Part shown: positions 1 through 43,950 of the stretch, one piece after another | Numbering within the stretch: the stretch's first letter is position 1 | How the letters are laid out: each line of letters starts with the position of its first letter | Virus record (IMG/VR): IMGVR_UViG_2778261535_000013 | Span: 1-43,950 of that record | Length of the DNA: 43,950 bases | Source: a virus | Taxonomy: Duplodnaviria; Heunggongvirae; Uroviricota; Caudoviricetes | Reading direction: 5' to 3' (one strand) | Made by a program: the position numbers and the translations under genes | Notes under the pieces: generated by a model | Seen by the model: the letters and a program-made list of their open reading frames with translations, nothing else | The model's database searches: none | Told to the model about the DNA's origin: nothing

Positions 1-2250
1 AAGCGTTTTTTTCTGCGCTTCTGACAGGGTTGATAATTCGCCCTGACTGACCTGATATTTCATCTTAGCCAGTTCAGTATTCTGCCCTGCCAGTGCTATC
101 TGTTCTTTTTGCTGTTTAATCAGCCGTTTATAAATATCTTCTGTTTTTTCCGCTTCGGTCTTTTTATGCGCTTTGGGTTTATTTGCCTGGTTATTTCGCC
201 AGGCATCCAGTGAGTTATTGATATAATTCTGTCTGGCTGTCTGATACGCCTCTCCCACAAAGCCGAGATCATCCGCAGCATAGCCCAGTCGGGCACGCTC
301 ACGCGCTTCCCCCTTAAGGCGGGACAGAGCCAGTTCGCGCTTGCTGTTATTCAGTGCGGTCTGCTGTTTATCATCCAGGGTTGCCTGTGGTAGCCGTAAC
401 GGTACATTCACCAGCCCCTGTCGCTGTTGAAGTAATTCATTACCAAGCCCAAGAAGGCGATTAAACTCGGTATGCTGCCCATTCATGATCAACAGGGACT
501 GATACGCTTTGTTTTGTTCCGCCGCCTGTTGACGGATCAACGCCACCCGTCGCTCCTCCAGCCCGGCAAGCACATCCTGAATGGATTGCGCTTTACCCTG
601 CATTTGAGTGAGGCGAGACTGTTCAACTGCCAGTTGATTTGTTGCTTCTGCAAGCCCTTCTGTGACAGTTTTTACCGACGTCATGTGGTTAATCATAAAA
701 CCGTTATCGGTTGTCCAGCCCGGATTTGCCAGCACATACTGATAGCCAGCAATTTTTTCCTGTAAGGATTTAATCTTACTTTTCTGCTCGTCAATTAACC
801 TGTTCTGCTCCTTCAGTGCCTGTCGCGTCTTTTCCTCATTATCTGACGCTTCAGGAAGCGACATTGCCGACGTTTTCTGGCGAATTTCGTCGATTGTTGC
901 GGCATACTGGCGTGCAGATTCTCTGGCCTGCTCCTGATTCTGATACATCGTGTACCAGGCCGCAGCCCCCAGCATGACGAGTCCCGGCACACCACCAACC
1001 AGCCCCAGCGCGCCACTTAATAAACGACTCCCCACTGACGTAACATTATTCAGCGTTGTCTGTGCCGCTGTTCTGGCCGCAATATTACGGGTAAGTGACG
1101 CCTGGGCAGCTGTCAGCTTCGCTTCTGCTGCGGCCTGCCTTTCGGTACCGCGAGCAGCAACAACCGCCTGTTGCGCACGATAAACCGCCGCACGCGCCCT
1201 GGCGGTTGCTATCTGTGTCCCCCGAAGTTGCACTTCAGCAAGAGCCACTTCGTTTCTGGCTGCAGTAATTAATCCAGCAGTTGCAGATCCAGCAGACGAC
1301 GCCATATTGCCAAAATATCGGGCTACCCCGACGGCAACCAGAGCACCGGCAGCGGTTGCCACGGTGTCAATATTGCCTGCAATACCATTCAGCACACCGG
1401 AGAGCGTCTTCGTCACTCCGCTTGCCTCGTTCGCACCACCGACCCAGGCCATAAAGGCGTTTTCAACTTTGGTTGCAGAGGATGAAACCGTATCAGGCAT
1501 TGCCGCATATTCATCACGTAATGCCCCAAGCTGACTAATCAGTGCAGGAACAACCTTATCGGCGGTCAACTTTCCGTTATCCGCCATGGCCTTCAGATCC
1601 TTACGGGCAACCCCCATTCCCGCAGCCAGCGCACGAATAACACGATCGCCGTTCTCATTCACCGAGTTAAACTCTTCACCGCGCAGCACTCCCTGCGCCA
1701 GTGCCTGACTGAACTGCGTGATCACCGAACTGGCTTCTGCTGTACTGGCACCGGATAATTTCAGGCCCGTGGAGATCGCCTCGGTGACTTTCAGTACCTC
1801 CTCAGAACTGTAACCATACTCCCGCATGGAAGCTGCAGAACGGGCAAAAAGGCTGGCGTTATCAGAAAACGCCGTCCCCGTTCTCTGGCTGATCGCCATT
1901 AATTCACGCTGTGATGCCTGAAAATCATCACTGGACTGTGAGGCCTGCTTCAGACGGGCATTTACTGAATTCCACTCATCGGCGAGAGAAATAAGATGAC
2001 CGGTAGCAAAAGCCCCGGCAAATGCCCCCGCCATATTCAGTGCCGAAGATTTAGCTGTATTTATCTGATCCGTCACTTCTGCCAGTGCACGCCGCATTTC
2101 ACGGGATGCAGCAGCGGACTGCCGGCCCCCGTTCTGCATGGTACGGTAGTAATCCTGCCCCATACGCGAAGCCCGGGAGATCTCTGACTGGAATGACCGG
2201 GAATTTGCCGAGATTTTAATAATCAGTTCACGTAGTGTCGCCACACTCAT
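1..2250 (-). CDS. tail tape measure protein, N-terminal ~750 aa (3' end runs past window start)
   Basis: ATG at 2250-2248 with an open frame to position 1 (not in ORF track because no stop in window); translation MSVATLRELIIKISANSRSFQ...; Ala/Gln-rich coiled-coil-like sequence typical of tape measure proteins; located directly downstream of the G/GT chaperone genes. Confidence 0.85.
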   Translation of the reverse strand, partial: MSVATLRELIIKISANSRSFQSEISRASRMGQDYYRTMQNGGRQSAAASREMRRALAEVTDQINTAKSSALNMAGAFAGAFATGHLISLADEWNSVNARLKQASQSSDDFQASQRELMAISQRTGTAFSDNASLFARSAASMREYGYSSEEVLKVTEAISTGLKLSGASTAEASSVITQFSQALAQGVLRGEEFNSVNENGDRVIRALAAGMGVARKDLKAMADNGKLTADKVVPALISQLGALRDEYAAMPDTVSSSATKVENAFMAWVGGANEASGVTKTLSGVLNGIAGNIDTVATAAGALVAVGVARYFGNMASSAGSATAGLITAARNEVALAEVQLRGTQIATARARAAVYRAQQAVVAARGTERQAAAEAKLTAAQASLTRNIAARTAAQTTLNNVTSVGSRLLSGALGLVGGVPGLVMLGAAAWYTMYQNQEQARESARQYAATIDEIRQKTSAMSLPEASDNEEKTRQALKEQNRLIDEQKSKIKSLQEKIAGYQYVLANPGWTTDNGFMINHMTSVKTVTEGLAEATNQLAVEQSRLTQMQGKAQSIQDVLAGLEERRVALIRQQAAEQNKAYQSLLIMNGQHTEFNRLLGLGNELLQQRQGLVNVPLRLPQATLDDKQQTALNNSKRELALSRLKGEARERARLGYAADDLGFVGEAYQTARQNYINNSLDAWRNNQANKPKAHKKTEAEKTEDIYKRLIKQQKEQIALAGQNTELAKMKYQVSQGELSTLSEAQKKTL

Positions 2251-2260
2251 TCTCCGGACG

Positions 2261-2281
2261 AAAAAAACCGCCGAAGCGGTT
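2261..2281 (-). terminator. hairpin plus U-run (terminator-like) between GT chaperone stop and tape measure start
   Basis: minus-strand ACCGC-TTCG-GCGGT stem-loop followed by TTTTTTT, 10 nt upstream of the tape measure ATG. Confidence 0.35.
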
Positions 2282-2289
2282 ATATTGAC

Positions 2290-2580
2290 TCACTGAGACA
2301 CTATTAAAAGCGCGTTTTCCAGTCCGGCAAATGGATCTGATACGCCTTCTGTCTGCTCTTGTCCCCACTGAAGAAGCGCATCATTCAGTGGTACTTTGAC
2401 ACCCTGTGCACCGTAAACCGCAGAAACTATCTGGGCAGCCCGGATATCAGCCCGCTCGTCACCCAGCGGGCTGAACCTGTCAAATTCTGCCCACATCATG
2501 ATTTCTGATGCGGACATTTCCCTGCGTAACTCTGACAATGTGCGCCCCATCCTGAGCGCCAGCATCATCAGAAAACGCAC
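2290..2580 (-). CDS. tail assembly chaperone T-frame segment, probably expressed as a G-T fusion by -1 frameshift
   Basis: ORF lies in the -1 frame relative to the upstream G-like ORF with no stop between the slippery run and this ORF; position between major tail and tape measure as in lambda G/GT. Confidence 0.6.
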   Translation of the reverse strand: MRFLMMLALRMGRTLSELRREMSASEIMMWAEFDRFSPLGDERADIRAAQIVSAVYGAQGVKVPLNDALLQWGQEQTEGVSDPFAGLENALLIVSQ

Positions 2581-2591
2581 CCCCGGAAGCG

Positions 2592-2978
2592 CTACTTTTT
2601 TTTAACCTCGCCGGCATCACTGATCAGTTCCAGAGACTGCCGAAGAAGCCGCGCATGCACCGGGCCATACACGGCAATCACCTGTTCACGATCATCCTCT
2701 GAAAATACAGGTTGCAGTCCGGTATCACACAGAACATCAATGAACAGTTCAACATCTGCCTCCAGATTTCGGCGGGCGCGCTCAGCAACGGATAACGGTG
2801 TCTCATCATCTTTTGCTTTAACGATCTCCTGCCAGCGCAACCAGGCTTCTGCAGAAGGTTCCCGTAATACAACCGTTGCCCCTTCCCATTCAGGCACATC
2901 AACAGTTTTATGGCGAAACCCCGACATCGTTGCCAGTGCCAGATTACGGATATTTTTAGTCATCACATCTATCCTCAT
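2592..2978 (-). CDS. tail assembly chaperone (lambda gpG-like)
   Basis: 128 aa ORF immediately downstream of major tail gene and upstream of tape measure; ends ...GEVKKK at the slippery run. Confidence 0.7.
   Translation of the reverse strand: MRIDVMTKNIRNLALATMSGFRHKTVDVPEWEGATVVLREPSAEAWLRWQEIVKAKDDETPLSVAERARRNLEADVELFIDVLCDTGLQPVFSEDDREQVIAVYGPVHARLLRQSLELISDAGEVKKK
2596..2603 (-). promoter_or_regulatory. candidate programmed -1 frameshift slippery site (A8 followed by G on coding strand)
   Basis: coding strand reads GAG GTT AAA AAA AAG TAG at the 3' end of the G-like ORF; shifting -1 here reads through into the T-frame ORF. Confidence 0.5.
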
Positions 2979-3682
2979 TAACTGACGGTAACAGTGCAGG
3001 AAGTGGAGGTCACCTTGTTAACCGGGCTTGCTGAATCAGAAATCTCGCAGGTATACGCACCGGCATCACCGGATGCTGCTGATGCCTTACTGAACGTTGC
3101 CGCCGTCTGTCCGGAAACAGGAGAACCACCTTTCTTCCAGACATAAGAATAAGGCGGCACACCACCGGCAGCCTCAACCACCATTTCGAGTTTCGAACCG
3201 GAAGCAACCTGCAGCGTGCTGTTTAAATCAACCTTCACTTTCAGCGGAACTGTCGTCAGCACAGGTTTACCTTTCAGACGCAGGGAAAACGTTGCAGCCA
3301 CAACACCATTGGTTCCTGCAGACCAGGTATGCTGACGCACCTCTGCCATAAAGGTAAATCCGTTGCCTGACGGAAAAATAACTTTAAAGCCATACGTGGT
3401 GTCATTGTCATAGGCACTGCGCAACGCGTTCTGGGCAGCATTGAGGTAAAAGTTGCCTGACATGGAAATCTCTGACGCGGCACCAAGACCGTTAATATTT
3501 TCCTGCTCAACAGAACACAGCGTGGTGACATCAATATCCTGCTTTTGTCCTGCGGTAAACTGCACCTCTTTGATTGTACAGCTCAGGCCAAGATAGCTGG
3601 CAGAATCCAGGGTTTCTGCTGTTACCGGTGCAGACGAAATCATAATTTTCGTCAGTTGCGAACGCTCAAAATTAGAGGACAT
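2978..3682 (-). CDS. major tail protein with C-terminal Ig-like domain
   Basis: 234 aa; position upstream of G/GT; C-terminal region (…VEAAGGVPPYSYVWKKGGSPVSGQTAATFSKASAASGDAGAYTCEISDSA…) resembles bacterial Ig-like domains found on lambda gpV-type tail proteins. Confidence 0.75.
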   Translation of the reverse strand: MSSNFERSQLTKIMISSAPVTAETLDSASYLGLSCTIKEVQFTAGQKQDIDVTTLCSVEQENINGLGAASEISMSGNFYLNAAQNALRSAYDNDTTYGFKVIFPSGNGFTFMAEVRQHTWSAGTNGVVAATFSLRLKGKPVLTTVPLKVKVDLNSTLQVASGSKLEMVVEAAGGVPPYSYVWKKGGSPVSGQTAATFSKASAASGDAGAYTCEISDSASPVNKVTSTSCTVTVS

Positions 3683-3695
3683 ACTCGTCTCCTGA

Positions 3696-3722
3696 AAATA
3701 AAAAAACCCGCCAGCGGCGGGT
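3696..3722 (-). terminator. hairpin plus U-run upstream of major tail gene
   Basis: minus-strand CCCGCCGCTGGCGGG stem-loop followed by a T-run, then RBS CAGGAG and the major tail ATG. Confidence 0.35.
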
Positions 3723-3742
3723 GGGTAAAATCATTAATGACC

Positions 3743-4087
3743 TCAGGCTATTACCTGGAATTCAAGCGTGGCTCTGCTCAGACGGGAGTCAGGATCATAA
3801 CCCTGCGTTTTAGAAATAACGGAGGGTGCCAGTTTTCTTACCGCATCAAGCGCCTGCTCACGGATATCATCTGCGTCATCAGGTACTGTTGCCCAGACAT
3901 CGATCTGCACGGTAATTCTGGATTCAGCCTGACCATCAAGCACATCAGACGCAGTGTCAGACACCACAGAAAATACCAGCCATGGCGGAGATACCGCAGG
4001 CTTTCCCTCCGTCAGCGGGACCACATAAGGATAAACCTGTCCTCCGGCCAGTTGAGACAGCAGGGAATACAGTGTGGTCTCTCTCAT
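3743..4087 (-). CDS. putative tail terminator / tail completion protein
   Basis: 114 aa ORF in the syntenic position between the HK97 gp10-like gene and the major tail gene; no motif-level identification. Confidence 0.4.
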   Translation of the reverse strand: MRETTLYSLLSQLAGGQVYPYVVPLTEGKPAVSPPWLVFSVVSDTASDVLDGQAESRITVQIDVWATVPDDADDIREQALDAVRKLAPSVISKTQGYDPDSRLSRATLEFQVIA

Positions 4088-4533
4088 TTACTTAAGACCT
4101 CATCAATAGCCTGATTCATTCGCTGTATGGCAATCTGTGCTGCCAGTTCCTCTGTCGTATCGAAAGCCGGGCGAATGAACGGATGCGCGGGCATGTTTAC
4201 CGTTCCCAGCTCCACAAAGCGCCAGTAAAACGCATTTCGGGGATCACTGGCTTTCATGCTGTTATCACTGTTTCCGGTTCGCAGGTTCCGTCCACGAATG
4301 TGGACACCCGAGATAATTTCCCCCCGACGCTTTGAACGCTGAGTGAGAACAACCACATTTTTCTTCAGTTTCCCGGTTCGCTCCGGCGCACGTTCAACAA
4401 CTGCATCCCGCATAACTTCAGCACCGGCACGGGTGGCATCGCGCAGTACCTTATTGTTTTCTGCCCTGCTGAGCGTCTCCAGATCCCGTGCAATATCCGC
4501 CAGACCTGAAAAATCAAGACTGAAATCCATCAC
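4084..4533 (-). CDS. HK97 gp10-family tail component
   Basis: 149 aa; sequence features (…GTVNMPAHPFIRPAFD…) and position match the HK97 gp10 family. Confidence 0.65.
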   Translation of the reverse strand: MMDFSLDFSGLADIARDLETLSRAENNKVLRDATRAGAEVMRDAVVERAPERTGKLKKNVVVLTQRSKRRGEIISGVHIRGRNLRTGNSDNSMKASDPRNAFYWRFVELGTVNMPAHPFIRPAFDTTEELAAQIAIQRMNQAIDEVLSK

Positions 4534-4868
4534 ACATTCCCCTTCTGAGAACAGAGTATCTCAAGCCGTGTGGCACGGGCATCCGGTATCGGCGGACCGT
4601 CTATACTCAGAATCGCGCCTTTGAATGCACCAGTCAGCACTTTCAGACATGAAGTTGCTGTCACATCTCGCCGGAATCTCATCCAGACCTTCACTGTAGC
4701 CTGAGCAGTTTCTGCACCTCCGGATATTCTCTCCCTGCCACTGATTCCCTTAACTTCTGCCCATATGGTTGCCCCCTCCGTCATTGTTTCCACAGGGTGC
4801 CCTGACGGAGACCGAACGGTGGTGGCATTCAGAATAACCACACGATCACGTAATCTTCCTGCCTGCAT
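4530..4868 (-). CDS. head closure / head-tail joining protein
   Basis: 112 aa, N-terminus MQAGRLRDRVVIL… typical of head-tail joining proteins; located after the gp6-like connector. Confidence 0.65.
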   Translation of the reverse strand: MQAGRLRDRVVILNATTVRSPSGHPVETMTEGATIWAEVKGISGRERISGGAETAQATVKVWMRFRRDVTATSCLKVLTGAFKGAILSIDGPPIPDARATRLEILCSQKGNV

Positions 4869-4876
4869 GAATCCTC

Positions 4877-5182
4877 CTATGTTCCGGGATGAAGCCGATA
4901 CATCCGCAGTCCGGTATAGAAAAAATCAGGCACTGCATCCTGCATTTCCCTGTTCTCGTACCAGTAGCCAACCAGTTGCATAAGACGCAGTTTTATCAGA
5001 GGTGTTATTACAAGCCCGGTCGTATCCTGCTCAGAAACAGTTTCATCGTAAAGCGTTCGGTTTAAAAACTTTTCAGCCTCTTCCCTGGCAGCATCCAGAT
5101 ACATCATAAGAAGAGAATTCTCCTGTTCATTGTCATCATCAATCCGGCACTGAACACGAAGCTCTTCCAGAGTGGGCATCAT
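4877..5182 (-). CDS. head-tail connector protein (gp6-like)
   Basis: 101 aa ORF directly downstream of capsid gene region; acidic N-terminus and size typical of gp6-like connectors. Confidence 0.65.
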   Translation of the reverse strand: MMPTLEELRVQCRIDDDNEQENSLLMMYLDAAREEAEKFLNRTLYDETVSEQDTTGLVITPLIKLRLMQLVGYWYENREMQDAVPDFFYTGLRMYRLHPGT

Positions 5183-5193
5183 TTGGGCAACCT

Positions 5194-5382
5194 CTATGAA
5201 TGCTGTTTTTTAGACTTATCAGCCCCCCGCGCAACAGGTGTTCTCTTATCAGAGACAATCCCAGCTGCAGTGGCAATTTCGCGTACCCGTTCGGGTAATT
5301 CTTTATCTTCATACTCACCGGCCCGAATGATCTCAACACTCATACCGTCCGGTGACCATTTCAGATCTTGTTTCAGGATCAT
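5194..5382 (-). CDS. hypothetical small protein
   Basis: 62 aa ORF between capsid and connector genes; no recognisable motif. Confidence 0.3.
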   Translation of the reverse strand: MILKQDLKWSPDGMSVEIIRAGEYEDKELPERVREIATAAGIVSDKRTPVARGADKSKKQHS

Positions 5383-5430
5383 GATTCTTCACCCGTCAGA
5401 ACAGGGGCGCGGTTCCGCGCCCCTGAGTGA

Positions 5431-6636
5431 TTACGCCGCTGCAATCTTCAGCAGTTTGATGGCCTGCGAATCGACCAGCATCCCGCCGGTGCGCTTGGTG
5501 GTATAAAAACCGACAAACGGTTTATTGGTGTACGGGTCACGCAGAATGCGGGTGCCGATACGGTCAACGATGGTGTAACCCCGTTTGAAGTTACCAAATG
5601 CAATGGCTTTCGCATCAGCGGCGATATCCGGCATCTGTTCGTTTTCAGCGATACCGTAACCCGCCAGAGAGGACGGCTGCCCCAGTTCCAGCCCCGGACG
5701 CCACAGATAGTTACCCTCGCTGTCTTTAAGCAGACGGATGGCAAACAGGCTGTTGTTGTTCATCATGAACTTCGCGCCAGTGCGGTGTGCCTTACGCAGC
5801 GTGTAAATCAGTTTGATAATGGCGTCTGCGGTCACCGCCGTCGCTTCGCCGGATACAATATGCTGAAGTTTGCCGAACGCCCGGACCTTATCGGTTTCAT
5901 CAGTGGATTCATACGCCAGGAACCCTTTCGGCTTCTTGGTACCATCGCCGGTGGTAAAGGCAATTTCTTCCTGTTCGGCAAATTCGGTTGCCAGCTCGCT
6001 GTTGATCCAGGCCTCCACGTTGAAAAAGGCATCATCCAGCATTTTCTGGGTGGCCTGCGGGTTACCGTAGATTTCCCCCATGAAAGGTTCAATCAGGCCC
6101 AGTTTTGAGGTGGCAGTCTGGGAGCGCGCGTCAGTCTCGCCAACCCATCCGGAAGCCGTGCCACCCAGATTCACCAGTTTTTTGTAGTCGGAACCACCAA
6201 CGGTGATCACCGTGGCTTCCTGGCGCATCACCACTTCATCTTTCAGCAGGGTGAGAATGTTGCGATCCAGTGCTTCCGGCACGGCATAGCCGCCGTCTTC
6301 ATCGGTGCCCACCTGTAATGCCTTGCGCTCCAGATCGCGCAGACCATCTTCACGGCCTTTACGCAGGAAGCCCACAAACGCTTCTTTATGCTCGGTGGCC
6401 AGTTTATTTTGCGCACCACCTGCCGGACGTTTCAGCTCAAGCAGCTCTTTTTCAAGATCGCTTTTGAGGTTTTCCAGCTCGCTGAGTTTCCCGTTCAGGG
6501 TTTCCACCTGCCCGGCAAGTTTGCCTTTTTCCTGCTCAATCGCATCCACGCGCTTGTCGTTCTTTGCTTTGAAGTCGTCAAACTTCTGCTGCAGCTCCTG
6601 CGCGACCTGTTCGACATCTTTAATATCAACCGCCAT
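5431..6636 (-). CDS. major capsid protein, HK97 family
   Basis: 401 aa; N-terminal coiled-coil delta-like region followed by HK97-fold-like sequence; preceded by protease and portal genes. Confidence 0.9.
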   Translation of the reverse strand: MAVDIKDVEQVAQELQQKFDDFKAKNDKRVDAIEQEKGKLAGQVETLNGKLSELENLKSDLEKELLELKRPAGGAQNKLATEHKEAFVGFLRKGREDGLRDLERKALQVGTDEDGGYAVPEALDRNILTLLKDEVVMRQEATVITVGGSDYKKLVNLGGTASGWVGETDARSQTATSKLGLIEPFMGEIYGNPQATQKMLDDAFFNVEAWINSELATEFAEQEEIAFTTGDGTKKPKGFLAYESTDETDKVRAFGKLQHIVSGEATAVTADAIIKLIYTLRKAHRTGAKFMMNNNSLFAIRLLKDSEGNYLWRPGLELGQPSSLAGYGIAENEQMPDIAADAKAIAFGNFKRGYTIVDRIGTRILRDPYTNKPFVGFYTTKRTGGMLVDSQAIKLLKIAAA

Positions 6637-6650
6637 CGTATTTCTCCTGA

Positions 6651-7337
6651 TTAGAAGTTCAGATTTTTCAGTGCATTCAGTGCAGAGCCCACATCCTCAG
6701 CGTCGCGCAGGGACAGTGCGCCATAGCCCCCGGCCATGAATGCTTTGGCCTGGGTACGGGAGAGTCCGACATCACGCAGGACTCTTTCGATTTTTTTCTG
6801 TTCGGGGATTTCCCCGCGGGCCAGCGCGTTCTTGACGTCGCTGATCCGCGCCTCGTCGTTAGACGGAAACGTCACCAGACTGACTTCCCAGAGGTCGATT
6901 TCTTTCAGCAGAAAGGCTTCTTTCGTCCGGTCGTATTCCCAGTCCTTCAGGACGTACCCAATAGAAAGGCCGGTTAACGAACCGGCCTTCATGTGTGCAT
7001 GTGCGCGTTTTGCCAGGGGATCATCATCAATGAGCAACCGCCCCCTGACGTAAAGCCCGACATCGTCTTCCTTCATTTCGGTGTAAACACCGATGGGCTC
7101 ATCCATGCGGTGCTGCCAGAGCAGCGCAGGCAACGCTTTTCTGTCACTCCACGCCCGCAGGGAAGCAGCAAATGCCCCGGACATCACCACATCATCGTGA
7201 CTGTCCTTTACACCAAAGACGGAGCCATATCCTTCAAACTCACCGGAGTCACTGACAGATTTCAGACTCAGCGGTACATCAAGACGTTGTTTCGTCTGCA
7301 TTGGCGTTATCCTTCTGCTTACCGGCTTTACTGCCAT
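6651..7337 (-). CDS. prohead protease, HK97 family
   Basis: 228 aa; position between portal and capsid; sequence features of the U35/S78 prohead protease family. Confidence 0.85.
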   Translation of the reverse strand: MAVKPVSRRITPMQTKQRLDVPLSLKSVSDSGEFEGYGSVFGVKDSHDDVVMSGAFAASLRAWSDRKALPALLWQHRMDEPIGVYTEMKEDDVGLYVRGRLLIDDDPLAKRAHAHMKAGSLTGLSIGYVLKDWEYDRTKEAFLLKEIDLWEVSLVTFPSNDEARISDVKNALARGEIPEQKKIERVLRDVGLSRTQAKAFMAGGYGALSLRDAEDVGSALNALKNLNF

Positions 7338-8520
7338 CGGAGGGTTTCGTGGTCATGTTCATCGGTGTGAGATAGACATCACCACCGGGACGCGGATTCA
7401 TATCTTCCAGGTCACGGCAGTCATTGGGAGAGTAAATTCCCCAGTTAATCCCGGTGGCGTAGGCTTCAAAACGGGACTTCATATCCCCGCGCAGTAACGC
7501 CCCGGCGTTAAATTTGGCGTAATAAACGCCCTGCTTACTTTTTCGTACCAGTCCGGTGTTGATCCGCTGTTCGATGCGGGTCAGATACGGCACCAGTGAA
7601 TAGTTGATAAATCCGAGCCCCAGTTCTTCGATATTGTTGAAGGTGGCGCGATCGGTGTTCTGTACCATGTGCAACGGCACCCGGAACAAACGACAGATTT
7701 CTTCAAGCTGAAACTTGCGGGTTTCCAGGAACTGGCTGTCCTCGGCGTTCAGCGCCATCGACTTCCAGTCCAGCCCCATCTCAAGGATCATCGGGCGGTG
7801 AGCATTACCAAGCCCGGTGTGACGCTCCTCAAAATCTTTCTTCAGGCGCTCATAAGCCTGATCCGACAGCGTCTGTTCAGTACGCAACACACCGGACGTC
7901 ACCGCACCATTGCTGAACAGCCTGGCCCCGTGCTCTTCGGTCGCAGCTGCCAGCGATATTGCCTCGCGGGCATAGGCGATGGGATTCAGTCCCACCAGAC
8001 CGTCCAGCGTCAGCGTGCGCACATGCCAGATATCCTCCTGGGTCAGCACATCCGTGGAGCCGTCCGGGAATGTGACCTGATAGACCGGTTCCCAGCTACT
8101 GTTAAGCTTCGGTACCACACAGCCGGGATCGACGGGCAGCAGTTCAGCCACTTCGCCAAATGCTTTCACTTTGTAGGCGTAAAAGTTTCCCCGCAGGCAC
8201 AGACAGGTGACCACCAGCTCCCAGAACTCCTGCGGCGTCATATAGCCATTGGGATGCGTGGAGATCAGCTTATGCAGACGTTCGTCGGTGGCTCTCTGTT
8301 TCAGGCTGCCGTTCAGGTGATACAGATTGCAGGGCAACATCCCGACCGACTCTGCCAACACCCTGACGCAGGAAAAAACCGCCGTCAGTCGCATGGCCCG
8401 CTGGCTGCTGATCTGCTTTCCGGTATAGGTGTCATATGACAGCCCGATAGCATCCGCCAGCTTTGCTGGCGTGGTCACCGGCGCGTCACTTTTTCGTTGA
8501 AATAATCCCGAAAAGAACAC
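7279..8520 (-). CDS. portal protein, HK97 family
   Basis: 413 aa; upstream of protease and capsid; typical portal-family sequence; 3' end overlaps the protease ORF. Confidence 0.85.
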   Translation of the reverse strand: MFFSGLFQRKSDAPVTTPAKLADAIGLSYDTYTGKQISSQRAMRLTAVFSCVRVLAESVGMLPCNLYHLNGSLKQRATDERLHKLISTHPNGYMTPQEFWELVVTCLCLRGNFYAYKVKAFGEVAELLPVDPGCVVPKLNSSWEPVYQVTFPDGSTDVLTQEDIWHVRTLTLDGLVGLNPIAYAREAISLAAATEEHGARLFSNGAVTSGVLRTEQTLSDQAYERLKKDFEERHTGLGNAHRPMILEMGLDWKSMALNAEDSQFLETRKFQLEEICRLFRVPLHMVQNTDRATFNNIEELGLGFINYSLVPYLTRIEQRINTGLVRKSKQGVYYAKFNAGALLRGDMKSRFEAYATGINWGIYSPNDCRDLEDMNPRPGGDVYLTPMNMTTKPSDGSKAGKQKDNANADETTS

Positions 8521-8702
8521 TATTTACCTCCGCCGACAGACGGCTGTGTACGGTCGAGATATCGCGCCACCAACCACGACCAGAACAGGCACAGCACCCC
8601 GGCAACAACAAAACCCGCCGGGGGATAAATCAGCCAGGCACCATACGCCAGCAAAAGCGCCCCCAGCACGCCCACCAGTGGCGCGAGAATTATCAGAAAC
8701 AT
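8520..8702 (-). CDS. small membrane protein (hypothetical)
   Basis: 60 aa hydrophobic ORF between the terL remnant and portal. Confidence 0.3.
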
Positions 8703-8713
8703 AATGACCTCGG

Positions 8714-9450
8714 TTAAAGCGAGCGGATGCCCACGCTGACCAGATGTTCAGACAGATCCGGCTCCGGTTCACCACCATTGACCAGCATCCGGCTCATTGC
8801 TGTAAACATCGCAACAGGGCCGTCGATTTTGGCTTCCGGCGTGGATTTATTCGGGAAGATGTTGTCGTTTTTGTCCGGTTTTACCGTAACGTTAGACATC
8901 ATCCAGTTCATGACCGGATGATTGCTGTGATGGAAACGCCCGGCATAGACCAGTGATTCCGTTTCCTTCATGGCCTCTGACAGATTGCGAACCGTCTGCG
9001 GAACCTCCACCAGCGGTATCCCTTCTTCAGCCAGTGCCAGGCTGAACTGCATCGCGCTCCACGGGTCAAATCCCAGTTCCCTGAGGTTTTCACCACCAAT
9101 CCATTCCAGTAAGTCACTTTTTATCTGAGCATGATCGATAACATCACCATCCGTCAGAATCAGCTTATCCATCTCCGCCCACTTCCGGTAAAGTTCTGCC
9201 TGCTGCCGCGAGCATCGTTCCAGCCGTCCTTCCGGAAGCCAGAATTTAAAATCGGCATGAACATGCCCGTTATCCGTTCGCCAGAGTTTTGCCGCCGCAC
9301 AGATATCAATCTTATGAGCAAGGTCAACGCCGACCCACATGGGATACGTTTTCAGCTCATGTCGTGGGGCAATGTATTCGCACTTCTCCCACTTAATCAT
9401 GTCCATCCAGGCAGACTCTGCTGTTACCCACACATTCATGTGTTTGGTAA
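8714..9450 (-). pseudogene. terL: terminase large subunit, C-terminal (nuclease-domain) fragment of an interrupted gene
   Basis: 241 aa ORF begins …TKHMNVWVTAESAWMDM…; the frame is open upstream only to the insertion junction at 9450; it continues the N-terminal fragment at 24089-25116 when the insert is removed. Confidence 0.8.
9444..9450. repeat. att core copy (TTGGTAA) at left junction of the inserted element
   Basis: identical 7-mer at 24089-24095; joining left flank plus core plus right flank restores the terL reading frame. Confidence 0.6.
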
Positions 9451-9525
9451 GAATATTTCAAGTTTTTTAAAATCACCTGTATATCAATCGTTTAACATGA
9501 AAAAACAGTCTTTATAAATCATCAA

Positions 9526-9546
9526 GCAATACACAGCGCAATACAC
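9526..9546. repeat. GCAATACACAGCGCAATACAC, candidate integrase arm-type site (left arm)
   Basis: near-identical 21-mer (one mismatch) at 23938-23958 just inside the opposite end of the element. Confidence 0.4.
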
Positions 9547-9731
9547 GTATCTGTATTGTTTTAATGCTGATACACACCGTTTTTTGATACAGTGATTCGA
9601 CCTACCATCGCGAAGAATTTTTTATTTCTTGTGTGTAACAATCTGACGAGGTGAGCACTCAAAGAGATAAGAGGCAGTAGAAATTTCGATCCCCCCTGAA
9701 TGCAATTTTTCGTATATATATACAAAACAGC

Positions 9732-9885
9732 GCGGGTTATGCGGGTTAGCGGGTTATCTTCGCGTGCTAAGCATTTTTTACTCTTTAATATCAATAAGTT
9801 AAAAAAACAACGTATTTAAATATCAGCCAGAATATAACCCGCAAGACATTCAAAATAACCCGCAAACACCCCTCAAATAACCCGC
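9732..9885. repeat. iteron cluster A: three tandem GCGGGTTA(T/G) copies, an AT-rich spacer, and three inverted ATAACCCGC copies
   Basis: direct reading of the sequence; the same 9-mer recurs at 17572-17694. Confidence 0.55.
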
Positions 9886-9966
9886 AAAAACATCCCTGAA
9901 AGTGGGCGCTGGTAATACTGAAAATTTATTCCATTAAATGAGCATTGTCCTCTCTCATCCATTCCG

Positions 9967-11628
9967 TTACACACCATCAAACGCCGCAAGCCGCTCTTTG
10001 TGGCTGTCGCTCATATCGAATGCAAATTCCTCATGCTCTGCCTGGAATGTGCCAAACGCCATCAGCGCCGCAACGCTCGGGTCTATCTTGTTGGATGATT
10101 TTTTCTTGTTCGGCTTGATATTGGCGTTCGCGTCACTCTGCATCACAACATTACTCATTGACCAGGCCAACACCGGATCACCACGATGCACAATCACCTT
10201 CCGGTTAACAAAAACTTCGAACGATTTCGCCGCCGGACTGAAACGAAGATATGTTTGCGGGAACGGCTCCACCTCAAATCCTGCTCCCTGTAGCTGCGTC
10301 CTCAGGTGCGTGGCGTTCCATGTATCGAAGCCCACCAGCCTGATATTGAAATTCTCTGCATCCGCCATGATGTCATCACGGATACGGTCATAATCAATGC
10401 AGTCACCCGGTGTTGTGCGTATCCAGCCCGCCTTTACCCACTGGCGATAGATGGCGCGGTTTTTATTGGCGGGATTCTGTAGCTGAAATTCCGGCAGATA
10501 GTGACGGGAAACCAGCATAATCTTTTTACCGACCGGGAAGGCATAGCACACGCTGGAAATATCGCTGGTTGATGATAAGTCCAGCCCCGCGTAGCACTCC
10601 TGCCCGTATAAATCCGCCTCCGCGAACGTTCCGGCACACTCCGCCCATGCACCGTTACCCATCCACGGCGTAGCCCCCTGACACCAGATATTGAATCGCT
10701 TGGTGAGCATTTCCACCCACTGCGACGGAATACCCCGCGCTTTCTGGATGGTTGAGGCCAGTTTTTCACGATCGACGGAAACATCGATATTGGGATTCGC
10801 CTTTATCCACATCGCCGGATCGTCAACCTCGCTTTCATCATCCAGCTCGTAAATCAGCACGAACATGGATTCGTTCACCTCTTCACCATCCAGTATCTGG
10901 CAGCAATAGTCGTAGTGTTGTTTACAGGCTGAAACAACGTTGCTCCCCGATGTGGTGATGGCAAATAATACCCCCTCTGGACGCGCCCCCATTCCCAGTT
11001 CAAGCGCGGAATAAACCCCGTTGTCAGGGTGCAGGTGATATTCATCCACAATGGCAAGACTCGGGTTTTTCCCCTCAATGGTTGCCGCTTTTGCTGCCAG
11101 TGGCGTTAACAGGCTGTTGGTTTTCGGGTGTATCACCTTGTGCGCCTGAATATTTACCCGCTTTCGTAACGGTCGGGATAAAAGGCACATCTGACGCGCA
11201 TCATCAAACACGATCCGCGCCTGATCACGACTCACGGCGGCGGTGTAAATATCCTGCTGCCCGTTTTCCATAACCAGAAACCAGTTAGCTAGGATAGCGG
11301 CGACCGTGGATTTGGCATTTTTTCGCGGTACTTCAATGAATGCGCTGGTGTATTTGCGCCGTCCGGTGGCCTTAACCTTAAAGCCCAGGATGCAGGAAAA
11401 GGCGAACTGCTGCCACGGCTCCAGTTCAATGGGGCTACCGCGCATTGCGCCTTTTACGTGCGGACACACCCTGGAAAAGGCAATAAACCGCTCCACGACC
11501 TCCTGATCGAACGTGTAAAGGGGGTTTTCGAGGTCAGAAAAATATCGTTTAACGGCCTGTTTCAGTCGTTTACAGGCCGTAATTTTGCCGTTTTTTACGC
11601 CTTCTGCGTACTCATGCCAGGCGGTCAA
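9967..11628 (-). CDS. terminase large subunit (element-encoded)
   Basis: 553 aa with ATPase-like N-terminal and nuclease-like C-terminal regions; translationally coupled to the upstream TerS. Confidence 0.9.
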   Translation of the reverse strand: MTAWHEYAEGVKNGKITACKRLKQAVKRYFSDLENPLYTFDQEVVERFIAFSRVCPHVKGAMRGSPIELEPWQQFAFSCILGFKVKATGRRKYTSAFIEVPRKNAKSTVAAILANWFLVMENGQQDIYTAAVSRDQARIVFDDARQMCLLSRPLRKRVNIQAHKVIHPKTNSLLTPLAAKAATIEGKNPSLAIVDEYHLHPDNGVYSALELGMGARPEGVLFAITTSGSNVVSACKQHYDYCCQILDGEEVNESMFVLIYELDDESEVDDPAMWIKANPNIDVSVDREKLASTIQKARGIPSQWVEMLTKRFNIWCQGATPWMGNGAWAECAGTFAEADLYGQECYAGLDLSSTSDISSVCYAFPVGKKIMLVSRHYLPEFQLQNPANKNRAIYRQWVKAGWIRTTPGDCIDYDRIRDDIMADAENFNIRLVGFDTWNATHLRTQLQGAGFEVEPFPQTYLRFSPAAKSFEVFVNRKVIVHRGDPVLAWSMSNVVMQSDANANIKPNKKKSSNKIDPSVAALMAFGTFQAEHEEFAFDMSDSHKERLAAFDGV

Positions 11629-11968
11629 GCTCGTCCTCCTCCTCTGTTTCCGGTGGATTTCTGCGGCGGCTTACCGGGTCAAAACCCAGCAAAGAAGCCA
11701 TTTTGATCATTATTCTTTCCGCGTCAGCCTTTGCGCTCAGGGCGGGGTTTCTGCTCTCGCTGCCCTGACTGTTAACAATGCTGAAGCCGCGCGTCGCAAG
11801 GTCTTCGACGGCTTTGCGGTATATGGAGTAGTTAACGCAATACAGTTCCAGATTGCTCCAGTCGGCGGGGGTAAGGTCTTCCCGCCCGGAAAGCTGGCGC
11901 GATTTTTCCTTCCACTGCCTGACCGCGATTTCATCCAGGTAAGCGGGGGCTTTTGGTGGTCTTGCCAT
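11612..11968 (-). CDS. terminase small subunit, P27 family
   Basis: likely start MARPPKAPAYLDE… at 11968; the ORF track extends further upstream to 12109; directly upstream of TerL. Confidence 0.7.
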   Translation of the reverse strand: MARPPKAPAYLDEIAVRQWKEKSRQLSGREDLTPADWSNLELYCVNYSIYRKAVEDLATRGFSIVNSQGSESRNPALSAKADAERIMIKMASLLGFDPVSRRRNPPETEEEDELDRLA

Positions 11969-12256
11969 GTTCTTTTTTCGCCCAATTATTTTCAAAAAAA
12001 TTCCCGTGCACAAAAATTTGAGGAGGCGGTCGGTGTCCGGCAGGGACGGTTTTGTCCTGAAAACCTCCCCCACCCCCTCTGACGGCCTCACCAGCGATTG
12101 CGAAAACATTCCATGACCTCGCGGTCACGGTCGGTTAATTGCTTCGCTGTGGTGCGTTCTGTGCGCCCTGTCCTGTTGGCTTTGTGCCCTGTCTCCTGTG
12201 TCTTCCATAAGTCACGCTGCCTTATCAGTCCACGTATCAGCCTGTTTTGCTCCTGT

Positions 12257-12697
12257 TCAGTCATCATCGCCATACATCCAGTCGTTACGGTGTGCCGCCC
12301 GTTCTTCCTGCTCGCGATACATGCCCGCCTTACGGTTCGCTTTCGTGGCTGGATCTTCCCGTGTCGTCTTACGGTTGTGGCACGTCTGGCACAATGCCTG
12401 GTGATTCCACTCAGGCCAGAAGAGAACATCACCGCCGCCATTGATGGGAATGATGTGATCCACCACAAGAGCTGGCGTATAAATCCCCTTAGCCAGACAA
12501 CGCACGCATAACGGGTTTTTGCTCAGGTACAGGGCGCGGTATTTGTCCCACTGTCGGGAATACCCGCGCGCGCGGCGGTGTCCCCGTCTGGCATCCTCTG
12601 CACGCCATGCAGCCCGCCTGTGCTCTTCACACTTTCCGGACTTCACGCGCTTATTACAGCCCGGCTCAGTGCAGCGCCTTAATGGTTGCCACGGCAT
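12257..12697 (-). CDS. HNH endonuclease (packaging-associated)
   Basis: 146 aa with Cys-rich N-terminus and VVDHIIP…H…C HNH motif; positioned next to TerS. Confidence 0.8.
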   Translation of the reverse strand: MPWQPLRRCTEPGCNKRVKSGKCEEHRRAAWRAEDARRGHRRARGYSRQWDKYRALYLSKNPLCVRCLAKGIYTPALVVDHIIPINGGGDVLFWPEWNHQALCQTCHNRKTTREDPATKANRKAGMYREQEERAAHRNDWMYGDDD

Positions 12698-12996
12698 CAG
12701 TACACCCCCACATCACGATAAACCGACCAGAGCGCAGAAATAGCCATAGGCAGTTCAGACTGCTCCACAGGTGAAACCGCTTCCCTGTTCTCGTACAGGA
12801 AAGCGATGTACATCAGGCAACCAACACGTATTGCCGGGGTAAATTCCAGCCCGTCTTCAAAACGTTTCCCGATATGCTTCTGGCAGGCTTCCAGCGCCGC
12901 ATCGGTATACATTTTCAGAAGTTCGCCTTCTCCGGAAAAGTCATCAAGGCGAAGATGTGCCCTGACTTCATCAGGTGTAATTTTGTCTTCACTCAT
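12697..12996 (-). CDS. head-tail connector (gp6-like)
   Basis: likely start MSEDKITPDEVRAHLRLDDF… at 12996; similar in pattern to the resident gp6-like protein. Confidence 0.6.
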   Translation of the reverse strand: MSEDKITPDEVRAHLRLDDFSGEGELLKMYTDAALEACQKHIGKRFEDGLEFTPAIRVGCLMYIAFLYENREAVSPVEQSELPMAISALWSVYRDVGVY

Positions 12997-14203
12997 CTTT
13001 TTCACCTTTAATTTCCACAGTCTGCTTCCATGCCTGGCTGAACTCGTCGCCACCTTCACGCGGCGGCATTCCCTCACGCTCACGGGCTTCGTTCGGATTC
13101 ATGATCCCGTTCTTAATCCCTTTCTCATACGTGGCGTAACGTTCAGTAGGTGTGGCGCGCAGTAAATCGGCTGAATCAAACTCAACCAGATAACGGGTAC
13201 CAGGTACGGGAGAAGCCACCAGCAAAGCGGCCTTGATTTGCTGTTCGAAGTTCGCCAGCCACGGACGCATTGTCATAGTCAGAAACGCGCGGCTTGCCTC
13301 ACTGAAATTGCTGTAGGTGCTGTTGCTGTATTCCTGCAGAAAAATCGGCGACACGTTGAACATCCGGGCGATGTCTTCAATGGAGAAGCGACGGGAGGCC
13401 AGCCATTCCGCATCCTGGTTACTCATCCCCAGTTGCTTGTAATCCATGCCCCCTTCAAGGATTGGCGTTTTTCCGGCATTTTTCGCCCCCTTGTAGCGTT
13501 CCAGTGCGTCTAATGCCTGTTTACCTTTCACGCCGTCCAGCCATTCGCCTGACGTGATAATCCCTGCCGCCATCATGCCATCTTTCATAATGCTGGCTCC
13601 GTGACGCTGTTGAGCAAGGCCAAGCCCCAGCGCCTCACGGCAAATCGTGATGGGGGAGCGTCCCAGAAAGCCATCATCCGAGGCATAGCGGAGATGCAGA
13701 ACTTCTTCCTGTAAATACGTGCGCACCGTTCCTGTACAGGGTTCGGTGATGGTATAGCGGTATTTGTGTGCGCCTGTGCGTTCCGGTACAACACACCCCG
13801 GCGCATAAGGATGAAGTGATTTTGGCTGACCGTCCCGCCCCCATTCAATAACCGCATAGGCGTTACCGTTCAGCAGGCAGTGACGCATCATTGTGCGTTT
13901 AAACTGGTAAGGTGTCTGGCACGAATTAGGCTGCTCATTCAGCAGAATATCTACCGGATGACTGTCCAGCCATTCCCGCGCCTCCCTGCCCTTGTCATTA
14001 CGTACCAGATACAGATAACACGGCATCGTGGCCACCGCCTCAGCGATGACGGAAACCGCGTTCATCACTGCGGGCAATGATTCAGCCGTCCCGGCAGAAA
14101 CATATTCTCCGGATCCGGTATTCGGTACGCCGGACAGCACCAGAAAATCATCAATGGACAGGTTACGTTGCTCGCTTTTTTTACGACTAAAAGGCCACCA
14201 CAT
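12989..14203 (-). CDS. portal protein, HK97 family
   Basis: likely start MWWPFSRKK… at 14203, one nucleotide after the protease stop; the ORF track extends upstream to 14422 across the protease gene. Confidence 0.8.
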   Translation of the reverse strand: MWWPFSRKKSEQRNLSIDDFLVLSGVPNTGSGEYVSAGTAESLPAVMNAVSVIAEAVATMPCYLYLVRNDKGREAREWLDSHPVDILLNEQPNSCQTPYQFKRTMMRHCLLNGNAYAVIEWGRDGQPKSLHPYAPGCVVPERTGAHKYRYTITEPCTGTVRTYLQEEVLHLRYASDDGFLGRSPITICREALGLGLAQQRHGASIMKDGMMAAGIITSGEWLDGVKGKQALDALERYKGAKNAGKTPILEGGMDYKQLGMSNQDAEWLASRRFSIEDIARMFNVSPIFLQEYSNSTYSNFSEASRAFLTMTMRPWLANFEQQIKAALLVASPVPGTRYLVEFDSADLLRATPTERYATYEKGIKNGIMNPNEAREREGMPPREGGDEFSQAWKQTVEIKGEKDE

Positions 14204-14204
14204 A

Positions 14205-14765
14205 TCACAACCCCGCCAGCTCTGCCCAGCGATGACGATTATTTCCTGCCGGGCGTAATTCAGGGTGCTGTGCAAACAACGAACGGTGGGCAATCTCCAC
14301 GCCAGATTCGGGATAAGCAGGCATCGACGTGATCGTGATTTCCCTGAGTTCTGCAGCGGTAACAGTACGCAGATACGGTTTTTGCGCGATATTCCACTCT
14401 TCGCATAATGCGCGAAAGCCAAAGCTCATCCCTGTAATGTCGCCACGCTCCACCAGCGTAAGCACATCTTTTCCAAGCTGGGTATCAGGCGGTGTCAGTT
14501 CAAAACGTAGCCCGGTGTTGTCCTCAGTCAGTACCAGAGTGCCGGATTTGGTGCGCCCCAGCAGTTGGGTATAGTCATGCTCATACAGGCAGCGCACATC
14601 ATTACCCGCCGCCAGATAGTCAGCAAAAGCCCCCGGCGTGAACTGTTCGCGGAATTCGTCCCAGATAATTTCTGAAAGGCTGTTCCAGCGAACGGCATAC
14701 CCCACCAGCTTTTTATTGCTGGCGGTCAGTTCAGATGTGCGGATTTCAAAATCGGTGTTTTTCAT
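14205..14765 (-). CDS. prohead protease, HK97 family
   Basis: 186 aa; sequence pattern of HK97 prohead proteases; lies between capsid and portal genes. Confidence 0.85.
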   Translation of the reverse strand: MKNTDFEIRTSELTASNKKLVGYAVRWNSLSEIIWDEFREQFTPGAFADYLAAGNDVRCLYEHDYTQLLGRTKSGTLVLTEDNTGLRFELTPPDTQLGKDVLTLVERGDITGMSFGFRALCEEWNIAQKPYLRTVTAAELREITITSMPAYPESGVEIAHRSLFAQHPELRPAGNNRHRWAELAGL

Positions 14766-14819
14766 CGGTGTACTCCATAAAGCTGAAAAAGGAGGCCGCA
14801 GCCTCCTCCTTACTCATGA

Positions 14820-15989
14820 CTAGCCAGCTTTCATTTCCAGAATTTTGATGGCGTTTGAATCCACCACACCACCGCCCAGATATTTATCCGTGTGGACCTT
14901 GTAGAATCCGGGTTCAGTAATGTTGTCCGGTCGGGTGCGAATCCCTGTTACATGATCAACGATGAAATAACCACGACTGAAATCGCCAACCGCTAGCGGT
15001 GCTTTTCCTGCGCCGATGTCCGGCATGGACTCCAGGCAGAAAACAGGACGACCAAGCAACATATCCGGCGCACCTTCTTTAAGGCTGTCGCGCCAGATAT
15101 AATCGCCATTCTCATTTTTCAGCTTCTGTAGTGTCCCTGCCGTGCCCGAGTTCATCACCCAGACGGCATTTTTGCGGTATTTCGCTTTCAGCTTGTAGAG
15201 AATGTCGATCAGTTCGTCCGCTGTAATGGCGGTTCCACTTGCCGCTACCACTTTTTCAATGGTGCCAAAAGCGCGGGTTTTGTCACTGGTCGCCGCACGG
15301 GTGTAAGCCATGAAGCCTTTCGGCTTGCCGTTACCGTCGCCATTAACAAAATCATCCTCTTCGGTGCTGGCGAACGTGTCGGCAATTTCGGAGGATAACC
15401 AGCCCAAAATATCCACCTCTGAAAAATCCAGGATTTCCTGCGTGGTTTTCGGGTAGGCGTAGATCTGATTCAGCTTGATGGTTACACGTTCAATTTTCGG
15501 GGTGTTGGTTTCACTACGTGCGCTGCCTTCTGTGCCTCGTCCTACAGTTGCGCCGCCAGTGGAAACCAGTTTCTGAAACTCATTTGATTTTGCGGTCTTC
15601 ACGGTCGCGATCACGCGCATAACACTGTCATCCTGTAGCTGGCGCATGACTTCGCGATCAAGCTCAGGAATTACGGTATATCCGCCATCCCTGCCGCTGT
15701 CAGTGCTGGTGGACAGTGATCGCACATCTCCGGTTACGATGTAGTTACGCAATTCATCAGATGATAATTTCTGGATGCCCGTTCCTGGCTTGCTGCGTTC
15801 TTCATCAGCCACAGACTCGAGGCGGTAAATTTCTGTGTCGAGGGAATCGGCTTTTGCACGCAGTTCATCAAACTGTTTGCCCTCGTCATCGTTCAGGCTG
15901 CGGTTTTCACTGTCGGCTTTTTCCAGCAGGGATCGCATCTGGTTTTTCAGGGCGGTTTTTTGCTGGCGGAGTTCGATTAATTTCTTCAT
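14820..15989 (-). CDS. major capsid protein, HK97 family
   Basis: 389 aa; N-terminal coiled-coil region then capsid-fold sequence closely paralleling the resident capsid protein (…GDGNGKPKGF…). Confidence 0.9.
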   Translation of the reverse strand: MKKLIELRQQKTALKNQMRSLLEKADSENRSLNDDEGKQFDELRAKADSLDTEIYRLESVADEERSKPGTGIQKLSSDELRNYIVTGDVRSLSTSTDSGRDGGYTVIPELDREVMRQLQDDSVMRVIATVKTAKSNEFQKLVSTGGATVGRGTEGSARSETNTPKIERVTIKLNQIYAYPKTTQEILDFSEVDILGWLSSEIADTFASTEEDDFVNGDGNGKPKGFMAYTRAATSDKTRAFGTIEKVVAASGTAITADELIDILYKLKAKYRKNAVWVMNSGTAGTLQKLKNENGDYIWRDSLKEGAPDMLLGRPVFCLESMPDIGAGKAPLAVGDFSRGYFIVDHVTGIRTRPDNITEPGFYKVHTDKYLGGGVVDSNAIKILEMKAG

Positions 15990-16226
15990 GAAGGTTTTCT
16001 CGTATTGGTTAAGATTCAGGACGTGAAACCAACACGGAGGGAGCGCCGCCCGACACTCTCGGCATCTCGCAGATCAACCCGGCATCGCGCAGGGGGTCAG
16101 GCGGCATTGTGGCGGCTCACGTCTGAGTGCCACACGCCAACATATACATAAAAATCAGTATGTAAACATCAGCCAGAATCACCGAACAACCTGGAACAAC
16201 CACGAACAAATAATTTACAAAACCTG

Positions 16227-16255
16227 AAAAAAAGACCTGGAGAAAATCCAGGCCT
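16227..16255 (-). terminator. intrinsic terminator after the replication/accessory operon
   Basis: minus-strand stem CCTGGA/TCCAGG with loop, followed by TTTTTTT. Confidence 0.5.
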
Positions 16256-16263
16256 TTATCGCT

Positions 16264-16512
16264 TTATTGTTTCACTGGATCCCGCATTCTGCGTCTTATT
16301 TTCCACAGATATTCGATCATCGCTTCCACCTGCTCACGATTGGTTGCGAAAATTTCCCCGGTCAGTGAGCTGCGCAGAAAATCATGATGATCCACAACAA
16401 ACAACGCATCGGAAGAAAGCAGACGGCGATATTTTTTTGCTGTCGTGGTTTCCAGATCATCAAAACCATGAAACTTTTTATGTTGCTGGACTTCTTCAAA
16501 TGTCACTGGCAT
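16264..16512 (-). CDS. hypothetical protein
   Basis: 82 aa ORF overlapping the ProQ/FinO-like gene stop; no motif. Confidence 0.35.
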   Translation of the reverse strand: MPVTFEEVQQHKKFHGFDDLETTTAKKYRRLLSSDALFVVDHHDFLRSSLTGEIFATNREQVEAMIEYLWKIRRRMRDPVKQ

Positions 16513-17045
16513 GTATCCCCCTTTGCTGCCCGGCGCTGGCGCTTGTGCTTCTCATTCAGCGCCATCAGCCGCGTTTCTGCCTCCTGCTGTTCCTGTGGTG
16601 TCACTTCCCCACATGGCTGGCCTTTCAGGTCGTATCGTACCCCACCAGCAACCAGGGCGCGGTAATAGCGCGGAGACTGCGCATAAGATGCCAGCGTCGC
16701 ACGTAATGCCCCCGGCCCGAATGCCAGCCCCCTGACGGCGAGATCCTGCATCAGGTCGTCGAATATCCCCACCTTAAGCGGCTTCGGTGCTTCCCTGTTG
16801 AATAAGTCAGGCCACATCTCAGTGAGGCGGTTAACGCGCCTGCGGTTTTTGCGCTGGCGTTTGGTCATATGCCGCCACGGTGTCACCCCTGTGGGCTGCC
16901 CTTTGCGGCTCTGCTGTGCGTTCTGATTGCCGGGTATCACTTTATGCGCCGATGTGGTTTTATCCCGCTCTTGCGCCGCCTGCGTCGTTTTCTGCGGCGT
17001 GCCGTAAATGCCTTTCGGTTTTCGGTTAATGGTCAGCTTTGTCAT
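16503..17045 (-). CDS. ProQ/FinO-domain RNA-binding protein
   Basis: C-terminal region …WPDLFNREAPKPLKVGIFDDLMQDL…YAQSPRYYRAL…RYDLKGQPCGEVTPQE… aligns by eye with the ProQ N-terminal FinO domain; basic N-terminus. Confidence 0.7.
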   Translation of the reverse strand: MTKLTINRKPKGIYGTPQKTTQAAQERDKTTSAHKVIPGNQNAQQSRKGQPTGVTPWRHMTKRQRKNRRRVNRLTEMWPDLFNREAPKPLKVGIFDDLMQDLAVRGLAFGPGALRATLASYAQSPRYYRALVAGGVRYDLKGQPCGEVTPQEQQEAETRLMALNEKHKRQRRAAKGDTCQ

Positions 17046-17081
17046 GCCTTCCCCTGTAATTACTCTGTTCGCTGTTGTGAA

Positions 17082-17507
17082 TTAAAACTGTATGTTATCC
17101 CCGTACAGGTCATCGTGCTGGCCTGTCTGTTGTTTTGCCCTGTTCAGTGCGTCAGTGGCCTGCCCCTGTTGGCCTTTTTTGCCGCCCGGTCGCGCCGTTC
17201 TCGCACTGATTACGCTGTCTGCGATGACCTGCCAGCCCTGCCGCGTTTCGCCGTTCTGCCCTGTCCACTGGCTTACCTGCATGTTACCCGCCACGTTCAC
17301 CAGTTCGCCTTTGCGGTGTTTTGCCAGTGCGTCGGCCTGTCTGCCAAACGCCAGGACGGATAACCACATCGTCGCCGTTCCGTCATCTGCCTGGCTGCAT
17401 GGCAGGGGAACCGCCATACTCGCCATCGCCATTTGTGTTCCCTTGCTGGTGGTCTTTAACTGCGGGTCAGCCACCAGCCGCCCGTAAGCCGCTATCTGTG
17501 CTGTCAT
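17082..17507 (-). CDS. ssb: single-stranded DNA-binding protein
   Basis: 141 aa; N-terminal OB-fold-like sequence, Gly/Gln-rich linker and acidic C-terminal tail DDLYGDNIQF. Confidence 0.7.
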   Translation of the reverse strand: MTAQIAAYGRLVADPQLKTTSKGTQMAMASMAVPLPCSQADDGTATMWLSVLAFGRQADALAKHRKGELVNVAGNMQVSQWTGQNGETRQGWQVIADSVISARTARPGGKKGQQGQATDALNRAKQQTGQHDDLYGDNIQF

Positions 17508-17571
17508 GCTGTCTGCTCTCCGGTTTTAACGTTGATGGTTACGCTTGTTTACACCCTTACGGTGAAATTCT

Positions 17572-17694
17572 GCGGGTTATAATCGCACTTTTGCGGGTTA
17601 TAACTGCCGTTTTGCGGGTTACGTGCGGGTTATTGATTTCCTTTTTATTCATACAGTTAATGCACTTATATACATGATAACCCGCATAACCCGC
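17572..17694. repeat. iteron cluster B: four GCGGGTTA(T/C) copies, an AT-rich spacer, and two inverted ATAACCCGC copies; candidate origin
   Basis: direct reading; lies immediately downstream of the replication gene. Confidence 0.6.
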
Positions 17695-17717
17695 AACTTT
17701 TCACCTCACACAGGGGG

Positions 17718-19841
17718 TTAATCTTCTGCCTCAGGCTGGAACATCAGCACGTAAAAAACATGCTGCTTCCCCCCAATTTTGCCGAGCGCCTTTTTCTTGT
17801 AACGGCGATCGTTACCCGCTTCCAGCATTCCGGCAGCACTCAACGCGCGGGCAAAGTGAGACGGATTAAATCCCTGTGCTATCTCACCCTCAAATACATG
17901 CGGGAACGTGTAAAAACGGAACTCGTCATCTTCGTTTCTGATACTCCCCTTTCTGTATCCGGCAAGTTCTTTAATCGGTAAATCACGCTCGTCGGTATTG
18001 GGCCACGGAAGGTATCTGCTGAATCCGAACGACGCTAAAAAAGCTTCTGCCTGTTCAACCATCTGTTTAAATTCCCTGTTACCCGTGCCGAACTCCTTCA
18101 CCCAGGCATTAAAATTATGCTGTATGGCATCGCGGCATTCCTGCTCATCCCAGCCAGTAACATGACCTGAAAGCACAAGCGCGGCCTCCAGTATGGCAAA
18201 TCGCTCCCCCACACGGTGAACCTGTTCGCCGTAGCTCTCCGGTATCAGGTTGCGCCACCGCTCACGGCATGTCCTTACCGTGTCCTTTGCCTCCTGCTGG
18301 TGTTCTGCCAGCCATTTAACCCACTCACGACCCGCCGCCCCGTGATTTTCTGTCCAGGCATCCTTTAACGCGTCTGCGTGCGCCTTTCCGGTGCTGTATT
18401 CGTGAAATTGCGTGGCTTTTTCCATCGGAACGTTAAGCAGGCGGACAAGCTGCCCCGCTTTGACTTTTATCCCCTCCGTTTTGAGGAATGTCTCAACGTC
18501 CATTTCTCCGGTGCTGATTGCCACCGTGCGCCAGTGTTTGATCTCCCTGTTGCCGCCGTCCTTCGCCCCCTGTAATTTCCCCGAACCGTTAAACAGCGTA
18601 TAGGCTGACGTGGACACCTCCCGCGCGTTTCCGGCCTGGCCTATTTCATCCAGGGGTAAAAGCCCGTCATTGTGTGCCTCTGCTTCGTTGGCGATACCTA
18701 ACGCTGTGCCGTACCAGGTCAGCCGCTGCGCGTCCGGCTCTCCCCATAAACTTGATGCGATGTTCTGTGTGGTGGTTTTCCCTGCCGATGACTGTTCGAA
18801 AAGATGTACCCCGAAGCCGTCAGCGCCCACCAGCCCGATTAATGGTGCGGATAACGATACCGCCACACCCAGCATCATGGACGGATTACCACCAGCCAGC
18901 CGCGCAACGGTATCGCGCCAGCCCTCCGCCGTTCCTGCCACGGAATAGCCATTAACAGCAGCCGTTTTTCCGGTAAACAGGACTGGCTTTTCGCAATCAC
19001 CAATGACCGAACCGTCCGGCATGATGTACGCGCCAAAATGCCAGCCCGTTGTTGTGCTTAACTGCCATTCCTCATGGCTTCCGCTTAACTGCATCCAGTC
19101 AGCCAGGATAGCCCTGTATTTACCGTTGGTTGTTACGTTCAGTCCGTGGTCTTTCAGCAACCGCCAGCCGTCACGGTCGCCAATGCCACCGCACGGAACC
19201 GCCATTGTGATGACTTCATGGTTTGCTAATTTTTTCCAGCGCATCACGCGGTAATGCTCTTTACCGATTGTCCCCGTTCCCAGTAGTTCAAGCGGGGAAC
19301 ATAACCACGTCTCAGGCCGGATAATTTCGCCTGACTGCTTATCCACTTTTGGCGTTACCCAGAAAACACCATCGGCGCGACTTTCAACGCGGGGCTTTAA
19401 TTCATCATCGCCCTGGATTTCTGTGATTTTTTTCTTTAAGGGCAACACCAGACTTTCCCCGCGCTCGTATTCGTCTTTGAGGCGAGGCAACTGGTCGGAT
19501 AAATCCGCCGGGCTGATGTCAGTTATCCCCGCGTATTCGTATACGGTCTTCACGCCAGCCACAGCCAGCAACGTGACGATCTGTGTAAGGCTACGTTCAG
19601 TGATGTGCCCTGCGCGGTAAACACGCACACACTGACGGCTATCATCAATAATTTGATAACCGGTAATATCTTTCAGGTGTTCATCTGACAGAACGACAGG
19701 CGGCACATTGTCGGCGGCAATATGCTTACCTGCCCATTCCTGCCACTCTTTCGCATGGCTCCACGCATCACTACCCGCAAAGATGATAACCTCCGTCATT
19801 TTGTCGGCTGGCTGGTGCTTTAAGTTTGGTGCGCGCTTCAT
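17718..19841 (-). CDS. replication protein, primase-helicase-like, with Walker A motif
   Basis: 707 aa; GxxxxGKT (…EQSSAGKTTT…); size and position beside the iterons match PICI/P4-type replication proteins. Confidence 0.65.
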   Translation of the reverse strand: MKRAPNLKHQPADKMTEVIIFAGSDAWSHAKEWQEWAGKHIAADNVPPVVLSDEHLKDITGYQIIDDSRQCVRVYRAGHITERSLTQIVTLLAVAGVKTVYEYAGITDISPADLSDQLPRLKDEYERGESLVLPLKKKITEIQGDDELKPRVESRADGVFWVTPKVDKQSGEIIRPETWLCSPLELLGTGTIGKEHYRVMRWKKLANHEVITMAVPCGGIGDRDGWRLLKDHGLNVTTNGKYRAILADWMQLSGSHEEWQLSTTTGWHFGAYIMPDGSVIGDCEKPVLFTGKTAAVNGYSVAGTAEGWRDTVARLAGGNPSMMLGVAVSLSAPLIGLVGADGFGVHLFEQSSAGKTTTQNIASSLWGEPDAQRLTWYGTALGIANEAEAHNDGLLPLDEIGQAGNAREVSTSAYTLFNGSGKLQGAKDGGNREIKHWRTVAISTGEMDVETFLKTEGIKVKAGQLVRLLNVPMEKATQFHEYSTGKAHADALKDAWTENHGAAGREWVKWLAEHQQEAKDTVRTCRERWRNLIPESYGEQVHRVGERFAILEAALVLSGHVTGWDEQECRDAIQHNFNAWVKEFGTGNREFKQMVEQAEAFLASFGFSRYLPWPNTDERDLPIKELAGYRKGSIRNEDDEFRFYTFPHVFEGEIAQGFNPSHFARALSAAGMLEAGNDRRYKKKALGKIGGKQHVFYVLMFQPEAED

Positions 19842-20152
19842 TTTGCCTTTCCCCGTTCACGAATAATTTCACGTACTGCCTTAATGCGTTCCATTCCTGT
19901 AACGCGCATGATTCTGTCGATGTCGCTTAATTCTGCTGGTGGTGCTTTACTTACCAAGGTGAACTCCCTGTCAAAGCGCATATGTGACGACACGCAGGGA
20001 TGCGCATAACCTTCGCGGATATAGGTCACACGAAAATCATCGACGGTTTTGATCGTTATCGTGCTGCCGTATTTATCCTGGAAAATATCGCCGGGGCGGA
20101 TTTCAGGCCGAGCGGGGCCGCTGGCAGTAAAGCCAGAATTTTTCTTTTTCAT
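19838..20152 (-). CDS. hypothetical protein
   Basis: 104 aa ORF, stop overlaps the replication gene start. Confidence 0.4.
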   Translation of the reverse strand: MKKKNSGFTASGPARPEIRPGDIFQDKYGSTITIKTVDDFRVTYIREGYAHPCVSSHMRFDREFTLVSKAPPAELSDIDRIMRVTGMERIKAVREIIRERGKAK

Positions 20153-20157
20153 GTTTT

Positions 20158-20406
20158 TTACTCCAGAGGCAGCTTTTTAGCGGCGAGCTCAATATCAGAT
20201 GTCAGAGAAACCTGTGTATTTGCCAGGTCTAACAACAAAGAAATAAGAATTTCTTCTCTGCTATCGGATTTATCGGTGCTAAGGCTGTTCATCCACATAT
20301 TGACGACTTCCCTGATTTTTTTCGCAGAGTGCAGGGCTTCAAATGCCAGGTCTTCAATATCATGTTTATTTCGCATAATCGCCCCCGCCATTTTCACAAT
20401 CAGCAA
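20158..20406 (-). CDS. hypothetical protein
   Basis: 82 aa ORF; true start uncertain. Confidence 0.35.
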   Translation of the reverse strand: MLIVKMAGAIMRNKHDIEDLAFEALHSAKKIREVVNMWMNSLSTDKSDSREEILISLLLDLANTQVSLTSDIELAAKKLPLE

Positions 20407-20611
20407 TCAGGATGGCTTTTGCCTCATTCAGCGCCGTATCAGCACTAAATTGCATGACAGCCAGTGAGTGAGGAACGAAAGCCCCGGCATATTCTGTTTC
20501 GCTGGTGGCGTGCTTATGCGCCTTGTCTGCGATAACAGAAATATCAATCAGCGCGTGCATCAGCGTTCTGATGGCTTCGGCGGCTGCGTCCGGACGGGTG
20601 TTATTACACAT
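20366..20611 (-). CDS. hypothetical protein
   Basis: 81 aa ORF; its ATG overlaps the stop of the upstream 67-aa ORF (ATGTGTAA) with AGGAGG RBS. Confidence 0.4.
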   Translation of the reverse strand: MCNNTRPDAAAEAIRTLMHALIDISVIADKAHKHATSETEYAGAFVPHSLAVMQFSADTALNEAKAILIADCENGGGDYAK

Positions 20612-20807
20612 GGCGTACCTCCTGACGAATACGGGCAGTAAATACCATCACGCAGCCGGCCGGGGATTGCTGGCGGGCTTCCTGTTCGCTGGTGGCCTCA
20701 ATGGTAATCACGCGCGGCTTAGCCGTGCTCAGGGCGATAAAACGCCAGATGTATTTATTCAGGTTGTGCGAGTCCCGCCCTTTCGGGTGTGTGGTATGAT
20801 TTAACAT
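20604..20807 (-). CDS. hypothetical small protein (67 aa), first gene of the leftward operon
   Basis: ATG at 20807 with RBS; corresponds to the C-terminal 67 codons of a long low-complexity ORF-track entry that is otherwise implausible. Confidence 0.4.
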   Translation of the reverse strand: MLNHTTHPKGRDSHNLNKYIWRFIALSTAKPRVITIEATSEQEARQQSPAGCVMVFTARIRQEVRHV

Positions 20808-20904
20808 AGCTACCTCGATACTTTCGCTATCGTTGGTGGTTAGAAGCCCCGTTACTGCTCCAACAGTGCGGGGTTTCGTCGTTTCTGCACCTTGCATAAA
20901 CAAG

Positions 20905-20985
20905 GTGTAAGACACAATGTAAAGCAGCAGTGTCTTACACGTCAATCCTTCAAAATAATTTTTTTTCGTGTATATTGTCTTACAC
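20905..20985. promoter_or_regulatory. divergent promoter region with three copies of operator GTGTAAGACAC / GTGTCTTACAC
   Basis: inverted pair at 20905-20915 and 20930-20940, third copy at 20976-20985 overlapping a TATATT -10-like hexamer about 30 nt upstream of the RHH gene. Confidence 0.5.
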
Positions 20986-21006
20986 CAAAAACATAAGGAG
21001 TTAGAC

Positions 21007-21186
21007 ATGGCAACAGGTCCAAAGAATGCAAAATCACAATCTGTAACTGCACGTATTGCCCATGAAATTATTGAAGGCATGGAAAAAGTGAAAGAAGAAG
21101 GCGAAAGTACAGGGCAGTTTATAAGCGCAGCCATGCGTGGCGAGATCAAACGCCGCCAGCGCCGCAAGGCCAAAGAGCAGGAGTAA
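21007..21186 (+). CDS. small ribbon-helix-helix-like regulator
   Basis: 59 aa from ATG 21007 (MATGPKNAKSQSVTARIAHEIIEGMEK…) with GGAG RBS; sequence pattern compatible with RHH/CopG-type DNA-binding proteins. Confidence 0.45.
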   Translation: MATGPKNAKSQSVTARIAHEIIEGMEKVKEEGESTGQFISAAMRGEIKRRQRRKAKEQE

Positions 21187-21243
21187 CCATCACCAGCGCC
21201 GTGGTGAGAGTAACTACGGCGCATTGCTATGCAGGTGCTTACC

Positions 21244-21423
21244 ATGAACGATAAAGAGTTAAAAAAAACACCACCACAAACACGGAAAGGACAGCGCAAA
21301 AAGATAGCGCATGAGCATGAATCAGAAAGATTCGCCCCCTGTGCGTTTGCTCTTGAGAAATTCCTTAAGGAGCACAAGAAAAAGCTATCATTGCAAACCT
21401 GGGAACGAACCGAATCTGACTGA
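21244..21423 (+). CDS. hypothetical small basic protein
   Basis: 59 aa from MNDKELKK… downstream of the RHH gene; no motif. Confidence 0.3.
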   Translation: MNDKELKKTPPQTRKGQRKKIAHEHESERFAPCAFALEKFLKEHKKKLSLQTWERTESD

Positions 21424-21516
21424 TCAAATTGCCCACCAGCCAGCAAATCGCTATGATGTTCGGGCTTATGTTTAGTGTTTTCCCATTGGCGACCGCCCCC
21501 GGTCGCCTTTGTTTTG

Positions 21517-22095
21517 TCACTGAATGCAGTTGTCAAAGTAAAACTCAGGCTGATATTCACGTATCAGCCTTTTTTCTTCTTCCTCCAGTTCACGCTTTTT
21601 GCGCTTACAGGCCTGTAGCTCCCTCCCCTTCTCACTGGCACTTATTTGATATTGCTCTTTACGGCGGGAAAAATCCTGCAATGCGCCCCACGGGATACCA
21701 TAAGCCCCTGTCTTTCTGATACCTGGTATCACATTCCTGAATACCCAGTTACTGAAACGATGAGCAAATGTGCCAGGCGTCGTTGCTTTGCGGCTGCGGG
21801 CTATTAGTTTGTAGAAACCTGACTCAGAGATAATGCTCATATTCTGATTTCCTCCGGGGGTGTAAGTTAAATTTACTCCCTTTTCATCATCATCAAGCAT
21901 CTGCAACGCCGTACGCGAATTGGTCAGTTCCAGCGCAGCGCAAACATCCTTTGCAACAAACCACGGATCGCCGTTCAGATACACCACGCGAACGTTCACA
22001 CCATCAAAGCGCAGAACGACCAGATCACGAATATCACAGAATTTTTTCACATGACGTGCGTCACCCTTGCCCGTCACGGCAATATTTTTATTCAT
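21517..22095 (-). CDS. Bro-N domain protein (antirepressor-like)
   Basis: …GDPWFVAKDVCAALELTNSRTALQMLDDDEK… matches the conserved Bro-N core. Confidence 0.7.
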   Translation of the reverse strand: MNKNIAVTGKGDARHVKKFCDIRDLVVLRFDGVNVRVVYLNGDPWFVAKDVCAALELTNSRTALQMLDDDEKGVNLTYTPGGNQNMSIISESGFYKLIARSRKATTPGTFAHRFSNWVFRNVIPGIRKTGAYGIPWGALQDFSRRKEQYQISASEKGRELQACKRKKRELEEEEKRLIREYQPEFYFDNCIQ

Positions 22096-22152
22096 CGCTT
22101 TCTACCTCACATACAAAAAACCCCGCATTGCGTGGTGCGGGGTTGTCGGTAA

Positions 22153-22431
22153 TTACTTATTGGCGTTTTTGTATGGGCTGTTTACTTCCTTTACTCCTGG
22201 CGGATGCATAACCCACCAGAGCACATCAGAGAGCAACCAGGAAACAGACACTTTCCCTAAATGAGCACGAGCAGGAAATGCTCCCTCCTGTTCAAGTACC
22301 CAACGTCTGCTTCTTGAAAGCCCGGTACGATTGGCACACTCATGTTCGCGTATACGGCGATCATACGGTTCGCCATGCTCTTTCAGAATCTGAATGCGTT
22401 CTTCGGGTGTAGGATAAATAAATTTTTGCAT
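22153..22431 (-). CDS. AlpA-family regulator (excisionase-like)
   Basis: likely start MQKFIYPTPEE… at 22431; …TGLSRSRRWVLEQEGAFPARAHLGKVSVSWLLSDV… matches the AlpA HTH pattern. Confidence 0.65.
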   Translation of the reverse strand: MQKFIYPTPEERIQILKEHGEPYDRRIREHECANRTGLSRSRRWVLEQEGAFPARAHLGKVSVSWLLSDVLWWVMHPPGVKEVNSPYKNANK

Positions 22432-22494
22432 AAAAATATCACCTATAAAAAAACCCGCCAAAAGACGGGTTGATTATATCTCATTTAATTTAGC

Positions 22495-22728
22495 TCAGGG
22501 TTTCCATTCACCCTTTACCCATTCCAGCACCTCAGATAAGCGCCAGACTTTTGTTTGTGGGCCAATACATATTTTTCGTGGAAATTTTCCTTCCTTTTCA
22601 AGTAACGATCTGTGTCTCCTGCCAAGAGCAGTTAACCATGCACATTCATCTTCCTTAATCATCCTGTCGATTGTTTTATCATTTTCAAGTTCTTCACGCG
22701 TAACTATTTGAATCATTACCATCACCAC
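22495..22728 (-). CDS. AlpA-family regulator (second copy)
   Basis: …LLEKEGKFPRKICIGPQTKVWRLSEVLEWV… matches the AlpA pattern; immediately downstream of the integrase gene. Confidence 0.6.
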   Translation of the reverse strand: MVMVMIQIVTREELENDKTIDRMIKEDECAWLTALGRRHRSLLEKEGKFPRKICIGPQTKVWRLSEVLEWVKGEWKP

Positions 22729-23917
22729 TAATTAGCTTATTCAGGTAGTCGTACCACCAGTTCATAGCTTCTTTTTTTCTGTCCATATACTGGCTTCTGT
22801 TATAAACCCCGGCAACACCGCCTAATGTGTGCCCAAGCAACTGTTCAACCACATTATGTTCAAAACCATGATCACTTAGCTTTGTGGCAAACACTCTTCG
22901 CATATCATGCGCCGTCCATTTCTCCGAGTGTTTCATCCTTTTCCATGTCTTACCGATAGTTACGCTTGCCGTACACTGACGCATATCAAACCCAATCACA
23001 TTTTCTTTGTTACCTGTTATTTTTTTTAACGTAACTAACCAGTTAAACATGCCATCAGGAATCGGTCTGATTATTTCCCTGCCATTTTTGCTATGATCAG
23101 CGGGAACGCGCCATAATTTCTTATCAAAATCCCACTCTCCCCAGGAGGACAGTAATACTTCTGACAGTCGGCAACCAAAAACTACCAGGAAACGTAAAAT
23201 AATTCGGTTTTCATATGATAATTCGTGATTGTCATAATCAGTATTAATACTTCGCCATAAATCTCTGATTTCATCATCTGTTAAAACCCTGCTTCTTCGC
23301 GCAGACTTTTTTCCCACATCACAGACCTCAAGATCATCAATTTCATGACTAATCGCGTATTTTCTTACCCGACAAAATTTAAGCGCCTGTTTTGATATAC
23401 GCAATAAAGCTCCGGCCTGTACAGGTGCTACTTTTTTTATTTTGTCAAAGCACTTGATCCACATAGATATTGAGCAATCACTAAGTGGTACATGACCAAT
23501 CACCGGATAAATATGTTTACCAAAGCACTGCCTGATATGTTCTGCTCCCCTACGCTTATCCATTGCATAATTATCAAGCCAGTATTCAAGCGCCTCACGA
23601 ACGGTAACAGGTTGCAAGGTGGCTTCCCGTTCAATTTTTATCTGAATCCGTGGATCTCTGCCCTCCGCAAGCCAGGTTCGACACTGATCGCGCATCTCTC
23701 TCGCTGATTTGAGACTCAGATCAGGATATTTTCCAAGTGTCAGCCAGATGGGCGCGGTTCCCCTTCCCGCCAGTCTGTAAAAGAAAACAAAACTAACACA
23801 TCCGTATTTACTGACCCGTACCGAAAGCCCGTTACCATCAGCGATGGTTTCCTGCCTCTCACTCCTGCGCCCAAGCAGGGAACGAAGTTTTTTATCGCTC
23901 AGTTTGTTTAGCGCCAT
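22694..23917 (-). CDS. int: tyrosine integrase, P4-type
   Basis: likely start MALNKLSDKKLRSLLG… at 23917; C-terminal catalytic region …HDMRRVFATKL…LLGHT…YNRSQY; adjacent to the right junction. Confidence 0.9.
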   Translation of the reverse strand: MALNKLSDKKLRSLLGRRSERQETIADGNGLSVRVSKYGCVSFVFFYRLAGRGTAPIWLTLGKYPDLSLKSAREMRDQCRTWLAEGRDPRIQIKIEREATLQPVTVREALEYWLDNYAMDKRRGAEHIRQCFGKHIYPVIGHVPLSDCSISMWIKCFDKIKKVAPVQAGALLRISKQALKFCRVRKYAISHEIDDLEVCDVGKKSARRSRVLTDDEIRDLWRSINTDYDNHELSYENRIILRFLVVFGCRLSEVLLSSWGEWDFDKKLWRVPADHSKNGREIIRPIPDGMFNWLVTLKKITGNKENVIGFDMRQCTASVTIGKTWKRMKHSEKWTAHDMRRVFATKLSDHGFEHNVVEQLLGHTLGGVAGVYNRSQYMDRKKEAMNWWYDYLNKLISGDGNDSNSYA

Positions 23918-23937
23918 GTGATTTATAACCCGTTTTT

Positions 23938-23958
23938 GCAATACACAGTGCAATACAC
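23938..23958. repeat. GCAATACACAGTGCAATACAC, candidate integrase arm-type site (right arm)
   Basis: matches 9526-9546 with one mismatch; 20-40 nt upstream of the int start codon. Confidence 0.4.
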
Positions 23959-24088
23959 AAATGATGAAAACAGCCAGAACCTTCCAGAAAAAACAAAAAC
24001 GACGAACAAGAAAAAATCTTTTTCTTTCATTTGGTTACTAAAAAAATCAGGACAGGCCGCACTGTTGTTACGGCGTGATGTTACGTTC

Positions 24089-24095
24089 TTGGTAA
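24089..24095. repeat. att core copy (TTGGTAA) at right junction of the inserted element
   Basis: identical to 9444-9450. Confidence 0.6.
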
Positions 24096-25116
24096 AAAAA
24101 TTCACCCGCGCAGAGACCTGTTCTTTCGCTTTTTTCGCCAGGCGACGCAGATCATCCCAGCGTTTACAGATGCCCAGGCCGGGATTCGCTTTCTGCCAGA
24201 CCGTTTCATCAAACGGATCATCTCCCTCATCGAGGGTGTAAATAATCGCAAAGTAGGAGTCGTCTTTTACCGCGCCCTCCACGTCGCTGTTATAGCCACG
24301 CAATACCTTGATGGCGTAATCACGCTGCTCGTAACAAATCCCTTCCTTGTTAAACCCTGCCGTGGTGATACCAAATAAAAGGGACTGCAGACGGGCACCG
24401 GTTGCCGTTTCCAGAACGTCCCACACGTCACGGGTTTTATGTGCATGCAGCTCATCAATAATGGCGCAGTGGATGTTCAGACCATCCAGGTTGTTTGCAT
24501 CCGAAGAAAGCGGTTCAAATTTTGATGCGCTCTGCTCCTGGTAAATCGCCAGCTTGTTGAAATCAAACAACCGCCCGAGTGTCGACCGGGCTTTTCTGAC
24601 CATATTTTTGGCGTCTTCAAACACGATTCTGGCCTGGTCACGCGTAGTTGCGGCTGAATACACCTCAGCACCGCCTTCACCATCTGCCCCCGTCATATAC
24701 AGACCGATACCCGATGACAGGGTTGATTTTGCGTTTTTACGGGCGACTTCGTTGTACGCCGTCCGGAACCGGCGCACCATCACCGGACGTCCGCTGCCAT
24801 CGCTGCGCATGACAACTTCCCCGGTCTCTTCATTGACCAGCGGAATGACAAAACCAAAAATATTAATGAGGATAAATACATGCCAGTCCATCAACTCAAT
24901 AGGCTGGCCTGCCAGCGCCCCTTTTACATGAGGCACAAATTTGTAGAAATTCAGGATGTGCTGCGCACGGGGTTCACTGAAATAAATCCCCCGCTCTTCG
25001 CCGTACTTCAGATCATCAAGAAAACGCTGGCAGGCCAGACGGACAAATTCGCCAGCGACAATTTCTCCTGCAACAACACGTTCGGCGTAGCGGATCCCGT
25101 CAGCCACTTTTGCCAT
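24089..25116 (-). pseudogene. terL: terminase large subunit, N-terminal (ATPase-domain) fragment of an interrupted gene
   Basis: authentic terminase sequence up to …QVSARVNFFTK at the junction, then about 50 codons of element-derived sequence before a stop at 23923; ORF-track entry 23923-25116. Confidence 0.85.
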
Positions 25117-25598
25117 CAGTCTCTCGCTTTTAAAAGTTCCGCCAGCGGATCAACATCATCCGGTCCGGCGGTATTTACTTTCGCCCGGCTTGCCGGTGAC
25201 ATACCAAACTCTGCAAGCATCGCCCGGATCCGCTTCCAGGCATCCGCTTTCATCGCAGCAGCCGGGTGTGCCTTAATCAGCACATCACCGTTCTGCGTTT
25301 CCGTGCGGTAGGTATAACCCTCAGCATCAAGTGTTTCGCAGTGATGCCGGTATTCGGTGTAGGCTTCCACCAGTAACTCGAGTGCACGCGCATCAAGCTG
25401 AGAAATGATCCCTTCCGCATTCAGTTCTTCCGCCATTCGCCTGAACCAGTACTTCCCCTGCGACCCTAAATGTTGCGGAATTTTAGGGAGACCTTTTTCA
25501 TCCTTTTTAGCGGTTTTTTTTGGGTCTTTAACGGGGCGCTTTGAGGGGTTGCCTCGTATCAAATGCAGGCGTGGCGGGGTTTTCGGGGGTCCTGACAT
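25116..25598 (-). CDS. terminase small subunit, P27 family
   Basis: 160 aa, basic N-terminus …LIRGNPSKRP…; stop overlaps the terL start. Confidence 0.75.
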   Translation of the reverse strand: MSGPPKTPPRLHLIRGNPSKRPVKDPKKTAKKDEKGLPKIPQHLGSQGKYWFRRMAEELNAEGIISQLDARALELLVEAYTEYRHHCETLDAEGYTYRTETQNGDVLIKAHPAAAMKADAWKRIRAMLAEFGMSPASRAKVNTAGPDDVDPLAELLKARD

Positions 25599-25746
25599 AA
25601 TCGGTTTTACCTATCAATCATTTAATCACATTCCCAAAAAAAAGTTTTCGAACCTGCGGCGATGTGAGGAAGGGTCAGGCGGCGGTACTGAGCAGCCAGG
25701 GCTGCAGAGATTTGACCCGCCCCTCCCCTACAGATGGGAACTGTTA

Positions 25747-26097
25747 TCAATTGATGCGTTCGCGCGCTGTTTTTGCTTTATGACAGGGCCAGCACAGACT
25801 CTGCAGGTTACTGTCTGCATCCGTGCCACCATGAGCTTTCGGAATGATGTGGTCCACAGTTCTGGCTTCAACGGCTCTCCCATTGCGCATGCAGTTCTGA
25901 CACAGATGATTATCACGCTTCAGTATGCGCGCACGTATGGCATCCCATTTCGAGCCATAGCCACGCTGGTGGCGGCTCAGTCCGCGCTGATGCTGTACCC
26001 ATCCTTCGCCACGATGTTTATCGCAGTAACCAGAACTGTCTGTGGTTGTACCTGCACATCCACGCTTACGGCAGGCGCGCGGGATTTGTGATGGCAT
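25747..26097 (-). CDS. HNH endonuclease (packaging-associated)
   Basis: likely start MPSQIPRACRKRGCAG… at 26097; …VDHIIPKAHGGTDADSNLQSLCWPCH… HNH motif. Confidence 0.8.
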   Translation of the reverse strand: MPSQIPRACRKRGCAGTTTDSSGYCDKHRGEGWVQHQRGLSRHQRGYGSKWDAIRARILKRDNHLCQNCMRNGRAVEARTVDHIIPKAHGGTDADSNLQSLCWPCHKAKTARERIN

Positions 26098-26139
26098 AGA
26101 ATTTCGCTCCTCTAAAAAATATTCTGCTCTCACCGTCGG

Positions 26140-26322
26140 TCAGTTCTGCATACACTGCCGGACACCGTCGACAATTTCGCAGACCTGAGAAGCCATATCG
26201 AAAAGCTGGCGCGCCTTATCCATGCTGACGCATCCCACCAAGAAAAAAGGCACCAGTATCGCTACCAGTGCCCATTTCGCCGTTGTTCGCGGCATTCTGT
26301 GTATCCAGTGTTTTCTGCTCAT
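26140..26322 (-). CDS. putative lipoprotein (spanin candidate)
   Basis: from MSRKHWIHRMPRTTAKWALVAILVPFFLVGC… with lipobox L-V-G-C; 5' end is embedded in the 3' end of the endolysin ORF. Confidence 0.4.
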   Translation of the reverse strand: MSRKHWIHRMPRTTAKWALVAILVPFFLVGCVSMDKARQLFDMASQVCEIVDGVRQCMQN

Positions 26323-26336
26323 AACACACCTGGTTA

Positions 26337-26720
26337 TCAGCGTTTCAACTGAAAGTGAGGCCCGTCTTTCAGTGTTTTCCAGTCCCCGCCCCATTCGATG
26401 GCAGTTCCCAGCTCTGCGGCAGCCTGCTTAAATGCCTGCGCGATTTTCTCGTACAGAGCCCAGTCCCATGACACCTGGCTGCCAACGTAAGCCACAACAT
26501 CCACCGCATCACCGGTCAGGTGACGACTGTTCATGGTCTGGCTCTTGCCTTCTGCAACCAGCTGTTTCTGGCGTTCTTTCGTGCGCAGGCCTTCCGTAAT
26601 ACCGAAATCAACCTCCGTCAGCTCCAGCGCACGGCGAACGACAGCAACCAGCTGTGGTTTAACGCCCTCCAGATTTCTTTCGCTACGACAACTGAATCTG
26701 AATTTCCCCGGCATACTCAC
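26337..26720 (-). CDS. endolysin, peptidase M15 (L-alanyl-D-glutamate peptidase-like)
   Basis: 127 aa; …VDFGITEGLRTKERQKQL…SRHLTGDAVDV… matches the M15 zinc-peptidase endolysin pattern. Confidence 0.8.
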   Translation of the reverse strand: MSMPGKFRFSCRSERNLEGVKPQLVAVVRRALELTEVDFGITEGLRTKERQKQLVAEGKSQTMNSRHLTGDAVDVVAYVGSQVSWDWALYEKIAQAFKQAAAELGTAIEWGGDWKTLKDGPHFQLKR

Positions 26721-27007
26721 CTCAACAATGGAAAGATTCTTGTGACGTTCCCGCGTGCACGTATCACCAGCACGCAGAACAGCAGATTAAAAAACACTTC
26801 AGGCCAGCCCGTTGCTAACGGGCGACCACACAGATAGCTGAGGGGCGCAAAGGCATACAGCAGCATCAACAGCCAGGCCAGCCATGACATCAGCGGTTTA
26901 TGTCTGGAATCACGGCGACGATAAAAAAAGAGCGTCAGCACGATAACCGTGCATAACGCCACATTCAGCAATCCGGGAAGGTTACTTAACATTGCCGCCT
27001 CCTCCAC
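26717..27007 (-). CDS. membrane protein of the lysis cassette (holin or antiholin candidate)
   Basis: hydrophobic 2-TM-like ORF between holin-like gene and endolysin; true start uncertain. Confidence 0.4.
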   Translation of the reverse strand: MEEAAMLSNLPGLLNVALCTVIVLTLFFYRRRDSRHKPLMSWLAWLLMLLYAFAPLSYLCGRPLATGWPEVFFNLLFCVLVIRARGNVTRIFPLLR

Positions 27008-27374
27008 CCCGCAGGCGGGAGAACAGGCCGGACACCAGCGATGTAATATCCTGCTGGTGGATGAACGAGAGAATCTTCACCGACACCACTGACACCAGCA
27101 CTGCACACAGTGCGTCGACGGGTGCACCGTCAAACTCTGTATGCTTTACCAGCCAGGATGCCAGAACCTCTGCGCCCAGCACGCCGATAATGAACGACAC
27201 CAGAAAATGCGCCGCCACACGCCAGGCTGAAAGCGCCTGCGGCATCGTTGCCACAAATAACGCCCCGGCGAACGCACCAAACACAATCCCGAAATCCGTT
27301 CCGGTAAACAGCCCGAATACCGTCGCTCCACCGAGCGCCGCAGCCGTGCCGGAACCGGATAAGGGTTCAGACAT
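26982..27374 (-). CDS. holin-like membrane protein
   Basis: likely start MSEPLSGSG… at 27374 with CAGGAG RBS; multiple hydrophobic segments; directly upstream of the endolysin. Confidence 0.5.
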   Translation of the reverse strand: MSEPLSGSGTAAALGGATVFGLFTGTDFGIVFGAFAGALFVATMPQALSAWRVAAHFLVSFIIGVLGAEVLASWLVKHTEFDGAPVDALCAVLVSVVSVKILSFIHQQDITSLVSGLFSRLRGGGGGNVK

Positions 27375-27462
27375 ACTTTTTCTCCTGTAAATAAAAAAGG
27401 GCCACCAGCGACCCATAAAAAACACCCCGTCAAAGGCACCCGCAGATGCCTTTTGTGTGGTG

Positions 27463-27615
27463 TTATTCAGATTTACGCAGTAAAGGCCGGAGCACGACCA
27501 GCGCCATCGCCACCAGCACACCATCTGCCAGCACCGACATCAGTCGTCCGGTGAAATCCACCACCACTACCAGAAACAGCAGGATGGCAGCCAGTACAGG
27601 GCGCGCACTTTTCAC
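27463..27615 (-). CDS. small membrane protein (50 aa, GTG start), low confidence
   Basis: GTG overlapping the stop of the upstream ORF (CTGTGA); hydrophobic; not in the ORF track because it is short. Confidence 0.25.
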   Translation of the reverse strand: MKSARPVLAAILLFLVVVVDFTGRLMSVLADGVLVAMALVVLRPLLRKSE

Positions 27616-28037
27616 AGATACTGCTCCAGCGGCAACTGCAGCGCCTGCGCAATTTTCTTGAGCTGTGCTTCTTCATCCGGACCAATGCCGTCCTGGTCAG
27701 CGATATCCAGACACAGGCACAGCACATCAACCGCTTCGGCGGTTCCTGCCACATCAGCCAGTTCACGCAAAGCCTGAGCATTCGCACTACGAGGTGACGC
27801 TTCATAACGGGCGCGGATATTTGCACTCATTTGTGCAATCTCACCGGAGAACGGCGCAAAGGCAGGAAGTGCTGCAATGGTTTTTTCCAGTACCGCAATT
27901 TCTTTCGCGTCACAGGTGCCGTCAGCGTATGCAATGGAATACGCACCCCAGACGGTTGCCTCCACTGCGTCGCGGTTCTCCATCTTCTTCACTTCGGTAA
28001 TGGCCTTGCGGGTTTTCTTTTTGAAAATACCAAACAT
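27612..28037 (-). CDS. TerB-like domain protein
   Basis: 141 aa; sequence pattern …YADGTCDAKEIAVLEKTIAAL… and …DIADQDGIGPDEEAQLKKIA… resembles TerB-family repeats; first gene of the lysis cassette. Confidence 0.45.
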   Translation of the reverse strand: MFGIFKKKTRKAITEVKKMENRDAVEATVWGAYSIAYADGTCDAKEIAVLEKTIAALPAFAPFSGEIAQMSANIRARYEASPRSANAQALRELADVAGTAEAVDVLCLCLDIADQDGIGPDEEAQLKKIAQALQLPLEQYL

Positions 28038-28354
28038 CGTGACGTTTCCTTTTAGTGGGTGAGCCTCCGCCCTGGGGTGACCAGCCCACAGAGAAAGTCA
28101 CACTGACCATCCCGTAAGCTCACCCCTGAAAGGCTCTGTGGTTTTTGATGTGCGCCGGGCGTGACGCAAAGAAATGAAATAAGAATTACCTGAAATTAAG
28201 GTTAATCTGAGGATTTAAACCATTTTTAATGCTTAGTAATATAAATACGTCTCTCTGGAGGAGAGAGATGCTTATTCTTCTTCATGGACTTTGTCCCGCG
28301 GCTTTAATCCGACAGCCGCGCCCTTTTTTCGCCAATATAAACCGGGTTGAACTC

Positions 28355-28379
28355 ATACAAAAAGCTCGCCGAAGCGAGC
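28355..28379 (-). terminator. intrinsic terminator downstream of tRNA-like gene 1
   Basis: minus-strand stem GCTCGC/GCGAGC with loop TTCG, followed by TTTTTGT. Confidence 0.45.
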
Positions 28380-28407
28380 CTGTTAAAAGTATATTTACCG
28401 TTACAAA

Positions 28408-28490
28408 TGGACCGTCACCGGGGACTCGAACCCCGCACCACAAAACAACAATACGTGTTATGCACTCTTACCCGATGAGTTAGTGACGGT
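28408..28490 (-). tRNA. tRNA-like gene with non-canonical anticodon arm (possible GUA anticodon), may be a pseudo-tRNA
   Basis: perfect acceptor stem CCGTCAC/GTGACGG, T-arm CGGGG-TTCGAGT-CCCCG and CCA end, but the anticodon arm only folds as ATAAC-ACGTATT-GTTGT with C at position 33. Confidence 0.45.
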
Positions 28491-28745
28491 TTTTTGTTCT
28501 GTGGGAATCCAGCCTGACGACAGAATTACTGGAACACCTTGCAAAAAAAGCCAGCCACCAGAGACTGGCTGGCAAATGACAGAGTTTAAATGATTCATCA
28601 TACAATCGTCGTTACAGGGGAATCCTGCGGTGCAGCAAGATACAGAAATGTAAGCAAACTAACAATAAGCAAGCACAGCATATTCGGAATTAGTTATAAT
28701 TTTAACGATGCAGTGCTTATTCAGCATGCAATTCTGCAAATTACC

Positions 28746-28771
28746 AAAAAAAAACCGCCTGCTAAGGCGGT
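28746..28771 (-). terminator. intrinsic terminator downstream of the tRNA cluster
   Basis: minus-strand stem ACCGCC/GGCGGT followed by a long T-run. Confidence 0.5.
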
Positions 28772-29135
28772 GGTCAAATCAGTAAGTGCTGAAGAGTATT
28801 ATTATAATACAAGTGAGGTGTCGGGTGCCTCCCGAAATACCTGACATTCCATCAGATACTGTAGTTTCCCGGCTAAACTACTTAAACCACCCCGCACATG
28901 GAGTTCACCTCATTTTGTGATGTTAACAACATCGGGATAGTGCATAATCAGCCCCTGCCAGGAAATATCAAAAATCCCACCAATAATGCACTATTCCGAT
29001 AGCGTCAAAAAACACAGCACCGAAATCATAACTGGTCTCCGTTATAATTCGGGAGCGCGATAAGGGATATACGAGACCTTTTCCCGCGAGAAAAAAAACG
29101 CCAGTGCTGAAAAACCTGTACCTCATTTGTTTTGC

Positions 29136-29210
<75 letters not shown>

Positions 29211-29213
29211 ATA

Positions 29214-29289
<76 letters not shown>

Positions 29290-29291
29290 AC

Positions 29292-29369
29292 TGGACCGCC
29301 ACCGGGGACTCGAACCTCGCACACTCAACTTAAAGGGTTGACGCTCTTTCCTGATGAGCTAGTGGCGGT
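29292..29369 (-). tRNA. tRNA-like gene, possible UUU (Lys) anticodon with C at position 33
   Basis: folds as CCGCCAC-TA-GCTC…GAGC-G-TCAAC-CCTTTAA-GTTGA-GTGTG-CGAGG-TTCGAGT-CCCCG-GTGGCGG-T-CCA with one T-stem mismatch; abuts the next tRNA with no spacer. Confidence 0.5.
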
Positions 29370-29445
29370 TGGTGGCCCTTGCTGGATTTGAACCAGCGAC
29401 CTGGCGATTATGAGTCGCTCGCTCTCACCACTGAGCTAAAGGGCC
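29370..29445 (-). tRNA. tRNA with CAU anticodon (Ile2/lysidine type or elongator Met)
   Basis: 76 nt GGCCCTTTAGCTCAGTGGTGAGAGCGAGCGACTCATAATCGC…GGGCCACCA; resembles E. coli ileX-type tRNA as recalled. Confidence 0.85.
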
Positions 29446-29564
29446 GGGCGCAGGATAATAACGTTACAAAATCAATGTTGCAAGCATTCAAAAATCACCT
29501 GGTTAAAAATCCCCCTTACTTCCTCCACCAGCGCATTCACCATGTCTATCCGAGATAAGTGGCA

Positions 29565-29594
29565 CAAAAAACCCGCATTTCGGCGGGTTTTGTT
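29565..29594. terminator. bidirectional intrinsic terminator (tR'-like) between the Q-like gene and the tRNA cluster
   Basis: stem CCCGC/GCGGG with 6-nt loop flanked by an A-run and a T-run. Confidence 0.5.
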
Positions 29595-29654
29595 TGCTTT
29601 TGCCATCACGTACAAAATCGGCAAAATATCAGATTTGCATGAAATATATGCCTT

Positions 29655-30350
29655 TCAATCTACTTTTGCAACACTTTGCTTTGAAAATGCCGCCTTTTGT
29701 TTTGAACGCGTTCTCATTACAAACAATAAAGCCCCACTATCCAGTCGGTAAAAAATGTGTTTCATTGCAACCCAGTGACGAGTAAATGTTTTGGACCAGT
29801 TTTTAGTTGTCACTCCCGCCAGTAATGCCAGCTCCTGGTATTCATAACCTTCCCCACCAAAAAGTTCTGCTTTTACTGCCTGCGCCGCCAGCCAGATTAA
29901 TTTTTTCAGGCGTTCCTGCGTTTTCCCTGCAATTTTTCTGGTACCGGATTGAGTATTAAATTCATTCCACGCCCACTGTGTTATCGCGATCTGATATTCC
30001 CAACAAATACTCCCGCTGTAACACCACAACAACCAGGCTTTATGATGTTCTTCAAGAGACAGAACAGCCCGCCGCCACGATGATGTCGAAAACTCAACCG
30101 GACTGACCAGAGGAATTGACGTCCCCTTCGCCAGCGATTGCTTTCCCGGAATTGGTGGATTATCCCGCGTTATCATTTTTCCAGTCACTTCATCGCGGTA
30201 CCGGATTTTTTTTCGCCTGTAACGCCCTGTATCGAACATGGCATTCTCTTGCCAGGCTTCAAGCTGACCTTTTGTTGCCCCACTCAAATCAGCGGTGGCG
30301 ATAATGAGCTGCTCACGCACAAACTGTAAATACTGGTTATTCATGCGCAC
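29655..30350 (-). CDS. putative late-gene antiterminator (Q-like), assigned by position
   Basis: 231 aa ORF immediately upstream of the tR'-like terminator, tRNA cluster and lysis genes, and downstream of RusA, as for Q in lambdoid phages; no motif-level confirmation. Confidence 0.4.
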   Translation of the reverse strand: MRMNNQYLQFVREQLIIATADLSGATKGQLEAWQENAMFDTGRYRRKKIRYRDEVTGKMITRDNPPIPGKQSLAKGTSIPLVSPVEFSTSSWRRAVLSLEEHHKAWLLWCYSGSICWEYQIAITQWAWNEFNTQSGTRKIAGKTQERLKKLIWLAAQAVKAELFGGEGYEYQELALLAGVTTKNWSKTFTRHWVAMKHIFYRLDSGALLFVMRTRSKQKAAFSKQSVAKVD

Positions 30351-30706
30351 TCCAGTTCTGTGATTTTTATCCCCAGCCGCCCACCAGGAACGAGCTGACC
30401 GCGCACAATATTGATTTCATCAAACTGCTCGTCGTCTATAAGTAGTCCGGCATGCGTCAGCGCATCCAGTGGTGCCTTCAGGATATTGTCCAGGTCGCGG
30501 CGGCGCTTATCCGGTGGCTCTGCAATAATCTTTATCGCCAGCCTTCCGGACAGGCTTAATTTCAGCCGCTGCTGGCGAACAATTAGCGCCACATCACGGC
30601 GATAACGCTTTCCGGCTTCCGAGATGAAATACGTATTGCCATGACGTCGCCAGTAGGTATTCACCGTCGGCGGGTAAGGCAAAACAAATTCTATGCGTTC
30701 AGTCAT
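30341..30706 (-). CDS. rusA: Holliday junction resolvase RusA
   Basis: 121 aa; …LPYPPTVNTYWRRHGN…PDKRRRDLDNILKAPLDALTHAG… matches RusA closely. Confidence 0.85.
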   Translation of the reverse strand: MTERIEFVLPYPPTVNTYWRRHGNTYFISEAGKRYRRDVALIVRQQRLKLSLSGRLAIKIIAEPPDKRRRDLDNILKAPLDALTHAGLLIDDEQFDEINIVRGQLVPGGRLGIKITELECA

Positions 30707-31765
30707 TCATGCTTTCCACTTCAGGACACCCGAATTTCTCGCGTGCATTAAAAAACGAATCAGCAACAACAGCTGGCTGCCGTGTTTTTCTTCAAAATCT
30801 TTTACCCCGGCGTGCAGTTCGTTATGACATTTACGGCACAGCGGAATAACAAACAAATCATCAGCCTTTGTTCCCATCCCTCCCAGTCCATGACCAATGA
30901 TGTGATGCGGATCATCTGCCTGATTACCGCACGTCATGCATTTCTGCGTTTTTACCCAGCGCGTGTATACAGGCATCTCTTCCCGTTGTGGTTTCTGGCG
31001 CTGGAGATACTGAGCCGGAGACTCCGGATCAACGGCGATGCTTACTAACGTCTTTTCCTGGAGTGGGGGCTGTTGCTGGTGGACGTGAAGTGGCAGCGCA
31101 ATATTTTTTGTGCGCTGCTTCAGTATGCTGGTGGCAGTCTGTTCTCCCGGTACGATGTCACTCTCACGGTATACGGAGCGGATTTTTTCCACCGGTAATC
31201 CCAGTGAACGACACAATACAGACTCCGGAAGCGCATCAGCCACCTGATTGCAGACCGCCCACCAGGATAATTCGGCCAGCGATAACTCCCTCTCCTGCGT
31301 ACCGCTGATTGCGTGACGGATGACGTCAATCATCCATGCTGACAAGTTTTGGTGAGCAAGTTGCTCAAGTGATTCTGAGGTCTGGTCACGCAACTGGTTG
31401 TCGCAGTGCCAGCACAACACCATTGCGCCGGTACCATAACGGTGAATGACGGTTTCACTGTGGTGATAATCACCGTGTGGCCACTGGCAGGATTTAATAT
31501 GGCGCAACAGCCAGTCAGACAGTGCACCAGCGCCGCCAGCAGCACGAATCACACGCTCATTGCTGAAAAATGGCAGTAATGATTTATCCTCCGCCAGCGG
31601 CTGGCGAACGGCAGGGACGACTCCGGATGGCAGGCCGCACATGCTTTTCGGTTCCGGCTCCACCAGCACTCGAGGATTATGAAATATCTGTATGGATTCA
31701 CGGCCCGGCTTAAGGACCACCAGCCCAAGCTCAGGCACCAGAACAGGTCTAAGTAATACCCGCAC
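30707..31765 (-). CDS. nin-region protein with C-terminal HNH-like zinc-binding motif (DUF968-like)
   Basis: C-terminus …CMTCGNQADDPHHIIGHGLGG…IPLCRKCHNELH…; true start uncertain (ORF track gives 352 aa). Confidence 0.45.
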   Translation of the reverse strand: MRVLLRPVLVPELGLVVLKPGRESIQIFHNPRVLVEPEPKSMCGLPSGVVPAVRQPLAEDKSLLPFFSNERVIRAAGGAGALSDWLLRHIKSCQWPHGDYHHSETVIHRYGTGAMVLCWHCDNQLRDQTSESLEQLAHQNLSAWMIDVIRHAISGTQERELSLAELSWWAVCNQVADALPESVLCRSLGLPVEKIRSVYRESDIVPGEQTATSILKQRTKNIALPLHVHQQQPPLQEKTLVSIAVDPESPAQYLQRQKPQREEMPVYTRWVKTQKCMTCGNQADDPHHIIGHGLGGMGTKADDLFVIPLCRKCHNELHAGVKDFEEKHGSQLLLLIRFLMHARNSGVLKWKA

Positions 31766-31766
31766 G

Positions 31767-32039
31767 TTACCTCCAGATCCGTTGCTGGAAAGTGCGGGAC
31801 GGACGTGGTGGGCGTTCGGAATAAGGCAGCCTGACAGAGATTATCCAGTGCCGATAGTCGAGACTGAGAGCTTTCTTAACCTCGAACCCGCGCCTGCGGT
31901 AAGAATGAATCAGCCATTCGGCCTGTTCTTCAGTACATGGTGGGTGTTGGTACCAGTCGGTTTTAAATGCGTGTGAACGCCGCTCATGCCGGATGGCAAG
32001 GTCGGTATCAGAATTGTGAAATTTGGTTTTGTGCGCCAT
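31767..32039 (-). CDS. hypothetical protein
   Basis: 90 aa ORF with stop adjacent to the downstream gene start; no motif. Confidence 0.3.
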   Translation of the reverse strand: MAHKTKFHNSDTDLAIRHERRSHAFKTDWYQHPPCTEEQAEWLIHSYRRRGFEVKKALSLDYRHWIISVRLPYSERPPRPSRTFQQRIWR

Positions 32040-32206
32040 CTGTTTTCTCTGCTGGCGCAGCAGGTGTCAGGTGTTCAGGCTGACGTGCGAATTGTAAACC
32101 AGAATGCCAGGAAAAAACAAAACCCGCCGAAGCGGGTTAAGTGCGGGTGCGTTGAGGATGCCTGACACATCAGAGGTGGCGAGGGATTTCTCCCTCGCCT
32201 GGTCTC

Positions 32207-32362
32207 TTACTCCTCAGGTTCGTAAGCTGTGAAGACAGCGACCTCCGTCTGGCCGGTTCGGATTCGTACCTCGCAGAGGTCTTTCCTCGTTACCAGTGCC
32301 GTCACTATGACGGTTAAACAGATGACGATCAGGGCGATTAACATCGCCTTTTGCTGCTTCAT
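32207..32362 (-). CDS. hokD: Hok/Gef-family type I toxin
   Basis: 51 aa MKQQKAMLIALIVICLTVIVTALVTRKDLCEVRIRTGQTEVAVFTAYEPEE; matches the Hok/RelF family, essentially identical to hokD as recalled; the ORF track extends 19 codons upstream in frame. Confidence 0.75.
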   Translation of the reverse strand: MKQQKAMLIALIVICLTVIVTALVTRKDLCEVRIRTGQTEVAVFTAYEPEE

Positions 32363-32573
32363 AGCCTGCTTCTCCTTGCCTTTCGGCACGTAAGAGGCTA
32401 ACCTAGATTTGCCGTTCATAGATTGAGCCTCAGATTAATGTTAAGCGTTTTGCAGGACGCGTAATGTTAACTGGGGCTTTTCTCTATCTGCCTTTGGTGT
32501 TCATGCCTGAGACAGATAGCCTCAAGCACCCGCAGCCATTCTACTTAACTCCCGTCACCTGGCCAATATAAAA

Positions 32574-32663
32574 TCAATCAGAAAGGCGATCCATAAGAAC
32601 AACAGCAAGACAATAAATTGCCATTACAGCTGCAATAGCCAGCGCACATTTGAGAACCAGCAC
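32574..32663 (-). CDS. candidate small hydrophobic peptide (29 aa, GTG start)
   Basis: AGGAGG RBS 5 nt upstream of GTG; peptide (M)LVLKCALAIAAVMAIYCLAVVLMDRLSD; below the ORF-track size cutoff. Confidence 0.3.
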   Translation of the reverse strand: MLVLKCALAIAAVMAIYCLAVVLMDRLSD

Positions 32664-32710
32664 GACAACCTCCTGTATTGGACGTACACCAGTCCTGATA
32701 AATATGAGGC

Positions 32711-32731
32711 TATCTCATCATTGATGAGATA
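32711..32731. promoter_or_regulatory. perfect 21-bp palindrome TATCTCATCA-T-TGATGAGATA (candidate operator)
   Basis: direct reading; lies about 40 nt upstream of the small peptide RBS. Confidence 0.4.
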
Positions 32732-32948
32732 CAACTATTGGGTATAGTTTCTGTGATTTTGTTCTGTAGAAATGGAACACAACAACCAGTAACCACCAGC
32801 GATTCTTTAAATACGCCAAATCCGACGCAAGCTAACCTTCTAGTCCGCTTTGGGCGAAGACCGGACGTTCGATAGGTGTGAACTAGTAACTTTAAAAACA
32901 TTTAATTACCAGTAAAAAAACAAGAATATACTATCACTTTTCCAATTT

Positions 32949-33986
32949 TTAATTACCCTTATCAATTTTAAGAAATACATTTCCAATCTCATCAGAATAA
33001 TCCTGTATTATTTTTGAAATGACGGCATGATCAATGGTTGGTTTTAAGAATAAAAGTGTCACAGTAATCTGCATCAAACTAATAGCAGTAGCATGGGCTG
33101 GATCAGCCATTCCTGAATCACTTTGCCCGACCAATAATATATCATCACCAGTTTCACAGAGACCAAGCCTATTTCTCATTGCCTTGGAACCGGTGTGTAC
33201 ATTCTGACTCGCCCACTTATAATAAGGGCGCATGTGTTCTAACTGAACATCTTTCTCAATAGCTCCAAACCCCACTTTATTATGGTTAGGGAAAATATAA
33301 GATGCCCACCCATAATTATCTGCATATTTTTTGCCATATTTTTTTATTAATAGATCAAATTGAACTTTACACTCAGCTATTTCTTCAATAGTTGGACCTT
33401 TTGCTTCTAACCGGTGCTCGTACTTTTTGTGTTCCAACATTCCAGTATATGAATCAACCACTTCATGGTAGTAAAAGCGCTCAGCACACTCTTTTCCATG
33501 CTTTGCTATAAACATAGCTGTGGCCGCTACCTCATGAAGTGCTCGCCATCTCGCTTGGGCAGCATCTGCAAATCCATTCTTTAAGAGACACAAAATTTCG
33601 TTGGCGATGTGGCAAGCTCTTGCGTGATGCCGAACAACTAAATCAAAAACCACATCCTCTTCAGAGGCAGCTTGTGGTCTATAAGAACGATTGAACTCTT
33701 CACCGGACTCCGTGCATATCACTATAAGTGTTTCGAGCAAATCAAAAGCCTCTGCCCATCTTGAAATATTTCTCTCAACAAATTCATCACAAAGAGAACG
33801 ATGTTCTCTAAGCATTGCATTGGCCGAGCCAATAAGAGATTTTTTAACAACAATGGCTATTTTGGGAATTAGGTTATTAATTTCTTTTTCGATATCAGCG
33901 TCACCAGATAAATCAAGTCTCTCTTTTAAAAGGCTGTCTATGTGCTCAAGCAAAATATTATGAAAAGTATCCATGTCATATCTCAA
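32949..33986 (-). CDS. orphan 345-aa protein in an AT-rich block (candidate accessory or defence gene)
   Basis: long uninterrupted ORF in a region visibly more AT-rich than its flanks, bounded by about 200 bp of non-coding DNA on each side; no confident family assignment. Confidence 0.5.
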   Translation of the reverse strand: MRYDMDTFHNILLEHIDSLLKERLDLSGDADIEKEINNLIPKIAIVVKKSLIGSANAMLREHRSLCDEFVERNISRWAEAFDLLETLIVICTESGEEFNRSYRPQAASEEDVVFDLVVRHHARACHIANEILCLLKNGFADAAQARWRALHEVAATAMFIAKHGKECAERFYYHEVVDSYTGMLEHKKYEHRLEAKGPTIEEIAECKVQFDLLIKKYGKKYADNYGWASYIFPNHNKVGFGAIEKDVQLEHMRPYYKWASQNVHTGSKAMRNRLGLCETGDDILLVGQSDSGMADPAHATAISLMQITVTLLFLKPTIDHAVISKIIQDYSDEIGNVFLKIDKGN

Positions 33987-34201
33987 TAAGTTTTAAATCC
34001 ATGTGGCACACCCATAATATAAAAATAAACAGCATGCCAGTCTAAGTCTGGCTATTTGTATATCATATCACCTGAAACATTGACAGATGTAACCCACCAA
34101 AATATTATCAATGACCACTCTTGGCACAAAGCGAACAACCACGCTAGCTCTACCTTGTGCCATGAAAATGTCAATGCATATCTGAACTAATGCCCTTTAA
34201 T

Positions 34202-34627
34202 CTAGTAACGTCTAAAATACCTAACATTTCCCTGATAAAATGCCAGAATGCGCTGCATAACTTCGCTCTTCCGGCACTCGCGACAGATTATGTTTAGACA
34301 ACTATCGTAGCGACGTATTTCTCCGTCAGGTAATGACCAGATAAGGTCCGGATCAACCGCAGATGGTTTCTTCAGCTTTGCCCTTGAGAGCTTTTTACGG
34401 GCATTTTGCCAGTCCTTACGCGCCTGTTCAGACGGGAATAACCCGTAACCAGAGTTGTATACATCGCCGCTGGCAACCAGCTCTCTTGCGAGAACGCTCA
34501 TCAGATATCTTGTCGCACCTGTCTTGACTTCCAGTTGCCGTAACGTCTCACGCCCACTCTGGCGTACGAGTTCAACAACCTGTCCTTTAATTTTTTCCCG
34601 CTCTTCTTGTGTAAAAACTTTTGCCAC
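34202..34627 (-). CDS. hypothetical protein
   Basis: 141 aa ORF downstream of the replication initiator gene; basic with a C-terminal Cys cluster. Confidence 0.4.
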   Translation of the reverse strand: MAKVFTQEEREKIKGQVVELVRQSGRETLRQLEVKTGATRYLMSVLARELVASGDVYNSGYGLFPSEQARKDWQNARKKLSRAKLKKPSAVDPDLIWSLPDGEIRRYDSCLNIICRECRKSEVMQRILAFYQGNVRYFRRY

Positions 34628-34667
34628 AAGCCCTCCTGAAAATTACCTCATGACCAGAAATTAACAC

Positions 34668-35744
34668 TTACCCCCTGAAGCCCGGCGGAATTTCGTTATC
34701 CGGTTCAGAAATATGATTCACACAACGCTGGTTGTTCGTGCCGCTTACCGGGAGCAACCAGGGGTTCTCAAAATTCCGGTCCGGTCCAAAAAACGTCGTC
34801 GCTCGCTGAACAAATTCCGTTCCCGTTTTCCCGGTAGCCGCCAGGTATCTTGCGTAACGCCTCACGCCATCCAGCATGGCCTCTGGTGGCACCCCCTCGC
34901 GTAATCTGGCCTTCCAGGCACTGAAAGCTGATTTCTTCGGGTTTGCTCCGGCACGCAACGGGTACTCCCGCCAGACCTGTTCGAACACATCCGGATAATC
35001 CACTCGTCCCACAGACTGCCCGGTGTTTTCCGGGACTACCCGATCGGCTTCCCGCTGAATGGCGGAATCGGCTTCGGGCTGCTGCAGTTGGTGTGATTGC
35101 TCCAGCCTTGCGGTCATCACCTGCTGCACAGCGCCCGAATCGGCTTTCAGCGCATACGCTGAATCGGCTTCCGGTGTCGTGCCTGCTGGCTGACCAAGAT
35201 TGACGGTCTGAACATCCCCTGCCTGGTTCGTGGCGTTTTTTACGCCATGGACCATAGTGTTTTGATCTTCTTGATCTGTATCTTTATCTGTATCTTTATC
35301 TGTCGTGACTCGTCGTGACATGTGCGTGACATTTCGTGACGCGCCGTGACAATCGCCATTTTGTTCCCGCTTTCTTTCCCTCTCTCGCTGCGCCCTCTTG
35401 CGCTCTGCAGGAGATTTTGCGGTTTGCGAAATATTGCCGTTGTCCTCTTTAAGCACCTGGCGTTTTTCCCATCCAGTGATTAAATCACCATCAAGTACCC
35501 GCCCCTGCATCGTCTGCAAAATTGAATCAATTACCTCTTCTGTCACGTCGAGCGCACTTGCCAAATCTTCTGTCGTGACATCAATGTGACCTCGCGTGAC
35601 ATTTCGTGACGCGCTCACCAGGAGGTGGATATACACTGCCATCACTGTTGCAATTGGCTGCCCTGACACCCTGGCAATTGTTCGCCACTTAGGGTCATTT
35701 GGCATGTCATGCCATAATCTGAGCCAGGCGTTAGCCATACTCAC
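34668..35744 (-). CDS. replication initiator (lambda O-like role) containing internal iterons
   Basis: 358 aa; two arrays of CGTGAC repeats inside the coding sequence; C-terminal …FEQVWREYPLRAGANPKKSAFSAWKARL… motif seen in phage replication proteins. Confidence 0.55.
   Translation of the reverse strand: MSMANAWLRLWHDMPNDPKWRTIARVSGQPIATVMAVYIHLLVSASRNVTRGHIDVTTEDLASALDVTEEVIDSILQTMQGRVLDGDLITGWEKRQVLKEDNGNISQTAKSPAERKRAQRERERKREQNGDCHGASRNVTHMSRRVTTDKDTDKDTDQEDQNTMVHGVKNATNQAGDVQTVNLGQPAGTTPEADSAYALKADSGAVQQVMTARLEQSHQLQQPEADSAIQREADRVVPENTGQSVGRVDYPDVFEQVWREYPLRAGANPKKSAFSAWKARLREGVPPEAMLDGVRRYARYLAATGKTGTEFVQRATTFFGPDRNFENPWLLPVSGTNNQRCVNHISEPDNEIPPGFRG
35303..35349. repeat. iteron array 1: five CGTGAC copies at about 10-11 bp spacing
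   Basis: direct reading, inside the replication gene. Confidence 0.55.
35543..35610. repeat. iteron array 2: four (C)GTGAC copies plus one inverted copy
   Basis: direct reading, about 230 bp from array 1, inside the replication gene. Confidence 0.5.
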
Positions 35745-35809
35745 CTCTTCTGATACCGAATCTTTTTACTCACGAGTTGCCGGAAGCGATTCGATATGGC
35801 TATTGTCAG

Positions 35810-36235
35810 TCAATGTACTGCCACAGCATTTCCTGCCGGGCCACCACGGTTCATCTGATTGAAACCGGCGATTGCCACTGCGACAAAATCATCAGCGTCT
35901 CTCACCAGTCGCTCCCGCGTCTCCACCAGCTCCCGAAAATAAGCTGAACTGTGGCTGCGCATTCTGGCCACCAGCAAAGGTGGCATTGCCTTTTCGATCG
36001 CTGGTAACAACGCCTGAATTTTTTCAACTGCATCAGGGGTGTCTTTCTCTACCCAGCGGAAAATTTTCTGGGTATTGCGAGCCAGGGCTTCCGGATGGCT
36101 GTCGTCATACAGTTCTGGGAACGTCATACCCAGTTCAAAATAAGCCCTGGTTATTTCAGCTGCCGGAACTTTTTCACCGTCCGGATGCGCCCAGGCATTC
36201 ATCGCCATGCGGATGTGTTCATGCTTGATTTTCAT
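35810..36235 (-). CDS. YdaT-like protein (CII-like position)
   Basis: 141 aa beginning MKIKHEH…; follows the Cro-like gene as ydaT follows ydaS in Rac-type prophages (from memory). Confidence 0.5.
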   Translation of the reverse strand: MKIKHEHIRMAMNAWAHPDGEKVPAAEITRAYFELGMTFPELYDDSHPEALARNTQKIFRWVEKDTPDAVEKIQALLPAIEKAMPPLLVARMRSHSSAYFRELVETRERLVRDADDFVAVAIAGFNQMNRGGPAGNAVAVH

Positions 36236-36500
36236 GAATCAAGCTCCTAGAAAGTGGTTGTGTTAACGTTTTGGTATCTTCCAGCTCGGGCCAAATATTC
36301 ATCCAATCAAAAGGCCTTAGTTGCTGACGTGTAACTTCACCATTACTGGCTCGCTCAATAAGGACACATAACGATGCCCCTAACACTTGACCTTTACTCA
36401 ATGCCTTTCTTAGATAACCGATGCTGGTACCACACTCGCATGCAAACATACGCTGTTCATCTGACGAAAGAGAATTGAGAAATATTCTTAATTCTTCCAT
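36219..36500 (-). CDS. Cro/YdaS-like HTH regulator
   Basis: 93 aa; …CECGTSIGYLRKALSKGQ… HTH-like; divergent from the repressor gene. Confidence 0.55.
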   Translation of the reverse strand: MEELRIFLNSLSSDEQRMFACECGTSIGYLRKALSKGQVLGASLCVLIERASNGEVTRQQLRPFDWMNIWPELEDTKTLTQPLSRSLIHENQA

Positions 36501-36600
36501 AGCTACTCCTTAGTAAACACAGTAAAGAATACCCACAGGTAAACAAAAGTCAATACCCACAGGTTGTTTACCTTGCGGTAATCGCATCTATTATTTACCT
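36501..36600. promoter_or_regulatory. divergent promoter/operator region between Cro-like and repressor genes
   Basis: two direct copies of AATACCCACAGG (36528-36539, 36552-36563) with flanking inverted GGTAAACAA / TTGTTTACC. Confidence 0.5.
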
Positions 36601-37020
36601 ATGGACAAATATGAATTTAGACGACAGCAACTCATCAAAATTCGTGATGAGAAATGCGATGGTAAAGCGGTTAACGTGGCCAGAAAGATCGGGCGCGAGC
36701 CTTCTTATGTATCAAGAATGTTGTACCCAGAGGGGAAAAAGGGAAAAAAACGGATCGCTGATGATATGGTGGAGATTATCGAAGAGTCCTTTGGGTTACC
36801 CCGGGGATGGATGGATGGTATCGTTTCATCATCAACGAACACAGCCTCCAGTTATGAAACAAGGGTTCTAACGCCACGACAACGTATTTTTTTAGATCTC
36901 TTAGACGAACTGCCAGAAAGTGAAGCGGATAACTTATTAAAAACTCTTGAAGAGAAAAAACAGTATTACAATATGATCTACGAAGAAATCCGTAAAAAGA
37001 AAGCACAAAACGCATCATAG
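36601..37020 (+). CDS. prophage repressor (DicA/RacR-like HTH protein, no peptidase domain)
   Basis: 139 aa; HTH …VARKIGREPSYVSRM…; C-terminal …LTPRQRIFLDLLDELPESEAD… resembles DicA-type repressors (from memory). Confidence 0.55.
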   Translation: MDKYEFRRQQLIKIRDEKCDGKAVNVARKIGREPSYVSRMLYPEGKKGKKRIADDMVEIIEESFGLPRGWMDGIVSSSTNTASSYETRVLTPRQRIFLDLLDELPESEADNLLKTLEEKKQYYNMIYEEIRKKKAQNAS

Positions 37021-37062
37021 CTCACCAAACAACTAGTCACCAGTTAAGACACCGCAAAAAGT

Positions 37063-37099
37063 TACCCATGGGTATTTACTTTTTAAATACCTATGGGTA
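37063..37099. promoter_or_regulatory. second operator-like cluster downstream of the repressor gene (palindromes TACCCATGGGTA and TACCTATGGGTA)
   Basis: direct reading; shares the TACCCA half-site with the 36528-36563 repeats. Confidence 0.35.
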
Positions 37100-37285
37100 T
37101 CCTTCTTTTCATACCAACCCACCCCGCCCCACAGAATGCAGGGCAATACTTCGAGTTACCAGGCAGTGGTCAGGGGTTAAGTAGCCAGCCCGAGGCGTAA
37201 GAACATGACGGCAGGGTTCAACTTTAATAACTATGCAGCAGGTTTTTGTTCCGCTACCCCGGCGTTAAGGGGAAATGAGGTCAAC

Positions 37286-37441
37286 ATGGATACTATCGAT
37301 CTTGGCAACAACGAATCTCTGGTGTACGGCGTGTTTCCCAACCAGGACGGCACATTCACCGCGATGACGTATACCAAAAGCAAAACGTTTAAAACCGAAA
37401 ATGGTGCCCGTCGCTGGCTGGAAAGAAACTCAGGTGAGTGA
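37286..37441 (+). CDS. YdfA-like small protein
   Basis: 51 aa from MDTIDLGNNESLVYGVFPNQDG…; first gene of the rightward early operon. Confidence 0.45.
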   Translation: MDTIDLGNNESLVYGVFPNQDGTFTAMTYTKSKTFKTENGARRWLERNSGE

Positions 37442-37572
37442 TATGGATTTCGACACAATCATGGAAAAGGCTTACGAAGAATACTTCGAAGGTCTTGCCG
37501 AAGGCGAAGAAGCTCTCAGCTTCAACGAATTTAAACAGGCGCTTTCCAGTTCGGCAAAATCTAACGGCTGAT
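37441..37572 (+). CDS. YdfB-like small acidic protein (43 aa)
   Basis: ATG overlapping the previous stop (TGATATGG); MDFDTIMEKAYEEYFEGLAEGEEALSFNEFKQALSSSAKSNG. Confidence 0.35.
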
Positions 37573-37600
37573 AAGCGAAGCAGCACCGCGAGGAATCAGT

Positions 37601-37819
37601 ATGCAGAAACGAGAACCCGTCATCATCGCGCCAGACTATACCGATGATGAACTTTATGAGTGGATGCGCCAGAAAATTAATGCAGCGCAGGATCTGAAAT
37701 GGGCCAATGAAGCCAGGGCTAAGCAGGCTGAAAATCTGTCCGCTCTGGAGCAGGATATCACCAATCTGGAAAAAGCAGCGGCATTAAGCATTGCCAGAAT
37801 GATTACATACCCACGTTAA
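37601..37819 (+). CDS. YdfC-like protein
   Basis: 72 aa ORF with coiled-coil-like sequence. Confidence 0.45.
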   Translation: MQKREPVIIAPDYTDDELYEWMRQKINAAQDLKWANEARAKQAENLSALEQDITNLEKAAALSIARMITYPR

Positions 37820-37841
37820 TAGCTAACCAACGAGGCTAATA

Positions 37842-38249
37842 ATGGAATTTAAAGATTTACCAAAAGAAATCCAGACAATTGCTGCAACGACTCTCGGTGA
37901 TAGTCTGGTGAAAATTGACCCGGCATACACCAAAAAAGAAACCATCGATAATATGGTTCGTAATGTGCGCAATGCTTTTTCTGGGCTATATGGTTCTGAT
38001 AATCAAAAGCAGGAAAGCGATGTTAATGAACGGGTAATTTCTGTTTGCGTGAATGGCCATGTTCTTTCATCAATCAAAACAGAAACAGCGACAGTCTTCG
38101 ATTGCCTTTGCATTGTACAGAGCCTTGTTGATGCCCTGTTTCGTTCAGTGAATTTAGAAAATGATGCAAATCTGCGAGGGCGCACAATAGCACATCCATA
38201 TGCACATACTTTAGGCTCTGTGGATATCAAAGATCCCACAAATCTTTAA
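37842..38249 (+). CDS. hypothetical protein in AT-rich block
   Basis: 135 aa ORF with AGGCTAATAATGG start context; AT-rich relative to flanks. Confidence 0.4.
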   Translation: MEFKDLPKEIQTIAATTLGDSLVKIDPAYTKKETIDNMVRNVRNAFSGLYGSDNQKQESDVNERVISVCVNGHVLSSIKTETATVFDCLCIVQSLVDALFRSVNLENDANLRGRTIAHPYAHTLGSVDIKDPTNL

Positions 38250-38460
38250 TGAAATAGTTAACGCGAATTGTACTTGCTCTTTCAGTTGCTTTCAGAATAC
38301 GCGTTGAAACTGCTGGCGGTAATTTGGTATTCCATTTATTAAAATCATGCCCGGGGAAGTACTCTTCGAAAATACTTTTAACTGCAGACTCGCCTATTGA
38401 AATGCTGCTTACCATGCGATTTTGATAAAGGCATTTAGCAATAAGAGTTGATTTTAACAT
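38227..38460 (-). CDS. hypothetical protein in AT-rich block, convergent with previous gene
   Basis: 77 aa ORF; its 3' end overlaps the 3' end of the plus-strand 135-aa ORF. Confidence 0.35.
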   Translation of the reverse strand: MLKSTLIAKCLYQNRMVSSISIGESAVKSIFEEYFPGHDFNKWNTKLPPAVSTRILKATERASTIRVNYFIKDLWDL

Positions 38461-38793
38461 TCACCCTCCTGAGGGTTGGTAATTAAGGAGTTCTCCACGG
38501 GTGAGGTGGAGTGCGTGCGCCGGACACGGGTGAGCATCCGGCACTGACAGTTTACTGAAAGGATATTTCCATGAAAAGTCAGACCATAACGCGAAAGCGC
38601 ACGGCGAGGTAGCTGGTTCATAGATAGCCTGTCGTTAAATTTTCGTCGACCGTGCGCTTCCGGTTGTGGCACTCCGCGAAATGGCGCGGCGGTAAGTATG
38701 GCGGGGTTATTCCTTCCCCGTTGAGGACACCGGGTTGTCAGGTTGACCATACGCTTAAGTGACAACCCCGCTGCAACGCCCTCTGTTATCAAT

Positions 38794-38846
38794 TTTCTGG
38801 TGACGTTTGGCGGTATCAGTTTTACTCCGTGACTGCTCTGCCGCCC
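38794..38846 (+). ncRNA. dicF: DicF small RNA
   Basis: TTTCTGGTGACGTTTGGCGGTATCAGTTTTACTCCGTGACTGCTCTGCCGCCC followed by TTTTT matches the DicF sRNA sequence as recalled; lies immediately upstream of dicB as in Qin. Confidence 0.7.
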
Positions 38847-39020
38847 TTTTTAAAGTGAATTTTGTGATGCGGTGAATGCGGCTAAGCGCACGCGGAACAG
38901 TTAAAACCAAAAACAGTGTTATGGGTGGATTCTCTGTATCCGGCGTTAATTGTTAACTGGTTAACGTCACCTGGAGGCACCAGGCACCGCATCACAAAAT
39001 TCATTGTTGAGGACGCGATA

Positions 39021-39209
39021 ATGGAAACGTTATTACCAAACGTTAATACGTCTGAAGGTTGTTTTGAAATTGGTGTCACTATCAGTAACCCTGTATTTAC
39101 TGAAGATGCCATTAACAAGAGAAAACACGAACGGGAGTTATTAAATAAAATATGCATTCTTTCAATGCTGGCCCGTTTACGTCCGATACAAAAAGGATGC
39201 TGGCAATGA
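39021..39209 (+). CDS. dicB: cell division inhibitor DicB
   Basis: 62 aa METLLPNVNTSEGCFEIGVTISNPVFTEDAINKRK…KICILSMLARLR… matches DicB. Confidence 0.85.
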   Translation: METLLPNVNTSEGCFEIGVTISNPVFTEDAINKRKHERELLNKICILSMLARLRPIQKGCWQ

Positions 39210-39397
39210 ATACAGCATTTGCACTTGTTCTGACAGTTTTTCTTGTTTCCGGAGAGCCAGTTGATATTGCAGTCAGTGTTCACAGAACAATGCAGGAATG
39301 TATGGCAGCAGCAACCGAACAGAAAATTCCCGGTAACTGTTACCCGGTCGATAAAGTTATTCACCAGGATAGTAACGAAATCCCGGCAGGTCTTTAA
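39206..39397 (+). CDS. ydfD: YdfD-like protein
   Basis: 63 aa MNTAFALVLTVFLVSGEPVDIAVSVHRTMQECMAAATEQKIPGNCYPVDKVIHQD…; start overlaps the dicB stop. Confidence 0.75.
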   Translation: MNTAFALVLTVFLVSGEPVDIAVSVHRTMQECMAAATEQKIPGNCYPVDKVIHQDSNEIPAGL

Positions 39398-39489
39398 AAC
39401 AGTTCCGTAATAAACATCCGATTTCATTCTTATATGCCAGCAATGGCAGGGATTTGTTCACCATTAAATCTGTAATGAGGTAAAACAAA

Positions 39490-41961
39490 ATGAGTAAAGT
39501 CTTTATTTGCGCCGCCATTCCGGACGAACAGGCAATAAAGGAAGAAGGTGCAGTCGCTGTAGCTACTGCCATTGAAGCCGGTGATGAACGTCGCGCCCGC
39601 GCAAAATTTCACTGGCAATTCCTGGAACATTATCCGGCTGCTCAGGACTGCGCTTATAAATTTCTTGTCTGCGAGGATAAACCCGGTATACCCCGCCCTG
39701 CCCTCGATTCCTGGGATGCTGAATATATGCAGGAAAACCGCTGGGATGAGGAGTCTGCTTCCTTTGTCCCGGTTGAGACTGAATCAGATCCGATGAACGT
39801 CACTTTTGACAAGCTGGCCCCTGAAGTACAGAACGCTGTCATGGTTAAGTTCGACACATGTGAAAACATCACTGTTGATATGGTGATTAGCGCACAGGAA
39901 TTGTTGCAGGAAGACATGGCAACATTCGACGGCCATATCGTTGAAGCGTTGATGAAAATGCCAGAAGTAAACGCCATGTATCCGGAGCTTAAGCTGCATG
40001 CCATCGGGTGGGTTAAGCATAAATGTAAGCCTGGTGCCAAATGGCCCGAAATTCAGGCAGAGATGTGCATCTGGAAAAAACGTCGCGAAGGTGAACGCAA
40101 GGAAACCGGAAAATACACGTCTGTTGTTGATCTCGCCCGCGCCAGACCCAATCAACAGAACACTGAAAATTCAACAGGAAAAATCAACCCGGTCATTGCT
40201 GCCACTCATCGCGAATACAAGCAGACATGGAAAACACTGGATGACGAACTGGCCTACGCTCTCTGGCCTGGTGATGTGGATGCCGGAAACATTGACGGCA
40301 GCATCCATCGCTGGGCAAAAAATGAAGTTATCGACAACGACCGCGAAGACTGGAAGCGTATCTCGGCATCAATGCGCAAACAGCCTGATGCCCTTCGCTA
40401 CGACCGCCAGACTATTTTTGGCCTTGTCCGTGAACGTCCGATCGACATTCACAAAGACCCTGTGGCACTGAACAAATACATTACTGAATACCTGACTACA
40501 AAGGGCGTGTTTGAAGATGAAGGAAGAAATCAGAGCGCAACTGATACTCTCTCGTCGCCAGTACCAGAAACTGATGCAGTGGAAACGGCAATTCCGGACA
40601 ACGAAAAAACCGAATGCAAAGTGGAAGTCGAACCATCTGTAGAGCGTGAGGGGCCGTTCTACTTCCTCTTCACCGACAAGAATGGCGAAAAATACGGTCG
40701 CGCAAACAAACTTTCTGGTCTGGATAAGGCGCTGGCTGCCGGGGCTACTGAAATCACGAAAGAAGAATATTTCGCCCGCAAAAACGGTACATACTCAGGT
40801 TCACAACAAAATACTGGTGCATCTGACACGACCGCACAACCAGAGCCGGTAAAAGTTACCGCTGACGAAGTAAACAAAATTATGCAGGCAGCCAATATCA
40901 GCCAGCCTGACGCCGATGAACTGCTTGCAGTATCACGTGGTGAATTTGTTGCAGGGATTAGCGATCCGAATGATCCGAAATGGGTGAAGGGGATTGAAAC
41001 CCGCGATTCTGTGAACCAGAACCAGCAAGAAACGGAACAGAACGACCAGAAAGCGGAACAAAACAGCCCAAATGCGTTACAAAACGAGCCAGAAACGAAA
41101 CAATCCGAACCAGTAGCGCAACAGGAACCGGAAAAAGTCTGCACCGCCTGCGGTCAGAGCGGTGGCGGCAACTGCCCTGATTGTGGCGCGGTGATGGGCG
41201 ACGCAACATACCAGGAAACATTCGATGAAGAGAATCAGGTTGAAGTTCAGGAAAATGATCCGGAGGAAATGGAAGGCGCTGAACATCCACACAAGGAGAA
41301 CCCTGGCGGCAATCAGCATCACGCCAGCGATAATAAAACTGGCGAGGCGACAGATCCCTTAATTAAGGTGAATGGTCATTATAAGCTCACATCCACCAGC
41401 AGAGCGGGGATTCATCTGATGATCGACCTTGAAACAATGGGAAAAAATCCCGATGCCCCGATTATCTCAATAGGCGCAATATTTTTCGATCCACAAACCG
41501 GAGAGATGGGGCCGGAATTTAGCAAGACCATCGATCTGGATACTGCTGGCGGAGTCATTGATCGTGACGTCATTAAATGGTGGCTGAAGCAATCACGTGA
41601 AGCGCAGTCTGCCATTATGACCGATGAAATCCCGTTAGATGATGCACTACTGCAATTGCGGGAATTTATCGACGAAAACTCCGGTGAATTTTTTGTTCAG
41701 GTCTGGGGTAATGGGGCCAACTTCGACAACGTGATTTTACGCCGTTCATACGAACGACAGGGTATCCCCTGCCCGTGGCGCTACTGCAACGATCGCGATG
41801 TACGCACAATCGTTGAGCTGGGGAAAGCCATAGACTTCGATGCCAGAACTGCTATCCCATTCGAAGGTGAGCGCCATAATGCACTTGATGACGCTCGTTA
41901 CCAGGCAAAATACGTTTCAGCTATCTGGCAAAAACTGATCCCGAGTCAGGCTGATTTTTAA
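39490..41961 (+). CDS. large prophage protein with C-terminal DnaQ-like (DEDDh) 3'-5' exonuclease domain
   Basis: 823 aa; exo motifs …MIDLETMG…, …WGNGANFDNVIL…, …HNALDDARYQ…; central CxxC…CPDC zinc-ribbon-like motif; acidic Gln-rich linker. Confidence 0.6.
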   Translation: MSKVFICAAIPDEQAIKEEGAVAVATAIEAGDERRARAKFHWQFLEHYPAAQDCAYKFLVCEDKPGIPRPALDSWDAEYMQENRWDEESASFVPVETESDPMNVTFDKLAPEVQNAVMVKFDTCENITVDMVISAQELLQEDMATFDGHIVEALMKMPEVNAMYPELKLHAIGWVKHKCKPGAKWPEIQAEMCIWKKRREGERKETGKYTSVVDLARARPNQQNTENSTGKINPVIAATHREYKQTWKTLDDELAYALWPGDVDAGNIDGSIHRWAKNEVIDNDREDWKRISASMRKQPDALRYDRQTIFGLVRERPIDIHKDPVALNKYITEYLTTKGVFEDEGRNQSATDTLSSPVPETDAVETAIPDNEKTECKVEVEPSVEREGPFYFLFTDKNGEKYGRANKLSGLDKALAAGATEITKEEYFARKNGTYSGSQQNTGASDTTAQPEPVKVTADEVNKIMQAANISQPDADELLAVSRGEFVAGISDPNDPKWVKGIETRDSVNQNQQETEQNDQKAEQNSPNALQNEPETKQSEPVAQQEPEKVCTACGQSGGGNCPDCGAVMGDATYQETFDEENQVEVQENDPEEMEGAEHPHKENPGGNQHHASDNKTGEATDPLIKVNGHYKLTSTSRAGIHLMIDLETMGKNPDAPIISIGAIFFDPQTGEMGPEFSKTIDLDTAGGVIDRDVIKWWLKQSREAQSAIMTDEIPLDDALLQLREFIDENSGEFFVQVWGNGANFDNVILRRSYERQGIPCPWRYCNDRDVRTIVELGKAIDFDARTAIPFEGERHNALDDARYQAKYVSAIWQKLIPSQADF

Positions 41962-42013
41962 TGTTCAACTGTCGCCAGTTGTCGTTGGTATTCTGCAACT
42001 GGCGCGTTCCGGA

Positions 42014-42292
42014 GTGATAGCCATGAGCGAACAGTACCTGATAACGCTCGATGAGTGGAAGCCAAAACGGTTCAGTCTCCCAATAACAAACACTACCCTG
42101 GTGAAATACGGAAAACTAGGATACATCGTTCCAAGACCACAAAAAATTCGTGGGCGTTGGCTGATAGATCGCCGGGCAGTATTTGTTGGACCTGGTGAAA
42201 TGGGAATTGCGCCGGAAATTCATACTGGCGATGATGATGCACTGAAGGAGATTTTAACTCATGTCACCGAGGCCACGAAAAAACAGCACTGA
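42014..42292 (+). CDS. xis: excisionase-like protein
   Basis: 92 aa ORF immediately upstream of and overlapping the integrase gene. Confidence 0.5.
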   Translation: MIAMSEQYLITLDEWKPKRFSLPITNTTLVKYGKLGYIVPRPQKIRGRWLIDRRAVFVGPGEMGIAPEIHTGDDDALKEILTHVTEATKKQH

Positions 42293-43379
42293 CGTAACCG
42301 GTCTTTACGAAAAGTTTGATCGCAGAACTGGCAGGGTTTACTACCAGTATAAAAATCCTGTGACTGGAAAATTTCACGGACTCGGAACAGACAAAGGTAA
42401 GGCAGAAAAAATCGCTTCCACAGCCAATCAGCGAATAGCTGCAGCAGAAGCTGAATATTTCATGCGCAAAATTGATGAAAGTCCGTCAGCAACAAAACGT
42501 CGGGGTATCAGATTAAAGGCATGGGTTGATCGATATCTGAAAATACAGGACGCGCGACTGAAAAATGGAGATATTGCAGCTACAACTCACAAAGAAAAAG
42601 CCCGAATGGCTGCATACCTGGTTTCCCGTCTGGGAAACCACCCATTGAAAGAACTGGAAGTAAGAGACTTTGCATTAATACTGGATGAGTGGCTGGATAA
42701 AGACATGGTCAGCACAGCGAGAGTAAATCGTGGATTATGGGTTGATATTTATAAAGAAGCACAGCATGCAGGGGAAGTTCCTCCTGGATGGAATCCTCCG
42801 GAGGCTACCCGTAAACCGATCCCTAAAGTAACCAGAGCCAGACTCACCCTGGAGGACTGGCAAAAAATTTACAATTCAACACCAGAAAAACACTTTATCC
42901 GTAACGCAATGCTTCTTGCGATTGTTACTGGTCAGCGCCGTGATGACATTTGCCACATGCGTTTTTCAGATGTGTGGAACGAACACTTGCATATCACCCA
43001 GGGAAAAACCGGAATGCGTCTGGCGTTACCGCTTACGCTACGCTGTGATGCCATTGGAATATCGCTAAAAGAAGTGATTGATGGATGCAAGGACAGAATA
43101 TTGAGTCCATACCTGATTCATAGTCGGCACCAGAAACAACCAAAACCAATGAGTAAAGATAACCTGAGCGACTACTTTGCTAAAGCGCGGGATCTGGCAG
43201 GAATAACTCCACCAGCAGGAAAAACACCACCAACATTTCATGAACAACGCTCCCTGTCAGAACGACTGTACCGCGCACAGGGTATCGATACAAAAACATT
43301 ACTGGGACATAAAGTCCAAGCAACCACCGATCGTTATAACGATACTCGTGGTCAGGAATGGGTTAAATTGGTTGTTTGA
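42261..43379 (+). CDS. int: tyrosine integrase, lambda Int family
   Basis: 372 aa; C-terminus …HEQRSLSERLYRAQGIDTKTLLGHKVQATTDRYNDTRGQEWVKL parallels the lambda Int C-terminus. Confidence 0.9.
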   Translation: MSPRPRKNSTDVTGLYEKFDRRTGRVYYQYKNPVTGKFHGLGTDKGKAEKIASTANQRIAAAEAEYFMRKIDESPSATKRRGIRLKAWVDRYLKIQDARLKNGDIAATTHKEKARMAAYLVSRLGNHPLKELEVRDFALILDEWLDKDMVSTARVNRGLWVDIYKEAQHAGEVPPGWNPPEATRKPIPKVTRARLTLEDWQKIYNSTPEKHFIRNAMLLAIVTGQRRDDICHMRFSDVWNEHLHITQGKTGMRLALPLTLRCDAIGISLKEVIDGCKDRILSPYLIHSRHQKQPKPMSKDNLSDYFAKARDLAGITPPAGKTPPTFHEQRSLSERLYRAQGIDTKTLLGHKVQATTDRYNDTRGQEWVKLVV

Positions 43380-43451
43380 CGAAATAAATACAGCTGTAAC
43401 GTTGCCAGTAATTAACAACCGATAAAAATGTTGATATTGCTTTACTGATGT

Positions 43452-43479
43452 AAAAACCCCGGCATCAGCCGGGGTTTGG
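43452..43479. terminator. bidirectional intrinsic terminator between int and the convergent gene
   Basis: stem CCCCGGC/GCCGGGG with loop ATCA, flanked by A-run and T-run. Confidence 0.5.
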
Positions 43480-43482
43480 AGA

Positions 43483-43950
43483 CTAATCTTGATCAGGTTC
43501 CTGCTTAGAATAATGTTTTCCAACAATAAATGCCGTAACCAATGCAACAAGATCTATTGAAACGAGAGCTCCAGCAAGAACAGTCTCCCCCATGACACCA
43601 AAGACAGCAGCAACGAAGATAATCAATATCGCCAGCCAAAAAGCCTTTGTTTGACCATCTCTGGCAATATCAATGGTATCAGCCACCGTTTTGTGGCGAT
43701 GAGCCTGCTCCTTTTCAGTCAACTCAACAAGCCTATTTGCAAGCCCTGGCATCAGTTGATCATACTTTTTAAGCATTGATGGCGGAGGAACCGGCCCCTG
43801 AAAATGCTGGCAAACAATAGCTCGTACCTGCGGGCTCTCCAAAACCCTGTTTAAGACTTCTGGATTTTCGATTACTCGAGAAACCAGTTCATTGTCCTTT
43901 TGTTCTTCACAAGTGAGTTTGGTGTTCTCACTTTCTTTTTGATCTGGCAT
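43483..43950 (-). CDS. hypothetical membrane protein (start codon at window end)
   Basis: 155 aa ORF with ATG at 43950-43948 and a hydrophobic C-terminal half; convergent with int. Confidence 0.4.
   Translation of the reverse strand: MPDQKESENTKLTCEEQKDNELVSRVIENPEVLNRVLESPQVRAIVCQHFQGPVPPPSMLKKYDQLMPGLANRLVELTEKEQAHRHKTVADTIDIARDGQTKAFWLAILIIFVAAVFGVMGETVLAGALVSIDLVALVTAFIVGKHYSKQEPDQD

Follow-up and report, generated by a model that had tools for sequence, protein, structure and literature searches.

What divides the large-terminase gene (terL) of the prophage carried in the 43,950-nucleotide viral stretch analysed here (the window), and what does the division mean for that prophage? An earlier note on this DNA had proposed that terL is split cleanly by an integrase-bearing element, that the same 7-mer stands at both junctions with a P4-type integrase just inside the right one, that the two flanking ORFs are the C-terminal domain of a terminase and an N-terminal domain with an unrelated tail, and that these rejoin into one continuous in-frame protein; it named as checks the contiguity of the separate fragments and the presence of uninterrupted terL genes in relatives. 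The structure of the locus bears out each of these points. The sequence TTGGTAA (ttaccaa on the coding strand) is present at both element ends, as the attL core (9444-9450) and the attR core (24089-24095), giving an inserted element of 14,645 bp when one copy of the core is counted (9444/9451-24088/24095) and a body of 14,638 bp (9451-24088, minus strand). The 3' part of the helper terL (8714-9450, minus strand) encodes the C-terminal nuclease domain and ends at the attL core; its 241-aa ORF (8714-9439, minus strand) matches positions 64-283 of Pfam TerL_nuclease (E=1e-36), and RefSeq names the equivalent of 8714-9450 in E. coli EC416, the nearest complete genome, 'terminase TerL endonuclease subunit, missing N-terminus'. 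The 5' part reads through attR as a 397-aa ORF (23923-25116, minus strand), in which TerL_ATPase is followed by part of the first 65 profile positions of TerL_nuclease (2-65) and then by 54 unrelated codons. As the TerL_nuclease positions are 64-283 in one fragment and 2-65 in the other, the fragments are contiguous and do not overlap. Rejoined, 8714-9450 and 24096-25116 form a single open frame of 585 aa (...NFFTKHMNVW...) without stop or frameshift, the junction reading ...AATTTTTTTACCAAACACATG....

The 7-mer is short, and TTGGTAA occurs 11 times over both strands of the window; as it is not significant alone, the junctions were defined by comparison with the empty site. The 600-nt empty site rebuilt in silico aligns gap-free and at 100% identity with intact genes annotated 'terminase large subunit'; among 5,426 complete E. 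coli genomes, about 905 have it in one piece (at least 80% of its 600 nt). In genomes with an uninterrupted terL the match to the attR region of the window begins exactly at 24089 (query position 390). The brevity of the repeat might suggest that the insertion is not real, and that a chance 7-bp repeat or an assembly chimera is being read as one. Against this, the junction between int and terL is present in 36 independent complete E. coli genomes and that between terL and the element in 34, and 226 blocks of a public assembly index contain the 397-aa junction ORF in its exact form. This recurrence excludes an assembly artefact and, with the identical empty site, makes either version of such an error vanishingly improbable. 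The locus is a clean insertion of a 14.6 kb satellite into terL of a resident E. coli prophage.

The earlier note could find no place for such a site in described att-site repertoires, but here it was mistaken, as arrangement, site and element type were described in 2023 under the name helper-embedded PICI (HE-PICI) and are real but not new. Tommasini, Mageeney & Williams (2023; PMC10111431; NAR Genom Bioinform 5:lqad036) describe HE-PICIs at 14 prophage late-gene sites, one of which, 'A:Terminase_1:246', has the att identity 'ttaccaa', the very core seen at attL, and accounts for roughly 60 catalogued elements (PMC10111431). Their table lists Eco33.15.A_Terminase_1_246 (FN554766.1/2250958-2235714, core ttaccaa) in E. 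coli 042, and the matches of the window element in NC_017626.1 lie in that same place. It also lists Eco6845.15.A_Terminase_1_246 (NMHT01000062.1/24093-9449), which, compared by table entry, coincides with the window element in length (14,645 bp), strand and contig coordinates. Embedding of this kind has been taken up elsewhere: a 2025 preprint from the field of capsid-forming PICIs (cf-PICIs) names late genes of prophages as integration sites of PICIs and cf-PICIs, and de Sousa et al. (2023) cite a preprint on satellites inside prophages.

The integrase of the window element is 99.0% identical over 407 residues to that of Eco33.15.A_Terminase_1_246, an identity to a listed member that would place it in the HE-PICI clade and in the subclade of this site. 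HE-PICI attP sites carry two co-oriented copies of a doubled motif, tgTGTATTGCantgTGTATTGCa, one 81 +/- 2 bp to the upstream side of the centre and the other 132 +/- 2 bp to the downstream side (PMC10111431). Counting from core position 9445/24090, the window has one copy (TGTATTGCGCTGTGTATTGC, 9526-9545, minus strand, 1 mismatch) at a distance of about 81 bp and another (TGTATTGCACTGTGTATTGC, 23938-23957, minus strand, 0 mismatches) at about 133 bp, a short way upstream of the int ATG; these are the only 2 matches in the window, where 0.01 would be expected by chance. The insertion point falls at TerL_nuclease profile position 64-65, which together with the 178 positions of TerL_ATPase gives about 243 and so agrees approximately with position 246 of the old Pfam Terminase_1 profile, if the numbering converts as we infer. 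As in the published elements, a prophage late gene is interrupted, the attP brings no replacement sequence, and int, alpA, the primase gene and the interrupted terL are co-oriented, all on the minus strand. The element is thus almost certainly a HE-PICI, a satellite of P4/PICI type whose integrase would recombine attP with the 7-bp core ttaccaa in the nuclease-domain coding part of terL. We found no evidence contradicting this classification.

The satellite is laid out in the four ordered zones of HE-PICIs, Integration, Bro, Replication and Late, reading int, two AlpA genes, Bro-N, Icd-like/DUF4222/DUF927/SSB and then capsid through TerL, and the genes given with coordinates below all lie on the minus strand. 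The integration zone comprises the tyrosine integrase with its P4-type arm domain (22694-23917; Arm-DNA-bind_3 and Phage_integrase), an AlpA excisionase/regulator that overlaps the int end (22495-22728; Pfam Phage_AlpA, E=2e-9) and a second AlpA-family HTH gene (22153-22461; Phage_AlpA, E=7e-10). The Bro zone encodes a Bro-N protein (21517-22095; Pfam Bro-N and PHROG anti-repressor families), and the replication zone a DUF927 primase/helicase-type protein (17718-19841; E=6e-46) and an SSB (17082-17507; Pfam SSB). A ProQ/FinO-family accessory gene (16503-17045; Pfam ProQ) separates these from the late genes, which encode a major capsid protein of the HK97 fold family (14820-15989; Pfam Phage_capsid, E=8e-72), an HK97-type prohead protease (14205-14765; Peptidase_S78, E=5e-46), a portal (12989-14203; Pfam Phage_portal, E=5e-93, and RefSeq), a head-tail connector (12697-12996), an HNH endonuclease as packaging accessory (12257-12697; Pfam HNH and RefSeq annotation), a TerS of the P27/Terminase_4 family (11612-11968; RefSeq annotation and Pfam) and a 553-aa TerL (9967-11628; TerL_ATPase and TerL_nuclease). 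Only one connector gene is recognised, from its RefSeq annotation and a weak match to Pfam Phage_connect_1 whose 20.0 bits are just below the curated cut-off of 21.2. A 318-aa ORF at 20604-21560 was rejected as a gene, for only its last ~90 residues match a family (Icd-like/PHROG 6196) and it also contains a plus-strand YlcI/YnfO gene. The TerL proteins of satellite and helper share only 31% identity, and the satellite head and packaging proteins as a set are just 19-41% identical to their helper counterparts. At the place homologous to the TTACCAA of the helper gene the satellite terL reads TCACCAA, and with different flanks there as well, integration of the satellite into its own terL is unlikely.

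The series capsid, protease, portal, connector, hnh, terS and terL is the gene set of the proteobacterial cf-PICIs in the order given for them, and the length of 14,645 bp lies within their range of about 10-18 kb. The 26 ORFs scanned against Pfam or PHROGs include no tail or lysis genes, and neither do the 23 genes that RefSeq annotates in the near-identical copy of EC416, leaving aside the transposase of its IS1414. On gene content the element thus also fits the cf-PICI description, with its complete head and packaging set, and should depend on the helper for no more than tails, lysis and induction signals, in line with the suggestion in the earlier note of a satellite that takes tails. An integrase beside a complete HK97-type module for head and terminase might in principle belong to a small complete temperate phage nested in the first. 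Such a phage would need more than 14.6 kb that lack tail, lysis and CI/Cro-type immunity genes, and the inward-facing int followed by AlpA, with the Bro zone and DUF927 primase, follows the four-zone PICI layout by which satellites are told apart from prophages, where int would face outward and lack AlpA, so that a nested prophage is very improbable.

The helper of this satellite is an HK97-like lambdoid prophage between potB and potC; a listed helper, 'Eco1645.57.potB', is likewise at potB (PMC10111431). Directly upstream of the split terL in its late operon are the genes for the helper TerS (25116-25598, minus strand) and, upstream of that, the helper HNH (25747-26097, minus strand). The left end of the helper, with the tail fibres, lies beyond the window. 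What the insertion does to this phage depends on whether the split is final. The earlier note had held that packaging by the resident phage would be inactivated, and terL is indeed split; a permanent knock-out does not follow. Neither scar nor replacement sequence is present at the split, so excision should restore terL exactly, and the disruption is probably reversible in this way, as has been demonstrated only for another HE-PICI, 11capE, whose excision was observed. The effect on the helper is likely to be delayed terL expression rather than its permanent loss.

The split terL would be simply a dead gene if the helper were defective and both partners immobile, stranded together in a decaying composite. 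Many HE-PICI helpers look truncated (Tommasini et al., PMC10111431), and in EC416 the helper has pseudogenes in place of its genes for the side tail fibre and for tail fibre assembly, as well as a frameshift in cro, and an IS1414 is inserted in the satellite copy; from the side tail fibre pseudogenes in particular, the helper of the window may be defective too and its satellite stranded. The window itself argues otherwise, as every satellite gene tested matches Pfam over its full length, the two att cores and the two arm motifs are intact, the terL halves rejoin without interruption, and the head, tail-shaft, lysis and terS/HNH genes of the helper are all open. Moreover, the same junction recurs in many strains whose helpers differ in their lysis modules and occupy two chromosomal sites, potB and zinT|mtfA, which argues for ongoing mobility. 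We therefore regard stranding as unlikely, though much less so than a nested prophage.

For a mobile HE-PICI in this position a life cycle can be proposed that is likely as a whole. SOS induction would derepress the helper, and the 57-kb composite would excise and replicate. Late transcription of the helper genes HNH, terS and the 5' part of terL (terL') would then continue straight into the co-oriented int and alpA, because the terL' ORF stops only 5 nt upstream of the int ATG. Satellite excision would follow and, with nothing lost at the 7-bp core, would restore terL exactly, while the satellite would replicate from its own primase and origin and, with its own terminase, fill small capsids that it also encodes itself, to be joined to helper tails. 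Helper packaging would be held back until the satellite had excised. Copies with one extra T, such as that of E. coli 042, would give an in-frame 807-aa TerL'-Int fusion. We raise tentatively, as a refinement of the known system that the gene arrangement allows but that we consider rather doubtful, that the combination of a capsid-forming satellite with insertion in the helper terL is a specific timing device. Late read-through into int, by translational coupling or as a TerL'-Int fusion, would confine satellite excision to the late phase and block helper packaging until then; if this is true, satellite proheads and terminase would gain a head start on the tail pool.

Embedding in a late gene creates cis-regulatory links to the helper, through passive replication, read-through of late transcripts and the timing of helper gene repair, and ties the spread of the satellite to the presence of the prophage. 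The window adds no new kind of element, and offers a clean, apparently intact example of the terL site group, usable for tests of excision timing and tail piracy.

The listed element Eco33.15 of E. coli 042 shares with it target gene, codon, 7-bp core, orientation to terL and arm motifs, and is 97% identical across 87% of the window element, with the core identical and the flanks near-identical. The two differ in the accessory slot, which holds ProQ/FinO in the window and a PerC-family regulator in 042, in part of the Bro/Icd region, and in the site of the helper, which is potB in the window and zinT|mtfA in 042. In E. coli O169:H41 2014EL-1345-2 the same cf-PICI backbone occupies the chromosomal yifB (comM-like) gene, with ~12 kb (9677-21516 in the window, terL through the Icd/YlcI region) 95% identical and in the same gene order; only the integration module differs, and with this other integrase/AlpA module and a chromosomal target the yifB element is a conventional trans-acting satellite. 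The main text of the cf-PICI preprint (10.1101/2022.09.08.507074) gives six attB sites for E. coli, all of them chromosomal, and no prophage terL site. The cf-PICI prototype EcCIEDL933 (Alqurainy et al. 2023), likened here by its description, has a similar PICI-type int/alpA/primase front end and head and packaging genes in the same order, and the cf-PICIs resemble the window element in lacking tail and lysis genes, in their size of 10-18 kb and in the low identity of their proteins to phage homologues; that the window element forms capsids and pirates tails is a prediction from its genes. What P4-like satellites have in common with it is limited to the type of integrase and an Icd-like gene: the Psu, Delta and Sid hijacking families are absent from its Pfam and PHROG matches, and the CI/seqA (C4, isrK) immunity RNA gave no Rfam match at E<=0.1 within 9000-24500.

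The only HE-PICI studied experimentally is Eco567.11capE of E. coli NRG857c (PMC10111431), which, once the composite is induced, excises after excision and replication of the latter, as followed by qPCR and deep sequencing, and from which virions were not recovered (PMC10111431). It resembles the window element in an integrase assigned to the same clade (PMC10111431), in its co-oriented position inside a helper late gene and in an attP without replacement sequence. Its 11 kb are inserted, however, in capsid gene E (site E:Phage_cap_E:80) with a 10-bp identity block, and it has no terS and presumably relies on the cos packaging of its helper, whereas the window element has its own TerS, TerL and HNH.

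The terL gene of the resident prophage is split by an element whose att cores, TTGGTAA, lie at 9444-9450 and 24089-24095. The C-terminal part is a 241-aa ORF (8714-9439, minus strand) matching Pfam TerL_nuclease positions 64-283, and the N-terminal part a 397-aa ORF (23923-25116, minus strand) matching TerL_ATPase, then TerL_nuclease positions 2-65, followed by 54 codons without relation to terminase. Given these Pfam ranges the two are adjacent, non-overlapping pieces of one protein, confirming the clean split proposed in the earlier note, and the 7-mer it placed at both junctions is present, though by itself little proof: counting its complement, it has 11 occurrences across the window. Rejoined in silico, 8714-9450 and 24096-25116 form a single 585-aa open frame reading N-F-F-T-K-H-M-N-V-W at the joint, as had been claimed for a continuous terminase of about 580 aa. 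Intact relatives reading through the reconstructed junction were looked for and found, the 600-nt in-silico empty site being 100% identical, without gaps, to 'terminase large subunit' genes in many complete E. coli genomes. Essentially the whole empty site is present in 905 of 5,426 such genomes, and in these similarity to the right junction of the window starts exactly at 24089. Occupied junctions recur in complete genomes (int|terL, n=36; terL|element, n=34) from pigs, cattle, poultry, humans and water, and the exact 397-aa junction ORF is recorded in 226 blocks of a public assembly index. The empty-site identity and this recurrence rule out an artefact; the insertion in terL is real, and the structural interpretation first given to it is correct.

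The element measures 14,645 bp with one core copy counted, and all its genes are on the minus strand. From attR to attL it comprises a tyrosine integrase whose arm domain is of P4 type (22694-23917), in line with the P4-type integrase noticed earlier just inside the right junction, two AlpA-family genes, a Bro-N protein, an Icd-like gene, a DUF4222 protein, a DUF927 primase/helicase-type protein and SSB, then a ProQ/FinO-family accessory gene (16503-17045) in the slot that separates the replication zone from the late zone, and finally, in this order toward attL, the major capsid protein, prohead protease, portal, head-tail connector, HNH endonuclease, TerS (P27 family) and TerL. Annotation and Pfam/PHROG matches reveal no tail, lysis or CI/Cro genes in the element, and the layout is that of a four-zone gram-negative PICI. 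Family by family, its head and packaging proteins correspond to those of the helper, the surrounding prophage, yet identity between the two is only 19-41%; judged by sequence, the satellite genes are a separate parallel set, not a recent copy of the helper's. Where the satellite terL is homologous to the target, it reads TCACCAA between differing flanks, and self-insertion is therefore unlikely. Of a mechanically called 318-aa ORF (20604-21560, minus strand), only the final ~90 residues have database matches (Icd-like / PHROG 6196 'transcriptional repressor'); its N-terminal part, within which a plus-strand YlcI/YnfO gene lies (21007-21186), is probably non-coding. Terminator-like hairpins with a T-run (22452-22471 and 22119-22144, minus strand), one behind each AlpA-family gene and ahead of Bro-N, are reminiscent of P4-type termination-controlled early transcription; no Rfam match to a C4/isrK RNA was found at E<=0.1 across 9000-24500.

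The helper, an HK97-like lambdoid prophage, carries from right to left an integrase, excisionase, exonuclease and dicB/ydf region, the replication and Q region with a tRNA cluster, holins and an M15 endolysin, HNH, terS and the split terL, and then portal, protease, capsid, connectors and tail shaft genes, the window ending in a partial tape-measure gene. The nearest complete genome, E. coli EC416, is 99.97% identical across the left 21 kb of the window, and here the prophage is sited between potB and potC. The EC416 helper has a frameshifted cro, and the IS1414 (IS256-like) of its satellite lies between the YlcI/YnfO gene and Bro-N (EC416 region L001, 26897-28208), is absent from the window copy (~21340), and interrupts a satellite otherwise near-identical to the window's. 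ARAGORN predicts five helper tRNAs (Val, Gly, Thr, Lys and Met; 28408-29445, minus strand) in the stretch from the Q region to the lysis genes; for the equivalent stretch of EC416 the annotation lists just tRNA-Arg and tRNA-Ile, window ~27470-29290 has no match to EC416, and this part of the helper is mosaic. One related helper (L010; GCA_946404235.1 CAMJCY010000004.1), whose terL'-int junction is identical to the window's, carries a gene for the heat-labile enterotoxin LT-IIB immediately upstream of the lysis genes (1-29).

The earlier note could not place integration into a helper packaging gene in described att-site repertoires, but class, site and core sequence are already catalogued. Tommasini, Mageeney and Williams (NAR Genom Bioinform 2023, PMC10111431) described helper-embedded PICIs (HE-PICIs) as 491 satellites of one integrase clade at 14 sites across nine prophage late genes, co-oriented with the interrupted gene and with an attP lacking replacement sequence. 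The terL gene accounts for two of these sites, one of which, A:Terminase_1:246 (245 in the main text), has the att identity block 'ttaccaa' (Supplementary File 1), the reverse complement of the window core. Their Eco33.15.A_Terminase_1_246 in E. coli 042 (FN554766.1/2250958-2235714) is the locus of the window's matches in NC_017626.1, with a 99.0% identical integrase and the same cores and junction flanks. Their Eco6845.15.A_Terminase_1_246 (NMHT01000062.1/24093-9449) equals the window element in length (14,645 bp), strand and, within the 7-bp core ambiguity, coordinates; the window is therefore very probably contig NMHT01000062.1, and this very locus very probably catalogued too. Under the same gene profile the table also places a helper prophage, Eco1645.57.potB, at potB, in agreement with the chromosomal site found here. 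The doubled motif tgTGTATTGCantgTGTATTGCa, reported as specific to HE-PICI attP at 81 ± 2 bp upstream and 132 ± 2 bp downstream of the centre (PMC10111431), has exactly two matches in the window, against 0.01 expected by chance, at 9526-9545 and 23938-23957 (both minus strand), ~81 and ~133 bp from the core. At the sequence level, every defining HE-PICI feature testable here is found.

The int, alpA and remaining satellite genes are co-directional with the helper late operon. The attR-int spacer (within 23915-24030, minus strand) contains a T6 run, and terL', the N-terminal fragment reading into the element, therefore stops (TAA 23923-23925) 5 nt ahead of the int ATG (23917). In E. coli 042 (copy L004, 16270-16470) the run is T7 and terL' is in frame with int, which makes a single 807-aa ORF, TerL(1-345)-linker-Int, that may yield a fusion protein and is flagged just as 'reannotate term_int fusion' by Tommasini et al. 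(PMC10111431). In 11capE, a related element in a capsid gene and the one HE-PICI studied by experiment, mitomycin C caused the whole composite to excise and replicate, with satellite excision later (PMC10111431). We suggest that helper late transcription would read through terS-terL' into int-alpA, leading to late satellite excision, and that helper packaging would be held back until then. The insertion deprives the helper TerL of its nuclease domain; in place of the proposed inactivation of packaging, however, a temporary rather than lasting block is expected, as terL would come back without a scar once the satellite excises at the 7-bp core. The excised satellite would replicate, its own capsids would be filled by its own TerS/TerL/HNH, and these would take helper tails. 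The particular composite in the window may nevertheless be stranded: the helper left end lies outside the window, the EC416 satellite bears an IS1414 insertion, and the EC416 helper, whose genes for the side tail fibre and for tail fibre assembly carry the annotation of truncated pseudogenes (EC416 region L003, 9347-11945), may be defective. However, all that is visible in the window is intact.

Among helpers that share the window's junction ORF exactly, the lysis module upstream comes in several versions and the chromosomal site in at least two (potB and zinT|mtfA), which argues for continued mobility. The complete late zone of the element conforms to the description of capsid-forming PICIs (cf-PICIs), with the same order capsid-protease-portal-connector-hnh-terS-terL, and a link between prophage-embedded satellites and cf-PICIs is already in print. 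The accessory slot varies, the E. coli 042 copy encoding a PerC-family transcriptional regulator (L004 8866-9162) where the window has the ProQ/FinO-family gene. About 12 kb of the satellite backbone (window 9677-21516) is present at 95% identity in chromosomal yifB of other E. coli strains, e.g. O169:H41 (L015; NZ_CP024223.1 2340610-2355520), whereas the integrase and AlpA module of these copies is different. As the same backbone stands behind different modules, the integration module appears to be an exchangeable cassette that sets the helper-embedded or conventional state of the same cf-PICI body.

Follow-up and report, generated by a model that had tools for sequence, protein, structure and literature searches.

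Co-oriented doublets at both ends of a helper-embedded E. coli satellite as candidate arm-type sites of its integrase

Helper-embedded PICIs (HE-PICIs), found at 14 sites in prophage late genes, were described by Tommasini, Mageeney and Williams in 2023 (NAR Genom Bioinform 5:lqad036; PMC10111431). Their attP carries a doubled motif, tgTGTATTGCantgTGTATTGCa, in two co-oriented copies whose distances to the attP centre are 81 +/- 2 and 132 +/- 2 bp (PMC10111431). The binder of the motif was left open, with AlpA or an unknown protein named as alternatives to the integrase, and the motif was stated as not found in other PICIs (PMC10111431). The supplement includes 15-kb E. coli HE-PICIs at the site A_Terminase_1_246, with the identity block 'ttaccaa' and the helper at potB (PMC10111431). 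Two other integrases, KplE1 IntS and P4 Int, repress their own genes and have arm sites overlapping the int promoter (PMC2951348).

The window analysed here is a stretch of 43,950 nucleotides with a close match in the chromosome of E. coli EC416. It contains a satellite inserted in the terL gene of a helper prophage, an HK97-type lambdoid prophage adjoining potB, with the following features:

9451-24088, minus strand: satellite, a capsid-forming, helper-embedded PICI of 14.6 kb (from the annotation of the near-identical EC416 locus and Pfam)
8714-9450, minus strand: C-terminal (nuclease) fragment of helper terL
24089-25116, minus strand: N-terminal (ATPase) fragment of helper terL
9444-9457, no strand assigned: left junction, the 7-bp core TTGGTAA (9444-9450) followed by satellite-derived GAATATT
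24089-24102, no strand assigned: right junction, the core TTGGTAA (24089-24095) followed by helper-derived AAAAATT
22694-23917, minus strand: tyrosine integrase of 407 aa, with an arm domain at residues 6-92 and a catalytic domain at residues 211-377
22495-22728, minus strand: AlpA-family gene 1 (Pfam PF05930), overlapping the int stop; candidate excisionase or regulator and a rival candidate binder of the repeats described below
22153-22461, minus strand: AlpA-family gene 2, absent from the capsid-E-site clade, which has the same motif

The satellite is co-oriented with terL, all of its genes lying like helper terL on the minus strand, in the order int, two AlpA-family genes, Bro-N, Icd-like, DUF927 primase, SSB and ProQ/FinO, followed by the major capsid gene, the prohead protease, the portal, the connector, HNH, TerS and TerL. 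The junctions and core were mapped by alignment to an uninterrupted terL (L002), which gives attB as ...GTGTTTGGTAAAAAAATTCACC... and places the core centres at 9447 and 24092; automatic detection by longest common substring named false cores in elements whose attB and attP have under 8 bases in common, the window included. When the two helper terL fragments are joined at the TTGGTAA core, they encode an intact TerL of 585 aa with both ATPase and nuclease domains, so that precise excision of the satellite would restore the terminase gene of the helper phage. The EC416 copy of the satellite carries an IS1414 insertion (L001 32082-33290) that the window copy does not have; the two copies are otherwise near-identical. 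Another E. coli element (L163, strain GPT24-02) has TTTGTGA instead of TTGGTAA as its left-junction core in an arm that is otherwise 97% identical, which suggests variation in helper terL or in the crossover region.

RNA genes of the helper prophage include a sok antitoxin RNA, DicF and four clustered tRNAs (Met, Lys, Thr, Gly). A fifth ARAGORN call, an 82-nt tRNA-Val(aac), has no Rfam support at the gathering threshold. These features lie at 32357-32531 (minus strand), 38795-38846 (plus), 29139-29445 (minus) and 28408-28489 (minus). Within the satellite, the 11-mer TTGCGGGTTAT occurs in twelve copies with 0-2 mismatches, arranged in two clusters that each contain both orientations (9730-9757 plus and 9834-9887 minus; 17570-17633 plus and 17677-17696 minus); 32 matches are present in the window against 13 +/- 4 expected. 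The cluster between the primase and ssb genes is likely a replication origin, and the other lies just downstream of the satellite's own terL, near the distal att arm.

The initial annotation had described a 21-bp direct repeat just inside both ends of the satellite, and both copies were confirmed. The repeat, GCAATACACAG[C/T]GCAATACAC, occurs on the plus strand at 9526-9546 (GCAATACACAGCGCAATACAC) and at 23938-23958 (GCAATACACAGTGCAATACAC), with 20/21 bases alike. Within each copy the 9-mer GCAATACAC occurs twice in tandem at a 12-bp period, which makes the copy a doublet of two GCAATACA half-sites 12 bp apart with a 4-nt spacer between them, and the two doublets are co-oriented. The 9-mer has only four exact copies in the whole window, where about 0.17 per strand would be expected, and the best 21-mer match between the 300-nt ends of the element (20/21) was not reached in 500 shuffles (maximum 18/21). 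The features of the two arms are:

9526-9546, plus strand: distal (terL-side) doublet, with half-sites GCAATACA at 9526-9533 and 9538-9545, reading in the int sense as TGTATTGC twice
23938-23958, plus strand: int-proximal doublet, its half-sites being 23938-23945 and 23950-23957 and its end 20 nt upstream of the int ATG
9552-9559, minus strand: inverted near-copy of the half-site, ACAATACA (1 mismatch), just inside the distal doublet and specific to the window's clade
9482-9494, plus strand: predicted IHF site, a match of TATCAATCGTTTA to the consensus (WATCAANNNNTTR) from a pattern scan, midway between the core and the distal doublet

Measured from the core (9444-9450 and 24089-24095), the left copy is 75 nt and the right copy 130 nt inside; measured from the core centres, the distances are 79 and 134 nt, in agreement with the initial estimate of about 80 and 130 bp inside the junctions. 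The right copy had been placed 20-40 nt upstream of the start of int, and it does end 20 nt from the int ATG (23917, minus strand). Joining the ends of the element at the core reconstructs an attP of about 255 bp that reads int ATG, 20 nt, doublet, 130 nt, core, 75 nt, doublet, with a distance of 233 bp from the start of one doublet to the start of the other. The inverted near-copy at 9552-9559 is not conserved in the other clades compared. In those clades a weaker third half-site, GCAACACA or GCAACAGC, follows the start of the proximal doublet by about 29 nt (L003 20337-20344; Xenorhabdus L004 and L005), and its counterpart in the window (about 23967-23974, AAAACAGC) is degenerate. Of the two arms only the short one has an exact match to the IHF consensus, a single one that other clades do not conserve. 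Rfam gave no hits in either arm.

The initial annotation had named absence of the repeat from relatives that share the integrase as grounds for abandoning the arm-site reading. The opposite was found when the ends of related integrated elements were compared. A scan of IMG/VR with an integrase alignment yielded 80 loci, which together with the window, a relative (L003) and two Xenorhabdus loci make a clade of 84; an integrase protein scan of one-genome-per-species contigs found only the two Xenorhabdus loci, the IMG/VR scans being far richer. The integrases of these loci, from E. coli, Xenorhabdus and IMG/VR contigs, are 50-100% identical to that of the window, and at least three different cores are represented. 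A proximal doublet lies 16-26 nt upstream of the int ATG in 81/81 loci whose int-upstream sequence could be scored. As for the other three, one contig (L010) ends too early for scoring although its doublet is visible, one (L043) has no upstream sequence, and L042 is the one true exception in the clade, bearing a different doublet. A second, co-oriented doublet is present at the far end in 39/39 proximal-doublet loci whose flank reaches about 10-11 kb downstream, each of which has exactly one further doublet. The arms of E. coli relatives that are 96-100% identical are themselves nearly identical and uninformative on constraint. In a dereplicated set of 16 proximal and 18 distal arms, both 8-mers are at maximal information at every position, and the same arms retain almost no information in the 4-nt spacer (GTCT, TTGT, ACCT, CGTA, TGCT, CACT and others) or in most of the flanking sequence.

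The distances to the core are constant as well. The three cores for which both arms were measured are:

TTGGTAA (terL site, the window): 130 nt from proximal doublet to core, 75 nt from core to distal doublet
TGCTTCGGCT (capsid E site): 128 nt from proximal doublet to core, 77 nt from core to distal doublet
ATAATCCTTAAT: 129 nt from proximal doublet to core, 70 nt from core to distal doublet

The capsid E site is represented by L003, an 11-kb satellite with an integrase 50% identical to that of the window, which splits a lambda-E-like major capsid gene at the core TGCTTCGGCT. It and the two Xenorhabdus loci have the arrangement GCAATACA-N4-GCAATACA, present in L003 both upstream of int and at the far end. 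A 70%-identical relative (L024) is integrated at the homologous position of a homologous terL, and a 15.5-kb IMG/VR contig (L025) contains the same element in joined attP form: about 250 nt upstream of int, a first doublet is followed after 128 nt by TTGGTGAAGAAATTG and after about 69 nt more by a second doublet, their starts being 233 bp apart. This observed spacing equals that obtained by joining the two ends of the window's satellite at the core, and the contig is evidence that the element occurs excised or in tandem. Across motif classes, the spacing of the doublets in attP is constant at 233-235 bp. Invariant half-sites with a variable spacer, variable flanks and fixed distances are, as judged from sequence comparison, the classical footprint of positioned protein-binding sites. 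Two different helper-embedded satellites (L028 and L038) were also found on one viral contig, and L038 and L074 have an extra doublet a few kb upstream of int, indicating that one prophage can carry two satellites.

The repeat is the published doubled motif of HE-PICIs, and since the motif, its positions, the arm-site hypothesis and the group to which the element belongs were all published in 2023 (PMC10111431), it is already known and is no new biology on its own. What the comparison adds bears in part on the protein that reads it. The 21-bp repeats are likely to be arm-type sites of the satellite attP, bound by the integrase's arm domains. The initial annotation had proposed P4/lambda-like arm-type sites, a proposal supported by the doublets on both arms, their constant distances from the core, the presence of an arm domain in the integrase and the covariation described below. 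The arm domain, of the P4-type Arm-DNA-bind_3 family (PF13356), spans integrase residues 6-92 (about nt 23642-23902, E = 1.1e-17), and residues 6-101 align to the solved arm-binding domains 3JTZ and 3JU0 (E = 2e-5 and 1e-4). In an integrase tetramer, each of the four subunits would place its N-terminal Arm-DNA-bind_3 domain on one of the four GCAATACA half-sites while the core is held by the catalytic and core-binding domains, and bridging between arm and core would assemble the integration intasome. Bridging is probably aided by DNA bending, for which A-tracts in the long arm and the IHF-like site in the short arm are candidates, and the addition of an AlpA-family directionality factor to the bridged complex would give the excision intasome. 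Integrase bound to the proximal doublet, at 20-41 nt upstream of the int start codon, would by that position also be able to damp the expression of int. On these terms the repeats would explain how the satellite builds its recombination complex. The co-orientation of both doublets was weighed against the arm-site reading, as was the restriction of the IHF match to one arm and one clade.

The doublets fell into three motif classes, that of the helper-embedded clade (GCAATACA), that of non-embedded PICIs (ACTACACC) and that of L042 (two copies of CGAGTACCCCAC). The ACTACACC doublets are carried by chromosomal E. coli PICIs at phoQ/roxA (L006), in tqsA (L007), and by L145/L147 and L115; in L006 (9419-9442 and 20399-20422), L007 (about 9944-9966 and 20304-20326) and L145 they are found at both ends of the element, with a 12-bp period and the same geometry as in the window, the proximal doublet being about 20-40 nt upstream of int and about 130 nt from the core, and the distal doublet about 80 nt beyond the core. 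On the permuted contig L115, two ACTACACC doublets are 233 bp apart. L042 has its tandem of CGAGTACCCCAC, also with a 12-bp period, 30-54 nt upstream of an int whose product is 51% identical to that of the window. The catalytic part of the L042 integrase is 50% identical to that of the window, compared with 41-43% for the capsid-E-site elements; its arm domain has diverged (53% identity to the window) and its motif has changed. The strand motif of the arm domain is IADG.GLS.R.S..G..SFVFFYRL in the GCAATACA class and DGGNLSV....SG.LTWYFTYRA in the ACTACACC class.

Pairwise identities within and between motif classes are:

integrase arm domain: same-motif median 69% (60-99), different-motif median 50% (40-61)
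rest of the integrase: same-motif median 49%, different-motif median 42%
int-adjacent AlpA: same-motif median 51%, different-motif median 50%

The motif class thus tracks the arm domain of the integrase, whereas neither AlpA nor the rest of the integrase separates the classes. This covariation favours the arm domain over AlpA as the binder of the motif, but it is suggestive rather than proof because there are only three motif classes and few independent events, and shared ancestry could yield the same pattern.

The best-surviving alternative, though an unlikely one, is that the doublets are bound by an AlpA-family protein of the satellite, an excisionase or activator that would either direct excision or both activate and repress transcription of int-alpA. 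In favour of this alternative, an AlpA gene overlaps the int stop in every GCAATACA element that has int-downstream sequence (L040 ends at the int stop), a fact that counts against settling on the integrase as the binder, and the proximal doublet adjoins the start of the int-alpA operon. AlpA was also named as a possible binder by Tommasini et al. (PMC10111431), and in KplE1 and P4 the directionality factor acts also at attL and int (PMC2951348). Yet the AlpA proteins do not sort with the motif as the arm domains do. Their median identities are indistinguishable with respect to motif class (51% for the same motif and 50% for different motifs), and the AlpA of the capsid-E-site elements is 58% identical to the AlpA of the ACTACACC-class PICIs but 51% identical to AlpA1 of the window. 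AlpA2 is missing from the capsid-E clade altogether, and L042 keeps its int-upstream doublet although no AlpA gene adjoins int. The directionality-factor sites of lambda and KplE1 are confined to one arm, unlike the equivalent doublets on both arms here.

It is less probable still, and indeed improbable, that the doublets are bound by some other factor outside recombination, such as a nucleoid protein of the host, a Bro-N-type satellite regulator or a helper-phage protein, and might serve as an operator that times the expression of int from helper late transcription. The proximal copy is well placed for such a role, between upstream transcription, including read-through from helper terL, and the int ATG. 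The truncated helper terL frame of the window's clade (23923-25116, minus strand) stays open through the whole int-proximal arm and doublet and stops 5 nt before the int ATG, and no promoter was found in the arm. A pure operator, on the other hand, leaves unexplained both the further doublet, co-oriented and about 14 kb distant, whose spacing from the core is fixed, and the constant attP spacing of 233-235 bp across motif classes. Within E. coli as the single host species, the motif changes with the integrase clade, an argument against a host factor, and the capsid-E-site clade does not conserve the read-through frame. That the repeat is a chance similarity or a functionless remnant of a duplication is effectively refuted: short two-copy direct repeats are common (a repeat search found about 20 other families in the 15.6-kb region), but the 20/21 match stands against the shuffled maximum of 18/21, integrases with as little as 50% identity share unchanged half-sites amid randomised flanks and spacer, and the distances are fixed.

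Binding of the doublets by the integrase, the preferred reading, is also compatible with a role in the control of int. Autoregulation of int is suggested by the position of the proximal doublet and by the precedents of KplE1 IntS and P4. No sigma-70-like promoter was found by a consensus scan of 23850-24150 in the int-proximal arm, which leaves the idea of autoregulation without a located promoter, and consensus scans of both arms for promoters and terminators gave in the left arm only one weak, chance-level hit. In the embedded state, helper late transcription through the terL fragment may reach int instead. In embedded clades the int-proximal doublet might additionally gate the expression of int from helper late transcription, thereby timing the excision of the satellite. 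Three variants (L010, L018 and L019) have an A-run longer by one A, which brings the helper terL frame into frame with int. Translational coupling of the helper gene to int was rejected as a general mechanism, the helper frame of the capsid-E-site clade stopping about 132 nt before int; since the read-through frame is absent from that clade, it is probably clade-specific or incidental.

The same doublet architecture is found with other half-sites in other PICI clades, ACTACACC being one and GAGTACCCCAC another. It is tentatively proposed, with rather less confidence than the arm-site reading itself, that co-oriented doublets about 233 bp apart with a 12-bp period are a general attP design of the wider group of enterobacterial PICI integrases, the half-site being set by a few beta-strand residues of Arm-DNA-bind_3. 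If so, a code relating arm domain to DNA would allow the att sites of satellites to be predicted and re-engineered.

The att region of the window resembles those of the heterobivalent integrases (lambda with its sites P1/P2/P'1-3, P4 Int and KplE1 IntS) in several respects. These enzymes likewise have a separate N-terminal arm-binding domain and an attP of about 250 bp with short non-core repeats on both arms, in which adjacent sites are about one helical turn apart. A bending-protein consensus between arm and core would be a further parallel, seen in the window as the single IHF match of the short arm. As in the window, the int genes of P4 and KplE1 are read away from att, with arm sites in the int upstream region; in the layout of KplE1 intS and P4 int, transcription leads away from attL and putative integrase sites are immediately upstream of the start codon. 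The int promoter of KplE1 and P4 overlaps attL, whereas none was located in the window by the consensus scan of 23850-24150. Lambda has five sites of mixed orientation, while the putative arm sites of the window are two doublets, or four half-sites, all co-oriented and invariant, and the attB of the window is inside a prophage late gene and not in a tRNA or chromosomal gene as in the heterobivalent systems. The arm domains of two P4-like island integrases, the HPI integrase (3JTZ/3RMP) and the HAI7 integrase (3JU0), belong to the same family, PF13356, as the arm domain of the window; their similarity to the window's integrase is low and their DNA motifs are different, so that the homology is one of the reader domain only.

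The closest match is with the HE-PICIs themselves. Their motif is identical to that of the window, GCAATACA being the reverse complement of TGTATTGC, in the same tandem with a 12-bp period, and the distances of 79 and 134 nt to the half-site edges in the window compare with the published 81 +/- 2 and 132 +/- 2 bp. The element of the window is a member of the A_Terminase_1_246 group, with the core TTGGTAA, a position in and co-oriented with terL, and a helper at potB; its integrase is 50% identical to that of L003, whose site type is the 11capE of the published set. Two observations are new here: the covariation that supports the integrase arm domain, and not AlpA, as the reader of the motif, and the presence in non-embedded PICIs of doublets with the same geometry but another sequence (ACTACACC). 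If confirmed, they could help in annotating the ends of satellites and in predicting the arm specificity of their integrases. The published statement that other PICIs are without the motif agrees with the present comparison as far as its sequence is concerned, yet those PICIs have the same doublet architecture, built from other half-sites.

Follow-up and report, generated by a model that had tools for sequence, protein, structure and literature searches.

Two clusters of one short iteron, separated by 7,686 bp within a phage satellite, probably form, as two halves, one Rep-dependent origin of replication belonging to a capsid-forming satellite of the PICI type, a reading to which comparative sequence analysis leads us to assign a probability of about two in three. 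Both clusters lie in the window, by which we mean the whole 43,950-bp stretch of DNA that was analysed. Judged by homology to the origins of related elements, cluster B, beside the replication gene rep, is half 1 of the origin, and cluster A, near the opposite end of the satellite, is its structurally distinct second half.

Two clusters of opposed iterons in a capsid-forming satellite

Exact copies of GCGGGTTAT occur ten times in the 43,950 bp, counting both strands, and all of them fall inside the two clusters (Table 1), whereas dinucleotide-preserving shuffles contain 0.29 on average and never more than 3. Two one-mismatch copies, also within clusters A and B, join these ten, and the longer consensus of the iteron is T(T)GCGGGTTAT. 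The plus-strand copies of cluster A start at positions 9732, 9741 (GCGGGTTAG, one mismatch) and 9749, and its minus-strand copies are at 9834, 9855 and 9877; the plus-strand copies of cluster B are at 17572, 17593, 17614 (GCGGGTTAC, one mismatch) and 17625. Each cluster is composed of iterons, an AT-rich spacer and inverted iterons, with at least two iterons in opposed directions to both sides of the AT-rich stretch, which is the arrangement of PICI origins (PMC6092414, PMC9371898). Counted in the orientation of rep from its stop codon (17718), cluster B begins after 24 bp, immediately 3' of the gene, with iterons at +24, +33, +85, +96, +117 and +138, and the iterons of cluster A follow at +7833, +7855, +7876, +7961, +7969 and +7978, then GCTGTTTTGTATATATATACGAAAAA. 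Cluster A occupies a non-coding stretch 82 bp past the stop codon of the satellite's own terL gene (9967) and ~275 bp inside the left end of the element. A PICI feature that the element lacks is an origin in one contiguous block next to rep. Each half taken alone has the minimal layout of a PICI origin. The original prediction, that the same 9-bp iteron forms two origin-like clusters about 8 kb apart, with cluster B in the expected origin position directly downstream of the replication gene and cluster A in a mirrored layout beside terL and the left att junction, was correct in its counts, coordinates and layouts.

The element (~9451–24095) is a capsid-forming PICI-type satellite that is inserted in the terL gene of a prophage. 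Comparison with an intact phage terL gene (vB_EcoM-606R7, locus L088) shows that 14,645 bp, measured from one att core to the other, have been inserted, and this intact terL matches window positions 6900–9457 and 24089–26098 with a 14-bp overlap, TTGGTAAAAAAATT. The two cores share the sequence TTGGTAA(A/G)AA(A/T)ATT, and a pair of direct repeats, 95% identical and 14,412 bp apart, occupies the two att arms. Gene calls were taken from the RefSeq annotation of a 100% identical copy in E. coli EC416 (covering 9400–18000), together with Pfam and PHROGs. All genes of the satellite region are on the minus strand, in the order integrase, two AlpA-family genes with a BRO-N gene, a DUF4222 gene, Rep, and a module running from ssb to terL. 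The stretch between the clusters contains genes for ssb, ProQ/FinO, an HK97-type capsid, protease, portal, connector, HNH, terS and terL, the last of which matches the terminase large subunit PHROG 9 with E = 7.5e-179, and no tail genes were found in the satellite in the EC416 annotation, Pfam or PHROGs. This content, with int, alpA, pri-rep and a capsid and packaging set but no tail genes in 14,645 bp, is the gene set of capsid-forming PICIs (10.1101/2022.09.08.507074).

The replication protein matches Pfam DUF927 (E = 5.8e-46) and, among the PHROGs, primase/helicase as well as PHROG 1139, DNA primase (E = 2.6e-173). A profile of 19 Rep homologues searched against the PDB matched 8tch, a 'Pathogenicity island protein' (E = 1.6e-16, residues 211–606), and also the helicase 5dgk (5e-5); Rep is an initiator-helicase homologous to the Rep proteins of PICIs and SaPIs.

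Table 1 Features of the satellite and its two iteron clusters in window coordinates.
Feature	Position	Strand	Basis or remark
attL core TTGGTAAGAATATT	9444–9457	.	Satellite left end within prophage terL; comparison with L088
Candidate integrase arm-type repeat GCAATACACAGCGCAATACAC, left arm	9526–9546	.	Direct repeat; motif unlike the iteron
TA-rich near-palindrome TTTTTCGTATATATATACAAAAC	9706–9728	.	Outer edge of half 2; comparison of E. coli distal half 2 sequences
Cluster A tight array, three iterons spaced 9 and 8 bp	9732–9757	+	GCGGGTTAT, GCGGGTTAG, (G)CGGGTTAT
Cluster A AT-rich spacer, 76 bp, 27.6% GC	9758–9833	.	Holds conserved CTTCGCGTGCTAAG and an IHF-consensus match, TATCAATAAGTTA
Cluster A phased array, three inverted iterons, 21 and 22 bp apart (~two helical turns)	9834–9885	-	
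Stretch between the origin halves, 7,686 bp	9886–17571	-	EC416 annotation, Pfam, PHROGs
Satellite's own terL, last gene before cluster A	9967–11628	-	PHROG 9; EC416 annotation
Cluster B phased array, four iterons spaced 21, 21 and 11 bp	17572–17633	+	
Cluster B AT-rich spacer, 43 bp, 25.6% GC	17634–17676	.	
Cluster B tight array, two abutting inverted iterons (17677, 17686)	17677–17694	-	+24 and +33 from the rep stop
Rep, 707-aa DUF927 primase-helicase, presumed iteron-binding initiator	17718–19841	-	Pfam, PHROG, profile search
Tyrosine integrase with arm-binding domain	22694–23917	-	Pfam Phage_integrase and Arm-DNA-bind_3; start codon read from the sequence
Candidate integrase arm-type repeat, right arm	23938–23958	.	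Direct repeat partner of 9526–9546
attR core TTGGTAAAAAAATT	24089–24102	.	Satellite right end; comparison with L088

Homology of both clusters to the contiguous origin of relatives

To place the two clusters among related origins, 80 loci encoding Rep homologues were gathered, with one genome per species. Iterons follow directly after rep in most of the loci that have enough downstream sequence, and their sequence varies by lineage (GTTGGTTC, ACGGGTTA, GTGGGTTA, GTTGTCTC, GTCGGTT, AGTGTGTC and others). In 43 enterobacterial loci from other species the origin is one block of ~300 bp that consists of two unlike halves with a fixed grammar. Half 1, read in the orientation of rep, has two abutting iterons (at ~+25 and ~+34), an AT-rich spacer of ~45 bp and three to four inverted iterons, mostly ~21 bp apart and reaching ~+141. 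After a middle region of ~40–55 bp, often with CTGGCTGG, half 2 has two to three phased iterons, an AT-rich spacer of ~75 bp and three abutting inverted iterons. The half 2 spacer ends in TTAGCAGGCGAAG in the origins of NGGGTTA type, and in many of the origins read out from other genera the tight array is succeeded by (A/C)CGTTTTGTTTATATATACGAAAA, a near-palindrome rich in TA.

The iteron positions in the window reproduce both halves of the contiguous origins at six of these loci (L003, L006, L007, L012, L059 and L063). In relatives the contiguous origins close with three tight inverted iterons; the tight array of cluster A is the counterpart of these, and its phased array matches the phased array of their half 2. 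The non-iteron flanks also match, with TTAGCAGGCGAAG before the tight array and TTTTGT(A/T)TATATATACGAAAA after it. Because iteron positions and non-iteron flanks agree, cluster B is assigned to half 1 and cluster A to half 2.

The assignment was examined further by fusing window positions 9690–9905 artificially to 17556–17725 and searching complete E. coli genomes with this joined sequence by BLAST. The join aligns directly after a DUF927 rep gene in 141 E. coli genomes, including O157:H7, with 77–83% identity over at least 80% of its length; among the matches listed, all are colinear and consist of a single BLAST piece of 364–375 bp, except for one in two pieces. In a MAFFT alignment, too, the sequences that flank a non-homologous centre of ~55 bp are homologous and colinear. 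In the capsid-forming PICI of O157:H7 (L084), positions 12001–12154 match window positions 9713–9867 and positions 12209–14085 match 17570–19446 by blastn. There, ssb and the packaging module come after the whole origin; in the window, ssb comes directly after half 1, and half 2 comes after terL. EDL933 (H101), the host of the prototype capsid-forming PICI, is covered by the half 2 match to the extent that is usual for unsplit origins. These alignments are better described by a single origin in two halves than by two origins. The earlier suggestion that cluster A could be a second origin was right about the origin-type array, but this array appears to be the second half of one origin that is contiguous in most relatives.

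The sequence of the iteron covaries with the C-terminus of Rep. Six loci with NGGGTTA iterons rank top for the identity of the 95 C-terminal residues of Rep to those of the window Rep (59–76%), whereas over the 155 residues before these they are unexceptional (55–74% identity). The L002 Rep, which has the highest core identity (85%), is only 33% identical in its C-terminus and has a different iteron. In SaPI Reps a C-terminal winged helix binds the iterons, and these proteins are thought to load themselves where iterons flank an AT-rich region (PMC9371898); the origins of Gram-negative PICIs share this iteron and AT-rich layout, and that of EcCICFT073 was shown to be functional (PMC6092414). 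The C-terminal domain of Rep is thus the likely reader of the iterons here, for which covariation of C-terminus and iteron type is the expected pattern. An AlphaFold2 model of Rep from 19 sequences was of too low quality (mean pLDDT 49) to confirm a winged helix at the C-terminus, where it indicates helix-helix-strand-strand with low confidence only. Loss of the motif from homologous elements had been named as an outcome that would count against the original prediction; the iteron was found to be conserved and to covary with Rep, so that this comparison does not refute it.

Recurrence of the split and constraint on the distal half

The contiguous form of the origin is the commoner one, and the split is present in a sizeable minority of relatives, namely in roughly 110 of the 252 E. 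coli genomes with the GCGGGTTAT iteron type and in at least 8 other species. A distal-type half 2 covering at least 80% of the query was found in 161 E. coli genomes and half 1 in 252, and those split pairs for which both coordinates were listed lie 7.8–10.9 kb apart. The E. coli split elements occupy different att sites and carry different cargo: besides the window satellite, a capsid-forming PICI in a prophage terL gene, they include another capsid-forming PICI at yifB (L087), an element at yejO with PerC and DUF1441 cargo (L090), and elements with three large unknown genes at dinD (L086) and at a site adjoining type III secretion genes (L091).

At eight loci from other species only half 1 is beside rep, and a canonical half 2 lies further downstream, at +0.57 kb in L069, +2.3 kb in L002, +4.8 kb in L027, +5.9 kb in L035, +6.2 kb in L025, +7.2 kb in L020, +8.8 kb in L034 and +9.0 kb in L054, which brings the overall range of split distances to 0.6–10.9 kb. 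Each of these distal halves has three phased iterons, an AT-rich spacer, three abutting inverted iterons and a TA-rich tract, and the iterons used (GTTGGTTC, GTCGGTT or CTTGTCCC) are always matched between the two halves. Lineages differ in the central sequences at which the break lies, and the split has therefore probably occurred several times independently. Tandem fusion followed by deletion and formation of a cointegrate were considered as routes to the split, and neither yields the observed order in a single step. To see whether half 2 is always terminal in the element, att repeats were sought in other genera; the only candidates were a 14-bp repeat in L034, 778 bp past half 2, and a 19-bp repeat in L035, 1.8 kb past it.

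The distal half 2 sequences were compared among seven E. coli copies. Only 2 of 53 iteron columns are variable, against 43 of 101 intervening columns (Fisher p = 7e-8, for sequences that are phylogenetically related and include orphans that are possibly recent derivatives), and on this sequence comparison the iterons of the distal halves are under constraint. The TA-rich near-palindrome is almost invariant in the same seven sequences, with an extra TA in two copies. Across E. coli genomes, half 1 gave matches in 252, half 2 in 356 and the joined query in 357, from which it follows that nearly every genome with half 1 also has a half 2-type match, an arithmetic that is approximate because about 100 of the 356 half 2 matches cover only the 38-bp flank with the TA palindrome. 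This flank matches ~100 further E. coli genomes. The split elements have also lost the rep-proximal half 2.

Distal halves are also found beside Reps that do not match them. In L085 and L089 an orphan distal half 2 with GCGGGTTAT iterons is present, while the Rep has a complete origin of its own, with GGTAGACA iterons in L085 and GGGAC(A/G)AC iterons in L089. These orphans indicate that a distal half 2 can persist without its cognate Rep, and the distal half may just be carried along with the element's att-proximal end. L089 and L090 have a common att site and distal cargo and differ in their rep-origin module, which probably makes the L089 orphan a side effect of module swapping. At nine further loci from other species, half 1 is present and no clear half 2 was detected in the ~10 kb of downstream sequence at each; half 1 alone may suffice in these cases, or half 2 may lie further away.

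The E. coli distal copies all preserve the IHF consensus within the spacer of half 2; its presence in only 4 of 43 unsplit origins, compared with 0.5 in shuffles, makes the IHF site a weak lead. A promoter scan of cluster A returned one weak sigma-70-like match, located at the att core, a terminator search of the cluster found none, and an Rfam search returned no credible match (only snoZ118, E = 0.91, which we take to be chance). These scans leave a promoter role for the TA palindrome unsupported.

Possible function of the proposed divided origin and comparison with known systems

If the two clusters are halves of one origin, the C-terminal domain of Rep would bind the iterons of both, and each half would present opposed iteron arrays around an easily melted AT-rich spacer of its own, which is the arrangement proposed for self-loading of PICI Rep helicases. 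Both halves might fire, in which case initiation would take place at two points lying nearly across from one another on the 14.6-kb circle, since the halves are 7.7 and 6.7 kb apart on the excised form. Alternatively, contacts between Rep molecules could loop the DNA and bring the halves together, rebuilding the double origin in a manner resembling the action of the P4 alpha protein. A bolder proposal, which we consider doubtful, is that separable half-origins turn the gap into a recurrent cargo slot, with Rep pairing the halves across up to 11 kb or loading one helicase on each, as an independent PICI counterpart of the P4 ori/crr system. Were it true, whole capsid and packaging modules or large sets of unknown genes would ride inside the origin, and retention of the cargo would be coupled to the ability to replicate, since a recombination event deleting the cargo would at the same time reassemble or break the origin.

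It is also conceivable, though unlikely, that cluster A is a non-functional relic or passenger, the distal end of another satellite with the same iteron that was acquired by recombination or by fusion of tandem elements, and that replication proceeds from cluster B alone. Half 1 by itself satisfies the minimal definition of a SaPI-type origin (PMC9371898), and a passenger would account readily for the orphan halves beside non-cognate Reps in L085 and L089, for the module swapping seen between L089 and L090, and for the nine loci with half 1 only within 10 kb. Against a relic stand the conservation of the iteron columns relative to the spacers (p = 7e-8), the recurrence of a split with cognate iterons in at least five lineages and four iteron sequences, and the near absence of E. 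coli genomes with half 1 and no half 2-type match. The loss of the rep-proximal half 2 from split elements also argues against it, being what is expected if the distal copy replaces the proximal one. Another role for conserved distal iterons would be negative control of copy number. In some plasmids, P1 with its incA locus among them, additional iteron arrays titrate the initiator or pair with the origin array ('handcuffing'), and cluster A, which has the same iterons as the rep-proximal cluster, is kilobases away from it and is conserved, could act as such a sink or handcuff cluster B. This appears improbable, as cluster A has the opposed arrays, AT-rich spacer and TA palindrome of an origin, not plain direct repeats, and is homologous to a part that lies inside the contiguous origin of relatives; burst replication after induction, moreover, would give little obvious need for copy limits.

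Cluster A is separated from the attL core by ~275 bp and from the stop codon of terL by 82 bp. A region that controls packaging or excision had also been suggested here, and a recombination or packaging site of this kind, whether arm sites of attP for Int or the excisionase or a cos- or pac-related sequence, is highly improbable. Arm sites for the integrase were rejected, given that no exact GCGGGTTAT occurs near attR and the iteron is absent from that att arm, and both arms hold another repeat instead, GCAATACACAG[C/T]GCAATACAC, at 9526–9546 and 23938–23958; an excision control region is likewise unsupported. A cos or packaging site was rejected likewise, since in unsplit relatives the homologous sequence adjoins rep, ~8 kb from att and terL, and distal half 2 sequences are present in satellites without terminase genes (L086 and L091), which also leaves the packaging part of the original prediction unsupported. 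The identical motif, in addition, forms the canonical rep-proximal origin.

The comparisons show that the origin of the DUF927-Rep satellites of Enterobacterales is a double module and that, in a substantial fraction of elements, all of the accessory region lies between the two modules. Should both halves be required, the origin would work in spite of, or take advantage of, a spacing of 0.6–11 kb, as in P4, and annotation pipelines that look only beside rep would miss half of it. In that case the engineering of capsid-forming PICIs as delivery vehicles must retain the distal half, and orphan half-origins would be markers of past satellite recombination.

Published accounts place the PICI origin in a single unbroken block directly 3' of rep (PMC6092414, PMC9371898), a layout used as a hallmark of the family (PMC6092414). 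The element described here resembles the PICI/SaPI replicon in its Rep core, which is related to 8tch, in the iterons that begin 24 bp after rep, in the opposed iterons that flank an AT-rich region and in the covariation of iteron sequence with the Rep C-terminus. It differs in that the block is divided, here and in a sizeable minority of relatives, by 0.6–10.9 kb of cargo, and in that the enterobacterial DUF927-type origin comprises two iteron-AT-iteron modules in inverted order, not one. A counterpart in gene content is the prototype capsid-forming PICI EcCIEDL933 (10.1101/2022.09.08.507074), which shares int, alpA, pri-rep, ssb, the set of genes from capsid to terL, the absence of tail genes and a size of ~14.6 kb; the terL-HNH region is 87% identical to that of the O157:H7 element. 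The O157:H7 element (L084) has an unsplit origin, whereas half 2 is at the distal end here, and the window lineage lacks the small gene between origin and ssb and integrates into prophage terL. We found no description of a divided PICI origin in the PICI literature examined, and the paper on capsid-forming PICIs (10.1101/2022.09.08.507074) does not discuss the origin.

Among plasmids, R6K and P1 resemble the window element in having initiator-binding repeats at two loci of one replicon, as clusters A and B are candidates to be. In these distant-iteron plasmids (R6K gamma with the alpha and beta origins, P1 incA), initiator repeats are present at two loci, for which looping or pairing has been proposed, and the distant sites consist of individual or incomplete iterons or of arrays made up purely of direct repeats. 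Their initiators are unrelated to Rep, and the distant site in the window is, unlike theirs, a complete origin-like module.

A close parallel is the ori/crr system of satellite phage P4, in which the same short iteron is likewise found in two clusters kilobases apart, one of them directly downstream of the primase-helicase gene. Both are satellite elements with a P4-type integrase, and both have a tight pair of iterons, a spacer and inverted iterons. Looping that brings together ori and the distant crr has been attributed to P4 alpha; crr lies far from ori and is one that is required in cis; Flensburg and Calendar in 1987 and Ziegelin et al. in 1993–95 reportedly established the requirement for crr in cis and the binding of alpha to both ori and crr. 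The annotation of P4 (NC_001609) places ten type-1 repeats in crr (4291–4590) directly after alpha (4636–6969) and six in ori (9310–9413), 4.7 kb away. The P4 iterons are of the TGTTCACC type, unrelated to the GCGGGTTAT of the window, and the distant cluster of P4 is upstream of the alpha operon, whereas that of the window is downstream, beyond the cargo. The DUF927-Rep family, unlike P4, also has a contiguous form, which is the commoner. In a BLASTP comparison of Rep with P4 alpha the best match had E = 0.068 over 51 residues, which falls short of homology to alpha, and the profile search of PDB sequences with Rep returned no alpha chain; in the light of this lack of sequence similarity, the parallel is one of analogy, not of homology or family membership. 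By this analogy, we infer that the split origin works like P4 ori/crr, a long-known functional precedent; what appears to be new is the division of an origin of PICI type.

Orphan half-origins and probable exchange of replication modules

Orphan copies of half 2, the distal half-origin, are found at the distal satellite end in two E. coli satellites, L085 and L089, whose Rep proteins use other iterons (GGTAGACA; GGGAC(A/G)AC) with a complete origin of their own. L089 and a further E. coli satellite, L090, have their att site and cargo in common and differ in the rep-origin module, a combination suggesting that satellites have exchanged modules.

With its TA-rich near-palindrome, the 38-bp half 2 flank is nearly invariant across distal halves, and ~100 further E. 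coli genomes match it at 97% identity without the GCGGGTTAT iterons. This flank looks like a part of half 2 that is common to different iteron types, and it is possibly the melting site. A search of the flank for a sigma-70-like promoter match returned none.

In two PICI-like satellites, L086 and L091, the cargo located between the two origin halves consists of three large genes (918, 686 and 843 aa) and a 104-aa gene; neither Pfam nor PADLOC gives a match for any of them. The cargo is thus a candidate uncharacterised accessory or defence module.

Features of the satellites and their coordinates
Feature	Location	Remarks
Orphan half 2, intact, six GCGGGTTAT iterons	L085 10043-10195	E. coli BH100
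Orphan half 2, intact, six GCGGGTTAT iterons	L089 10043-10195	Strain IGC_RcoliRes_1.1
Half 2 flank, 38 bp, with TA-rich near-palindrome TTTTTCGTATATATATACAAAAC	Window 9691-9728	
Cargo between two origin halves	L086 10905-18566	PICI-like satellite
Cargo between two origin halves	L091 10899-18560	PICI-like satellite
Iteron-like 9-mer ACGGGTTAT, one of the nine with one mismatch	Window 23925-23933	Ends 8 bp upstream of int start codon
GCAATACACAG[C/T]GCAATACAC repeat	Window 9526-9546 and 23938-23958	One copy near each satellite end

Iteron-like sequences and candidate integrase sites

Nine iteron-like 9-mers with one mismatch lie inside the element (9451-24095) and outside both iteron clusters, compared with ~2.8 expected, a value that we scaled to the element from a whole-window shuffle mean of 8.4. 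Several of the nine are GCGGGTTTT, a common terminator-like sequence, and the surplus may be due to chance.

The satellite integrase has an Arm-DNA-bind_3 domain. The repeat present near each satellite end, together with more ATACAC-like copies beside the left-end repeat (window 9548-9580), likely represents the arm-type sites of this enzyme.

Integration into the prophage terL gene

The satellite is integrated into terL of the HK97-like resident prophage (window 8714-9457 and 24089-25116, with the junctions at 9444-9457 and 24089-24102), and its insertion leaves the gene in two pieces, one 5' and one 3'; the 3' piece is the endonuclease part and has an ATG of its own at 9439. To the right of the satellite, five minus-strand tRNA genes (Val, Gly, Thr, Lys and Met) form a cluster (28408-29445) that may be part of the same prophage. 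The satellite copy in EC416 is identical to the window copy except for an inserted IS1414 of about 1.3 kb (L001 21982-23190), which is absent at about 20600-21600 in the window, indicating that the window derives from a different strain or a pre-insertion state.

This terL-satellite junction is shared by 34 complete E. coli genomes, among them 042, UMNF18 and strains of the ETEC and APEC types, whereas the intact terL target is present in 905 genomes. Precise excision of the satellite would restore terL, and the disruption of a prophage packaging gene by a satellite is of interest in its own right.

Follow-up and report, generated by a model that had tools for sequence, protein, structure and literature searches.

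A probable capsid-forming PICI with its own head and packaging genes, interrupting terL of an HK97-like lambdoid prophage

The experimentally characterised prototype of the capsid-forming PICIs (cf-PICIs) is EcCIEDL933, the Sakai prophage-like element Sp7 (Alqurainy et al., bioRxiv 10.1101/2022.09.08.507074). Its transfer needed every gene of the packaging module except 1792, and a 1792 mutant showed severely reduced transfer. In the search criteria for cf-PICIs the attachment sites are never prophage-occupied, and an embedded location was thus unforeseen there. Such locations define the helper-embedded PICIs (HE-PICIs), among them the site group A:Terminase_1:246, with Eco1645.15.A_Terminase_1_246 as an example (Tommasini, Mageeney & Williams 2023, PMC10111431); that paper works without the cf-PICI concept and discusses neither the complete capsid/packaging module nor the missing adaptor of the terL-embedded elements. 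The sole HE-PICI studied experimentally is Eco567.11capE, whose virions were not recoverable. Satellite phage P4, which remodels the capsids of P2, lacks genes for a capsid, portal, or terminase.

The window analysed here is a stretch of 43,950 nucleotides from a virus of the Caudoviricetes (IMG/VR record IMGVR_UViG_2778261535_000013), and the element within it spans 14,645 bp core to core, with a minus-strand packaging block at 9967–15989 (Table 1). With a probability of roughly 85%, this block represents the operon for morphogenesis and packaging in a cf-PICI of the EcCIEDL933 lineage, co-oriented inside terL of an HK97-like lambdoid prophage, making the element an HE-PICI of site group A:Terminase_1:246. 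At the sequence level this reading is supported by gene content and order, the TTACCAA boundaries, the spacing of the arm motifs, the restoration of terL upon in silico excision, and the recurrence of the junctions in E. coli. Both the satellite type and the embedded arrangement are already in print, and the original prediction of a cf-PICI-like element is correct, not new. Profile searches recovered the whole predicted series of capsid, protease, portal, connector, HNH, TerS, and TerL genes, all intact and transcribed in the same direction from the minus strand, together with the upstream integrase, AlpA regulators (two genes), iteron-associated replication protein (a DUF927 primase), and SSB. 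No ORF of the element matched tail or lysis families in Pfam and PHROG profile searches, and the claim that such genes are absent therefore stands. The prediction had included neither the small Z1792-like ORF between the HNH and TerS genes nor the lack of the prototype's second head-tail gene.

Table 1. Coordinates in the window of the element's genes and sites and of the helper features discussed. Identities are at the amino acid level unless stated otherwise.
Feature	Position	Strand	Evidence or detail
Helper head-closure protein	4530-4868	-	PF05521 E 1.7e-20; window's only gene of that family
Helper terL C-terminal fragment, rest of nuclease domain	8714-9443	-	Three-way comparison with uninterrupted phi467 terL
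att core TTACCAA, int-distal, junction with helper terL C-terminal fragment	9444-9450	-	Three-way comparison with uninterrupted phi467 terL
Doubled arm-type motif GTGTATTGCgcTGTGTATTGC	9526-9546	-	79 bp from core centre
Second iteron cluster, downstream of satellite terL	9732-9885		Three GCGGGTTAT-type repeats per strand, AT-rich centre between; 79% identity to EcCIEDL933 ori region
Satellite TerL, 553 aa, ATPase and nuclease domains	9967-11628	-	PF03354 + PF20441, PHROG 9; 93% to EcCIEDL933
Satellite TerS (P27/Terminase_4 family)	11612-11968	-	PF05119 E 4e-23; 88% to EcCIEDL933
Small conserved ORF, EcCIEDL933 "gene 1792" homologue	12088-12273	-	81% to Sp7/EcCIEDL933 region; PHROG 3173
HNH endonuclease, packaging cofactor	12257-12697	-	PF01844, PHROG 144; 84% to EcCIEDL933
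gp6-like connector (Ad1 type)	12697-12996	-	PHROG 40 "head-tail adaptor Ad1" E 9.5e-29; 57-58% to EcCIEDL933 and Evo1 connectors
Portal, 404 aa	12989-14203	-	PF04860 E 5e-93; 81% to EcCIEDL933
Prohead serine protease (S78)	14205-14765	-	PF04586 E 5e-46; 63% to EcCIEDL933
HK97-fold major capsid protein, 389 aa	14820-15989	-	PF05065 E 7.5e-72; 63% to EcCIEDL933
Accessory slot	16264-17045	-	82-aa conserved ORF (16264-16512), PHROG 1957; ProQ/FinO-domain protein (16503-17045), PF04352 E 9e-25
SSB	17082-17507	-	PF00436; 67% to EcCIEDL933
Iteron cluster beside primase gene, presumed ori	17572-17694		Four GCGGGTTAT-type repeats, AT-rich spacer, two inverted copies
DUF927 primase/replication protein, 707 aa	17718-19841	-	PF06048 E 6e-46; PHROG 1139 "DNA primase" E 3e-173; 83% to EcCIEDL933
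Regulatory zone	19838-22095		Minus strand overall: DUF4222 (19838-20152), two small ORFs, plus-strand YlcI/YnfO-like ORF (20968-21186), Bro-N
Bro-N anti-repressor-like protein	21517-22095	-	RefSeq annotation of near-identical EC416 copy; profile searches
Terminator-like hairpins after each alpA gene	22471-22452 and 22144-22119	-	Same strand as alpA
Two AlpA-family genes	22495-22716 and 22153-22431	-	PF05930 E 1.7e-9 and 5.6e-10; PHROG 2790 "excisionase and transcriptional regulator"
Tyrosine integrase with Arm-DNA-binding domain	22694-23917	-	PF00589, PF13356
Doubled arm-type motif, second copy	23938-23958	-	134 bp from core centre
att core TTACCAA, int side, junction with helper terL N-terminal fragment	24089-24095	-	Exact copy located
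Helper terL N-terminal fragment, codons 1 to ~340, ATPase and start of nuclease domain	24096-25116	-	99% to TerL of phi467 and relatives
Helper Q	29655-30350		

Comparison with EcCIEDL933 shows a shared order of int, alpA, DUF4222, DUF927 primase, iteron ori, SSB, accessory genes, capsid, protease, portal, connector, HNH, 1792, terS, and terL; tail and lysis genes are absent in both elements, and their sizes are similar (14.6 kb for the window element, 15.5 kb for EcCIEDL933). All ORFs are intact, with lengths agreeing with those of the EcCIEDL933 homologues; a 477-aa portal ORF from a start at 14422 was rejected as an over-extension. The cf-PICI identity proposed in the original prediction holds with regard to this collinearity, but the counterpart of the head-closure/adaptor gene ECs_1593 is missing (10 of 11 components), and the site is a prophage terL, whereas that of EcCIEDL933 is the chromosomal roxA/phoQ intergenic region. 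The integrases are 42% identical, consistent with the different target site. The window element further differs in having a connector merely 57% identical to that of the prototype, two AlpA genes, a Bro-N gene, and no ORF after terL, and its ProQ/FinO-domain gene takes the place of a PerC-family regulator found in the accessory slot of EcCIEDL933, 042, and Evo1. The hairpins behind the alpA genes speak against the preferred reading in that they could block read-through, unless they are ignored by a helper Q-modified polymerase. The same GCGGGTTAT iteron is present in both elements. In the window it occurs in 10 exact copies, all inside the element and in two clusters, and tolerating a single mismatch raises the number of matches to 35, versus 8.4 expected. 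Unlike in Sp7, where a single region of 310 bp behind the primase gene holds 11 copies, one sub-cluster of the window element is positioned at its far end, not beside the other. These two separated clusters are reminiscent of the ori and crr of P4, another satellite of the integrase/AlpA type whose replication protein is of the primase type, although the element showed no P4-type CI/C4 or isrK RNA and its head and terminase genes have no counterpart in P4.

The boundaries of the element place it in the HE-PICI catalogue. Joining the two terL fragments in silico at one copy of the core yields an uninterrupted 585-aa helper TerL ORF, and the attP junction of the excised element is predicted to read ...ATATTCTTACCAAGAACGTAAC.... 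The core "ttaccaa" is also catalogued for HE-PICI group A_Terminase_1_246, and the core-to-core span equals the length of the published Eco1645.15.A_Terminase_1_246. The arm motif GTGTATTGCgcTGTGTATTGC matches the HE-PICI-specific motif tgTGTATTGCantgTGTATTGCa, for which positions 81 ± 2 bp upstream and 132 ± 2 bp downstream of the attP centre have been published, and the doubled TGTATTGC arm motif of the group is thus found here at the published spacings. The target, the cognate of lambda gene A (terL), the co-orientation of all satellite genes with the helper late operon, and the four zones Integration, Bro, Replication, and Late are likewise shared, the regulatory zone agreeing with what Tommasini et al. 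call the "Bro zone", and the int-proximal flank is nearly identical to attL sequences in the PMC10111431 supplement. No differences from the group were demonstrated in this comparison, and the window element appears to be another copy of it. Under the cf-PICI criteria, with their sites never occupied by a prophage, the embedded location counts against the preferred reading, as does the failure to recover virions of Eco567.11capE. Like the window element, Eco567.11capE disrupts its target gene without a replacement sequence and itself encodes a homologue of that gene; it differs in its size of 11 kb, its target (capsid gene E), its lack of terS, and its presumed use of helper cos machinery and capsid proteins, in contrast to the complete head/terminase set found here.

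That the element carries its own terL while splitting another would also be expected if an ordinary HE-PICI had recently captured helper head and packaging genes, serving mainly as back-up for the interrupted terL and not to build satellite capsids. Tommasini et al. propose such capture from the helper late cluster, favoured near the integration site, with the duplicated gene as back-up. However, the packaging proteins are 57–93% identical to those of the chromosomal EcCIEDL933 and only 28–44% identical to those of the resident prophage (TerL 28–33%, portal 33%, capsid 37%, HNH 44%), in line with the predicted divergence of the two sets of head genes, and no helper-prophage similarity was detected at E 1e-3 for the satellite protease, TerS, and connector. 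A non-embedded cf-PICI of strain ST648, located between rcnR and thiM, carries the same cassette alongside an integrase and a primase that differ from those of the window element, and the packaging systems of satellite and phage proved mutually exclusive in EcCIEDL933. Recent capture is accordingly very unlikely.

The distribution of the element bears on a further explanation, in which another complete HK97-like prophage, lying inside the resident prophage or next to it in tandem, decayed by deletion of its tail and lysis genes and left the block behind. Its location within a prophage would fit, as would head and packaging genes that belong to the same Pfam families as the resident genes, in a broadly phage-like order. 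Yet the element is bounded by precise 7-bp core repeats with exact restoration of the target ORF, its ORFs show no decay, and its int-AlpA-Bro-primase-SSB backbone is of PICI type, unlike an early/late phage layout. Its two junctions with terL occur in 36 and 34 of 5426 complete E. coli genomes (this terL type is uninterrupted in about 900), the same junction recurs in EC416, 042, and Evo1, and in 32 genomes at least 80% of the element is found at a single location, in addition to the catalogue entry of the same length. Synteny with a complete phage had been named as the sign of a second prophage; among 50,697 phage records, none was found for the capsid-to-terL block, with the end block of a 106.5-kb Klebsiella phage record set aside. 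Apart from that end block, capsid identity above 60% was restricted to three short records (3.8–16.5 kb), satellite-sized or fragmentary, and all other phage records searched reached at most 37%. The second-prophage explanation is largely refuted and scarcely credible.

The preferred cf-PICI reading has to accommodate the missing adaptor. This gene belongs to the canonical eight-gene packaging module and is carried by EcCIEDL933 and the Evo1 sister element, but no homologue was found inside the window element (best E 0.16), which corresponds to a 10/11-component cfPICI variant, not the full type. The gp6-like connector, which scores slightly under the cutoff of PF05135 (20.0 versus 21.2 bits), is its sole head-tail joining gene. 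Since the prototype depends on all packaging genes but 1792, this copy may be defective in transfer if it receives no complementation from the helper, and it may be a derivative that lost its adaptor and became stranded in a cryptic prophage that it permanently inactivates; many HE-PICI helpers look truncated according to Tommasini et al. We consider this unlikely. Where the adaptor is missing, the portal and connector genes meet cleanly, the stop of one overlapping the start of the other, and this junction is present in 143 of 5426 genomes at 89–100% identity and at several chromosomal sites, a pattern of a maintained variant and not of a one-off deletion. The remaining genes are intact, and 459 of 969 cfPICIs in SatelliteFinder have 10 of the 11 components. 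The helper head-closure protein, 62% identical to the Evo1 sister-element adaptor and 49% to that of EcCIEDL933, is a candidate stand-in for the missing adaptor. With a connector present and a head-closure gene absent, head completion probably also uses this helper protein.

The life cycle proposed for the cf-PICI is drawn by homology with EcCIEDL933 and 11capE, where the experimental footing for function lies in EcCIEDL933 itself and in the excision of 11capE. Upon SOS induction the helper would excise and replicate, and Q-antiterminated late transcription would read across the helper HNH, terS, and 5' terL and on into int and alpA of the satellite. AlpA and Int would then cut out the satellite, repairing the helper terL, and the satellite would replicate from its iteron origin with its own DUF927 primase and SSB. 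Small heads would be built from the satellite capsid, protease, and portal, and the satellite HNH, TerS, and TerL would package satellite DNA exclusively. Siphovirus tails of helper origin would complete the particle; the helper prophage carries tail genes in addition to Q, and its tail operon, which lies partly within the window, is taken to be complete from the near-identical EC416 prophage. The element probably makes small heads and packaging enzymes of its own but no tails, with the resident prophage as its likely tail source.

Sakai Sp7, located between roxA and phoQ, shares 99.99% identity over 15,461 bp with the matching region of EDL933, which is EcCIEDL933, the experimentally characterised prototype of the capsid-forming PICIs (cf-PICIs); no paper equating EcCIEDL933 with Sakai Sp7 was found in the literature, and the two were equated by this direct comparison. 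The element is collinear with EcCIEDL933 (see table), and this synteny together with its gene content supports the cf-PICI identity that had been proposed from the sequence alone. The co-directional order of capsid, protease, portal, connector, HNH endonuclease, TerS and TerL given by the original prediction was recovered as seven intact minus-strand genes spanning 9967–15989, and by Pfam and PHROG matches the succession of capsid, protease and portal is that of proteobacterial cf-PICIs. The integrase, AlpA regulators, replication protein with iterons and SSB expected upstream were likewise found as profile matches and repeat clusters. There are two AlpA-family genes (both PF05930), and further minus-strand genes upstream of the capsid block encode a Bro-N anti-repressor-like protein, a DUF4222 protein, a 707-aa DUF927 primase and SSB. 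With 14,645 bp from core to core, a terminal integrase and an AlpA-type regulator, the element has the size (about 10–18 kb) and backbone of a cf-PICI, and it carries the replication and morphogenesis modules and the own hnh-terS-terL set of this family. As predicted, Pfam and PHROG searches gave no match to families of tail or lysis proteins for any ORF of the element, in keeping with the lack of such genes in cf-PICIs, and the RefSeq annotation of the near-identical copy in E. coli strain EC416 is likewise without tail or lysis genes. The attachment site is a codon in a prophage gene and is itself prophage-free; the rule that cf-PICI sites are not used by prophages was framed for chromosomal sites. 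The two head-tail joining genes (adaptor plus connector) of the family are represented by the gp6-like connector alone.

Positions of the main features of the element and of the surrounding helper prophage, with amino acid identities to EcCIEDL933
Feature	Position	Strand	Match or remark	Identity
Major capsid protein	14820–15989	−	PF05065, E 7.5e-72	63%
S78 prohead protease	14205–14765	−		63%
Portal	12989–14203	−		81%
gp6-like connector	12697–12996	−	PHROG 40 'head-tail adaptor Ad1', E 9.5e-29; PF05135 slightly below Pfam cutoff	57%
HNH endonuclease	12257–12697	−	PF01844	84%
Conserved small ORF '1792'	12088–12273	−	61 aa, between HNH and terS	81%
TerS	11612–11968	−	PF05119	88%
TerL	9967–11628	−	PF03354 + PF20441	93%
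Tyrosine integrase	22694–23917	−	PF00589 + PF13356	42%
Primase		−	DUF927	83%
SSB		−		67%
ProQ/FinO-domain protein	16503–17045	−	PF04352, E 9e-25	
Iteron clusters	9732–9885; 17572–17694			
Terminator-like hairpins	22471–22452; 22144–22119	−	one behind each AlpA gene	
TTACCAA cores	9444–9450; 24089–24095		7 bp, gene orientation	
Doubled arm motif	9526–9546; 23938–23958		co-oriented	
Helper terL, 241-aa ORF	8714–9439	−		
Helper terL, 397-aa ORF	23923–25116	−		
Helper terS	25116–25598	−	late operon	
Helper HNH	25747–26133		late operon	
Helper head-closure protein	4530–4868		PF05521	
Helper Q antiterminator	29655–30350			
Helper lambda-type integrase	42261–43379			

Several smaller features accompany these genes. 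Between SSB and capsid lies an accessory slot that holds a PerC-family regulator in EcCIEDL933 and in the related elements of strains 042 and Evo1; our element has the ProQ/FinO-domain gene at this position, an RNA-chaperone-type gene as satellite cargo that may merit attention. A 318-aa GTG ORF called mechanically at 20604–21560 (−) is probably no gene, because it overlaps a plus-strand YlcI/YnfO-like ORF (20968–21186, PHROG 949) and in view of the RefSeq annotation; near-identical RefSeq copies have small minus-strand Icd-like genes annotated in this stretch. When the TerS ORF is mechanically extended to 165 aa, its first 41 residues (11969–12109, −) match phrog_32378, a PHROG without assigned function (E 4e-12); an HK97-type cos site would be expected here, in the gap that separates the 1792-like ORF from terS.

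The head proteins of the element are paralogous to those of the resident HK97-like lambdoid prophage (the helper) yet clearly diverged from them, as had been noticed earlier, with identities of 28–33% for TerL, 33% for portal, 37% for capsid and 44% for HNH; no helper counterparts of the satellite protease, TerS and connector were detectable at E 1e-3. That the head genes were recently acquired from the resident prophage was considered and rejected, given 28–44% identity to the resident proteins compared with 57–93% to EcCIEDL933. The original prediction had itself named a remnant of a second full prophage as the competing explanation, and 50,697 phage records were searched for it. A syntenic capsid-to-terL block was found in none of the complete phages, and capsids more than 60% identical to that of the window were present in only four records, all remaining phage matches being at or below 37%. 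Two of the four, vB_KppS-Ant (LR881103.1, 16.5 kb) and the Pasteurella 'phage' Pmp8 (OR544139.1, 15.3 kb), were deposited as phages but are satellite-sized, and their cf-PICI-type capsids are 60–76% identical to ours; a third short record is a fragment of 3.8 kb. In the fourth, a Klebsiella 'phage' record of 106.5 kb (PQ569648.1), a cf-PICI-type block stands at 102–106 kb, at the extreme end, possibly an assembly join. Because no complete phage shares the block and capsid matches above 60% are confined to these four records, a second degraded prophage is not supported, and the exact att repeats and the PICI backbone also speak against it. The packaging genes are thus only distantly phage-related, as is typical of cf-PICIs, with 37% for the best capsid of a full-size phage.

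The element splits the helper terL within its nuclease domain (residues 283–563) at codon ~340. The first ~340 codons lie in the 397-aa ORF, which comprises the ATPase domain, the beginning of the nuclease domain and, where the N-terminal fragment continues into unrelated sequence, a tail of 57 aa encoded by satellite DNA; the remainder of the nuclease domain is encoded by the 241-aa ORF, which has its own ATG. Aligned with the intact terL of phage phi467, both halves match at 98% and overlap by a few bases that hold the identity block TTACCAA, the two copies of which are 14,645 bp apart. In silico excision between the cores yields a 585-aa TerL without a stop, reading ...ARVNFFTKHMNVW... over the junction exactly as in phi467. 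On this in silico evidence the interruption is reversible, and the attL/attR identity block that marks PICIs of the helper-embedded kind (HE-PICIs) is present. The predicted attB of the repaired terL is GTGAATTTTTTTACCAAACACATGAATG, and the predicted satellite attP consists of the element end followed by TTACCAA and GAACGTAAC. As in HE-PICIs, the insertion lies inside a prophage late gene and disrupts it without supplying a replacement sequence. The genes of the element are co-oriented with the helper late operon, all being encoded on the minus strand, as are terS, terL, portal and the tail genes of the helper; besides HNH, terS and the split terL, this operon includes genes for portal, protease, capsid, connector, head-closure protein, a gp10-like protein, the gp17 tail-completion protein and tail tube. 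Four adjacent tRNAs in the helper late region (Gly, Thr, Lys, Met; 29136–29445) are backed by both ARAGORN and Rfam, and an 82-nt tRNA-Val(aac) at 28408–28489 (−) was called by ARAGORN, with the Rfam tRNA model below its gathering score. The helper also contains a sok antitoxin RNA (hok/sok module; 32357–32531, −) and a DicF sRNA (38795–38846, +), which are typical of Qin/Rac-type lambdoid prophages.

HE-PICIs were described by Tommasini, Mageeney and Williams (PMC10111431) as carrying an integrase clade with 14 target sites in prophage late genes. The supplementary table of that study lists a group A_Terminase_1_246, including Eco1645.15.A_Terminase_1_246, with att identity 'ttaccaa' and a span of 14,645 bp. 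Core and length are identical to those of our element, and the attL sequences listed for the group are near-identical to the int-side flank in the window, which indirectly suggests that its integrase may fall in the A:Terminase_1:246 subclade of the HE-PICI integrases. An HE-PICI-specific doubled motif, tgTGTATTGCantgTGTATTGCa, was reported 81±2 bp upstream and 132±2 bp downstream of the attP centre (PMC10111431); the doubled TGTATTGC motif occurs in the window in two copies only, at distances of 79 and 134 bp to the core centres. Among the complete E. coli genomes screened (5426), the int-side junction was found in 36, the other junction in 34 and an uninterrupted terL of the helper type in about 900; in every partial junction match that was sampled, the terL half of the query was matched alone. 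The nested arrangement is common to EC416, 042 and Evo1, and the EC416 copy is 99.97–100% identical to the window apart from IS1414 and a 3-bp indel. The IS256-like IS1414 is positioned in the regulatory zone of the EC416 satellite (window ~21339–21349; EC416 locus 26948–28259) and is absent from the window, and the indel, which the window also lacks, falls somewhere in window 1–21349; the window therefore stems from a close relative of EC416 and not from that strain.

In EcCIEDL933 and the Evo1 sister element, two head-tail genes are present between portal and HNH, encoding a 112-aa head-closure protein ('adaptor') and the gp6-like connector. In the window, by contrast, the stop codon of portal and the start codon of the connector overlap and the head-closure gene is absent, a 466-bp segment of Evo1 in the portal/connector region corresponding to 121 bp. 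A search of both strands of the whole element gave no head-closure homologue (best tblastn E 0.16), and the adaptor is not fused to the connector either. The adaptor-less junction was found in 143 of the 5426 genomes at 89–100% identity; it is no deletion peculiar to this element. A non-embedded cf-PICI of E. coli strain ST648 (NZ_CP008697.1, 8821–23068), inserted between thiM and rcnR, has the same packaging cassette without adaptor. This cf-PICI differs from our element in its integrase and in the family of its primase, and therefore the cassette moves between satellite backbones. Since the detection rules of SatelliteFinder accept a cfPICI with 9–11 of 11 core components, 459 of the 969 detected elements having 10, the element belongs to the family as a reduced variant. 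Head closure is encoded in the window by a single gene, that of the helper, whose product is 62% identical to the adaptor of the Evo1 element and 49% to that of EcCIEDL933; the remaining head proteins fall below this similarity, at 25–38% identity between satellite and helper. He et al. (bioRxiv 10.1101/2025.02.11.637232) reported that adaptor and connector set which tails a cf-PICI capsid accepts, and that otherwise identical cf-PICIs exchange the two. Because of these identities and of this role in tail choice, it is plausible that the variant in the window uses the helper head-closure protein.

The replication module consists of the DUF927 primase, SSB and clusters of GCGGGTTAT iterons. All 10 exact copies of this repeat in the window lie inside the element in two clusters, in each of which direct copies on one side and inverted copies on the other flank an AT-rich centre. 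In EcCIEDL933/Sp7 the copies are all confined to a single region of 310 bp behind the primase gene, whereas the clusters of our element are separated, the terminal one aligning at 79% to part of the Sp7 repeat region. The arrangement looks like a split or relocated origin and recalls P4 ori and crr. The strong hairpins on the coding strand behind the AlpA genes would cut off int-alpA from the remaining element, barring read-through. A sigma-70 promoter scan of the element gave no enrichment (14 found, 16.8 expected from shuffles), and no P4-type immunity RNA (C4/isrK) or other Rfam family was detected in it at E ≤ 1.

Gene content, boundaries, orientation, arm motifs and the reversibility of the terL interruption are read from the DNA itself, and the life-cycle steps are modelled on two experimental systems, EcCIEDL933 and the HE-PICI 11capE. 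Upon SOS induction, the helper would be derepressed, excise and replicate with the satellite aboard. Q-modified late transcription would run past the lysis genes of the helper, its HNH and terS and the 5' part of its terL into the satellite int and alpA, and the modified polymerase would ignore the hairpins. Int and AlpA could then excise the satellite, by which the helper terL would be repaired, and the satellite would replicate from the iteron origin by means of its own primase and SSB. In experiments, EcCIEDL933 forms small capsids with element DNA exclusively, and helper tails are all that it needs from the helper. By homology, our element is expected to build such capsids with the same single need, its HNH, TerS and TerL packaging satellite DNA alone, and the particles would be completed by helper tails and plausibly also by the helper head-closure protein. 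While the satellite is still integrated, helper tails would be made and helper DNA would not be packaged, which would suit a satellite in need of tails only. A tighter dependence can also be envisaged, although we regard it as tentative and on balance doubtful. The cassette would need the helper head-closure protein, beyond the tails, to finish its capsids; embedding in terL would ensure a donor of compatible head-closure protein and tails, and helper DNA packaging, not tail production, would be held back until satellite excision. If true, dependence enforced in cis would be tighter than in the picture based on EcCIEDL933, of a satellite that only steals tails, at no cost.

The cf-PICI family (2022–2023) and the HE-PICI configuration (2023), including the att core, site and element length, are already published, and near-identical copies of the element are present in RefSeq. 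No explicit link between cf-PICIs and helper-embedded PICIs, and no discussion of an adaptor-less cassette in a terL-embedded element, was found in the searched literature; the two points together are a modest lead and no discovery. The main value is a correct annotation, as a two-level mobile element in which a self-encapsidating satellite lies within its probable helper. Automated pipelines call the region duplicated phage genes with two terL pseudogenes, and once the nesting is recognised, prophages and pseudogenes are no longer miscounted. The defective look of the resident prophage is explained by its split terL, which can be repaired by excision of the satellite. The window joins two separate literatures, that of the cf-PICIs, which spread across species via foreign tails, and that of the HE-PICIs, which are regulated by their helper in cis. 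With its place in terL and no adaptor, the variant offers a convenient natural system in which to ask how much of the head-tail interface a capsid-forming satellite must supply itself and whether embedding has a cost for the helper.

Follow-up and report, generated by a model that had tools for sequence, protein, structure and literature searches.

The window analysed here (the whole stretch of 43,950 nucleotides, positions 1 to 43,950 of IMG/VR record IMGVR_UViG_2778261535_000013) contains a resident prophage whose large terminase gene, terL, is interrupted by a satellite at a 7-bp repeat that reads TTACCAA on the coding strand (Table 1). The insertion lies at the F-T-K codons of the helper terL, across the 7-bp identity block, and truncates the helper TerL, while fusing both helper parts across one copy of the core gives back an intact 585-aa TerL reading ...ARVNFFTKHMNVW... 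/ ...AKEQVSARVNFFTKHMNVWVTAES... at the joint. The truncated helper TerL continues for 57 codons into satellite DNA. Both helper fragments overlap residues 307-327 of the satellite's own TerL in tblastn; a duplicated terL segment was considered as the reason and rejected, the N-terminal fragment just entering unrelated satellite sequence.

The two att copies lie 14,638 bp apart and the satellite genes are all on the minus strand. Their order, according to Pfam matches, is int, two AlpA genes, Bro-N, DUF4222, a DUF927 primase, SSB and ProQ, followed by late genes which Pfam and the RefSeq annotation of identical or near-identical copies identify, in this order, as HK97-type capsid, protease, portal, connector, HNH, TerS and TerL. 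No tail or holin genes are annotated between the two att junctions in the three annotated copies checked. Gene content and the split helper terL bear out the original prediction that this element is a satellite, and it is of the capsid-forming PICI type, seated in the terL gene of a lambdoid/HK97-like prophage.

Table 1. Features of the satellite and of the interrupted helper terL, in window coordinates
Feature	Coordinates	Strand	Basis or remark
Whole satellite, helper-embedded capsid-forming PICI	9451..24088	-	split terL and annotation
Helper terL, N-terminal part	24096..25116	-	tblastn, ORF
attL (published orientation), 7-bp identity block beside int	24089..24095	-	TTACCAA coding / TTGGTAA plus
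Second doubled TGTATTGC motif, co-oriented with the first	23938..23958	-	134-154 nt from core centre
Tyrosine integrase, Arm-DNA-bind_3 and Phage_integrase domains	22694..23917	-	likely ATG 23917; mechanical ORF from TTG 23953
AlpA-family excisionase/regulator adjoining int	22495..22728	-	Phage_AlpA match
Second AlpA-like gene	22153-22461	-	
Satellite's own terL, 553 aa, TerL_ATPase and TerL_nuclease	9967..11628	-	ORF, domains
Own-terL codons E-M-L-T-K-R-F, homologous to helper attB codons N-F-F-T-K-H-M	10693..10713	-	BLASTP alignment
Doubled TGTATTGC motif of the HE-PICI attP arm	9526..9546	-	79-99 nt from core centre
attR (published orientation), 7-bp identity block far from int	9444..9450	-	TTACCAA coding / TTGGTAA plus
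Helper terL, C-terminal part	8714..9443	-	tblastn, ORF

Several further features of the locus were recorded. The open reading frame of the truncated helper TerL (25116-23923) crosses attL and the int-side doubled motif and ends at a TAA (23925-23923) located 5 nt ahead of the int ATG, and int expression could be tied to helper late transcription and translation through this frame; 'terminase/int fusion' annotations have been flagged among relatives (PMC10111431 table). Between its lysis and regulatory regions, the resident prophage carries five tRNA genes (Val, Gly, Thr, Lys and Met; 28408-29445), and the otherwise closest genome, that of strain EC416, has tRNA-Arg and tRNA-Ile at that place, so that the helper prophages differ on this side. 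EC416 (NZ_AP027404.1) holds the same satellite at 100% identity plus an IS1414 copy, absent from the window, between the YlcI-like gene and the Bro-N gene (27931-29139, about window 20900-21500). Because of its low-complexity sequence, a mechanical open reading frame of 318 aa (window 20604-21560) looks spurious.

The window contains 15 copies of the octamer TAACCCGC, as compared with 1.25 copies expected, and 12 of them are grouped in two clusters within the satellite. The first cluster (9732-9885), located in the 516 bp of non-coding DNA that separate the own terL from the att junction, consists of three inverted and three direct copies which surround an AT-rich stretch. In the second (17572-17694), six copies follow immediately downstream of the DUF927 primase gene. 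The clusters look like replication-origin iterons, and one of the two is possibly near cos.

Membership in a published site group

Helper-embedded PICIs (HE-PICIs) were described as satellites with an integrase clade directed at 14 sites within the late genes of prophages (Tommasini, Mageeney & Williams 2023, NAR Genom Bioinform, PMC10111431), and one site group, A:Terminase_1:246, has 61 members in Supplementary File 1 of that work, with an att identity that is mostly 'ttaccaa'. The satellite in the window is an HE-PICI of this group, and the system is thus already known. Its attL is identical to that of Eco10990.15.A_Terminase_1_246 at 162/163 positions, its attR matches that of Eal37.16 at 146/154, and the satellite together with one copy of the core measures 14,645 bp, equal to the published members of gene profile 27 (PMC10111431). 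The close relatives in E. coli 042, O177:H21 and UMNF18 are named in the same Supplementary File 1, the E. coli 042 relative recovered by similarity search being the listed member Eco33.15.

The insertion also has the form by which HE-PICIs are recognized, since it lies in a prophage late gene, is co-oriented with that gene and brings no replacement sequence. The integrase contains Arm-DNA-bind_3 and Phage_integrase domains and has two Phage_AlpA genes alongside, its putative placement in the HE-PICI clade being made through the near-identity of the whole element to listed members. The arm motif, specific to HE-PICIs according to the same paper, is a doubled tgTGTATTGCantgTGTATTGCa present in two co-oriented copies at 81 +/- 2 and 132 +/- 2 bp either side of the attP centre (PMC10111431); the tgTGTATTGCantgTGTATTGCa copies found here are on one strand, with their nearest edges 79 and 134 nt from the core centres.

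The satellite's own terL at the homologous codons

At 10693-10713 the window reads GAATCGCTTGGTGAGCATTTC, and its reverse complement GAAATGCTCACCAAGCGATTC encodes E-M-L-T-K-R-F. The 7-mer TCACCAA within these codons (plus-strand TTGGTGA, 10700-10706) matches the core TTACCAA at 6/7 positions, and an ungapped BLASTP alignment sets the helper residues NFFTKHMNVW over EMLTKRFNIW of the own protein. The one-base difference between own terL and att core had been pointed out in the original prediction, and sequence and BLASTP agree with its codons, 7-mers and coordinates. It had also remarked that the flanking bases differ, which they do: only 2/10 of the bases adjoining the core are common to own site and attB, the other 8/10 being unlike, and 16/27 positions match when 10 nt of flank are counted on each side.

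How much meaning a near-match of this kind can bear was judged from the background similarity of both genes. Own and helper TerL share 31% protein identity and 46% nucleotide identity over aligned codons, and when the genes are scanned in aligned windows of 7 nt, 6/7 or more positions agree in 6.7% of the windows. With L-T-K taken as conserved and Leu and Thr codons used at the frequencies of the element, the probabilities of no, one and two mismatches are 0.06, 0.40 and 0.54, respectively. The 6/7 match is no better than chance, and one mismatch is near the modal outcome.

The state of this 7-mer was then read in those 80 relatives from IMG/VR that are closest to the own terL, with 92-100% amino acid identity, where it is TCACCAA in 52, TGACAAA in 27 and TTACTAA in 1. 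A terL junction is present in only 17/80. Among these 17 satellites, TCACCAA in the own terL is combined with a TTACCAA core in 12 cases and with a TCACGAA core in 4, and TGACAAA with TTACCAA in 1; the exact core is found in the own terL of 0/17 sampled terL-targeting satellites, which amount to only about two independent lineages. Thirty-six TCACCAA carriers among the 80 relatives are not at the terL site and diverge from the window right past the terL stop. The same 21-mer GAAATGCTCACCAAGCGATTC is present, identical, in satellites located at fis (MS6198) and between allE and allC (AST19), which have other integrases and the same late module, and it must therefore be regarded as a lineage state and not as a response to terL targeting. 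The TCACCAA state comes with the late module, independent of terL targeting.

The late module from capsid to terL, with terL at 98-99% protein identity, is paired with three integration modules at three sites (terL, fis and allE/allC), which clearly illustrates how modules are exchanged among E. coli cfPICIs.

A search of IMG/VR with GARATGCTTACCAARCGNTT for satellite-type terL genes having the exact core yielded 59 loci, all of them relatives at 67-82% identity. Neither the HE-PICI integrase nor the doubled motif was found among these 59 exact-TTACCAA loci, so they offer no direct test of the protection idea. The presence of the exact core in 59 distant terL genes, as against 0/17 terL-targeting satellites, is compatible with avoidance, with little weight given the about two lineages behind the latter figure.

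The original prediction went further and suggested that the single T-to-C difference could protect the own terL. In an adaptive form of this idea, the substitution would have been selected as it breaks the identity of the overlap with attP and so spares the packaging gene from intramolecular or inter-copy recombination. Such adaptive self-protection is decidedly improbable. It can draw on the facts that the own terL is never occupied, that 17/17 sampled terL-targeting satellites are without the exact core in their own copy and that exact TTACCAA is present in more remote satellite terL genes that go with other integrases, and recombination would presumably be deleterious with own site and attP co-oriented. 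Nevertheless, the identical 21-mer occurs in fis- and allE/allC-targeting satellites, one mismatch is expected 40% of the time, the flanks are already unlike at 8/10 positions and the sample is nearly clonal; moreover, satellites with a TCACGAA core keep TCACCAA in their own terL, so that the 'protective' position would have to vary from case to case. Together with cores that prove swappable (see below), these observations speak against protection by that one base. A more general version, in which helper-embedded satellites with their own copy of the targeted late gene are under selection to keep this copy non-recombinogenic, TCACCAA being maintained and not merely inherited, is also improbable. 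If true, it would mean that the choice of codons at the homologous motif makes a satellite immune to targeting itself, and a selected safeguard of this kind would oblige satellites to edit captured late genes in order to escape their own integrase, a small constraint on late-gene capture.

It is also very unlikely that the pattern reflects a compatibility filter, in which no substitution event took place and only late modules without an attB-like terL persist with this integrase, a matter of survivorship and not of adaptation. Integration and late modules do recombine freely, as one late module with three integrases and sites attests, and no terL-targeting satellite with the exact core in its own terL was found among those sampled. 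However, no module of this terL clade with an attB-like site was found either, which leaves nothing to filter, and the flanks are unlike attB in every satellite-type terL sampled.

Core sequences and occupancy of the sites in nature

The 7 bp shared by attL and attR vary within the group. The published cores of A:Terminase_1:246 are TTACCAA (44), TCACGAA (11), TCACAAA (2) and a longer Arsenophonus block (4), and ttaccaa and tcacaaa are both present within each of gene profiles 44 and 51 (PMC10111431 table). Satellites with the TCACGAA core are ~98% identical to the window satellite over 5.2 kb, as close as TTACCAA-core satellites are among themselves. In 80 empty helper-type terL genes, the same position holds TTACCAA in 60, TCACGAA in 11, TCACAAA in 7, and TCACCAA and TTACTAA in 1 each; none of these synonymous core changes alters the protein, and the flanks (gtgaattttt / acacatgaatgtg) hardly vary. 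The occupied cores track the available cores, and the 7 bp would appear to be an exchangeable crossover segment rather than the recognition determinant. Exact TTACCAA also occurs at 19951 and 23517 within the satellite, two copies being roughly what any 7-mer would give in 14.6 kb, so the 7-mer alone cannot define the target.

The TCACCAA of the own terL is one base off each of the used cores (TTACCAA, TCACGAA and TCACAAA) and equals a natural helper attB variant. An attP or attR arm joined to a TCACCAA core (CTTGAAATATTCTCACCAA) has 0 matches in IMG/VR, so that no satellite is known to have a core equal to the 7-mer of its own terL; this counts neither for nor against selection. Unlike cores at attL and attR of one element would be direct evidence that integration tolerates mismatches, and the published table has only matched identity blocks (PMC10111431).

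Core-type inverted repeats were also read by eye, and the pattern TTC-N7-GAA seen in attP is absent from attB and own terL; it was set aside as too weak to use. The entry off-A_246.Eco2384.15 (PMC10111431 Supplementary Files 3 and 4) is one case in which this integrase group inserted off target, in the yeaN region, and there only the GAA just right of the 7-mer is common with attP and the attB-side 7-mer is TTGCACT (3/7 match). This case suggests that rare integration events tolerate heavy overlap mismatch.

Among 5426 complete E. coli genomes surveyed for natural occupancy, 36/5426 have the occupied helper junction and 901/5426 the empty helper site. These counts, along with the 61 published members, show that the integrase does target a conserved TerL motif in helper prophages, as the original prediction had supposed. 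A chimeric junction of own-type terL with the int-side attP arm was found in 0/5426 genomes, though ~500 of them carry that terL type and ~19 occupied own-type genes would be expected at the helper occupancy rate of ~4%. The satellite-type terL is really a non-target, as had been predicted, and this is unsurprising given its flanks.

As a secondary attB, 10693-10713 falls short in overlap, flanks and natural occupancy alike, and it shows no sign of being a functional att site. That it might nonetheless serve as a secondary attachment site or decoy used at low frequency is barely credible, for the 6/7 core match and the rare off-target insertions by this integrase group (Eco2384 at yeaN, only GAA common with the att site) are outweighed by the want of any chimeric junction in the ~500 E. 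coli genomes with this terL type, of any TCACCAA-core attP or attR in IMG/VR and of attB-like flanks.

Interpretation and relation to known systems

The reading that best accounts for these data is that 10693-10713 is ordinary coding sequence, that its near-match to the core is a by-product of a conserved TerL motif, and that it is a non-target through overall divergence and not through one selected substitution. We hold this to be very probably correct. The data do not require selection for the observed base.

In lambda-type integrases, the overlap must match between the recombining partners and the flanks carry recognition, and for lambda Int a single overlap mismatch strongly depresses recombination. 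The conserved TerL motif that serves as attB in the helper terL is [L/F]-T-K-x-x-N-x-W, located where the nuclease domain begins. On a lambda-type model, the tyrosine integrase, acting with AlpA and the doubled TGTATTGC arm motifs, would bring about recombination between attP and the helper terL over a 7-bp overlap. The overlap and the core-type binding sites are predictions drawn from sequence. The overlap would probably have to match between partners, yet would not itself be recognized by the enzyme, recognition being located instead in flanking bases that are near-invariant in helper attB and not common to satellite terL. Both genes have the Thr-Lys codons and one base of the Leu/Phe codon before them in common, and this accounts for the 6/7 core match. 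The own terL would escape because it is only 31% identical to the helper TerL. From the effect of a mismatch on lambda Int, the T/C difference, a single overlap mismatch, would add some further, redundant barrier for this particular attP. Own site and attP being co-oriented, an event between them would split the circular satellite, so avoiding it may well be beneficial.

The evidence as a whole favours this simpler story, in which the near-match follows from a conserved protein motif, and the element, its att site and a remark on self-integration are already in the literature. The group nevertheless provides a natural data set, with an integrase group that accepts at least 3 overlap sequences with constant flanks, and a ready design for a specificity assay.

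Compared with A:Terminase_1:246, the satellite in the window has the same target codon, 7-bp block, size, attL, arm motifs with their spacing and co-orientation with the late operon, as well as the same four zones (int/AlpA, Bro-N, replication and late genes). There is no substantive difference, and the own-terL codons of this group are absent from the discussion in PMC10111431. For the sibling element 11capE, it was stated earlier that a satellite's own copy is likely kept from self-integration by its differences in sequence (PMC10111431), and the idea of a protected own terL is the terL-group analogue of that remark.

With regard to the cfPICI class of SatelliteFinder (Moura de Sousa & Rocha 2023, PMC10085698), the integrase, AlpA, primase, HK97-type capsid, protease, portal, head-tail connector, HNH, TerS and TerL are all present here, in an element of ~14-15 kb without tail or holin genes, a likeness in gene content to a class that forms its own small capsids and takes only the tails from the helper. 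What sets this satellite apart is its position within a late gene of a helper prophage, instead of at a chromosomal site. The chromosomal cfPICIs at fis and allE/allC have the same late module and the identical terL 21-mer. Finally, the satellite has in common with the att sites of lambda-type tyrosine integrases a 7-bp attL/attR identity block and an arm-binding domain in the integrase, along with repeated arm motifs on both sides of the attP core and an overlap, here a predicted one, that varies while its flanks stay constant.

Follow-up and report, generated by a model that had tools for sequence, protein, structure and literature searches.

A ProQ/FinO-domain protein gene in the replication operon of a putative capsid-forming satellite within an Escherichia coli prophage

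The satellite and its replication operon

The window, that is, the whole stretch of 43,950 nucleotides analysed here (IMGVR_UViG_2778261535_000013), is an E. coli lambdoid prophage, which carries DicF, a sok/hokD locus, a tRNA cluster, Q, RusA and lysis genes. The gene under study encodes a protein of the ProQ/FinO family, called the satellite FinO protein below, and lies in an element inserted into the prophage terL gene (Table 1). The element is flanked by a 7-bp core, TTGGTAA, at 9444-9450 and 24089-24095, and terL is split in two: its N-terminal part (23923-25116) comprises TerL_ATPase and the beginning of the nuclease domain, and its C-terminal part lies at 8714-9439. Besides the replication genes, the element carries the integrase, two AlpA genes, Bro-N, a divergent YlcI/YnfO gene and an Icd-like gene, and the late genes encode the major capsid, prohead protease, portal, connector, HNH, TerS and TerL proteins. 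Except for the divergent YlcI/YnfO gene on the plus strand, all of them are located on the minus strand and co-oriented with the prophage. No tail or lysis genes were found in the satellite by Pfam or RefSeq annotation.

According to the cf-PICI papers, a capsid-forming PICI is 10-18 kb long, carries an integrase, AlpA and a replication module together with its own capsid, protease, portal, connector, HNH, TerS and TerL genes, and has no tail or lysis genes. The satellite presents each of these features. The layout of helper-embedded PICIs has been described by Tommasini, Mageeney and Williams, with 14 integration sites including a terminase site (PMC10111431). Like these HE-PICIs, the present island is located inside the large-terminase gene of its helper, as in the A:Terminase_1 site group, and like the Gram-negative PICIs it is arranged in the four zones Integration, Bro, Replication and Late (PMC10111431). 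The preliminary description had placed the gene on a satellite, and the annotation, the att core and the split terL bear this out: as judged from these features, the element is a capsid-forming PICI and, sitting co-oriented inside a late gene of the prophage, a helper-embedded one. A plasmid or phage origin of the gene was considered and rejected, since the FinO-type matches were only distant both in PLSDB and in INPHARED (seven in the latter), and the island DNA had no match to phages by megablast.

Table 1. Positions of the satellite, of its replication operon and of the FinO-domain gene, counted from the first nucleotide of the window
Feature	Position	Strand	Basis
Whole satellite, ~14.65 kb	9444..24095	-	Pfam, RefSeq annotation of identical or near-identical loci, att core, split TerL frame
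Structured leader of the Icd-like/replication operon, candidate regulatory RNA	20790..20912	-	Fold z=-3.3
DUF4222 gene, overlapping the primase start	19838..20152	-	Pfam DUF4222
DUF927 primase/helicase, 707 aa	17718..19841	-	Pfam DUF927 E=6e-46; PHROG 1139 'DNA primase' E=3e-173
Tandem iteron-like repeats, TGCGGGTTAT core, putative replication origin	17568..17609	.	Repeat family D3
SSB gene, 141 aa, C-terminal tip ...GDNIQF	17082..17507	-	Pfam SSB E=7.7e-16; TIGR00621
FinO-domain protein gene, 180 aa	16503..17045	-	ORF call; Pfam; RefSeq WP_000164226.1 'ProQ/FINO family protein'
Conserved N-terminal peptide MTKLTINRKPKGIYG, start of the disordered Q-rich extension (residues 1-54)	17001..17045	-	Homologue alignment, model
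Basic stretch TKRQRKNRRRVNRL, residues 61-77, first helix into the FinO core	16815..16865	-	Alignment; model helix 62-77
FinO domain core, residues 68-172	16530..16844	-	Pfam envelope, AlphaFold model, Foldseek
orf82	16264..16512	-	ORF call; PHROG 1957 ('unknown function') E=2e-36
Intrinsic terminator closing the DUF4222-primase-SSB-FinO-orf82 operon	16232..16256	-	Terminator scan dG -14.3; fold z=-3.4

The replication operon runs from the Icd-like gene to DUF4222 and then, in this order, through the DUF927 primase/helicase, the iterons, SSB, the FinO gene and orf82 to the terminator, which has a 10-bp stem, a U7 tail and an A-rich 5' flank. The iteron-like repeats lie in the 210-bp spacer between primase and SSB, and their core is also present, inverted, at 9853-9891 (repeat family D5). 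From their position, the repeats may represent the replication origin; those PICI origins that have been mapped lie together with primase and SSB genes (PMC10111431). The adjacency to SSB that was noted at the outset holds as well, with the SSB gene ending 36 nt upstream of the FinO gene on the same strand. At its other end, the stop codon of the FinO gene is overlapped by 10 nt by the ATG of orf82, which suggests that orf82 is translationally coupled to it. The possibility that orf82 is PerC-like was rejected, because it resembles neither PerC nor the 138-aa protein that occupies its place in other islands, and has no Pfam match. A role as a defence-system component was rejected too, with no PADLOC match for FinO, orf82, SSB, primase or DUF4222.

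The FinO gene itself is an uninterrupted ORF with an ATG start, 180 codons and a TGA stop, and a Shine-Dalgarno-like GGGGAAGG is located directly 5' of the ATG. Its dN/dS values against seven homologues range from 0.19 to 0.43 for the pairs with estimable dS, which indicates purifying selection.

Domain, fold and RNA-contact residues

The ORF encodes a genuine ProQ/FinO-domain protein, whose resemblance to the family is far above chance. A likeness of the C-terminal region to the FinO domain had been proposed by eye from the strings KPLKVGIFDDL, YAQSPRYYRAL and RYDLKGQPCGEV; all three are present in the ORF translation, and the likeness is confirmed by the Pfam profile, the PDB sequence search and the predicted fold. 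In the profile search against the ProQ/FinO family that the preliminary description had suggested, PF04352 matches residues 68-172 with E=9.2e-25 and 87.2 bits, compared with a gathering cutoff of 27 bits, and the match spans profile positions 5-108 of 109. The best matches among PDB sequences are ProQ (5nb9, 6e-12) and FinO (1dvo, 3e-11), with further matches to NMB1681, a Legionella ProQ homologue and RocC. The AlphaFold2 model, for which 25 homologues were used as input, has a pLDDT of ~90 at residues 60-175, while residues 1-54 are predicted to be disordered. It displays the helical core, the beta-hairpin and the N- and C-terminal flanking helices of the FinO-domain fold, with predicted helices at residues 62-77, 94-105, 111-122 and 125-133, the beta-hairpin at 136-147 and the C-terminal helix at 150-177. 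The first 26 Foldseek matches of the model in the PDB are all FinO-domain structures (probability 1.0), and the next match has E>1.

From its N-terminus onwards, the protein consists of a conserved peptide with a linker, then the basic stretch TKRQRKNRRRINRL, which makes up the first helix, and finally the FinO core with a long C-terminal helix. The N-terminal peptide, MTxLTINRKPKGIY, is nearly invariant among the 25 homologues and is followed by a variable, Q-rich disordered linker; it is missing in the shorter variant of locus L014. Since pN is 0.09 versus a pS of 0.43 in codons 1-12, the constraint on this peptide acts at the protein level, not on an overlapping nucleotide element. A possible motif LT[LI]xRKxxG, common to this region and that of F-like FinO, was unsupported by BLAST or MAFFT and is regarded as unproven.

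In E. coli ProQ, K35, D41, K54, R58, Y70, L71, R80 and D82 have been found by mutagenesis to be required for RNA binding (PMC7192607). In the HMMER alignment, they correspond to K91, D97, P111, R115, Y127, Y128, R137 and D139 of the satellite FinO protein, respectively, and ProQ G37 corresponds to G93. ProQ K54 is not kept, with P111 at the equivalent position; every other contact position is at least 90% conserved among the 25 homologues, or invariant. In the crystal structure of RocC with a terminator, Tyr87, Arg97 and the Gly52 turn make up the pocket for the 3'-terminal nucleotide with its 3'-OH, and the N-cap with Arg75 reads the hairpin backbone (PMC9674577). Both the pocket and the N-cap are found in the satellite FinO protein, where Y127, R137, G93 and R115 are equivalent to RocC Y87, R97, G52 and R75. 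ProQ's FinO domain on its own (ProQ-NTD) requires a terminator hairpin with no fewer than four U residues after it (PMC7367173), and we infer that the satellite FinO protein would recognise the same RNA end, that is, a terminator hairpin and its U tail. Domain identity, fold, contact residues, operon position, selection and distribution are shown by the present data, whereas RNA binding itself, the ligand class and any regulatory effect are inferred. That it is a functional FinO-domain RNA-binding protein appears likely, and we rate this part above the whole account of its role given below.

Family placement and distribution among islands

Bacterial RNA chaperones fall into three major classes, one of which is made up of the FinO-domain proteins. 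On profile and pairwise scores, the satellite FinO protein is an orthologue of neither FinO, ProQ nor FopA, and is placed in a small enterobacterial clade carried on chromosomal islands. It scores 64.7 bits with the NCBIfam model NF010317 (FinO subfamily, cutoff 136) and 58.6 bits with NF003434 (ProQ equivalog, cutoff 127), and thus reaches neither cutoff. A profile search of 1.84 billion representative proteins found 4441 FinO-domain clusters at E<=1e-3 and only 19 at E<=1e-30; therefore, the specific clade is small. Escherichia, Shigella, Salmonella and Citrobacter account for all the homologues in the databases, which bear the NCBI name 'ProQ/FINO family protein'. The protein contains a single Pfam domain and ends 8 residues past the FinO-domain match, so that the linker and the C-terminal (Tudor-like) domain of ProQ are absent.

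Compared with FinO of F-like plasmids (1dvo), the satellite FinO protein shows 30% identity over 100 residues (pairwise E=3e-15; Foldseek probability 1.0). Like FinO, it consists of a basic, largely disordered N-terminal extension with a helix and a FinO core, has no additional C-terminal domain, and is encoded on a mobile element. Unlike FinO, it is encoded outside any tra operon, in the context of a phage satellite, and the island has no FinP-like RNA or other Rfam match; the similarity to the N-terminal region of FinO is not significant, and whereas FinO is plasmid-borne, the E. coli copies of the satellite clade (1649/1649) are chromosomal. ProQ is the best sequence match in the PDB, and its residues K35, D41, R58, Y70, R80 and D82 are identical in the satellite protein, which, unlike ProQ, has P111 for K54, lacks the linker and the C-terminal domain, and possesses an N-terminal extension absent from ProQ.

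FopA (YafB), encoded by the IncI1 plasmids pCol1B9 and R64, is a mobile-element FinO-domain protein with a basic N-terminal region and no C-terminal domain of the ProQ type, and it aids the antisense RNA Inc, which controls a replication initiator (PMC7491321). The FopA-Inc pair is the closest functional analogy for a FinO gene in a replication zone. However, the FopA homologue of R64, recognised through its diagnostic Tyr146 and Arg157, matches the satellite protein with only 27 bits and 30% identity over 83 residues, and because FopA is more distant than FinO or ProQ, the satellite protein is not considered its orthologue. The top structural matches are RocC of Legionella and NMB1681, the minimal ProQ of Neisseria, with target-normalised TM-scores up to 0.85. 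These are chromosomal competence regulators or global RNA binders from other phyla or classes, with 26-33% identity to the satellite protein, and the RocC complex, whose pocket, turn and N-cap residues are all kept, was taken as the model for binding.

The most abundant homologue (P0050, 71% identical) is found in islands with the order int-AlpA-...-DUF4222-DUF927-SSB-FinO-small-ORF, which carry as cargo three large unannotated genes in place of the capsid genes. Other homologues follow a primase of the D5/Pox_D5 type, with or without SSB and usually beside a PerC-family gene, a setting that belongs to classical PICI-like islands of E. coli and Citrobacter. At the nine loci compared by tblastn, the FinO gene co-occurs with DUF4222 in 9/9, with a primase of either type in 8/9, with the Icd-like gene in 7/9 and with SSB in 6/9, and capsid and packaging genes are confined to the lineage of the window's own island. 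The integrases across the compared loci are only 25-41% identical. The adjacency to SSB was found again in L017, and SSB is missing from the FinO-bearing islands L003, L009 and L016. Because the FinO gene recurs after either primase, irrespective of SSB and in islands that have no capsid genes, it belongs to the PICI replication zone, not to the capsid module.

More distant and more numerous relatives adjoin YagK/YfjJ and AlpA-type genes in degraded pathogenicity-island backbones, where some of them are frameshifted or truncated. As many distant copies lie outside replication modules and some are pseudogenes, the FinO function may not be tied to replication. Among 5426 complete E. coli genomes, blastn detected relatives in 1168, with 1649 copies in total and up to nine per genome, all of them chromosomal; a copy at >=80% nucleotide identity is present in 281 genomes, and matches with 100% identity were obtained in island-bearing strains such as EC416 and 2014C-3075. 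A scan of wider genome contigs gave two loci only, in E. ruysiae and E. albertii.

RNA partners and possible roles

The search of the element for cis-antisense RNAs, also suggested in the preliminary description, came out negative. No convincing antisense promoter-terminator pair was found, either by consensus scans, which missed the operon terminator at 16232-16256, or by a ViennaRNA terminator scan that covered both strands at ten loci, and the promoter scan gave no excess of sites over shuffled controls. No Rfam family was detected in the island at gathering thresholds (window), at E<=1 (9400-24200) or at E<=10 (icd leader); that is, FinP, C4, isrK and int-alpA RNA were not found by Rfam in the window's island. 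There are weak antisense hairpins inside coding sequence, such as 20121-20136 at the 5' end of DUF4222 and 17105-17126 at the 3' end of SSB, but they were rejected as evidence because none has a matching promoter. In addition, no trough of synonymous change was seen within the FinO gene, along which the divergence is even, so an RNA element overlapping the gene was rejected.

Five or more canonical terminators of the island, among them those at 14791-14806, 16232-16256, 21484-21511, 22119-22144 and 22452-22471, have U tails and agree with the requirements of ProQ-NTD (PMC7367173). The one that closes the replication operon is the nearest candidate for a FinO-type ligand, and analogous strong terminators occur after the FinO/small-ORF pair in L005, L006, L009 and L010.

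The leader of the Icd-like operon contains a 35-nt hairpin at 20843-20877. The hairpin of the window recurs unchanged in L009 and L010, the FinO proteins of these three islands being 56-71% identical, and a second allele is common to L003 and L006. At the same position, the FinO-bearing islands L004, L014 and L017 have isrK and C4 antisense RNAs. The leader alleles look like interchangeable immunity-RNA cassettes of the P4/P1 type, and immunity RNAs have been reported in the Bro zones of PICIs (PMC10111431). The sole link between these cassettes and the FinO protein is their presence in the same element. RNAs of the P4/P1 type have no terminator 3' end, which is the end read by the conserved pocket.

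Taken as a whole, the account that we consider fairly probable is that the satellite FinO protein binds the hairpin base and the 3'-OH oligo-U tail of terminator-ended transcripts, and thereby stabilises or anneals satellite RNAs. Because its gene is the penultimate one of the replication operon, the protein would be co-produced with the replication proteins during induction. As judged from gene order, expression would take place on satellite induction, or when late transcription of the helper reads into the embedded island. The conserved 3'-nucleotide pocket and N-cap would then clamp the base of an intrinsic-terminator hairpin with its 3'-OH oligo-U tail, as in RocC, FinO and ProQ, and the basic N-terminal extension and the long C-terminal helix would probably add affinity or strand annealing, as the flanking regions of FinO do. 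The likeliest outcome would be that terminator-ended satellite transcripts are stabilised or paired, which may set the level or timing of expression in the replication and late zones.

Alternatively, the protein could be a dedicated matchmaker in the style of FinO and FopA, which serves one specific satellite RNA and controls the replication operon, in parallel with FopA-Inc on repZ and FinO-FinP on traJ. That RNA would be either a cis-antisense RNA or, in analogy to P4 CI and P1 C4, an immunity or leader RNA encoded upstream of the Icd-like/primase operon. Each of the precedents is carried by a mobile element (PMC9977716; PMC7491321), and the strongly structured leader (z=-3.3), the hairpin that stays identical among islands with only 56-71% identical FinO proteins, its second allele in two others, the isrK and C4 RNAs at the same position in three more FinO-bearing islands and the immunity RNAs of PICI Bro zones (PMC10111431) would all agree with it. 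However, the leader hairpin has no U tail, the P4/P1-type RNAs are processed species and not the terminator-ended ones that the pocket reads, and C4/isrK are present in only 3 of ~10 FinO-positive PICI-type loci and were not found in the window's island. Furthermore, no antisense promoter-terminator pair is conserved, and many PICIs carry such leaders without any shown tie to FinO. We therefore regard a single dedicated partner as rather unlikely. A further proposition, in which enterobacterial satellites have a FinO chaperone of their own as a regular part of the replication zone that works with a hitherto unrecognised satellite RNA, for example the conserved structured leader/immunity-RNA cassette whose alleles include C4/isrK, seems to us distinctly unlikely. 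If it were true, satellite induction, replication and the late-gene switch would be controlled at the RNA level with the help of a dedicated protein cofactor, which would amount to a protein-assisted version of P4/P1-type RNA immunity.

The protein might also be a broad binder similar to ProQ, which competes with or mimics the host ProQ at terminator 3' ends of host and helper RNAs, and so alters how stable helper-prophage or host transcripts are, in favour of the satellite. Type I toxin-antitoxin RNAs (Sok) and sRNAs (DicF) would be example targets, and the helper prophage encodes both sok/hokD and DicF. The RNA-contact surface is generic and near that of ProQ, the regulon of ProQ includes many prophage, island and toxin-antitoxin RNAs (PMC9977716), and copies that are still intact occur in degraded islands devoid of a replication module, which would fit a host-directed function. 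Nevertheless, the protein ends at residue 180 after a single Pfam domain, without the linker and C-terminal domain of ProQ, and in intact satellites its gene is closely linked to primase and SSB, which speaks for a function in the cycle of the element itself; we consider a broad binder quite improbable. Finally, action on replication intermediates (structured RNA primers, R-loops or ssDNA hairpins) together with SSB and primase, not in regulation, is highly improbable, and we know of no FinO-domain protein that acts in this way. The gene does immediately follow the origin-like iterons and SSB, with SSB adjacency in 6/9 loci and in L017, and the family is pervasively associated with DNA metabolism (PMC9977716), but SSB is missing from several FinO-bearing islands and the conserved pocket specifically recognises a terminus with a ribose 3'-OH (PMC9674577).

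RefSeq already contains the domain assignment, reviews have recognised that plasmids and phages carry FinO-domain genes (PMC9977716), and a ProQ/FinO-like gene was listed in 2026, in a one-line annotation, among the accessory genes of an Enterobacter cloacae PICI (PMC13612085), which is the only mention in a PICI that we found. There is no mention of a ProQ/FinO gene in the cf-PICI papers, the HE-PICI papers or the PICI survey supplements. What appears to be unreported so far is that the clade is a recurrent component of the replication zone in enterobacterial PICIs.

To our knowledge, every mobile-element member studied (FinO, FopA) acts through one antisense RNA to govern a key decision of the element that carries it, and the biology of PICIs has been described almost wholly through proteins (AlpA, Rpp, capsid redirection). 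A recurrent FinO gene in the PICI replication zone would point to an RNA layer in the interplay of satellite, helper and host. Relatives are present in about one fifth of complete E. coli genomes, with several copies in some, and these additional FinO-type proteins would compete with ProQ for terminator 3' ends in the same cytoplasm. The system is tractable, as induction assays exist for both cf-PICIs and HE-PICIs.

Insertion site and RNA genes of the helper prophage

The large-terminase gene of the prophage is split by the satellite into two parts (positions 8714-9450 and 24089-25116 of the window), a helper-embedded PICI layout that has been reported before (PMC10111431). The insertion point is a 7-bp core, TTGGTAA, located inside the F-T-K codons of that gene, and the reading frame of the N-terminal TerL fragment runs on into the island DNA. 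In the helper prophage itself, four tRNA genes (Gly, Thr, Lys and Met) are clustered, together with a weaker call for tRNA-Val made by ARAGORN only; a type I toxin-antitoxin locus, sok/hokD, and the sRNA DicF are also encoded there. The coordinates of these and the other features are listed in the table.

Features of the island, its helper prophage and related loci (L numbers, other loci carrying FinO-gene homologues, each in its own coordinates)
Feature	Coordinates	Strand	Context
Iteron-like repeats, core TGCGGGTTAT	window 17568-17609		tandem, between primase and SSB genes
Second set, core TGCGGGTTAT inverted	window 9853-9891		directly downstream of island terL, near att end
22-nt sequence GTATGTAAACATCAGCCAGAAT / GTATTTAAATATCAGCCAGAAT, two copies	window 16158-16179 and 9812-9833		
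Hairpin in 3' end of SSB coding region	window 17105-17126; L004 7918-7945		about 60 nt upstream of FinO start
Leader cassette 1, structured, identical 35-nt hairpin	window 20790-20912; L009 5804-5838; L010 4089-4123	- (window)	
Leader cassette 2, different hairpin	L003 4093-4128; L006 5379-5414		
Leader cassette 3, isrK + C4 antisense RNA	L004 4236-4424; L014 15186-15376; L017 9282-9470		
Operator-like GTGTCTTACAC and its inverse, three copies	window 20904-20987		between divergent Icd-like and ylcI/ynfO promoters
Basic ORF, 64 codons, unannotated	window 21230-21424	+	after ylcI
Very strong terminator, z=-7.8	window 21484-21511	+	after 64-codon basic ORF
tRNA cluster, sok/hokD, DicF	window 28408-29445, 32357-32531, 38795-38846		helper prophage

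Putative replication and regulatory sites of the island

The tandem iteron-like repeats are likely to constitute the replication origin. As for the 22-nt repeat, one copy overlaps with a promoter-like site that precedes the capsid gene, and the other lies downstream of the island terL, facing att and, in the circular form, int; the repeat may be a regulatory or packaging site common to both positions. The three operator-like copies are probably binding sites for the island repressor. In strain EC416, which carries a 100% identical match, IS1414 is inserted within the interval of the 64-codon ORF and the terminator. The SSB hairpin stays paired between the window and L004 via a double change from A-T to G-C, and one change of this pair is non-synonymous (Leu to Pro); with n = 2 sequences, this proves nothing.

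Among the FinO-bearing islands, the leader of the Icd-like gene takes the form of at least three cassettes that are interchangeable. No Rfam family was matched by cassette 1 (window, L009 and L010) or cassette 2 (L003 and L006), and these two may represent unrecognised variants of immunity RNA.

Backbones and cargo of other FinO-bearing loci

Copies of the FinO gene that are more distantly related (L012 and L018-L021), two of them pseudogenes, lie in pathogenicity-island backbones that are degraded. Their neighbours are YagK/YfjJ, AlpA-type and H-NS-like genes, and afa/dra, fec, hlyE or sul2 is located nearby. The commonest type of FinO-bearing island is that of L005-L008, where the capsid module is replaced (at about 10560-17910) by three large co-oriented genes, encoding proteins of 837-843, 600-686 and 824-918 aa. 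No Pfam domains were found in these three genes, which could possibly form an uncharacterised defence or accessory system. In one FinO-bearing PICI of Citrobacter (L009 14184-15963), the cargo includes genes for two proteins, GmrSD_N and HEPN (MAE_28990 / RiboL-PSP), which are likely an anti-phage pair.

Follow-up and report, generated by a model that had tools for sequence, protein, structure and literature searches.

A predicted ribbon-helix-helix repressor with three matched operator-like sites between the divergent promoters of a capsid-forming PICI

The stretch of DNA that we analysed (the window) comprises 43,950 nucleotides of a Caudoviricetes record (IMGVR_UViG_2778261535_000013). It includes a lambdoid prophage, and inside the prophage, at about 9500-23960, lies a capsid-forming PICI of about 14.4 kb. 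(For the definitions of PICIs and capsid-forming PICIs, we used PMC6092414 and bioRxiv 10.1101/2022.09.08.507074.) As in those definitions, int, alpA, primase, and late genes all run in one direction, and the island has its own packaging and capsid set. Starting from int, the minus-strand genes encode the integrase, two AlpA proteins, a Bro-N/anti-repressor-like protein, an Icd-like protein, 81-aa and 82-aa proteins, a DUF4222 protein, and a DUF927 primase. Further on are the genes for SSB, ProQ/FinO, capsid, protease, portal, connectors, HNH, TerS, and TerL. The only plus-strand genes of the island are a 59-aa gene, which is the subject of this report, and a small companion ORF. Three genes serve as landmarks:

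22694-23953, minus strand: integrase
14820-15989, minus strand: capsid
9967-11628, minus strand: TerL (the island's own, complete)

Escherichia coli strain 10 has a 99.9%-identical module in the same overall gene order, and there the protease, the portal, the connectors, HNH, and a P27-family TerS are annotated. Between the primase and capsid genes, the window has genes for a ProQ/FinO-family RNA-binding protein (16503-17045; Pfam E = 9e-25) and for SSB (17082-17507). The island of strain 10 has a PerC-family regulator in their place.

The island sits inside the terL gene of the prophage. The N-terminal part of the prophage terL (23923-25116) corresponds to nuclease-domain positions 2-65 and the C-terminal part (8714-9439) to positions 64-283. 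Such nesting has been published as the "helper-embedded PICI" configuration (PMC10111431), and the embedded element is in this case a capsid-forming PICI. A tandem TGCAATACACA repeat (23937-23962) adjoins the start of the integrase gene, and there is an 11-bp match, GCAATACACAG, near the other end of the island (9526-9536). These repeats are candidates for the att core or for integrase sites. The host prophage also carries a five-tRNA cluster, a sok/hok locus, and the DicF RNA (28408-29445, 32357-32531, 38795-38846).

The 59-aa gene diverges from the leftward early operon. The region between them contains two predicted sigma-70-like promoters, P_L and P_R, which point away from each other and are interlocked with three copies of a short repeat (O1, O2, and O3). 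From left to right, the features are:

17718-20611, minus strand: remaining genes of the leftward early operon (81-aa and 82-aa ORFs, 104-aa DUF4222 protein, and 707-aa DUF927 primase/helicase)
20604-20807, minus strand: Icd-like protein, 67 aa, the first leftward gene (NF033153, 1.1e-18; phrog_6196, 2.7e-43)
20808-20909, minus strand: structured leader of about 100 nt, with hairpins at 20884-20912, 20847-20873 (core CCCCG...CGGGG), and 20812-20837
20905-20915, plus-strand orientation: O1, GTGTAAGACAC, extended as aGGTG-TAAGA-CAC; directly downstream of the leftward -10 and over the predicted start site
20916-20945, minus strand: leftward promoter P_L from a promoter scan (-35 TTGACG at 20945-20940, 18-nt spacer that includes O2, -10 TACATT at 20921-20916)
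20930-20940, inverted copy of O1: O2, GTGTCTTACAC; in the spacer of the leftward promoter, abutting the -35
20949-20976, plus strand: rightward promoter P_R from a promoter scan (-35 TTCAAA at 20949-54, 16-nt T-rich spacer, -10 TATATT at 20971-76)
20975-20985, same orientation as O2: O3, tTGTCTTACAC (10/11); reaches the last base of the rightward -10 and covers the predicted start site
21007-21186, plus strand: 59-aa gene (ATG start; Shine-Dalgarno AAGGAG at 20995-21000)
21244-21423, plus strand: companion ORF (59 aa if it starts at ATG 21244, 64 aa if at 21229; phrog_21027, no assigned function)
21488-21517, plus strand: terminator-like hairpin and T-run, which ends the rightward unit

The first leftward ORF starts at 20807, which is 98 bp from O1. 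An earlier note on this DNA had placed the leftward operon (67-, 81-, 82-, and 104-aa ORFs, followed by the replication gene) about 100 bp away, and this is what we found. The operon has the same gene order in a related locus, L001. As judged from the predicted promoter, transcription from P_L would take in the Icd-like gene, the gene for the DUF927 primase, and those further on. A mechanical ORF of 72 aa begins at GTG 20968, upstream of the ATG of the 59-aa gene; we rejected this start, which lies within the -10 and is not conserved.

The companion ORF is co-oriented with the 59-aa gene. It is annotated as hypothetical in L001 and is present only in a subset of the E. coli loci. In a Salmonella relative (L008), genes for TumE and HVO_A0114 occupy the same slot, which may be a cargo slot. 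Just after the stop codon of the 59-aa gene (21196-21222) is a hairpin with a 7-bp stem, GCGCCGT...ACGGCGC, which is kept in EcCICFT073, the model PICI of Gram-negative bacteria.

We then considered whether the three repeats are distinctive. O2 is the exact reverse complement of O1, and the two are separated by a spacer of 14 bp (20916-20929), so that they bracket the -10 of P_L. The third copy, TGTCTTACAC at 20976-20985, matches O2 at 10 of 11 positions if position 20975 is included. In both strands of the entire 43,950-bp window, there are 4 matches to the repeat with at most one mismatch (0.54 expected), and 3 of the 4 lie inside 81 bp. None of 100 dinucleotide-preserving shuffles contained 4 matches. 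If two mismatches are allowed, there are 13 matches (8 expected), with no excess outside the intergenic region and none above chance in the rest of the element. The repeats are thus confined to the O1-O3 intergenic region. The inverted pair with its 14-bp spacer and the third copy had been described in the earlier note. All three were recovered and are far beyond chance; the overlap that it reported between the third copy and TATATT amounts to the last base of that hexamer.

Another inverted repeat, CACCTTG-N6-CAAGGTG (20889-20908), abuts O1. Its position is kept in many operator classes (described below), and in the class with the strand SQMTTVR, AAGGTG/CACCTT arms flank O1 itself instead. 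This repeat could be a 5'-terminal hairpin of the mRNA or a site for a second protein.

The leader of the leftward transcript has an MFE of -34.2 kcal/mol (z = -3.1). Across 15 loci, 5 of the 12 consensus leader pairs show compensatory changes. The leader, from P_L to the start codon of the Icd-like gene, is more conserved than the flanking genes and is 87-100% identical to that of EcCICFT073. A conserved CUUCUAACCACCAA follows the central hairpin. The leader has no match in Rfam: in a scan of 19800-22800 (E <= 1), neither the leader nor the intergenic region matched C4, isrK, or any other family. The only hits in that scan were two terminator look-alikes, both after alpA genes. With gathering cutoffs, a scan of the whole window found only sok, DicF, and tRNAs of the prophage.

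The 59-aa protein belongs to an uncharacterised family, YlcI/YnfO (NCBIfam NF041551; 67.6 bits vs. a cutoff of 30, E = 7.2e-19, residues 9-50), and RefSeq names its relatives accordingly. In PHROGs, it falls into families with no assigned function. Pfam has no family for it at E <= 0.1, including the models for ribbon-helix-helix (RHH) proteins, and searching PDB sequences with the protein or with a profile of 25 sequences gave nothing meaningful. Comparing the protein to 50,697 phage records with tblastn gave no match either.

RHH proteins have a G-x-S/T/N turn between the helices and a strand in which polar and hydrophobic residues alternate. The 59-aa protein follows the RHH plan of about 45 residues (an N-terminal strand, a helix, a tight turn, and a helix). 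We built an AlphaFold2 model of the monomer from the 25-sequence alignment (pLDDT 90.3), and it has an extended N-terminus, a helix at 19-28, a turn, and a second helix at 35-58, which ends in a basic tail. (In the monomer model, the N-terminus is extended but is not a DSSP strand.) The predicted recognition strand is residues 10-17 (SQSVTARI), with polar residues at 12, 14, and 16 and hydrophobic residues at 13, 15, and 17; R16 is invariant. The turn is G32-E33-S34, which has the G-x-S form, and E33 and S34 are invariant in the alignment. The family also shares an arm at the N-terminus, MATGxKNxKS, that is conserved, and its C-terminal helix is long and basic. The best structural matches to the model are the RHH antitoxins TacA, MazE, CopA_SO, and VapB. 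Overall, the prediction that this is an RHH DNA-binding protein is strongly supported. The assignment comes from the predicted fold, since the searches against Pfam's RHH models and PDB sequences were empty. The earlier note had called the ORF RHH-like and had proposed structure prediction or a profile search as the check. The predicted structure bears this out; the profile search led to a named family, NF041551, but not to a curated RHH family in Pfam.

We found the divergent pair of an Icd-like gene and a YlcI/YnfO gene in 1,402 of 5,426 complete E. coli genomes. From the E. coli matches, look-ups of exactly matching proteins, and a scan of one genome per species, we assembled 67 unique upstream regions. 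These come from Escherichia, Salmonella, Citrobacter, Enterobacter, Kluyvera, Pectobacterium, Yersinia, Serratia, Xenorhabdus, Hafnia, and other Enterobacterales. Nearly all of them have three matched 10-11-mers, at about -112 to -97, at -76, and at -31 relative to the ATG. Both the small ORF and the repeats are kept in relatives; the loss of either was among the outcomes that the earlier note had said would count against it. The general form of the site is (G)GTG-N5-CAC(C).

The sites are also fixed relative to promoter elements. The equivalent of O2 is at -76 and is followed by (G/T)TCAA in about 90% of the 67 loci; read as the reverse complement, TTGAC, TTGAA, or TTGAG abuts O2. In 61 of the 67 regions, this -35 is followed after 16-19 nt by a TAnnnT. 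On the other side, the hexamer at -36 to -31, which abuts O3, is TATACT or a one-off variant of it in most loci.

The N5 core is the same within a locus and differs between loci. At O3 there are 19 variants of N5, and we distinguish about 17 classes. The central 5 bp of O3 differ from those of O2 by 1-2 bases in 23 of 50 loci. The recognition strands and the operators that accompany them include:

SQSVTAR: GTGTAAGACAC (the class of the window)
SQMTTVR: GTGTATTTCAC
SQLFTVR: GTGTGTTTCAC
SQTVAAR: GTGTTGAACAC
SKKLEAR: GTGTCAGCCAC
SQALKAR: GTGTGGCCCAC
SQKLQAR: GTGGACTCCAC
SQQIVSR: TGAATGCCAC
SKRFDVR: GTGTCGGACAC
SQQLNAR: TGAATCGCAC
SLQVSVR: TGAACACCAC

The mapping is not one-to-one: SQKTSVR and SKRFDVR are both paired with TGTCGGACAC. 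Of the first 50 positions of the protein, residues 12 and 14 are the most informative about operator class (mutual information 0.60 and 0.65 of the class entropy), and operator class accounts for about 96-98% of the entropy of these two residues. N7, S10, and R16 are invariant, and K9 is nearly so. Part of the covariation is due to shared ancestry, because the operators and the gene are physically linked. To limit this effect, we binned pairs of loci by their identity outside of residues 11-15. In the bin with 70-80% identity, the operator was shared in 46 of 46 pairs with the same residues at 12 and 14, as compared to 5 of 132 pairs with different residues.

A comparison of the window to EcCICFT073 shows how sharply the variation is delimited. 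Over the 240 bp to the left, their identity is 87-100%; it falls to 50-63% at the operators, is 63-83% in the first two-thirds of the RHH gene, and returns to 100% at the gene's 3' end. As read from these sequences, the operators and the recognition strand are exchanged between islands as one cassette, in an immunity-type mosaic. If the classes act like immunity types, co-resident copies might differ in class, and they do in 10 of 11 pairs, but this is not significant (P = 0.55) because a class is shared by only 13% of random pairs.

Two variant architectures occur among related loci (L003-L005, from E. coli, and L006-L007). In one class, the protein is extended at its C-terminus to 101 aa, and four TGTAAG half-sites form two inverted pairs. 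In another, the class of L006 and L007, the third site lies on the -35 of P_R and not at +1. We also considered whether the O157:H7 relative, L004, might be EcCIEDL933; it is a classical PICI with terS and capsid genes only, and we make no claim about EcCIEDL933.

From what we computed (the sites and their statistics, the overlap with promoters, the fold, the conserved architecture, the covariation, and the mosaicism), we infer that the protein binds the sites, in which direction it regulates, and in what order the sites fill. We think it likely that dimers of the RHH protein bind the three pseudo-palindromic sites of 11-13 bp and repress both the leftward operon and their own gene, with the specificity predicted to lie in the central 5 bp. 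Because O1 and O2 bracket the -10 of P_L, their occupancy should silence the leftward operon: RNA polymerase would be excluded from P_L, and the Icd-like and replication genes would be off. O3 is presumed to be the autoregulatory site of the 59-aa gene. Since it overlaps the end of the P_R -10 and the start site, its occupancy should limit the protein's own synthesis from P_R, which would hold the repressor at a steady level. The -10 constrains O3, which has cTG instead of GTG, and its core differs from that of O2 in nearly half of the loci compared. This suggests that O3 is the weakest site and that autoregulation is homeostatic; as the least perfect copy, O3 would fill last. As to recognition, residues 12 and 14 of the strand would read the central 5 bp, and the invariant or nearly invariant N7, K9, S10, and R16 would contact the invariant GTG/CAC flanks. 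Exchange of the cassette would then give rise to many specificity ("immunity") classes.

How might the repression be released? Probably not by destruction of the repressor. The two AlpA paralogues (22495-22728 and 22153-22461) are encoded on the minus strand, and a strong intrinsic terminator lies after each gene (about 22445-22470 and 22112-22140; these are weak look-alikes of Trp/Thr leaders in Rfam). The sole terminator at the end of the rightward unit points rightward. In Pseudomonas, AlpA is a processive antiterminator (PMC7969949, PMC9371919). The terminators after the alpA genes suggest that leftward read-through is controlled by antitermination. Speculatively, polymerase modified by AlpA might read leftward through these terminators, antisense through the RHH gene, and into the replication operon, and such read-through would both bypass P_L and silence the repressor. 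Alternatively, the Bro-N protein could act as an anti-repressor.

The three sites might instead be operators for another protein, namely the Icd-like product, AlpA, or a repressor of the helper phage, which would couple the island to helper induction. Two families labelled "transcriptional repressor" (phrog_6196 and phrog_1743) do match the 67-aa Icd-like protein, AlpA is an experimentally established regulator of such islands (PMC6092414), and the diversity of operators could in principle reflect the diversity of helper immunity. But at six E. coli loci, Icd-like proteins that are 88-93% identical to the window's are found with three different operator classes. Conversely, a Superficieibacter locus has the same operator and strand as the window while its Icd-like protein is only 60% identical, and many loci that lack an Icd-like gene retain the three sites. 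The AlpA homologues, too, are uncoupled from operator class. The sequence of the site goes only with RHH residues 12 and 14, even at matched background divergence, and the cassette that diverges from EcCICFT073 takes in exactly the operators and the 5' portion of the RHH gene. We therefore consider it unlikely that another protein is the binder. That the RHH protein activates P_L, or acts as a two-way switch, has perhaps as small a chance. The sign of regulation is read from the position of the sites, and some RHH proteins, such as AmrZ, activate as well as repress. Yet with O2 in the spacer of P_L, O1 on the P_L start, and O3 on the P_R start, protein bound at these positions would normally exclude RNA polymerase.

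Could the repeats serve replication or packaging, as iterons or as cos/terminase sites? This is very improbable. The operator that accompanies DUF927 in the window is paired in L002 with a "DNA primase family" protein; a RepA helicase or D5_N goes with other classes; and different repeats accompany similar initiators. In EcCICFT073, the origin was mapped downstream of pri (PMC6092414). Furthermore, the sites occur in islands with and without their own terminase and are locked to promoter hexamers, and the intergenic region of ylcI and nohD in DLP12 lacks the three-site architecture. It also seems scarcely credible that the RHH protein is an antitoxin whose sites merely autoregulate a toxin-antitoxin pair. 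Its closest structural matches are antitoxins, a small ORF follows the gene in the window, and the Salmonella locus described above has the TumE and HVO_A0114 genes after it. Nevertheless, most of the 67 loci have the gene as a monocistronic unit, and any downstream ORF is not conserved, so the gene is not half of such a pair. Also, two of the three sites are on the divergent promoter of the replication operon. Repression by the RHH protein remains the reading that we prefer.

Several known systems resemble the proposed repressor and its operators. The closest in function are Arc and Mnt of phage P22, CopG, and omega, which are small RHH proteins with operators in promoters, autoregulation, and sites that tolerate either orientation. 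The immI proteins Arc and Mnt have no detectable sequence relationship to the 59-aa protein. They are two proteins with one operator of about 21 bp each, and the operon that they control is that of the antirepressor. Here, in contrast, one protein would act at three separate sites of 11-13 bp and control a replication/Icd-like operon. CopG (of pMV158) and omega (of inc18 plasmids) are RHH repressors of copy control, and their sites are contiguous and on plasmids. The sites described here are 22-45 bp apart and in phage satellites, and the protein has the MATGxKNxKS arm. The arrangement is also reminiscent of cI-OR-cro in lambdoid phages: both have three operators on back-to-back promoters, the autoregulatory site (here O3, by prediction) being the weakest, and in both, the repressor's specificity and the operators are exchanged as a mosaic cassette with many immunity types. 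However, the fold here is RHH instead of HTH, and there is no second, Cro-like protein.

Within the protein's own family (NF041551), E. coli K-12 has YlcI (in DLP12) and YnfO (in Qin), and the sequence of YlcI reads as strand-helix-turn-helix. Unlike the island gene, ylcI and ynfO lie beside cos and terminase genes in lambdoid prophages. We considered K-12 ylcI (L077, 580251-580834) as a second example of the module and rejected it: it is divergent from nohD across cos, and its upstream region lacks three matched sites.

The module is present in EcCICFT073, where the RHH gene (C_RS30120; NC_004431 1380473-1380652) encodes the strand SQALKAR; two of its operators read GTGTGGCCCAC and the third reads TGTCCCCCAC. 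The 2018 description of this island considered the global repressor in Gram-negative PICIs to be "unclear" and called the difference from Gram-positive islands "a mystery" (PMC6092414). The earlier note had suggested a comparison with the repressor regions of known PICIs, and the outcome was not the one anticipated: Gram-negative PICIs have no described repressor, and the module is unrelated to Stl/Rpr of the Gram-positive PICIs (SaPIs). What is shared with Stl/Rpr is a gene that diverges from the replication operon and a presumed role in quiescence (PMC6092414). Stl and Rpr are large, their genes adjoin int and are co-oriented with it, and they are relieved by anti-repressors of the helper phage (PMC6092414). 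In contrast, the 59-aa gene is opposite to int and alpA and is separated from int by the Bro-N and alpA genes, its product has an RHH fold, and the inducer is AlpA.

AlpA is required for the induction of EcCICFT073, and expression of AlpA alone leads to excision and runaway replication (PMC6092414). Since AlpA alone suffices, the repressor can be overridden from upstream and is not dominant. The earlier note's "master repressor and operator module" should accordingly be divided: a repressor and its operators are well supported in silico by the fold, the fixed sites, and the covariation, but "master" is not, given the induction by AlpA, and that label is unproven. Tentatively, and with somewhat less than even confidence, we suggest that Gram-negative PICIs, including EcCICFT073, have in the RHH protein their missing global repressor. 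This protein would hold replication and the late operon off while the island is integrated; there would be about 17 or more immunity groups that do not cross-react; and AlpA-dependent transcription would override it, with no anti-repressor of the kind that acts on SaPIs.

Our literature search (most subscription journals lay outside its scope) found no functional study of this gene or of the YlcI/YnfO family and no later paper that assigns a function. The paper on helper-embedded PICIs describes the zone as having Bro-network genes and immunity RNAs, and the RHH gene is absent from its description (PMC10111431). In a 2026 survey, the name "YlcI/YnfO family protein" occurs for cf-PICIs with no label other than "prophage-associated protein".

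As a kind of system, a small RHH repressor with its operators is well known, and if the protein is only a local autoregulator, then ours is an ordinary result. What we add is a proposed function for the uncharacterised YlcI/YnfO family and a candidate for the regulator that was thought to be missing from Gram-negative PICIs. As the module is present in EcCICFT073, which is experimentally tractable, the question of the repressor is directly testable. The roughly 17 natural pairs of operator and recognition strand also form a data set for how RHH proteins read DNA and for orthogonal small repressors.
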